From: Schmidtea polychroa
Lineage: Eukaryota
Direction: 5' to 3'
Assembly (NCBI GenBank): GCA_044892525.1
Contig: CM097885.1
Location: forward strand, 11,534,001 to 11,598,000
DNA length: 64,000 bases
Both the position numbers and the translations under genes were made by a program. This document shows, in pieces, positions 1 to 64,000 of this stretch. The stretch's first letter is position 1, and each line of letters begins with the position of its first letter. Below the pieces are notes generated by a model. It searched no databases and was not told where the DNA came from. It saw only the letters and a program-made list of their open reading frames with translations.

Positions 1-1050
1 TGAATACACAATTTTGAGTTAATTGTGCGTTGTAATTCTCCATACAACCACAAAAAATGGGACGTACAAATTGTCTTCTACGCCAAACACCACTGAGATA
101 CGTTCTCTATAGTAATGGTTAGTGTGTAAAGCTATTCACTCACCAATTACAATGATAAAATTATCAATTAATCATCTTTATCAATTTATCATTTATCAAT
201 TTCTCATCATGAGTGTATTTTGGAAATTTATTTTAGCCATTTTACAAATGGCTTTCAAGTAATTTTTTTATTTAAATTAAATTTTAAGACTTGAATTCTT
301 ATCCATATAAGATATGAGATCATTATTCAAGTTCTTAAATATTACTTTTAATCAACAGTATAATTATAAATTATTTTTAATTAATTTTCAGGGTTTTTTA
401 GGAATTTTTTGACATTTATCTTTATTTATTTTGGAATTATTTCGAAAAAATGTGAGTCCGATATATTTTTAATTATAATTAATTAAATAAATAAATCACC
501 AAAATATGTATTTTTTAAAACATTTTGGGAAAAATCGCTGATTAAAATAATTTTTTTAATTTTTGTAATTTTTTTCTGAGGCTTCTTTTAGGAAATCAAA
601 TATTGATTGAAAAGACATTGAACCAAATTCATCTGCTCCTGAAAATTTCATTAAAAATATATTTTTAAAAATTTTTAGCGATCTTTTTTTTTCTAAAAAC
701 TGTCTAAAATAGAATTATTATAGAAACAATTCTCAGCGGTGCATTTCGATGAATCAAAAGTTTGAATGTGTTTTTTAGTATATAATGTAAGATTATTGAT
801 TGTTGAGTTTGTGTGCAGTTTTAATTTTTCTTCCACTTTTTTGATTTCTATAGTATAAGATGTATCTGACTGCACTCTAAATGAAAACATCAACGTGAAA
901 TCAAAGTAAGTATGTATGTTTCTATAATGTAAGATTATTGATTTTTTTGTTATATTATAGGAATCGGTTCTCAGTGGCGTTTGGTGTAGAAGAGATTCAA
1001 TTCGAAAATCGTATATTTCTGTTGAATTTTGACACATAAAACAAACTAAC

Positions 1051-36550
<35,500 letters not shown>

Positions 36551-37161
36551 ATGTTAATAATAAAAATCAGACCGAGCTAAAAATTAGATACCATTAATAA
36601 ATGAATAACTAGGAAAATAGACACCAACTTTCTATTTTGTATCATATTTAATTTGATGATGTTTAAATTTTACACTATGCATAAAATGAAAACCAGCAGC
36701 GCAGAAGATAAAGAGACCAAATAAATTCTTTTCTGCCTGACGACTATTAGACTTCGGGCGATTGTGCACCATACGGTTCGTGTATTAAAATAATCTTCAC
36801 CATCCCTACCAGATAAAATTCCCCTCGGCGGGTTTCAATGCGAACCGTGTGTCAAATCAACGCGATGTTGCTCTAATTAAGAATCATATGTTCATTCGAA
36901 TAATGTGCCAGGAAAGATTTTATACACTAAACATATGCACCAGACGAGGCTGACTGCCAATAACTATTTCTAGGATGCGTAGGATCGAATGAGGATTCGT
37001 TTCTTGTAATTTTCTGTTGACATCTATCTAAGTTTACAGTAAATCATTCCCATTAAATATTTGTTGAAAGATTAATAATTTTGCAAATGGAACGTGAATA
37101 TCTGTTTGCATGTGTGATATTTATTAAATAATATTAGTAACATTTTTATTGATTGATTTAA

Positions 37162-37472
<311 letters not shown>

Positions 37473-37481
37473 CTAATAATG

Positions 37482-37582
<101 letters not shown>

Positions 37583-37583
37583 T

Positions 37584-37669
<86 letters not shown>

Positions 37670-40003
37670 CTTACAATGTAGAATCTACATAAATATTACA
37701 TTACTTTGTTTTAATTCAGTATTGTAAGAACATTTTTTTATTTCTTTTTTACATATAGAACGTTGAAAGTTATATTGAATTTTATTGAAGCCCTTAACGA
37801 TTGTGGAAAAGGTTTTGTAACAAGATATTCAAGATCCTCTAAATTATATTAATGGAATTTATATAGGATAGTAACTGTGTAATTAAAACTGAATCAGAAA
37901 ATAGAAAAAATCAAGATTTGAACCATTATTACAAAAATCATTTAAAATATACAATTTTTTAAATACGAATTTTTTTAAAATATAAAATGATAAATTAATT
38001 ATATTTTGGCCGAATTATGTTTATAATTTCACTATAAACAATTTTCACTTTTTATTGTTTTTTTATTGCTGACCACAACATTTCCATCGGGTGATGACGA
38101 AAGGTGATTGGATAGAAAACTGGCCTATTGGGCAAATATGCCTATGGGAATTGTTGGATTTCTGGAGCGATGGGTTAAAGGGGTTAAACTATTTTCGGTA
38201 ATATATAATATAGAAATTTTATGCGAAATATTTACTAGCGAAAAATTTATAATTATTATTTAAATATTTCTCACATTGTGAAATTTCTATGAAATTTTAC
38301 GAGATTCTCAGCAAGAAATAATTGGGATAAGCCTAAATCCAATTAATTCACAATTTACCCAGACCGAAAGCCCGCCGCGATGCAATTTATCCGAATCCAC
38401 ATTTTCATTGTCTATAGATAATTCATTTCAAATTGCTAATTAATATAATTAGCAATTTTTTCCTGACAAGATGTAAAGGAAATTATAGATAATTCAAATA
38501 AATTTTCTCCTTCGTTGACATATTGGCGTAAATCTGCGTAAAAATATCCTTTTTATGTTTTTTTTTCTATTTTGTTTTTAATATATTTTTGATTATTTTT
38601 GGAAAATATTCTTTCACGTTTTTATTTAATTTGGAAAATATAAATCAGTGAACTAAAATTTCAATTGAGTTGATCTAAATTGTATATGGATCATGTACCA
38701 CTTAGAGCGATGGATCACTCGCTCACACAACTATGAAGGATCGAGCTAGATACGTGACGTAATGACAACTTAAGTACAATTCAAACAAAATTTAATTTTT
38801 TTTTGAATTGAAATTTTATTAAAATGTTTGAAATTATTTTCGTTGGAGTTTATAGAGAAAATGAATTCAACTTTCAATTTGACCACACGTCCTCTTGGTT
38901 ATCTAATTATTTTCTCCACAAAATATTTTTATTTTAATTATTACTACAACAGTAATAATTAAATTTATAAAATATTCAGAAAAATCATTTATTATTTATC
39001 CGTTATGATAAAATATTTCAACCAAAATGGATAATAACAAGCAATCATTATTTTCTTTTACAATTAAAAAATTCTTATTATATTTGCATTATTTTGTCTA
39101 GTCTATTATTATGTCCTTCTATCTTTTAAATTTTTGTTTTAATGGGTTCGTTGCAAGATAAAAATTTACTATAGAAAATGAAATTATTAGATACTTTAAT
39201 TTTTTGATTAATTTATATTTAGCAATCTCAGATTTTAATTTTTACTATTCATCAAGAATATAAAAACTACAAAATAATTAAAACAAATTTAAATCTACTA
39301 ATAATAATAAAAACAACTATTTTTGATAATAAAATAGAAATAATAATAATAATAGTGATACTTACAAAAATATTTATGGCTATAGTAACGCTATGTTAAA
39401 CATGTAAATGATAAGATAAGCCTTTTACTGCAAACTATGTATTAAATGATTCGATTTTCGATTATTAGATAAACCCTTTCAATTTCCTGAAATAGAAAAT
39501 TTTCATGACAATTTGGAAATAAATTGAAAAATAGATAGAAAAATCAAAAGGTAAGTGAATGATTCATTAATCATCAGCACTGATAAATTTCATATGAAAA
39601 CCAGTTGCGTTGAATGGAATTTCCCAAATTTTGTTCGCGCCTGCTAAACTCATTAGGTAAATGTCAAAATTTGATTCACATTATAATTTTTTGTTTAAAT
39701 TACAATCTAAAAATAATTAACATAGAATAGTTAATCACGATTACAGTGATGGGTAATTCGAACCAAAACAATGCACACGAGTTTCCCTCATTAATTTTAT
39801 CAATGTATTTTTCAGTGATGACAAAACAAAACATTTATGAGAAATAATGAGGACGGGAGTTAAATGCAAAACTTGAATAACAATAATTTTCCCATAACAA
39901 ATAATTAGCAAGTCTCGCTTTAAAACTTGAAAACAGTTTAGTTTTCTCCTAATCGAGGTTATTACTGCACTCTATTCAACGCATTAAATCCTTTTTATTA
40001 ATA

Positions 40004-40139
<136 letters not shown>

Positions 40140-41016
40140 AATAATATTATTATTGTTATAATAATTAAATTATAAATTCAGATAAACAACTAACTGAGTC
40201 ACAGTCACAAATATTTGTTCATAAAATGAAATATTCCGACCTAAAATATTTAATTTTTGAAAAATACTTATGATTATGGCTTATATTTATTTGATTTTAT
40301 TTGATTTATATTTTAATAAATGATTCCGTTATCGATAAATTAATTATAAAATTTGTTATAATAATTATTATTGGAAGATTTATTGTTATTTATATTTATA
40401 TTTATATTATTTATTATTAAAATCAAATAATTTCCAAATAAATATTTGTGGAGAATTTAATTAAAAATAATATTCTGAGCAATATCATCATTCAATTTCA
40501 ACACAAAACAAACATTCAAATATTATCAAACATTATAAATGCATCTTACGTCTCCTCCTTTCAAAATATATCCTTAGTTTTAAATTCTTTTAGCCATTTT
40601 ACATTTTTTGTTTTTATTTTCTTGTGGTCATTTTCATTAAAAACTTCGATACTGTTTTCTCGTTTACTTTCAACATCAAATGTCTGTGAAAAATAATCCT
40701 GAAAATCTTAACTTCTGCATTACATAGCTTTTGATGTGTAGAGTTTATAAATTGTGTTATTTTTTCTTTTGGATATCATATTTCATTTTGATTCGTCTTT
40801 CCAACATTATTGTAAATTTTAAACTTTTTTCCTTCTCATTTTTGTATTTTTTCTATTATGTCATAATTTTCAAAAGAGTCTTTCAATTACACTGAGCAAT
40901 TATCTCGGTTATATTTTCTGTAATATGATAATATTATTTATATACAAAAAAGATTTAGTGTTCATTCAGCAAATTTAATATCATCTGTTCTTATATCTTT
41001 CGTACTTTATATAATA

Positions 41017-42462
41017 CAGTGATGTCCAACACAGTCGCCACTCGCCACATGTGGCGAGTGGGCTATGTGCTTGTGGCGAATGTAGCATTTTTTTTAATGT
41101 TTTATTTAATACTTCAATTCTATCCATAATACAAAGTTGTAACCAAAACATAAACAACGACAAATTTTTATTTTGTAATCTTACATGCTAAGAAATGCTC
41201 ATGGCAGATCCCGGTGTGTCAAATTTACGTACACATAGTGTCATGTGATTGTTTATTAAGAACTAAAATTTCGTTTTTAATTAATTTAGGTGTTTTCAAA
41301 TAAACTAAAGTAATTTAAATGATTATTATTGTTATTTACCTGCATTGCTGTTTTTTACAATTGGGTTACAATGAAAAAAAAGGAGATAGCTCTACATTCT
41401 ACAAAAAATATATTAATCTACCTCTTTCCTCTCATTATACTATGTAGCAACTCAGTCAGTAACCGTATACCTGTCGTATACCGAAAAACACTATGTTAGC
41501 GTTATGAATGTAATAGATGTAGACAGCAGTACTTTTCTGTAAATTTATATATAGACTGCTTTTTCCAACCAATGCACTATGTTCCAACTAACATTACGTA
41601 CGTACACATAGTGAGACAGTAGGATGTTTTAAGTATCTGCACTCTCATTCATATTTATTATTGTTTAAGTTAATTCCTAATTTATTATAATTTTGTTACA
41701 AGTAGTAAACAGAAGAAAACAAAAAAAATTTTTATGCCAAAATGTGCTTCTTATCTATTTGTGATTACACTTTATCTATTTGTGAAAACGCTTTTTTAAA
41801 ATTTAAAAACAAATGACATTTTCTTCAAAGTAGGCGTTTTTTTAGTTTGTTTTCCCGTTGTATGAATCCCATGTATTAGTCTCATGTTTGTTTTTGTTAA
41901 ATAAACAACTAACGTGCGACTTTAAATATTTAATATTATTCTTTTGAAATTATATTAAAATTATTTCACCGTAAAAAATGGATAAATATTTCAAACGACA
42001 TTCCGATACTGATAGTTCAGCTAGGCAAGAAGAAGCAACTGGTTCAACTCAATTAGAACCCAATAAAAGAGATTGGAAAAAGGTTTGCCGCAAATTTAAT
42101 GGTAAATGGGAACTAGAATTTGCTGTAATGGAACAAAACCAAAAAACTGTATGTATATTGTGTAACAAAGCTTTTAATGACAATAAAGTGGACAGCATAA
42201 AAAAGCATTATCAACAAATGCATAGGGAATTTGATTGTAAGTTTCCTGTCGGCAAGCAAGTTAGAACGAATGAAATAACTCGCTTAAAGTCAAAATTAGA
42301 AGGACAGCAATCTTTTTTTAAACGGTTTTTAACTACATCCGAACTTATTAATTTGGCTAGCTACAAAACGGCTTGGATTTTAGCTCAAAAAAGAAAACCT
42401 TTTTCGGATTGAGAACTAATCAAAGAGATTGTCCTGTCTATTATGGAAATTTTACTTGAAAA
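41017..42462 (+). mobile_element. hAT (Buster/SPIN-like) transposon, 5' 1.45 kb only, interrupted by the Polinton
   Basis: TIR CAGTGATGTCCAAC; preceded by ATATAATA (nnnTAnnn); near-identical in reverse to 58881-60325; ORF 41978-42412 has a BED-like Zn finger and a premature TGA. Confidence 0.93.
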
Positions 42463-43379
42463 AGTATTGTGTATATACCCAACCCAAACAGCCCTCCCAA
42501 CAAAAACATACCTCCATTACGCTTAAACCATTAGAAAAACAACATAAAACCTATGTTTTTATAGTATTTTAACCCCATATTTTAAACAACAACCACCCTT
42601 AATCTTTAAAGCCTCAAACTCAAAAGCTTCAAACTAAAAAGAGAATAGAAAAGAAAATGGCATTATGAAAAAGTTAGAGGGCTATTTGGGATAGGGCTAT
42701 ATACACACTACTTTTGATCGCAATCAAACTCCGGAGTTGATCTTTATCAGATTATTGATTTTAAATTATATAAATTAAAAAATAAATGAAAAATAGTAAA
42801 ACTGCTCTGAGGGGACAGTGGTATTTTTTTTTTCACTGTCCCCTCAATAGTTTTTTTGATCCGGATCATTTCAACCTCTTTCGTTTATCAAATCTCTTCT
42901 AATATACAAGCTGGCCAGACTCATACATCAGAATCAATCCGATAATAGCAGCACACCTTATTATTCGCTTCTCGCTCGAATACGATTTCATCGGCGTTTT
43001 AAGCGTGCTGCTCGAAAGTACAAATGAATTCGAAAGAGGTCCGAAAACAACTGAGAAATAAATGTGCACATTAAAGAATCGACCCGGGGGTGTTCGAAAG
43101 ACAGGTGGCGATAATTACCGGTTCGCCACCATCACCCGTTTCAATAATTTTTTTTTCATATTTATGTTTAAAAATAAAATAATTAATAAAATAAATAAAA
43201 TAAATAAAATAAAATAAAATATACAACTAAGATACCCACACTATTATTTTCAAATTTTTAATATTATTTTATGTTGAAAAAAAACTAACCTCAGATATGA
43301 TTTGAACCACCATCCATTTGAACCACTGTGCCAGTCTAGCCCACTGCGCTATCTAGGTTTGGATTTTTGTTATTTTTTA
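42463..43379. repeat. Polinton left TIR and subterminal repeat
   Basis: 42530-~43220 is an almost perfect mirror of ~56400-57131; inner ~43220-43379 mirrors 56225-56400 with more mismatches. Confidence 0.93.
43286..43359 (-). ncRNA. tRNA-like Pol III cassette 1
   Basis: A box TAGCGCAGTGG, B box GGTTCAAATC, terminal stem AACCT/AGGTT, T8 run just downstream. Confidence 0.6.
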
Positions 43380-43605
43380 GACTATAAATAATCGATTCAA
43401 GTTCTTTAACTCTTTCCTGTAATTGTTTCATTTTCTTCAATCTTATATCAGCAACATCTACAGCCTTCATATAAAAATGTCGATACTTTTCATTATCTAC
43501 CATCAACTCTTTGATGTATTCTAATGGTTCTTCTTCTCTTCTTTTCATTCTCTTATGTTTAACTTCATTCAATTCATTTCTCATTCTTTCTTTTAACTCA
43601 TCCAT
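43336..43605 (-). CDS. Small charged coiled-coil Polinton protein, 89 aa, unknown function
   Basis: ORF with the TAAAAATG start context shared by the other Polinton genes; 3' end overlaps cassette 1. Confidence 0.55.
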   Translation of the reverse strand: MDELKERMRNELNEVKHKRMKRREEEPLEYIKELMVDNEKYRHFYMKAVDVADIRLKKMKQLQERVKELESIIYSLKNNKNPNLDSAVG

Positions 43606-43770
43606 TTTTATAAATATTTTTTTTATTGGATATATTAATTTTTGGTAGTTAAAACGTTTTTGATCTTAAATTTCCAAGAGTTGCCGTTGACCAATCACCT
43701 TAAAAATTTGTACAAGTACTAAATCGAGTATGCTGATCAATATTTCGTTAAAAGAAAATTTGAAAAAAAA

Positions 43771-43843
43771 TGACCGAAATGGGATTTGAACCCATTGGTA
43801 TTGGCAATGCAGTCGAGTGCTATTACCACTAAGCTATTAGAGC
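43771..43843 (-). ncRNA. tRNA-like Pol III cassette 2 (tRNA-Cys-like, 73 nt)
   Basis: GCTCTAA TAGCTTAGTGGTAATAGC A CTCGA CTGCATT GCCAA TACCA ATGGG TTCAAAT CCCAT TTCGGTC A then T8; perfect T-arm, D-arm pairs, anticodon stem does not. Confidence 0.72.
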
Positions 43844-44013
43844 AATACTCAATATAAAATAAGTTGTTAATGTGTGACTATTTATTGATGAAATTAATAA
43901 TTAATTATTCATTTTCTCGACAACTACCACTCAGATCCATCTGAAAATTTAAATATATACTAAAATCAGTACGCTGAATCAGATTCCGTTGAAAATAAAA
44001 TATCGAAAAAAAT

Positions 44014-44088
44014 TGACCAAAATCGAAAATTGAACCCGGTACTCCCGGTGATAAAATTGAAGCCTATTCCCACTCCGCTATAATGGCT
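44014..44088 (-). ncRNA. tRNA-like Pol III cassette 3, paralog of cassette 2
   Basis: A box TAGCGGAGTGG, degenerate B box GGTTCAATT, colinear with cassette 2, followed by T7; part of a ~243 bp tandem unit. Confidence 0.55.
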
Positions 44089-44143
44089 TACATAATATAT
44101 TTAATTAATCCTATTTTGTGTGTGTAAATTTTAATATATAAAA

Positions 44144-45425
44144 ATGAATAATATAAAAATTCAAGAAAAAAATAAATTAAATCTTGATTATAATAAAGAA
44201 TTTACTCATGAAATCAAGAAAAACGATGTACTTAAAATCTCCCCAACTTTAGGATCTATTGCAAACTTAAATCGTAGGGGTGATATAGTTTTTCAATCTC
44301 TTCAAACATCAAACCCTATAGATATTTGTAATGCCAAATTATATTATAAAATCGAATTAGAAATTGAACCAAACAAAGATATAACCCTAGAAAATAATTT
44401 CTTTCCAAATTTATTCTCCAACATGAGATTAAAACTAGGATCATCAGAAATTGAAACTGTTTTGCATCCGGGAGTATATTCTACAATGTTAAATTTTATT
44501 TTGACTGGTTGTGATTATAAAAATGAATATGGTGAATTAACAGGCTGGATTCCTGATGTTAATAAAGGAGATTTAGATAAAGATGGTTTAGATATAAATT
44601 ATGGTTACTATAAAAGAGCTGATCTTTATAAATCTAAAAAATTTGAAGGTTATTTTGAATTAAAACACTTGTTTGGATTCCTTCAAAACTATAATCGTAT
44701 ACTTCATAATGTTTTTATAGAATTAGTTTGTAATAGAGTAGAAGGTGATAAAAGATTGTTCTATGGAGATAAGAATACAACAGCTAAATTAAAAATATCA
44801 ACACTTGAATTGCATATACCTGAATGGACATTAAATCCACATTCTGAAATCAAACTCTTTGAAAGATTAAATTCCAACAAGTCTATAAATGTAAATTATT
44901 TAAATAGAATCTGTCGTGAATTTAGTATGACAGAGGGTTCAACATATTCTATAAAGGTAGCGAATTTAGCATACCGACCAAGATATATCTTGATTGGATT
45001 CAAAGAAGTAGATTCATCTTTCCAAAAAAATAACAACTTGTTTATTCAAAAGATTGGAGTTGATAATTTAAAAACAATCCAAATTCATTTAAATAGTTCT
45101 TATTATCCAATAAATAGAATGGAATTTAATATTGAAAATAATGAAAACATATTCCCATATCTAAATTATATTGAAACATGATTTCAAAGTTGAACCGCAA
45201 TTAAGTTTAGAAGATTTCAAAAATTTATATTCTATATTTTGTATAAATGTATCAGATCAAGATGATAGATTAGCCATAAATAATGTTGATGTTACACTTC
45301 ATGTAACAAAGGATTCTAATTTTAAAGCTAAAGTATATACATTAATATTAGAAGAAAAAAAAATAGAAATGAAATTATATGGTGGAAAGATTTCAATAAT
45401 CGAAAATGTTAGGGGAGATACTTAA
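44144..45425 (+). pseudogene. Major capsid protein (double jelly-roll), frameshifted near 45175
   Basis: LENNFFPNLFSNMRLKLG..EIE, RPRYILIGF, I.LN..YYP; C-terminus EPQLSLEDFKNLYSIFCINVSDQ is in another frame (45171-45425). Confidence 0.85.
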
Positions 45426-45442
45426 TATTTTAACATTTTAAA

Positions 45443-46849
45443 ATGTCTTTCTATTGGAGATGTGAAAGTTGTAATTGTCAAGTTACAAGACATCATAAAG
45501 CAAGTCATCTAAAAACTAAAAAACATATAGGAGGCGACATGATTCCACGAGCCGGAGGCGACATACAATCTTCAAAAGTGACATCTTCAATATTAAAACC
45601 TTTTACTACAGAAAAATATCCAGGTGAAAGACATTTATTTAAACACAACTATACCGGACCAGGAACAAGATTAGATATTAGATTAGATGAAAATAATAAT
45701 CCCAAACAAGGAGAAGAACCAATAAATAGAATCGACCAAGCAGCTTTAAAACATGATATTGCTTACAATTCAGAAGATCTTAGAGATAGACATGTTGCAG
45801 ATGTTAATTTAATACATGATTTAAATAGTATCCAAAATCCATCAACCCAAGAAAAGATTCAAAGAGCTCTAGTTAAATTAGCAATGAAAGGTAAGATTTT
45901 CATAGGCTTAGGACACAGTCCGATCGCCATGGGTGCAAGACTTCCTAGGAAAGCAAAAGATGTTGCTAATAAAAAGATTATTGAACAAGCAGAAACTGAG
46001 AATCAACTCGAGAGTGCATCCAAGACTAGTTTATTATTCCCAACAGAATCACAAATAAAATATGCCAACGAATTACACCATGAATTTAGAAAAAATAAAA
46101 AATATTTAAAAGTTCAAGTACATGAAAAAGATCAAACATGGTCTGCTGATTTAGTCTTTATGCCAACCAAATCATCAGACCCTGAAAAATATAAAATAAT
46201 TTTAACTGTAATAGATTTATATACAAGATTTGCTTTTGCAAGGTGTTTAGAAAATAAAACAGGATATTCCATTACAGAAGCATTTGAAAATATATTTGAA
46301 GAACATCAAAGAATTCCAAAATATTTATGGTGTGATAAAGGAACAGAATTTTATAACAAAGTTTTTACAAAGTTTTTAAATGAAAATGATATTAAATTAT
46401 ATTCAACAGAAAACGAAGGAAAAGCAGTTGTGGTTGAAAGATTAAATAGAACATTAAAAAATAAAATGTGGAAATAATTTACGGCTATTGGAAAACAAAA
46501 ATGGAACAATGAATTGTTACAAAAGATTGTAAATGAATATAATAATGATGTACATAGTTCTATAAAATCAACACCTTTAAATGCTTCCTTGAATCCTTTA
46601 AAACTTATAAATCCTGAAACCGTTAAAGTGTTAAATGAAAAACCAAAGTTTAAAATTGGTGATCGAGTAAGAATATTTAAATATAAAAATAAATTTGAAA
46701 AAGGATTCACAGAAAAATGGACAAATGAAATTTTTATTATAAATAAAATACATTATACAACTCCAATAACATATAGCATCATTGATTTAAATAATGAAAA
46801 AATATTAGGTAGATTTTATAATAATGAGTTACAGAAAACAGATTTCTAA
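45443..46849 (+). pseudogene. Zn finger - parvovirus-type PLA2 - retroviral-like integrase fusion, in-frame TAA at 46475-46477
   Basis: YTGPGT...IDQAALKHDIAY (PLA2); WSADL, WCDKGTEF, VERLNRTLK (D-D-E); same-frame continuation KFKIGDRVRI...FEKG...WT.EIF. Confidence 0.92.
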
Positions 46850-47644
46850 AATAAACTTTTCCATATTTCAGCTTCTTCTCTATCCAAATAAATATAATTA
46901 TATTTTTCTCTCCAATGATTATCAACAAACATATCAAACATATTCTTATCGGGTTCAACATTTGAAAATAAATCATTATAAATCATATTCTTATCACGGC
47001 GATCTAATAATAAAAAATATAAAACAATTAGAATTATTTCTTATAGAGTTTTTATCTAAAGCATAATAAGTTTGAGATATATAAATAACATTACAATTAT
47101 TATGTCTTCCTCTAGTAAAGTAACTCTTTTGAATGTCTTGATTTTTCATGTTAACAACATCATCAAATATAACTAGATTCTTTTTATCTTTAGGAAGTAA
47201 ATCACAATGTAAAACATCTTCAGGTTTATTAGAGAATAAAACTTGAATCGCCTCTGCCTGCCCCTGATCTTCACAGATGTAATCATTTTTATTACTAATA
47301 TCTGATTCTAAAATCTTTTCCTTATACCAATCAACCATATCACAAGGTTGAAAAACTTCTTCAGGACATCTATGTTGATTTTTAAAAATATCAATTATAG
47401 CTTTTTTAGTTAATTTATTTTCAAATCCACATTTCAAAAGTTGTAATTCTGGTTGATTTATAGTTGTAGAGTAAAAGATTAAATTATTATAATCTAAAAC
47501 ACCATCTTCAAGTAACATTTTCAAAACAAGTACATTCTTTCCACATCCAGAAGATCCAACAATTAATAATCTAAAATTATCAGGAAATACTTTATTATTA
47601 AATTTAGATTTATGTCTATTTAAAATTGGTTTCCAAATATCCAT
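46846..47644 (-). pseudogene. A32/FtsK-like packaging ATPase, frameshifted near 47011
   Basis: GSSGCGKN (Walker A, N in place of T/S), LVIFDD, FTRGRH, ISQTYY; alternate frame continues LLDRRDKNMIY...W.EKYNYIYLD to a TAG overlapping the integrase stop. Confidence 0.92.
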
Positions 47645-47659
47645 TTTATTTATTTAAAA

Positions 47660-48256
47660 ATGACAACTGAAGAATCTTTGCAAGAATTAATAAATTCAAA
47701 TAAAATTAAATCAGTAGTAATTGATGGTAAAAAATATTTTATTGGAAAACATGTAAAAGAACAAGTTAGAGCGAAGCTGAAGGGCTCTACGACTAAAGAA
47801 GGCGGCATTCTTCCATTAGCTGCTTTAATACCTGCAATCATTGCTGGTTTATCAGGTGCTGCTGGAATAGCTGGAGGAATTGCAACTACAGTTCAAAAAG
47901 CTAAAGAATCTCAAAAGACAGACCTAGAAAAAGAAAAACTACAAACTGAAATCGATTCAATGAAGAAGGTAGGGCAAGCTAAGGGAAAAGGCCTCTATCT
48001 TAATCCATGTGAGGGGACTCTGTCTGAAGGTCAAAAGTCTCAGGGGACTCTGTCCAAGGGAAAGGGTCTCTATCTTGATCCTTATAAAGGTAGAGGTTTA
48101 AATGATTTTTTAAAAAATCAAATTTCTACATCTGAATCTTTATCTTCAAAAGATAAAGATGATTTAAAAAAAATATGTAAATCTTTAAAGAATGGATGCC
48201 TTTGTAAAACTAAAAATGGTAAAGGTTTATACTTGAAGCCCTTCGAACCCCATTGA
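47660..48256 (+). CDS. Putative virion core/membrane-active protein, adenovirus pX-like, with GKGLYL repeats
   Basis: GGILPLAALIPAIIAGLSGAAGIA hydrophobic segment; three GKGLYL and one GRGL. Confidence 0.65.
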   Translation: MTTEESLQELINSNKIKSVVIDGKKYFIGKHVKEQVRAKLKGSTTKEGGILPLAALIPAIIAGLSGAAGIAGGIATTVQKAKESQKTDLEKEKLQTEIDSMKKVGQAKGKGLYLNPCEGTLSEGQKSQGTLSKGKGLYLDPYKGRGLNDFLKNQISTSESLSSKDKDDLKKICKSLKNGCLCKTKNGKGLYLKPFEPH

Positions 48257-48278
48257 TACCATTTTTAATACCATAAAA

Positions 48279-49160
48279 ATGGTATATGAAGAAAGATTAG
48301 AACTTTTAAAAAAATTACAATCTGAACAAGATAAATATAATAAAAAGGATACAACTCAACATGCTGAATCTATAATATTAAATGAGGTAATAACACAACA
48401 ACAGGGGCCAACAATTAAAGCTATAAAAGAGTTGGAAGATTTCAATGAGCAAGCAAAATTTAAAGAGTTAGAAGATAAAAAACAAAAAATAAAAGAACTA
48501 GAGTGGCAGGATAAAGAAAAAGAATCCAGTGAAAACCATCCTGAAAGTCATTCTGAAAGAAATCAAAGAAAACGCAGAAGAATTTCTAATGTGGAAGAAG
48601 AAGAAATGTTTTTAAAAACAAAACCTCTTAAAGTTGATCCTAAAATTAGAGATGATTTACCTCCTTCAATTAGACCCACATTTAATACTAATACTGAAGG
48701 ATATCAAATAATAACAATTAATAAACAAAACTTTACTTTATATTCAAATTCAGAAAATAAATCACGTATTCATTCACAAAATGTTTATAATAATGAATAT
48801 TTAGACTTTGAATTTACAGATGATTTTTATAGATTACTTTGTGGATATTCTTCAGATGATGTTGAAGAAATTAAAAAATATTTAAATTTAATAAGATTAA
48901 TAAGAGCTAGTTCTAAAGCAAAACACATTCAAGATTTAAAGAATTATTTAAATAAAAATGAAAAGGGTTATGTTGTTACAGAGGGTGAGGGATTGGTTGA
49001 ACCAAACCCAATCAATCTTTTTATTGAATTAAGAAAACTATTATCTGCAAGGAAAGCAGGACATAATAATTTAGATTCTGATATTTTAAAGATTTCTAAA
49101 GATTTGTTAAAACAAGGAATAATTTCAAAAGATAAATTTAATAAATATACGAAGTTATAA
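48279..49160 (+). CDS. Polinton protein of unknown function, 293 aa
   Basis: Intact ORF in the structural cluster; C-terminal GEGL...LL.A.KAGHNN...I...LL..G.I motif of the kind seen in Polinton conserved ORFs. Confidence 0.65.
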   Translation: MVYEERLELLKKLQSEQDKYNKKDTTQHAESIILNEVITQQQGPTIKAIKELEDFNEQAKFKELEDKKQKIKELEWQDKEKESSENHPESHSERNQRKRRRISNVEEEEMFLKTKPLKVDPKIRDDLPPSIRPTFNTNTEGYQIITINKQNFTLYSNSENKSRIHSQNVYNNEYLDFEFTDDFYRLLCGYSSDDVEEIKKYLNLIRLIRASSKAKHIQDLKNYLNKNEKGYVVTEGEGLVEPNPINLFIELRKLLSARKAGHNNLDSDILKISKDLLKQGIISKDKFNKYTKL

Positions 49161-49168
49161 AATACAAA

Positions 49169-49588
49169 ATGACTTGTCCTTCAATATTAGATTTTTTAAA
49201 AACATTTGGAATAAATGCAAAAACAAATTTTGATTTAAAAGATTATGCAAATTATTTAAATTTAAAAATAAAAATATTAATGAATGATGAATTGTCGAGT
49301 CTGAAAGAGAATAATATAATAATAAATTATCAAAATTCAAATGAAAAAGGATCTCATTGGGTTTGTATATATAATAAATCTATATACTTTGATTCTTTTG
49401 GGATTAAACCCACTAAAGAAGTTGAAGACTATCTCTCGGACTACACTTTTAATTCTTTACAAGTTCAACCTAATAATACTAAAATATGTGGTATTTTAAG
49501 CTTATATGTTTTGTATAGATTGAATAATGGAGAAGGTTTCACTTCCTTAATCCAAGAAATTTATAATGATTTAAAATCTCTATTATGA
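49169..49588 (+). CDS. Adenain-like cysteine maturation protease
   Basis: IIN...GSHWVC, YFDSFG, QVQ.....CG (H-D-Q-C). Confidence 0.9.
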   Translation: MTCPSILDFLKTFGINAKTNFDLKDYANYLNLKIKILMNDELSSLKENNIIINYQNSNEKGSHWVCIYNKSIYFDSFGIKPTKEVEDYLSDYTFNSLQVQPNNTKICGILSLYVLYRLNNGEGFTSLIQEIYNDLKSLL

Positions 49589-50346
49589 AAATGGAGCTTC
49601 GCAACCTTCTGGAAGATAATTTAAAAAAAATGGTAAACATAATGTCAGATAAATATTCAAGAACTTTATCTATAAATTCAAAAGAATCAGACTTTACTAT
49701 AAACTTTCAAGATTCAATAAAATTAGATCAAGATTTAAATTATGAATTAGGTCTATTATGGTTTTGTGCTTATAATACTATTTTTAATATAACTAAAGAT
49801 AATAACATATTTTATTATATAAGCCCAAAATCTACAGATAAGATTATAATAACAATCGAACCTGGGGCTTATGAGATAAAAGATTTAAATAATATACTTT
49901 CTAAAAGAACAAATGGAGCCATTAAAATTAAAATGGATTTACCAACTTCAAAATGTATAATGACTTTAGAGAATATAGGAATTCATTTTCAAAATAATAG
50001 TTTCTTTAGAACAATTTTAGGATTTACACGAAACCATTATATCACACCTGAAGTTACATCAGAAAATATTATAAAAATAATAAATACAAACACAATAAAT
50101 ATTCATTGTGATTGTATAACAGGTTCTTATAATAATGGTAAACAAATAAATGTTTTATATTCCTTTCCCTCAAACACAGTTCCTATGGGATATAAAATAG
50201 TTGAAAGAATGAATCCTCCAAATTATTTGCCTTTATGTAGAAAATATATAATGGATATTAATTTTAAAATTCTTAACCAAGAAGGAGAATTGATTGATTT
50301 TAATGGAGAAGAGATTTCAATGTATTTACATCTGAAACAGGTTTGA
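49585..50346 (+). CDS. Minor capsid (penton-like, single jelly-roll) protein
   Basis: F...IKLD...YELGL, YNTIFNI..NN.F, INIHCDCI.GSY.NG....LYSF, GYKIVE...YLP, NQ.G.LIDFNGE...LHLK. Confidence 0.88.
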   Translation: MKMELRNLLEDNLKKMVNIMSDKYSRTLSINSKESDFTINFQDSIKLDQDLNYELGLLWFCAYNTIFNITKDNNIFYYISPKSTDKIIITIEPGAYEIKDLNNILSKRTNGAIKIKMDLPTSKCIMTLENIGIHFQNNSFFRTILGFTRNHYITPEVTSENIIKIINTNTINIHCDCITGSYNNGKQINVLYSFPSNTVPMGYKIVERMNPPNYLPLCRKYIMDINFKILNQEGELIDFNGEEISMYLHLKQV

Positions 50347-50370
50347 AGATTCATTTTAAATTATTAATAA

Positions 50371-51369
50371 ATGAGTTCTTATATTCCTTGTAATAGAGGT
50401 GGTGGAACAATAAAAACAGGGTTTAATACAGAAGAAATATTAACTTTAACAGAAAATAAATATATTAATGAAAGAGGTGATTCAATGAAAGGAGATTTAA
50501 ATTTAAATGGACACAAGATAAAAGATTTATCTTTACCAACTGATGAAGCTGATGCAGTTAATAAAAAATATGTTGATGGTGTTAAAAATTATACTGATTT
50601 AACAACAACAAGAATTGAAAGTTCATTAACAACAAAAATTGATTCAATGGAATCAAAGCTTAATAATATCGAACAACGATTTAATGATAAATTTGACAAG
50701 TTACAAAGTCTGTTAACTGAACAAGTTGTAAAGTTAAATACTAGCATATTAAATTCTAAAGATAAACAAATTATGAATACTAAATTTAATACAATATATA
50801 ATATAATAAATGAGATGATTACATCATTTAATAAAAGACTTGTCAAATTAGAATCTCATACAACACACATTAACACAACACACACTATTAGAAAAAGAGC
50901 TGCTGAATTAGAACAGAATAAAACATTATTACCCCATACATATAAACATTTTATAGAACCAACTTTAATAACAACAAATAGTAAAGAATGGAGTGTTTTT
51001 ATGGTTGTAAAGATTATTGATCCTTATTTCTTTTTATTTGATGATGATGGTGAAAGAATGAAATGGTTTGTGAAATGTGATTATAATAATAAGCTTGAAA
51101 AGGTTGATGTTATAATGACTAGTTATGATTTACCACACGGAGATTGGTATGTTAATACTCATTCACATGGACTACATAAAGTTAAAAGTAAGAATATTAT
51201 TTTTAAAAGCACACTTGTGGATTATATAGATTTAATATTTTATGAAAAGAAGGTTGATGTTGATGAAGTTTGTAAAGCATTGATGGAATTGTATAAAGAT
51301 ATTCTCTCAACAAGAGTTTCTTTTGATATCCGAGTATTGGTACCAGATAATAAAGTCTTATTTTTTTAA
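50371..51369 (+). CDS. Putative fibre/spike protein
   Basis: GDSMKGDLNLNGHKIKDL..PTDEADAVNKKYVD fibre-stalk motif, coiled coil, globular C-terminus; directly after the penton. Confidence 0.65.
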   Translation: MSSYIPCNRGGGTIKTGFNTEEILTLTENKYINERGDSMKGDLNLNGHKIKDLSLPTDEADAVNKKYVDGVKNYTDLTTTRIESSLTTKIDSMESKLNNIEQRFNDKFDKLQSLLTEQVVKLNTSILNSKDKQIMNTKFNTIYNIINEMITSFNKRLVKLESHTTHINTTHTIRKRAAELEQNKTLLPHTYKHFIEPTLITTNSKEWSVFMVVKIIDPYFFLFDDDGERMKWFVKCDYNNKLEKVDVIMTSYDLPHGDWYVNTHSHGLHKVKSKNIIFKSTLVDYIDLIFYEKKVDVDEVCKALMELYKDILSTRVSFDIRVLVPDNKVLFF

Positions 51370-51377
51370 TTATTAAA

Positions 51378-51989
51378 ATGGAAGAATTAAGAGAAGAAAA
51401 ATTTTATCCAGAATTGAGATCATCAGGATATTATTCCGAAGGTCACAAAGGTTCCAAGGCTCCCATAGCTCCCACAGAACTTGAAATTATGAGAGTAAAA
51501 GAATTTAAGTCAGAAACCTTACATTTACAAGATTTATTAAAGCATTATAAAAAAATTAAAAATAGATGGAATAAAGGGAATACAGTTTTAAAAGTTATAG
51601 GTTATTCTTTAGGATTTGCATCTGCAATATTAACAGTTATTTTACCTATAACTTTACCAGTTTTAACACTTGCGCCAGTAATACTTGGAAGTATTTCTGT
51701 AGCTGATGGTTTCTTAACTGAAATAGTTTCATTATCTTATACTTCAAAAAAGAAAAGTTTATATCGTGAAGTTTGTTTATCAATAGAATTAGGAATCTCT
51801 AAATTATTTTTATTTCAATTAAAAGCTTTGGAAGATGGAATCTTAACTGATGATGAAATAATGAAATCAAATCAAATAATACAAGATATTAAAAATAATA
51901 TTAATAGATTAAAAAGCGCTAATGTTATAACTAATGAATATTCTAAAAAAATTAAACGAGAGAAATGGTTAAAGAATTCTTATTTATAA
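51378..51989 (+). CDS. Polinton membrane-associated protein, 203 aa
   Basis: YPEL/P.AP N-terminus, basic helix, then hydrophobic hairpin VIGYSLGFASAILTVILPITLPVLTLAPVILG. Confidence 0.6.
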   Translation: MEELREEKFYPELRSSGYYSEGHKGSKAPIAPTELEIMRVKEFKSETLHLQDLLKHYKKIKNRWNKGNTVLKVIGYSLGFASAILTVILPITLPVLTLAPVILGSISVADGFLTEIVSLSYTSKKKSLYREVCLSIELGISKLFLFQLKALEDGILTDDEIMKSNQIIQDIKNNINRLKSANVITNEYSKKIKREKWLKNSYL

Positions 51990-52067
51990 AATGGATGTAT
52001 TTTTAAAAAAGTAGATCAGGTTGCTATAGTTGCTTAAATTAATTGTCGACATTTTATTATTAAAAAA

Positions 52068-55000
52068 TTAAATATCGTTGAAAGCCAACCTATGAATCAT
52101 TAATTTATGATCTTTAAATTCTTTATCACTTAGACCTTTTATATATTCAGGATCAGTATTAAAATATTTAAGTTCTAAACATATAGGATTAAAAACTTGA
52201 GAATATAAAGGCTTCTCGATTTCTCTCTCGGGATAAATGATTTCAACATTATAAATATCAAGATCAGTAATTTTTGTATCATATAACTTATTCAACTTTT
52301 CTAGATTTTTTATTATCGGTATTAAATTATTTCCTATAGGAAGAGTTGTCTTTAAATCACTTAGTATGAATCTTTTATCATCATAATTTGATAATGATAC
52401 TTTTTGGGATTCTATCAAGTAAATATCATGGTTTTCACTTTTAAGTTGATGTATTTCATCAATTTTATCTTTATGATTTGGATTCAATGTATCTATATAA
52501 TCTTGATGAGAAAGATTCTTTGCAACGGATTTCTGTATTCCTTTACATCTGTTATCCTTTACAGGTTTTTCATCTTGTCCCTCTGGTCCTTTAGGGAATA
52601 TAGGATATTTATATGAAATAATTTCCTCTTTTTCTGGGGTTTTAAATATAATTTCTCGGGTTATAAATTCAGGGTTTTTAAATGTTTCGTATGAATATTG
52701 TTTAGCACGAATAAATATTCCATTTTCTATAGGAGTAAAAGGTTTTTCATCTTTAAATGAAAATAATTCTCCAGTTGAATTTATTAAATTTGAAAGTATA
52801 GGATTTTCAGCTATATCTCTTTGTAAATCATGAGTTCTTATTGTTAAAAACATTGAATCTGTATCCATTGCATGCATTGATATATTAGAACCATATATAG
52901 GTTGTAAGATGTTATAATATGTTTCATACATTTGTAATTTTGAAAGTTCTAAAATTGAAAACCCTATAAATATTGGTTTGTTGTATGTTTTCTCAAAATT
53001 CTTTAGTTCTATTGCAGTAAGACTTTCAGAAAATACTTGTGCGTTTTTAAATGTAGGCTTTCCTAGCATACGATTATAACGCTTAATATCTTTGGCAGTA
53101 TTAGTTAGGAGTTCAATATGAGTATATTTATCAACATTCTCCATTGTCTTCCCAAAGACTGAATTGTTTAAAAGTTTATAATTATTATCTTTAAAAAGGT
53201 TACCTTCTCTTTTTGCAATGTTTCGACATCTAATGTTCTCCTCGATAAAAGCTTTCATGAATGGCCTCTGTTTAAATCTTATGACACTATGAACTTTTTT
53301 TAATATCATACCTCGTGAAAGATAAAATTGGAGGAGTCTATAGTGACAAAGATAAAACCTTCGATCTGTTTGATCACAAAGAAGTTTCATTGTTGGGGGT
53401 TTATCTTGTGAGATTTGCCATTCAAAAAGTTCGTTGATATCAATCTTTCTTCTTACAGGAGCTAATGGGAAATATCTTGTTCCTGATTTTATATCATCTG
53501 GATATAATAAGTCACATTCTACAAAGTAACCTATTGGAGAATCTTTAGGTGTTGAAAGTATTTCTTTTATAAGTTCTTTTGATGATTCTATTTCAATGAA
53601 ATCACCCATTGGTAAATATTGAGTCATAATTCCTGAATATAAAGCTGTTGCATCTATATAAAGTATAAATATAGGATTTTTCATTGTTTCTAATATTTCT
53701 TTTAATTCCTCATTGTTAATTTTTATATATGGATCAGAGGTCTTTGAAAGCATTCTGCTAGTAGTTATTGCATTTCTAGCTTTTATTTCTCTATTCCCCA
53801 TTACTGAAGAGACTCCTCCTCTAATGTTTGTTTTAATTAGATTAAACATATCGAGGTTAGTTAAAAGATCTATAATTTTATCAGCTTCTTCTATATTTGA
53901 AGTCCAAATGGTATATAATAAAGTATCCCAAGCTAAAGAGGGTGCTGTTATATAATTGTAAGGTTTAAGAACAAAAGATTTTGTAAATTCTTCAAAGCAA
54001 TCTGCTAGAATATAAACATCCAAGGATAAATACATACTTGTATATTCTCCTAAAGTTTTACACTTGAATAATTCCCACATTTTATTTGCTCGAGAATATT
54101 CTTGATCTGTAATATGATATTTTTGAAGTTGTGAATAGAAATCTTCTTGGCTAGGAAGACTTGTTTCATTATATCTCTCAAACGAGTCAACATAGTCATA
54201 AGGATATATTCCTTTTGCTAAACATGTAGGATATTCTTCTAGAGGAATATTATTTTTTTCCAAGAATTCTCGAGTGATTTTAAAATCTTCTGGTTTCATT
54301 GTTTTTGCTATTCCATCTAGAGACATTTGAAGAAAGTTTAACGAGTCTATACATTTTAATTTTCCATATTCAACTGATTTATATTTTTCCTTTGTAAGTC
54401 CTATAACTTTGAAAGAGTTTTAGCATTTGCTGCTAAATGTTTAATAAATAGATGTATGTCATAACCAAAAAGATTATGAAATATAACAGGTACAAATTTA
54501 GGAGTATGACAATTAAGATTACAATTTTTATGAGCTGCTCCTCGATAATTATTTTCCTTTTTTAAATGATCATGATCGAGGACTTTTATATTCGGAGACT
54601 CTTCAAATGGTTGTTTACACATCCAACAGTTGGAAGTGTTTTCATATTCTTGTTGTTGTTGATTAGAAATATTTTGAGGATAGTTTGTTTTTAATACTTT
54701 AAATATTTCATGTTCTAGATCATTTATACTTTTAGTAAAATGATTCAAGACTTCTGTTTCTGAAATTCCTCGAAATGTATATTCTCTAGATTCTATGAGT
54801 TCAGGATAATTACTTTTAAATAATAATTTATAAGCAGATGGTAATTGTTTAGTTTTTTTAACACTATTAGGTTTATTCCTTTTTCTTAGAAAGGCTTTCA
54901 TCCTCTCTGGTTTCATCTTCTCTCCTGAGGAGTTCCAGGAATCCATGAGTTTATTTTTTTCTATTATTTTTAAATATTGTTTAACCAAATCTTGTTTACG

Positions 55001-56146
55001 ATTTATAGATTCAAAGTCCCCATAAAGCACTCCTACTGTTTGTAGTAAATTTGAAAAGTTTTTAAAATACATCTTGGAATTATTAGGCATTTTAATTAAA
55101 GCTGGATCATCTTTTTCACAAAATCTTGTATGTTTCCCTTTAACACGTTCATAAATATTAATTTTAAGATTATTTAAACTTTCAAATTTTGGAATGTTTT
55201 CTAGTTTCATTGGATGTTTGAATCCTTTGGGAAATATTAATTCATTTTCATATTGTTTGTATTTTGAAACTCTCTGAGGGTTTGATTCTTGAGGGTGTAA
55301 ATGTGCAAGTATTGACCAGACGAAACATTTGTTATCATTATTCTGTATGTTTATAACATTTTTAGATTTAAAGGGTGTAGGAATATAAGATTTAGGATTA
55401 GGTGGTAATCCTCTCCAATAATCAATCACTAAAGTTTGGAAAGAGTTGAATACTAAGTTTGAATCTCCTAATTCATTTTCAACCTCTTCTTGTTTTGCTT
55501 CTACTGCTTGAATTATTTCTTTGATGGTTTTATCAAATCCTTTAGTTGAAAATAAATATTTAAAGGGTATTCCAATTTCAACATCTAAAGGTGTTGTCTT
55601 TTCTTCTGCTCCTCGCCAGTATTTTGCTTTGATTATAATTTTATATTTTTTAACATTATACCTTGTCGGTTTATAATTTTTTAAAGCTTCAGTGAAAGAA
55701 TTTTTAATATTTTTTTTATTTTTATTTATATATTCTCCAGGAGTTATAGGTCCATTGATTTCTAATTGAAATTCATCTACATGATTAAAATCATCCCAGT
55801 TATATTTTTCTCTTTCAACATGATCAGGTTCTCCTTCTGAATGACATTTCTAATCGTCAGAATTTTGTTTTTTATTTTTACATTCTTTTATATGTTCTAA
55901 ATAATAGAAATTTACTTTTGTTGAAAAGTTACAGTGAGAACATGTAAATATTTCTCTATTTTTCCCGATACAATTTTCAAAATGTTTATTATATCCAGAA
56001 TGTAGAAATCTTCCTTTACATTTAGGACAAACTTTTGAATTTGTATCATTAAGATTGTTGTCTTTTAATAAATGAGCTTTCGATTTTAAGTGAGAAATTA
56101 ATCCTGTTTTATTTTTAAAACCTTTATTACAAATATTACAATTCAT
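52068..56146 (-). pseudogene. polB: Protein-primed family B DNA polymerase with N-terminal Zn fingers; TAG at 55850, frameshifts near 55645 and 54410
   Basis: DFES, HNLFGYD, D..ALY, KLLNNSVFGKTMEN, DTDS; DHDH...YRGAAH..CNL; frames stay open across the gaps (KCHSEGEP..., FKVIGLTKEKYKS...IDSLNFLQMSLD). Confidence 0.95.
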
Positions 56147-56224
56147 TTTTAGAAAAAAACTTTTTATTGGATATCCTGTTTTGATTTTTTATGTTTTTAT
56201 ATTTATTTTCATAATATGACAGTA

Positions 56225-57131
56225 TAAAAAATAACAAAAATCCAAACCTAGATAGCGCAGTGGGCTAGACCGGCACCGTGGTTCAAATGGATAGCGGTTC
56301 AAATCCTAACTGTGGTTAGTTTTTTTTTTTTTTAAAAATTTGAAAATAATAGTGTAGGTATCTTAGATTTATATTTTATTTTATTTATTTTTATTTTATT
56401 TTATTTTATTTTATTTTATTTTATTTTATTTATTTTATTTATATTATTTATTTTATTTATTTTATTTATTTTATTAATTATTTTATTTTTAAACATAAAT
56501 ATGAAAAAAAAATTATTGAAACGGGTGATGGTGGCGAACCGGTAATTATCGCCACCTGTCTTTCGAACACCCCCGGGTCGATTCTTTAATGTGCACATTT
56601 ATTTCTCAGTTGTTTTCGGACCTCTTTCGAATTCATTTGTACTTTCGAGCAGCACGCTTAAAACGCCGATGAAATCGTATTCGAGCGAGAAGCGAATAAT
56701 AAGGTGTGCTGCTATTATCGGATTGATTCTGATGTATGAGTCTGGCCAGCTTGTATATTAGAAGAGATTTGATAAACGAAAGAGGTTGAAATGATCCGGA
56801 TCAAAAAAACTATTGAGGGGACAGTGAAAAAAAAAAATACCACTGTCCCCTCAGAGCAGTTTTACTATTTTTCATTTATTTTTTAATTTATATAATTTAA
56901 AATCAATAATCTGATAAAGATCAACTCCGGAGTTTGATTGCGATCAAAAGTAGTGTGTATATAGCCCTATCCCAAATAGCCCTCTAACTTTTTCATAATG
57001 CCATTTTCTTTTCTATTCTCTTTTTAGTTTGAAGCTTTTGAGTTTGAGGCTTTAAAGATTAAGGGTGGTTGTTGTTTAAAATATGGGGTTAAAATACTAT
57101 AAAAACATAGGTTTTATGTTGTTTCTCTAAT
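56225..57131. repeat. Polinton right TIR, outer end truncated
   Basis: Reverse complement of the left TIR; match ends at ...GTTTCTCTAAT (57131). Confidence 0.93.
56245..56318 (+). ncRNA. tRNA-like Pol III cassette 4, mirror of cassette 1
   Basis: A box TAGCGCAGTGG (56253), B box GGTTCAAATCC (56296), followed by ~14 T. Confidence 0.62.
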
Positions 57132-57254
57132 ATAATATAATCAAAAAGTTTAGTTTTAATGTGTTATTAAAATAAAATAATTTCCAAATAAATATATAAA
57201 TAATATTCTGAGCAATGTTATTATTCAATTTCAACATACGACAAATATCTAAAC

Positions 57255-60200
57255 CAGCGGTGTCCAACAGAAATTTGATTGTAGCCCCAATCGTCAATTT
57301 AGAAATTTTCATTCGCCACATTAAAATAAATTTAAAACAAAATGTTTTATAATAGTTTTTTATTTTAATCAATTTTAGGAATTACAAAGTTTTTTTAATA
57401 ACATTAAACACAAATACAAAAATTATTTAATGTGATGCTTGGCAATTTTTTTCTTGCACAATACCCTTGAAATCTGGTGTAAACCTCACGCTAACTGCAC
57501 ATTTTAATTCTGCCTCCAAATTTTCATCACTAATATTGGATTGGTATTTTGATTTTATGAAAGTTACAGCTGAAAAAGTAGATTCGCAAACCCAAGTTGT
57601 TCCAAACATACTCAATAGCTGAGTTGAGAACCACAAACTCATTTGACTTTAAGAGGCGTGTCTACATCATTAAAATAGATTCATCGTTTCTAGAATAATT
57701 GATCTGACTTTGAAGTAAAAGCATATCTGCTTCAAAATCACGTCGGTCCAAACTTAGCAAATTCGCGATATCTTTAGACAACTCAGAATTGGTGATGTCA
57801 AAATGGAAAGGATCTTGCATCAGTTGAAAAGCAGGTCTAAATTTCTCAACATCAATAAAACGTTCTTCAAATTTTTCTTGTAGTTTCTGTAACCATCCGA
57901 CATAACGCTGTATATTAAAATTGGTATCTTCTTTATATTTTTCCATATTATCGAAATGCGTGAAATCATAATCTTTTAACTGTGTCACAAAAAGTTTTAA
58001 TTTAGAGACAAATTCTCGTATATACTGTGCCAAATCACATATTAGCTTTCCTTTTCCTTGAAGTTTTAAATTTAATTCATTAATATGTAACGTTATATCA
58101 GTGAGAAAAATTAAATCGCATTGCCATTCCTTATTTTCTATTTCAGAAAAATTGATAAGCATTTCTTTTTCTTGAAGGAAATTTCGGATGGGATTTAATA
58201 ATGATACAAATCGTTCCAAAACTTTACCACGACTTAACCACCGAACATTTGTAAAAAATAGCAGATCTTTAAATTCAGTGCCCTCAATTTCCTTTAAAAG
58301 CTCCAGAAACTGACGATGGTTTGTAGCACTACTACGAATATAATTAACAACTTTAACAACTAAATCCATCATATTTTTCAAAATGTCTGTTCCAGATAAT
58401 TGAGTACATATATTTTCCACATGTATCATGCAGTGGAAAGAAGCGACCAAGCATACGTGTGTTTGTTGTTTCAAAATACCGAAAAATCCAGATTTTTGTC
58501 CAAGCATCGCTGGAGCACCATCTGTTGTGACAGAAACTAATTTCGTCATATCTAATCGAAAGTCTTCAACGACACTTTTGAAAATTTCAAAAATATCTAC
58601 GCCTCTAGTACGGTCTTTCATTCCACGGATTGTCAACATTTCTTCATATATTTCCAAGTCTTTTGAAACCAGGCGTATCCAAAAAATTAACTGAGCAGTG
58701 TCTCGGATGTCACATGACTCGTCTAATGCTAAAGAAAAACATATACAACTTTTCAAATGTTTGAGCAATTGCTTATTGATGTTTTTCATCAAGTCTTGCA
58801 TTCTACGAGCAATAGTTTGGTGACTCAATTGCATGTTTTCTATTTTTTGCATTATATCTTTCTTCAAAGGTTCTTCATAATTTTCAAGTAAAATTTCCAT
58901 AATAGACAGGACAATCTCTGTGATTAGTTCTCAATCCGAAAAAGGTTTTCTTTTTTGAGCTAAAATCCAAGCCGTTTTGTAGCTAGCCAAATTAATAAGT
59001 TCGGATGTAGTTAAAAACCGTTTAAAAAAAGATTGCTGTCCTTCTAATTTTGACTTTAAGCGAGTTATTTCATTCGTTCTAACTTGCTTGCCGACAGGAA
59101 ACTTACAATCAAATTCCCTATGCATTTGTTGATAATGCTTTTTTATGCTGTCCACTTTATTGTCATTAAAAGCTTTGTTACACAATATACATACAGTTTT
59201 TTGGTTTTGTTCCATTACAGCAAATTCTAGTTCCCATTTACCATTAAATTTGCGGCAAACCTTTTTCCAATCTCTTTTATTGGGTTCTAATTGAGTTGAA
59301 CCAGTTGCTTCTTCTTGCCTAGCTGAACTATCAGTATCGGAATGTCGTTTGAAATATTTATCCATTTTTTACGGTGAAATAATTTTAATATAATTTCAAA
59401 AGAATAATATTAAATATTTAAAGTCGCACGTTAGTTGTTTATTTAACAAAAACAAACATGAGACTAATACATGGGATTCATACAACGGGAAAACAAACCA
59501 AAAAAACGCCTACTTTGATGAAAATGTCATTTGTTTTTAAATTTTAAAAAAGCGTTTTCACAAATAGATAAAGTGTAATCACAAATAGATAAGAAGCACA
59601 TTTTGGCATAAAAATTTTTTTTTGTTTTCTTCTGTTTACTACTTGTAACAAAATTATAATAAATTAGGAATTAACTTAAACAATAATAAATATGAATGAG
59701 AGTGCAGATACTTAAAACATCCTACTGTCTCACTATGTGTACGTACGTAATGTTAGTTGGAACATAGTGCATTGGTTGGAAAAAGCAGTCTATATATAAA
59801 TTTACAGAAAAGTACTGCTGTCTACATCTATTACATTCATAACGCTAACATAGTGTTTTTCGGTATACGACAGGTATACGGTTACTGACTGAGTTGCTAC
59901 ATAGTATAATGAGAGGAAAGAGGTAGATTAATATATTTTTTGTAGAATGTAGAGCTATTTCCTTTTTTTCATTGTAACCCAATTGTAAACAACAGCAATG
60001 CAGGTAAATAACAATAATAATCATTTAAATTACTTTAGTTTATTTGAAAACACCTAAATTAATTAAAAACGAAATTTTAGTTCTTAATAAACAATCACAT
60101 GACACTATGTGTACGTAAATTTGACACACCGGGATCTGCCATGAGCATTTCTTAGCATGTAAGATTACAAAATAAAAATTTGTCGTTGTTTATGTTTTGG

Positions 60201-60325
60201 TTACAACTTTGTATTATGGATAGAATTGAAGTATTAAATAAAACATTAAAAAAATGCTACATTCGCCACAAGCACATAGCCCACTCGCCACATGTGGCGA
60301 GTGGCGACTGTGTTGGACATCACTG
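57255..60325 (-). mobile_element. Full-length hAT (Buster/SPIN/GTF2IRD2-like) transposon
   Basis: TIRs CAGCGGTGTCCAAC / GTTGGACATCACTG; perfect 8 bp TSD ATCTAAAC at 57247-57254 and 60326-60333. Confidence 0.96.
57427..59365 (-). pseudogene. hAT transposase with stops at 58931 and 57662 and a frameshift near 57625
   Basis: FSLALDESCD, TTDGAPAM, HCMIH, RWLSRGKVLERF, FGTTWVCESTFS. Confidence 0.93.
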
Positions 60326-60351
60326 ATCTAAACATTTAAATATATTTTGCA

Positions 60352-60449
<98 letters not shown>

Positions 60450-60799
60450 CATCATCATCATCATTATAATGTTATTGTTATTTTATTCTCACACTTTTTA
60501 TCTCTTAATCAATTAGTTAAATAAATAATAACAATAATAACAATAGTTAGAAAAGTGCACTGCAAAAAATTAGTTTGGTTTAAACTAGGAAAGTTTACAT
60601 TTAATAGATAAATTAACGATATTTATTGAAATAAGTTCTGTACAAAGTAAATGTCAAAAGAGATTATAAGTTATTAAAAGTATTAATTAAAACAAATTGC
60701 CTAAATATTAACAAAGCGAAACGAACAATTTAACCAAAGTATGTCTTATCCTAGAAGCAATTAGAAAAAATTGATACAAAATAAAAACACATTTATTAT

Positions 60800-61500
60800 T
60801 ACTTTGTAAAGGCATAATTAATAAATACGGATAAACAGTTATCATCAGGGTAATTGCTTCGTTCTTTTTGTTTTACTACATGAATAGGGGCAGGTTTAAT
60901 CATTTGAGGTAATTCTTTTGAGGAAGTTTCCCTGTGCAAAAATACATTAGTCAAAACAGAAACGAATTTGCCTAACTCTGAAAAATTATATTTGTTAAAA
61001 GACAATTAGAAAAAGAATAAAAGTCTTTAATTTCTAAATTAAAGAAAAGCGATGAATGAAATCACATTTGAAGTGTGGCTCAATATAGCTGCAAGCATCA
61101 TTGACAAAATGATATGAAAGGCTTTGCTGAGTCGCCTTTGACTCGCACTTGAATGGGACTAAATGTATATTTTAGTTTCATTAGCGATTTATTTTCTTTA
61201 TAATAAAAGGAATGTCAATTCTTTCTAATTTACTGATGCAATTATTTGATAAAAATTATTCATTCTAAATGGCTTTACATTTACTTTTCTCGCTGGTTTG
61301 GGTTTTAATTTTAATAAGAAATTAATTATGGGAAAATTGTTATGAACTCTTTTGGAATATAAGGTTTTCAGTTTCTTTTTATTAAAGAAAATAAACCATT
61401 TAAATTTAAGTTTCATAAATCAGAGAATGAATGTAATAGATTAGTATAGAAGAAAAAATGGTGTATGTGATAACTAAGGCTACACCAAAGTTGCATACAT
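60800..61500 (-). pseudogene. Possible heavily decayed rhodopsin-class GPCR fragment (TM5-TM7)
   Basis: Broken frames give VALVITYTIFLLY, KAFHIILSMMLAAILSH, S*ANSFLF*LMYFCT...KEL. Confidence 0.3.
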
Positions 61501-61760
61501 TTTTAATTAAAAGTTGCAAAAGATATTATCATTAATAATTATTGTAATGTAGTGTTAATAGGACTATAAAGGATAATTCTCTATAGTTAATTATTAGTAT
61601 AGAGAATTAGAAAAATTAAAAAATAATTGAAAATTAAAAATTAAAAATAATAAAATCGAAAATTAGTAAAAAAGATAACAAGATTTATTTTAAAGAAAAA
61701 GTTGCAGGTATAAATGTTTAAGACTAATTTTAATTTAACTTATATTTAGCACGTTAGCAA

Positions 61761-62027
61761 GTTTTTCGACTTTTTTTTTATTAAATCTATAAAATTGCAT
61801 ACATGTTAATATAAAATTGCATACATGTTATTATCAAATTGCATACATGTTAATATCCAATTGCATACATGTTAATATCAAATTGCATACATGTTAATAT
61901 CCAATTGCATACATGTTAATATCCAATTGCATACATGTTAATATCCAATTGCATACATGTTAATATCAAATTGCATACATGTTAATATCAAATTGCATAC
62001 ATGTTAATATCAAATTGCATAACCCTG
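61761..62027 (+). mobile_element. Solo right end of the Tc1/IS630 element with ten tandem 22 bp repeats
   Basis: AATTGCATACATGTTAATATC(A/C) x10 from 61793, ending CATAACCCTG-TA, the inverse of the end at 32506. Confidence 0.9.
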
Positions 62028-64000
62028 TAATAAATACAATATTAATAATATTTTTATTATTTTGACAATAATCTATAAATCAACTATAAAAGTTTTTTTT
62101 GTTAAATTTATTTTATTTTAGATGATTTGGAGGCATATTTCTGATAAAAATAGAATAACGATTATATAAGCTAAAAAGCAGTCCCGTAATTTTGTGTTCA
62201 ATAAAATATAAAATATAGGTAAAACATAGATTAACTCATTTTTTATCGTGAGCCATATTTGAGGATCACTTCATTATATTTAGCTAGCAACAATACTTTG
62301 ACAGAATTGTTATCAAACGTGTTTTTATTAATTTTCATTCATTTTGTGAATATTTATTGTCGAAGTTAAATTTCGTGAAAAATGGATTAATGCAAATGAC
62401 ATCGCAACTGATAAAAAAAAAGAAAAATAGATTTTCGAAATATCCTCTATTAAAGAGGAATCTGAAAATATTAGCTTATAATTTTATATGATGGAATAGG
62501 AATATTTTTATGTTTATCACAAATCTCAAGTCCCAATAGAAAATATCTCAACATAAGATTTATATTTTCAAAACATAATTGCCCCTTTTTTCACAGATCT
62601 CGGATTTTATTTAGCATTTCATTTTTCATACTACTCAGATTTAGTAGCTGGAATCATACAAACATGTTTAAATTTATCATAATTAATTAATTAAGTAAAT
62701 TATTTAGAAAAGCGGTTTCCAACCTTTCTTGGGCGATTATCATTTAATTCCAGTTGCCAAGTGCCAGTGAATCCAAGATAAATTAACTCGGATTGCTCCT
62801 CTTTCATTACATTTTTGCAGCTAACAATTATGTATTTGACTTCTAAAATATTTGATAATTTATAGGCACCATGTTTATTCTTTGCAAATTTCATATAATT
62901 GAATCTATAATTTGTACTGCTCGCATTTCATTTGCACGTGAATTATACTAATGCTGGCGTACCGCTAATAAAAATAATTCTGTAGAACAATTAGGCAAGT
63001 TTAAAAATGTAAAAATAAGATATTTGGTGTGGGGAGAAAAAATAGGATGGCAGTAAAAGTGTTAGAGCACAAATAAACCATCCATATAATCATAAGATTC
63101 CTCATTATTTTCTAGGCTGTTCTTTTTTATATGGCAACGCATTAAAATAAACAGTAAAATATTTGATAATATTTTCCCCGCTAAAATTTCTGTCATTTAC
63201 TGGAAGATTTTTTTAACATGGAAAAACTTCTTTCAACTGTAATTGAAGTAGGTCAGCGACCTTTAATCATTCTGTAGAAATATGATAGCTTTGATGTCAT
63301 TTTAATCCAAACAAAAATGAATATTTAGAATCGGCTCTACCGGATCTTCTCGTATTTTAATTTTATTAATTTCATAATGATTCGGATTTTATTGTCAATT
63401 CTGTATATTCAAACAAATCAAAAATATCGAGAAAAAAGGAATATGAAGCTTTTGTTTTATCGAAGCATTATTTAAAGCCTCTTATGCTCTTTCTTATAAA
63501 ATTCCTTCTTATTTTATATAATTAAATATTTTCATTATTTCTGGAAGATTATCAGAGTAATATATCGCTGCTTTTAATAAAACAAGAAAAGATTCCAAAT
63601 TTAAAAAGTTGTGAAGAGTTGCGTTGCGTTGCCCTAGTGATAACGCATCCATGCCAAGGGTAATAATGTTTGAATATTTTTATTACTATATATATTGATG
63701 AGTTTTATCTAACACTTTCAACACTTTTATACCTGTTAATCAACATGTTATTTTTAAATATTATAAAGGAATACTAAGGGATTTAAAATTCATATGAAAG
63801 TGTACAGATAAAATAGGGAGGACTTATACCAAAATTTAAAAAATATATTAGCATCTCAAGACCATTATAAAATCAAAAGGTTGGATTGAAGGTTAAACTT
63901 AATTTTTTACTGTCCCTTCAAAACAATAAATGGCGAAGTTTAAAGGATTTAATATTTAAATTATGTTTATTTGTGATATCATAACCAAAAATATGTTTAA

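What the first reader, a model, noticed from the sequence alone, without database searches (positions are those of the whole stretch)
43286..44088. Polinton/adintovirus carries tRNA-like Pol III small-RNA genes, a possible VA-RNA analogue
Seen: three minus-strand ~73-75 nt cassettes (43286-43359, 43771-43843, 44014-44088) and a mirrored fourth (56245-56318). Each has an exact TRGCNNARYGG A box at about +8, a GGTTCAA B box at tRNA spacing and an immediate T7-T14 run. Cassette 2 resembles tRNA-Cys with intact D and T arms. The anticodon stems do not pair, while the promoter boxes and terminators are conserved across otherwise diverged copies. Known: adenovirus VA RNAs and MHV68 TMERs are viral Pol III tRNA-promoter RNAs that counter host RNA defences, and Polintons are related to adenoviruses. 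Inference: these are virus-encoded non-coding RNAs (RNAi/PKR decoys, small-RNA precursors) or TFIIIC-binding chromatin barriers at the element ends. I know of no description of this in Polintons but cannot search the literature.
Basis: partly seen in the sequence, partly recalled or inferred. Interest (0 to 1): 0.88.

Follow-up and report, generated by a model that had tools for sequence, protein, structure and literature searches.

The report
Degenerate tRNA-type units in Polinton ends
A very abundant virus-like Polinton transposon carries worn-down tRNA-like units at its ends that keep only the signals read by RNA polymerase III, so they probably recruit that machinery and do not act as tRNAs or as adenovirus-style decoy RNAs.

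Summary
All four cassettes exist at the stated coordinates. An A-box/B-box pattern hits only these four sites in 64 kb, against 0 in 100 shuffles. Only cassette 2 passes Rfam tRNA (32.4 bits, anticodon GCA, broken anticodon stem).

The host element is a Polinton at about 42463-57131, from a family with thousands of copies. Cassettes 1 and 4 form the inner end of both terminal inverted repeats and always face outward. Cassettes 2 and 3 are a tandem 243-nt duplication inside an optional module upstream of the capsid gene. They are not a free SINE: 30 of 32 cassette-2 copies lie beside cassette 1.

Across 61 cassette-1 instances, the boxes and T-run vary in 3 of 31 columns and the rest in 23 of 50 (p=0.0006). 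No RNA fold is conserved.

My best reading is tRNA-derived Pol III/TFIIIC-recruiting units (short RNA and/or chromatin boundary). The VA-RNA analogy is not supported. Expression could not be shown.

tRNA genes in polinton-like viruses are already published. Earlier notes of this scan report tRNA genes and Pol III-type hairpins in animal Polintons of other genomes, so this is a new variant of a known kind.

The parts
42463..57131 (.). Polinton/Maverick element. This copy is damaged: the capsid gene is split and the right end lacks the outer 67 nt.
   Evidence: Other genomic copies stop matching at 42463 and 57131. The left end begins AGTATTG, and the right arm starts matching at the position equivalent to 42530.
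42463..43383 (.). Left terminal inverted repeat; cassette 1 forms its inner end.
   Evidence: Inverted-repeat arms 42530-42833, 42824-43213, 43171-43261 and 43277-43383 pair with 56221-57131.
56221..57131 (.). Right terminal inverted repeat; cassette 4 forms its inner end.
43277..43359 (-). Cassette 1 with its T8 run. It has A box TAGCGCAGTGG, a second A-like box TGGCACAGTGG and two GGTTCAAAT boxes. It has no tRNA fold and reads outward.
56245..56333 (+). Cassette 4 with its T14 run, the mirror copy of cassette 1 in the right repeat. It reads outward.
   Evidence: (93% complementary over 107 nt).
43763..43843 (-). Cassette 2 with its T8 run, a degraded tRNA-Cys(GCA)-like gene.
   Evidence: Rfam tRNA 32.4 bits.
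44006..44088 (-). Cassette 3 with A+T7. It is a more decayed tandem paralogue of cassette 2, with B box GGTTCAATTTT.
   Evidence: (the units align, and the downstream 94 nt are 74% identical).
43637..44126 (-). Optional accessory module holding cassettes 2 and 3; it is absent from some subfamilies.
   Evidence: Loci joining about 43631/43642 to about 44114/44127. Contig joint 43636->44127. L103 keeps the module but lacks 43404-43646.
43336..43605 (-). 89-aa ORF whose last 8 codons and stop lie in cassette 1. It is optional in the family.
   Evidence: No Pfam family.
44144..45425 (+). Double jelly-roll major capsid gene, split here into 345-aa and 84-aa frames.
   Evidence: Pfam PF21738. 101 of 117 scored genomic matches have no stop, and most have an open frame of 431 aa.

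Best explanation
The cassettes are tRNA-gene-derived, type-2 RNA polymerase III units that belong to this Polinton family.

There are two kinds.
- Cassettes 1 and 4 form the inner end of each terminal inverted repeat and always point outward.
- Cassettes 2 and 3 are a tandem 243-nt duplication of a tRNA-Cys-like gene. They sit in an optional module between the left repeat and the capsid gene.

None of them can serve as a decoding tRNA. What is kept is the A box, the B box, their tRNA spacing and the oligo-T terminator.

I infer that the maintained property is binding of TFIIIC and Pol III. That would give short transcripts of about 75-80 nt, and/or an open, insulated chromatin patch at each end of the integrated element next to its first inward-reading genes.

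Shown here: the motifs, their placement, their family-wide presence and their lower variability. Inferred, not shown: TFIIIC/Pol III binding, transcription and any boundary effect.
For: - Motif specificity: the A-box/B-box pattern gives 4 hits, all in the cassettes, against 0 in 100 shuffles. B-box-like 9-mers number 12 against 3.15 expected, and 6 of the 12 are in the cassettes.
- Terminators: all four cassettes are followed at once by T7-T14, against a slot chance of about 0.011.
- The cassettes are part of the element. 34 distinct close copies all carry the three left-end cassettes.
- Copy numbers: a strict cassette-1 pattern has 2,890 genomic matches and a cassette-2 41-mer has 3,221.
- Context: in the first 16.3 Mb of contig C1, 30 of 32 cassette-2 sites have cassette 1 within 520 nt, on the same strand and on the interior side.
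- Orientation: in the same stretch there are 22 outward-facing (-,+) cassette-1 pairs 9-14 kb apart and 0 inward-facing pairs.
- Constraint on boxes within cassette 1: in 61 cassette-1-type instances from 55 loci, 3 of 31 box and T-run columns vary (minor allele >=3). In the rest of the cassette 23 of 50 vary (Fisher p=0.0006), and in the flanks 35 of 70.
- The common A-box polymorphism is A/G at the degenerate R position.
- Constraint on boxes between cassettes: any two cassettes share 16-18 of 18 box positions but only 17-29 of 56-58 other positions. The near-identical pair 1/4 is the exception.
- Coding constraint cannot explain the A box. It is also kept in the right repeat and in subfamilies without the 89-aa ORF.
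- No RNA fold is conserved, which points to a DNA-level signal.
Against: - No transcript was shown. No sequencing run is on record as RNA.
- In runs only guessed to be RNA, short contigs run across the T8 terminator (43255-43328). One contig carries an 18-A tail on the minus strand after 43267. This looks like a polyadenylated read-through or DNA, not a Pol III end.
- Cassettes 1 and 3 of this copy lack the terminal CC of the B box, and cassette 3 has an internal TTTT.
- Cassettes 2 and 3 are dispensable. In one search, 11 of 20 loci keep the left inverted repeat but lack cassettes 2 and 3, and the capsid frames listed for those places are open.
- Among close copies, cassettes 2 and 3 vary about as little as their flanks: 0.3-0.5% against 0.6%. 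There is therefore no extra constraint visible for them.
- The copies are related, so the Fisher test overstates independence.
- Relatives with 33-53% capsid identity in metagenome contigs have no such unit in 0 of 11 loci.
Confidence: 0.45

Rival explanations
1. The cassettes are neutral relics. An ancestor of the family captured host tRNA genes, for example a piece of a tandem tRNA array, as cargo. These have since decayed and now merely hitch-hike. The intact boxes would then reflect their origin in the universally conserved tRNA nucleotides and the youth of the family.
For: - Host tRNA genes lie in tandem arrays with periods of 278, 281 and 424 nt, close to the 243-nt spacing of cassettes 2 and 3.
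- Cassette 2 shares 18 of 18 box positions and the run TCGACTGCA with the host tRNA-Cys gene.
- Most copies are 96-99% alike, so there has been little time for decay.
- Cassettes 2 and 3 are optional.
- Earlier scan notes report functional-looking and decayed tRNA cargo in other animal Polintons (unchecked).
Against: - The non-box parts have diverged to 29-52% identity between cassettes while the boxes stay at 16-18 of 18.
- Within the cassette-1 type, variation avoids the boxes and T-run.
- The spacer after the host tRNA-Cys gene shows no evident likeness, by eye, to the sequence after cassette 2. No alignment of the two was run.
- The strict outward-facing placement in both repeats of every full-length pair seen is not expected of random cargo.
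Confidence: 0.3
2. The conserved motifs are DNA signals for something other than Pol III. Candidates are binding sites for the element's own replication or integration proteins in the subterminal repeat, parts of Pol II promoters for the adjacent inward-reading genes, or 3'-end signals of the 89-aa ORF mRNA.
For: - Cassette 1 holds two direct GTGGTTCAAAT repeats.
- Cassette 4 lies about 100 nt upstream of the divergent zinc-finger ORF. In subfamilies without the optional modules, cassette 1 lies directly upstream of the capsid gene.
- A contig with an A18 tail ends about 10 nt past the T-run.
Against: - The joint match to A box, B box, 43-44-nt spacing and T-run, in three independently diverged cassettes, is most simply a Pol III unit. 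One of the three still scores as a tRNA.
- The cassettes lie about 800-900 nt from the termini, where terminal-protein or integrase sites are not expected. This last point is from general knowledge and was not tested.
Confidence: 0.13
3. The cassettes encode VA-RNA/TMER-like non-coding RNAs that act through their structure, as PKR or RNAi decoys or as small-RNA precursors.
For: - The Pol III-type layout is shared with VA RNAs and TMERs (TMER abstracts PMC8223928 and PMC4337559).
- Polintons are relatives of adenoviruses (abstract of PMC10328495, seen in the listing).
- Earlier scan notes describe Pol III-type hairpins in other Polintons (unchecked).
Against: - There is no Rfam match besides tRNA.
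- Folds of cassettes 1, 3 and 4 are no better than shuffles: 76-91 of 200 shuffles fold as well.
- The alifold energy of 37 cassette-1 variants is -4.59 against -5.19 for column shuffles, 55 of 100 shuffles are as good, and there are no compensatory changes.
- The products would be only about 75 nt, with no hairpin between the B box and the terminator.
Confidence: 0.07
4. A host tRNA-derived SINE or tRNA pseudogene family happened to insert into this copy.
For: The genome has very many tRNA-like sequences: 112,431 rough first-look candidates.
Against: - The cassettes are present at the same places in all 34 distinct close copies examined.
- Of the 20 diverse loci, 5 carry all three cassettes (L067's cassette 1 was not caught by the regex). 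A further 11 keep the left repeat without cassettes 2 and 3, and 9 of these have a regex-detected cassette-1-type unit.
- 30 of 32 cassette-2 sites sit beside cassette 1 in the Polinton-end arrangement.
Confidence: 0.02

Closest known systems
tRNA genes carried by polinton-like viruses, virophages and MELD viruses
   Same: tRNA-type Pol III genes inside small Polinton-related virus genomes. PMC12220804 reports 558 tRNAs in a scan of about 8,300 PLV/virophage genomes (passages read). PMC8502044 flags predicted tRNA genes in a figure legend.
   Different: Those are predicted working tRNAs, proposed to adjust codon supply. Here only 1 of 4 units reaches the Rfam threshold and none has a paired anticodon stem. 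Two of the units are built into the inverted repeats, and the host is an integrated animal Polinton present in thousands of copies.
Adenovirus VA RNA I/II (Rfam RF00102)
   Same: Virus-borne Pol III unit with internal A and B boxes and an oligo-T terminator, in a virus lineage related to Polintons.
   Different: VA RNAs are about 160 nt and act through a long, stable stem (recalled). Here the units are about 75 nt, with no Rfam hit and no fold better than shuffles for 3 of 4.
MHV68 TMERs (tRNA-miRNA-encoded RNAs)
   Same: Viral tRNA-like Pol III genes clustered at one genome end (abstracts PMC8223928 and PMC4337559).
   Different: TMERs keep a tRNA-like fold followed by pre-miRNA hairpins before the terminator (recalled). 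Here the fold is lost and the T-run follows at once.
TFIIIC B-box boundary elements and tDNA barriers (S. pombe IR-L/IR-R, centromeric tRNA genes)
   Same: B-box-bearing sequences in inverted repeats that flank a chromatin domain. Their action depends on TFIIIC/Pol III signals, not on an RNA product (abstracts PMC7474672, PMC4502379 and PMC2040200).
   Different: Those are host chromosomal elements in a yeast. Here the boxes ride on a mobile element in an animal, and no chromatin data exist.
tRNA-derived SINE heads
   Same: A decayed tRNA-like sequence that retains the A and B boxes.
   Different: SINEs have a body and tail after the head and disperse on their own. Here a terminator follows at once and the copies travel only inside the Polinton.

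Membership tests
tRNA gene (Rfam RF00005) | Covariance-model score at or above the gathering score of 29 bits | tested here: inconclusive
   Cassette 2 scores 32.4 bits. Cassettes 1, 3 and 4 give no hit at E<=10. In sister copies cassette 2 scores 26.7 bits in 4 loci and 32.5 bits in 1.
tRNA gene (Rfam RF00005) | Cloverleaf with paired acceptor and anticodon stems; detectable by ARAGORN | tested here: not met
   ARAGORN finds 0 genes in the window. In cassette 2 the anticodon stem pairs 2 of 5 and the acceptor stem 5 of 7. The host tRNA-Cys gene is found by the same tool.
Type-2 (tRNA-type) Pol III transcription unit | A box TRGCNNAGTGG and B box GGTTCGANNCC about 30-60 nt apart (consensus recalled) | tested here: met
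   The A box is exact in 4 of 4. The spacing is 43-44 nt in 4 of 4. The full B box is present in cassettes 2 and 4, and GGTTCAA only in cassettes 1 and 3.
Type-2 (tRNA-type) Pol III transcription unit | Oligo-T terminator just downstream | tested here: met
   The runs are T8, T8, A+T7 and T14. T>=7 is rare at about 0.011 per 12-nt slot.
Type-2 (tRNA-type) Pol III transcription unit | TFIIIC/Pol III binding and transcription | not testable with these tools
   No run is on record as RNA, and only contigs could be laid.
Adenovirus VA RNA (RF00102) | Match to the family model; long stable stem structure | tested here: not met
   No hit at E<=10. Fold z-scores are -0.26, -0.06 and -0.27 for cassettes 1, 3 and 4.
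MHV68 TMER | tRNA-like fold followed by pre-miRNA hairpin(s) before the terminator (recalled) | tested here: not met
   The T-run starts 0-2 nt after each cassette.
tRNA-derived SINE | Independent dispersal in the genome | tested here: not met
   30 of 32 cassette-2 sites lie within 520 nt of cassette 1 in a fixed arrangement.
Polinton/Maverick (adintovirus-type) element | Protein-primed PolB, rve integrase, double jelly-roll capsid, A32-type ATPase, terminal inverted repeats | tested here: met
   Pfam PF03175, PF00665, PF21738 and PF04665. The adenovirus-type protease was not found by Pfam in the ORFs tested.
TFIIIC-dependent chromatin boundary | B boxes flanking a domain; TFIIIC occupancy; barrier activity | not testable with these tools
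   Only the sequence layout is seen: outward-facing box-bearing units in both repeats.

The most novel reading that the evidence does not exclude
An animal Polinton family has built tRNA-derived TFIIIC/Pol III units into both terminal inverted repeats, facing outward, and maintains only their promoter and terminator signals. They would work as portable chromatin boundaries or open-chromatin anchors, or as sources of short Pol III RNAs, that shield or prime the integrated virus-like element. With roughly 3,000 or more copies of each cassette type, the family would also have seeded thousands of new TFIIIC sites across the host genome.
Probability: 0.35. Interest if true: 0.7.

Novelty: new variant of a known kind. 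Interest (0 to 1): 0.5.

Why it matters
If these units bind TFIIIC or Pol III, a virus-like transposon would be carrying its own insulator or small-RNA genes. That would give a concrete handle on how integrated Polintons stay expressible or escape silencing.

It would also mean that one family has added thousands of Pol III-type sites to an animal genome, with possible effects on chromatin organisation and the Pol III budget.

If they are only relics, they still show that tRNA cargo, known from protist polinton-like viruses, also entered animal Polintons. They also show how such cargo decays.

Tried and rejected
- RNA evidence: no RNA holder was listed.
  - The four runs laid are contigs of uncertain kind. 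X1-X3 are only guessed to be RNA.
  - Their depth cannot rank parts of the stretch, and parts without cover say nothing.
  - I therefore drew no conclusion on expression. I noted only that short contigs cross the T8 run and that one has an A18 tail after 43267.
- Related elements in IMG/VR: 0 confirmed loci.
- Metagenome relatives of the capsid protein, 11 loci at 33-53% identity (best segment):
  - no tRNA by ARAGORN;
  - none by Rfam at E<=1;
  - no A-box/B-box unit.
  - Many of these contigs are short, and it is unknown whether they include the element end.
- Closer relatives (73-74% capsid identity, P0002 and P0003) could not be fetched as DNA.
- Searches of the own genome with capsid queries returned only this family, so no deeply diverged in-genome family was compared.
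- Host SINE origin is rejected.
- A conserved RNA fold for cassette 1 was looked for and not found.
Full report
**Observation**

A regex for an A box (T[AG]GC..A[AG][CT]GG) followed 25-50 nt later by GGTTC[AG]A matches exactly these four sites in the 64-kb window on both strands. It matched none of 100 shuffles.

The distance from A-box start to B-box start is 43-44 nt in all four, as in a tRNA. Each cassette is followed at once by T8, T8, A+T7 or T14. T>=7 runs number only 113 per 64 kb on both strands, about 0.011 per 12-nt slot.

Rfam finds one tRNA, cassette 2: 32.4 bits against a gathering score of 29, anticodon GCA, T stem 5 of 5 paired, D stem 3 of 4, acceptor 5 of 7, anticodon stem 2 of 5. 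Nothing is found for cassettes 1, 3 and 4 even at E<=10 in an 871-nt search. ARAGORN finds nothing in the window. The full B box GGTTCRANNCC is present only in cassettes 2 and 4.

**The element**

Pfam identifies these genes:
- a double jelly-roll capsid gene, 44144-45181 plus 45171-45425, split in this copy;
- an rve integrase with a PLA2-like domain, 45443-46477;
- an A32-type ATPase, 46994-47644 (-);
- a protein-primed PolB, 52068-54326 (-).

Other genomic copies stop matching at 42463 and 57131, so the element spans about 42463-57131. Its left end begins AGTATTG. The right repeat of this copy lacks the outer 67 nt. The inverted repeats run from 42463/42530 to 43383 and from 56221 to 57131.

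The window lies in a 781-Mb assembly with four very large contigs. The family is very large. Capsid searches give about 3,000 first-look candidates. 117 were scored at 96-100% identity, and 101 of these have no internal stop.

**Two kinds of cassette**

Cassettes 1 and 4 are mirror copies, 93% complementary over 107 nt. They form the inner end of the two inverted repeats, and both read outward. Each holds an A box, a second A-like box (TGGCACAGTGG) and two GGTTCAAAT boxes.

Cassettes 2 and 3 are a tandem duplication with a 243-nt period. The tRNA-like parts align, and 94 nt downstream are 74% identical.

**Distribution in the family**

All 34 distinct close copies carry the three left-end cassettes.

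I chose twenty loci for differing capsid ORF lengths. They show a modular region between the left repeat and the capsid gene:
- 5 have the 89-aa ORF plus cassettes 2 and 3;
- 5 have the ORF only;
- 6 have neither, so that cassette 1 abuts the capsid gene, sometimes in tandem;
- 1 (L064) keeps the repeat with a cassette-1-type unit but shows no match between 43380 and 44148, so I left it unclassified;
- 3 match only in the capsid gene.

L103 has cassettes 2 and 3 without most of the ORF. Contig joints 43636->44127 and 43379->44137 show the same module variants in sequencing runs.

Genome-wide, a strict cassette-1 pattern has 2,890 matches and a cassette-2 41-mer (up to 2 mismatches) has 3,221. 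The reversed-pattern controls gave 0 for both.

In the first 16.3 Mb of contig C1, 30 of 32 cassette-2 sites have a strict cassette-1 match within 520 nt. All 30 are on the same strand and on the interior side. In the same stretch there are 22 (-,+) cassette-1 pairs 9-14 kb apart and 0 (+,-) pairs. The cassettes therefore travel with the Polinton, are not a free SINE, and the repeat-borne pair always faces outward.

**Constraint**

Among close copies, cassettes 2 and 3 vary as little as their flanks, 0.3-0.5% against 0.6% mean minor-allele fraction. This test has no power for them.

Cassette 1 lies in a variable part of the repeat, where 24 of 74 columns vary, so it can be tested. I used 61 cassette-1-type instances from 55 loci and counted columns with a minor allele in at least 3 copies:

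| Region | Variable columns |
|---|---|
| Constrained A-box/B-box positions plus T-run | 3 of 31 |
| Rest of the cassette | 23 of 50 (Fisher p=0.0006) |
| Flanks | 35 of 70 |

The common polymorphism inside the A box is A/G at the degenerate R position. The copies are related, so the p-value is generous.

Between the paralogous cassettes, and against the host tRNA-Cys gene, 16-18 of 18 box positions are identical. Only 17-29 of 56-59 other positions are.

Coding constraint does not explain the A box. It overlaps the last codons of the 89-aa ORF only at the left end of some subfamilies, yet it is also kept in the right repeat and in subfamilies without the ORF.

**RNA structure**

Cassettes 1, 3 and 4 fold no better than shuffles: z of -0.26, -0.06 and -0.27, with 76-91 of 200 shuffles as good. 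Cassette 2 has z of -2.45.

An RNAalifold run on 37 distinct cassette-1 variants gives -4.59 kcal/mol against -5.19 for column shuffles. 55 of 100 shuffles are as good, and there are no double compensatory changes. What is conserved looks like a DNA signal, not an RNA shape.

**Origin**

The host keeps tRNA genes in long tandem arrays:
- tRNA-Lys with a 424-nt period and tRNA-Arg with a 278-nt period;
- tRNA-Cys(GCA) with about 1,000 pattern matches at a 281-nt period.

The 243-nt tandem of cassettes 2 and 3 resembles such an array. Cassette 2 shares the D-arm and anticodon-side run with the host tRNA-Cys gene. Its 3' half and downstream spacer differ. Capture of tRNA genes followed by decay of everything except the promoter and terminator is the simplest history. 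The donor cannot be named.

**Expression**

No run is on record as RNA, and only contigs could be laid. In runs merely guessed to be RNA, short contigs (52-74 nt) lie on 43255-43368 and cross the T8 run. One contig carries 18 A (minus strand) after 43267. If these are RNA, they are read-through or polyadenylated molecules and not Pol III products. I treat this as no evidence either way on Pol III transcription.

**Relatives and literature**

Capsid relatives exist at 40-96% identity in public protein sets. IMG/VR gave no locus. Eleven metagenome loci at 33-53% identity have no tRNA or A/B-box unit, but many are short.

Published work reports tRNA genes in polinton-like viruses and virophages: 558 in about 8,300 genomes (PMC12220804, passages read). 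MELD viruses also carry them (PMC8502044, figure legend). A preprint reports that Maverick elements are abundant in planarian genomes (passages read).

I found no paper on Pol III units or tRNA-like cassettes in animal Polintons. The searches were: 'Polinton'+'tRNA'; 'Maverick'/'tRNA-like'/'terminal inverted repeat'; 'Polinton'+'RNA polymerase III', which gave 6 reviews seen in the listing only; and 'Mavericks'+'VA RNA', which gave 0. Supplements were not read.

Earlier AI notes of this scan are unchecked leads. They report tRNA genes and Pol III-type hairpins in animal Polintons of other genomes. They also report a 7SL-RNA head in a gene-less Polinton relative of this same genome. The general theme has therefore been met before on other DNA.

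**Reading**

The best-supported explanation (about 0.45) is that these are tRNA-derived type-2 Pol III units kept for their ability to recruit TFIIIC/Pol III. They would yield short RNAs and/or act as boundary or open-chromatin sites at the element ends, next to the first inward-reading genes.

The layout recalls the B-box-bearing inverted-repeat boundaries and tRNA barriers of fission yeast (abstracts PMC7474672, PMC4502379, PMC2040200).

| Rival | Confidence |
|---|---|
| Neutral relics of tRNA cargo | about 0.30 |
| Other DNA-level signals | about 0.13 |
| Structure-based VA/TMER-like RNA | about 0.07 |
| Host SINE insertion | about 0.02 |

Binding, transcription and any chromatin effect remain inferred.

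Noticed in passing
window 41089-42462 and 58881-60254 (with 57132-58880): The Polinton is flanked by a 99-100% inverted duplication of the 5' part of a hAT/ZMYM-like gene (Spin-doc zinc finger, 144 aa). The right side continues into a 412-aa DUF4371 ORF (57662-58900, -), while the left copy stops at the Polinton end. This is a rearrangement or palindromic insertion site.
   Followed up: partly
window 43600-43633 and 56141-56174: A shared 34-nt motif, 82% identical and in direct orientation, lies just upstream of the start codons of the 89-aa ORF and the C2H2 zinc-finger ORF (55850-56146, -). It is possibly a common promoter of the element's small genes.
   Followed up: no
G000:C1:269250378-269285815 and beyond (L102): The host tRNA-Cys(GCA) gene gives about 1,000 pattern matches, the listed ones in tandem at a 281-nt period. 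tRNA-Lys(TTT) and tRNA-Arg(TCG) arrays have 424- and 278-nt periods.
   Followed up: partly
L044 5436-5515 (-): A metagenome contig carrying a related capsid gene also holds a hairpin matching Rfam mir-754 at 48.6 bits, below the gathering score of 84.
   Followed up: no
window 45443-46477: The integrase ORF carries an N-terminal phospholipase A2-like domain (PF08398, E=1.8e-9) ahead of the rve core.
   Followed up: no
L002, L053, L057, L062, L068: Some copies carry tandem duplications of the repeat's inner or outer part: two cassette-1 units about 230-245 nt apart, or a repeated terminal 584 nt. Cassette-1 variants look like mosaics of a few alleles, which suggests frequent recombination between subfamilies.
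   Followed up: partly
L103 about 375-395 (minus strand): In one copy cassette 2 has lost its 5' acceptor strand through a short deletion that still recreates the A box TAGCTTAGTGG.
   Followed up: no
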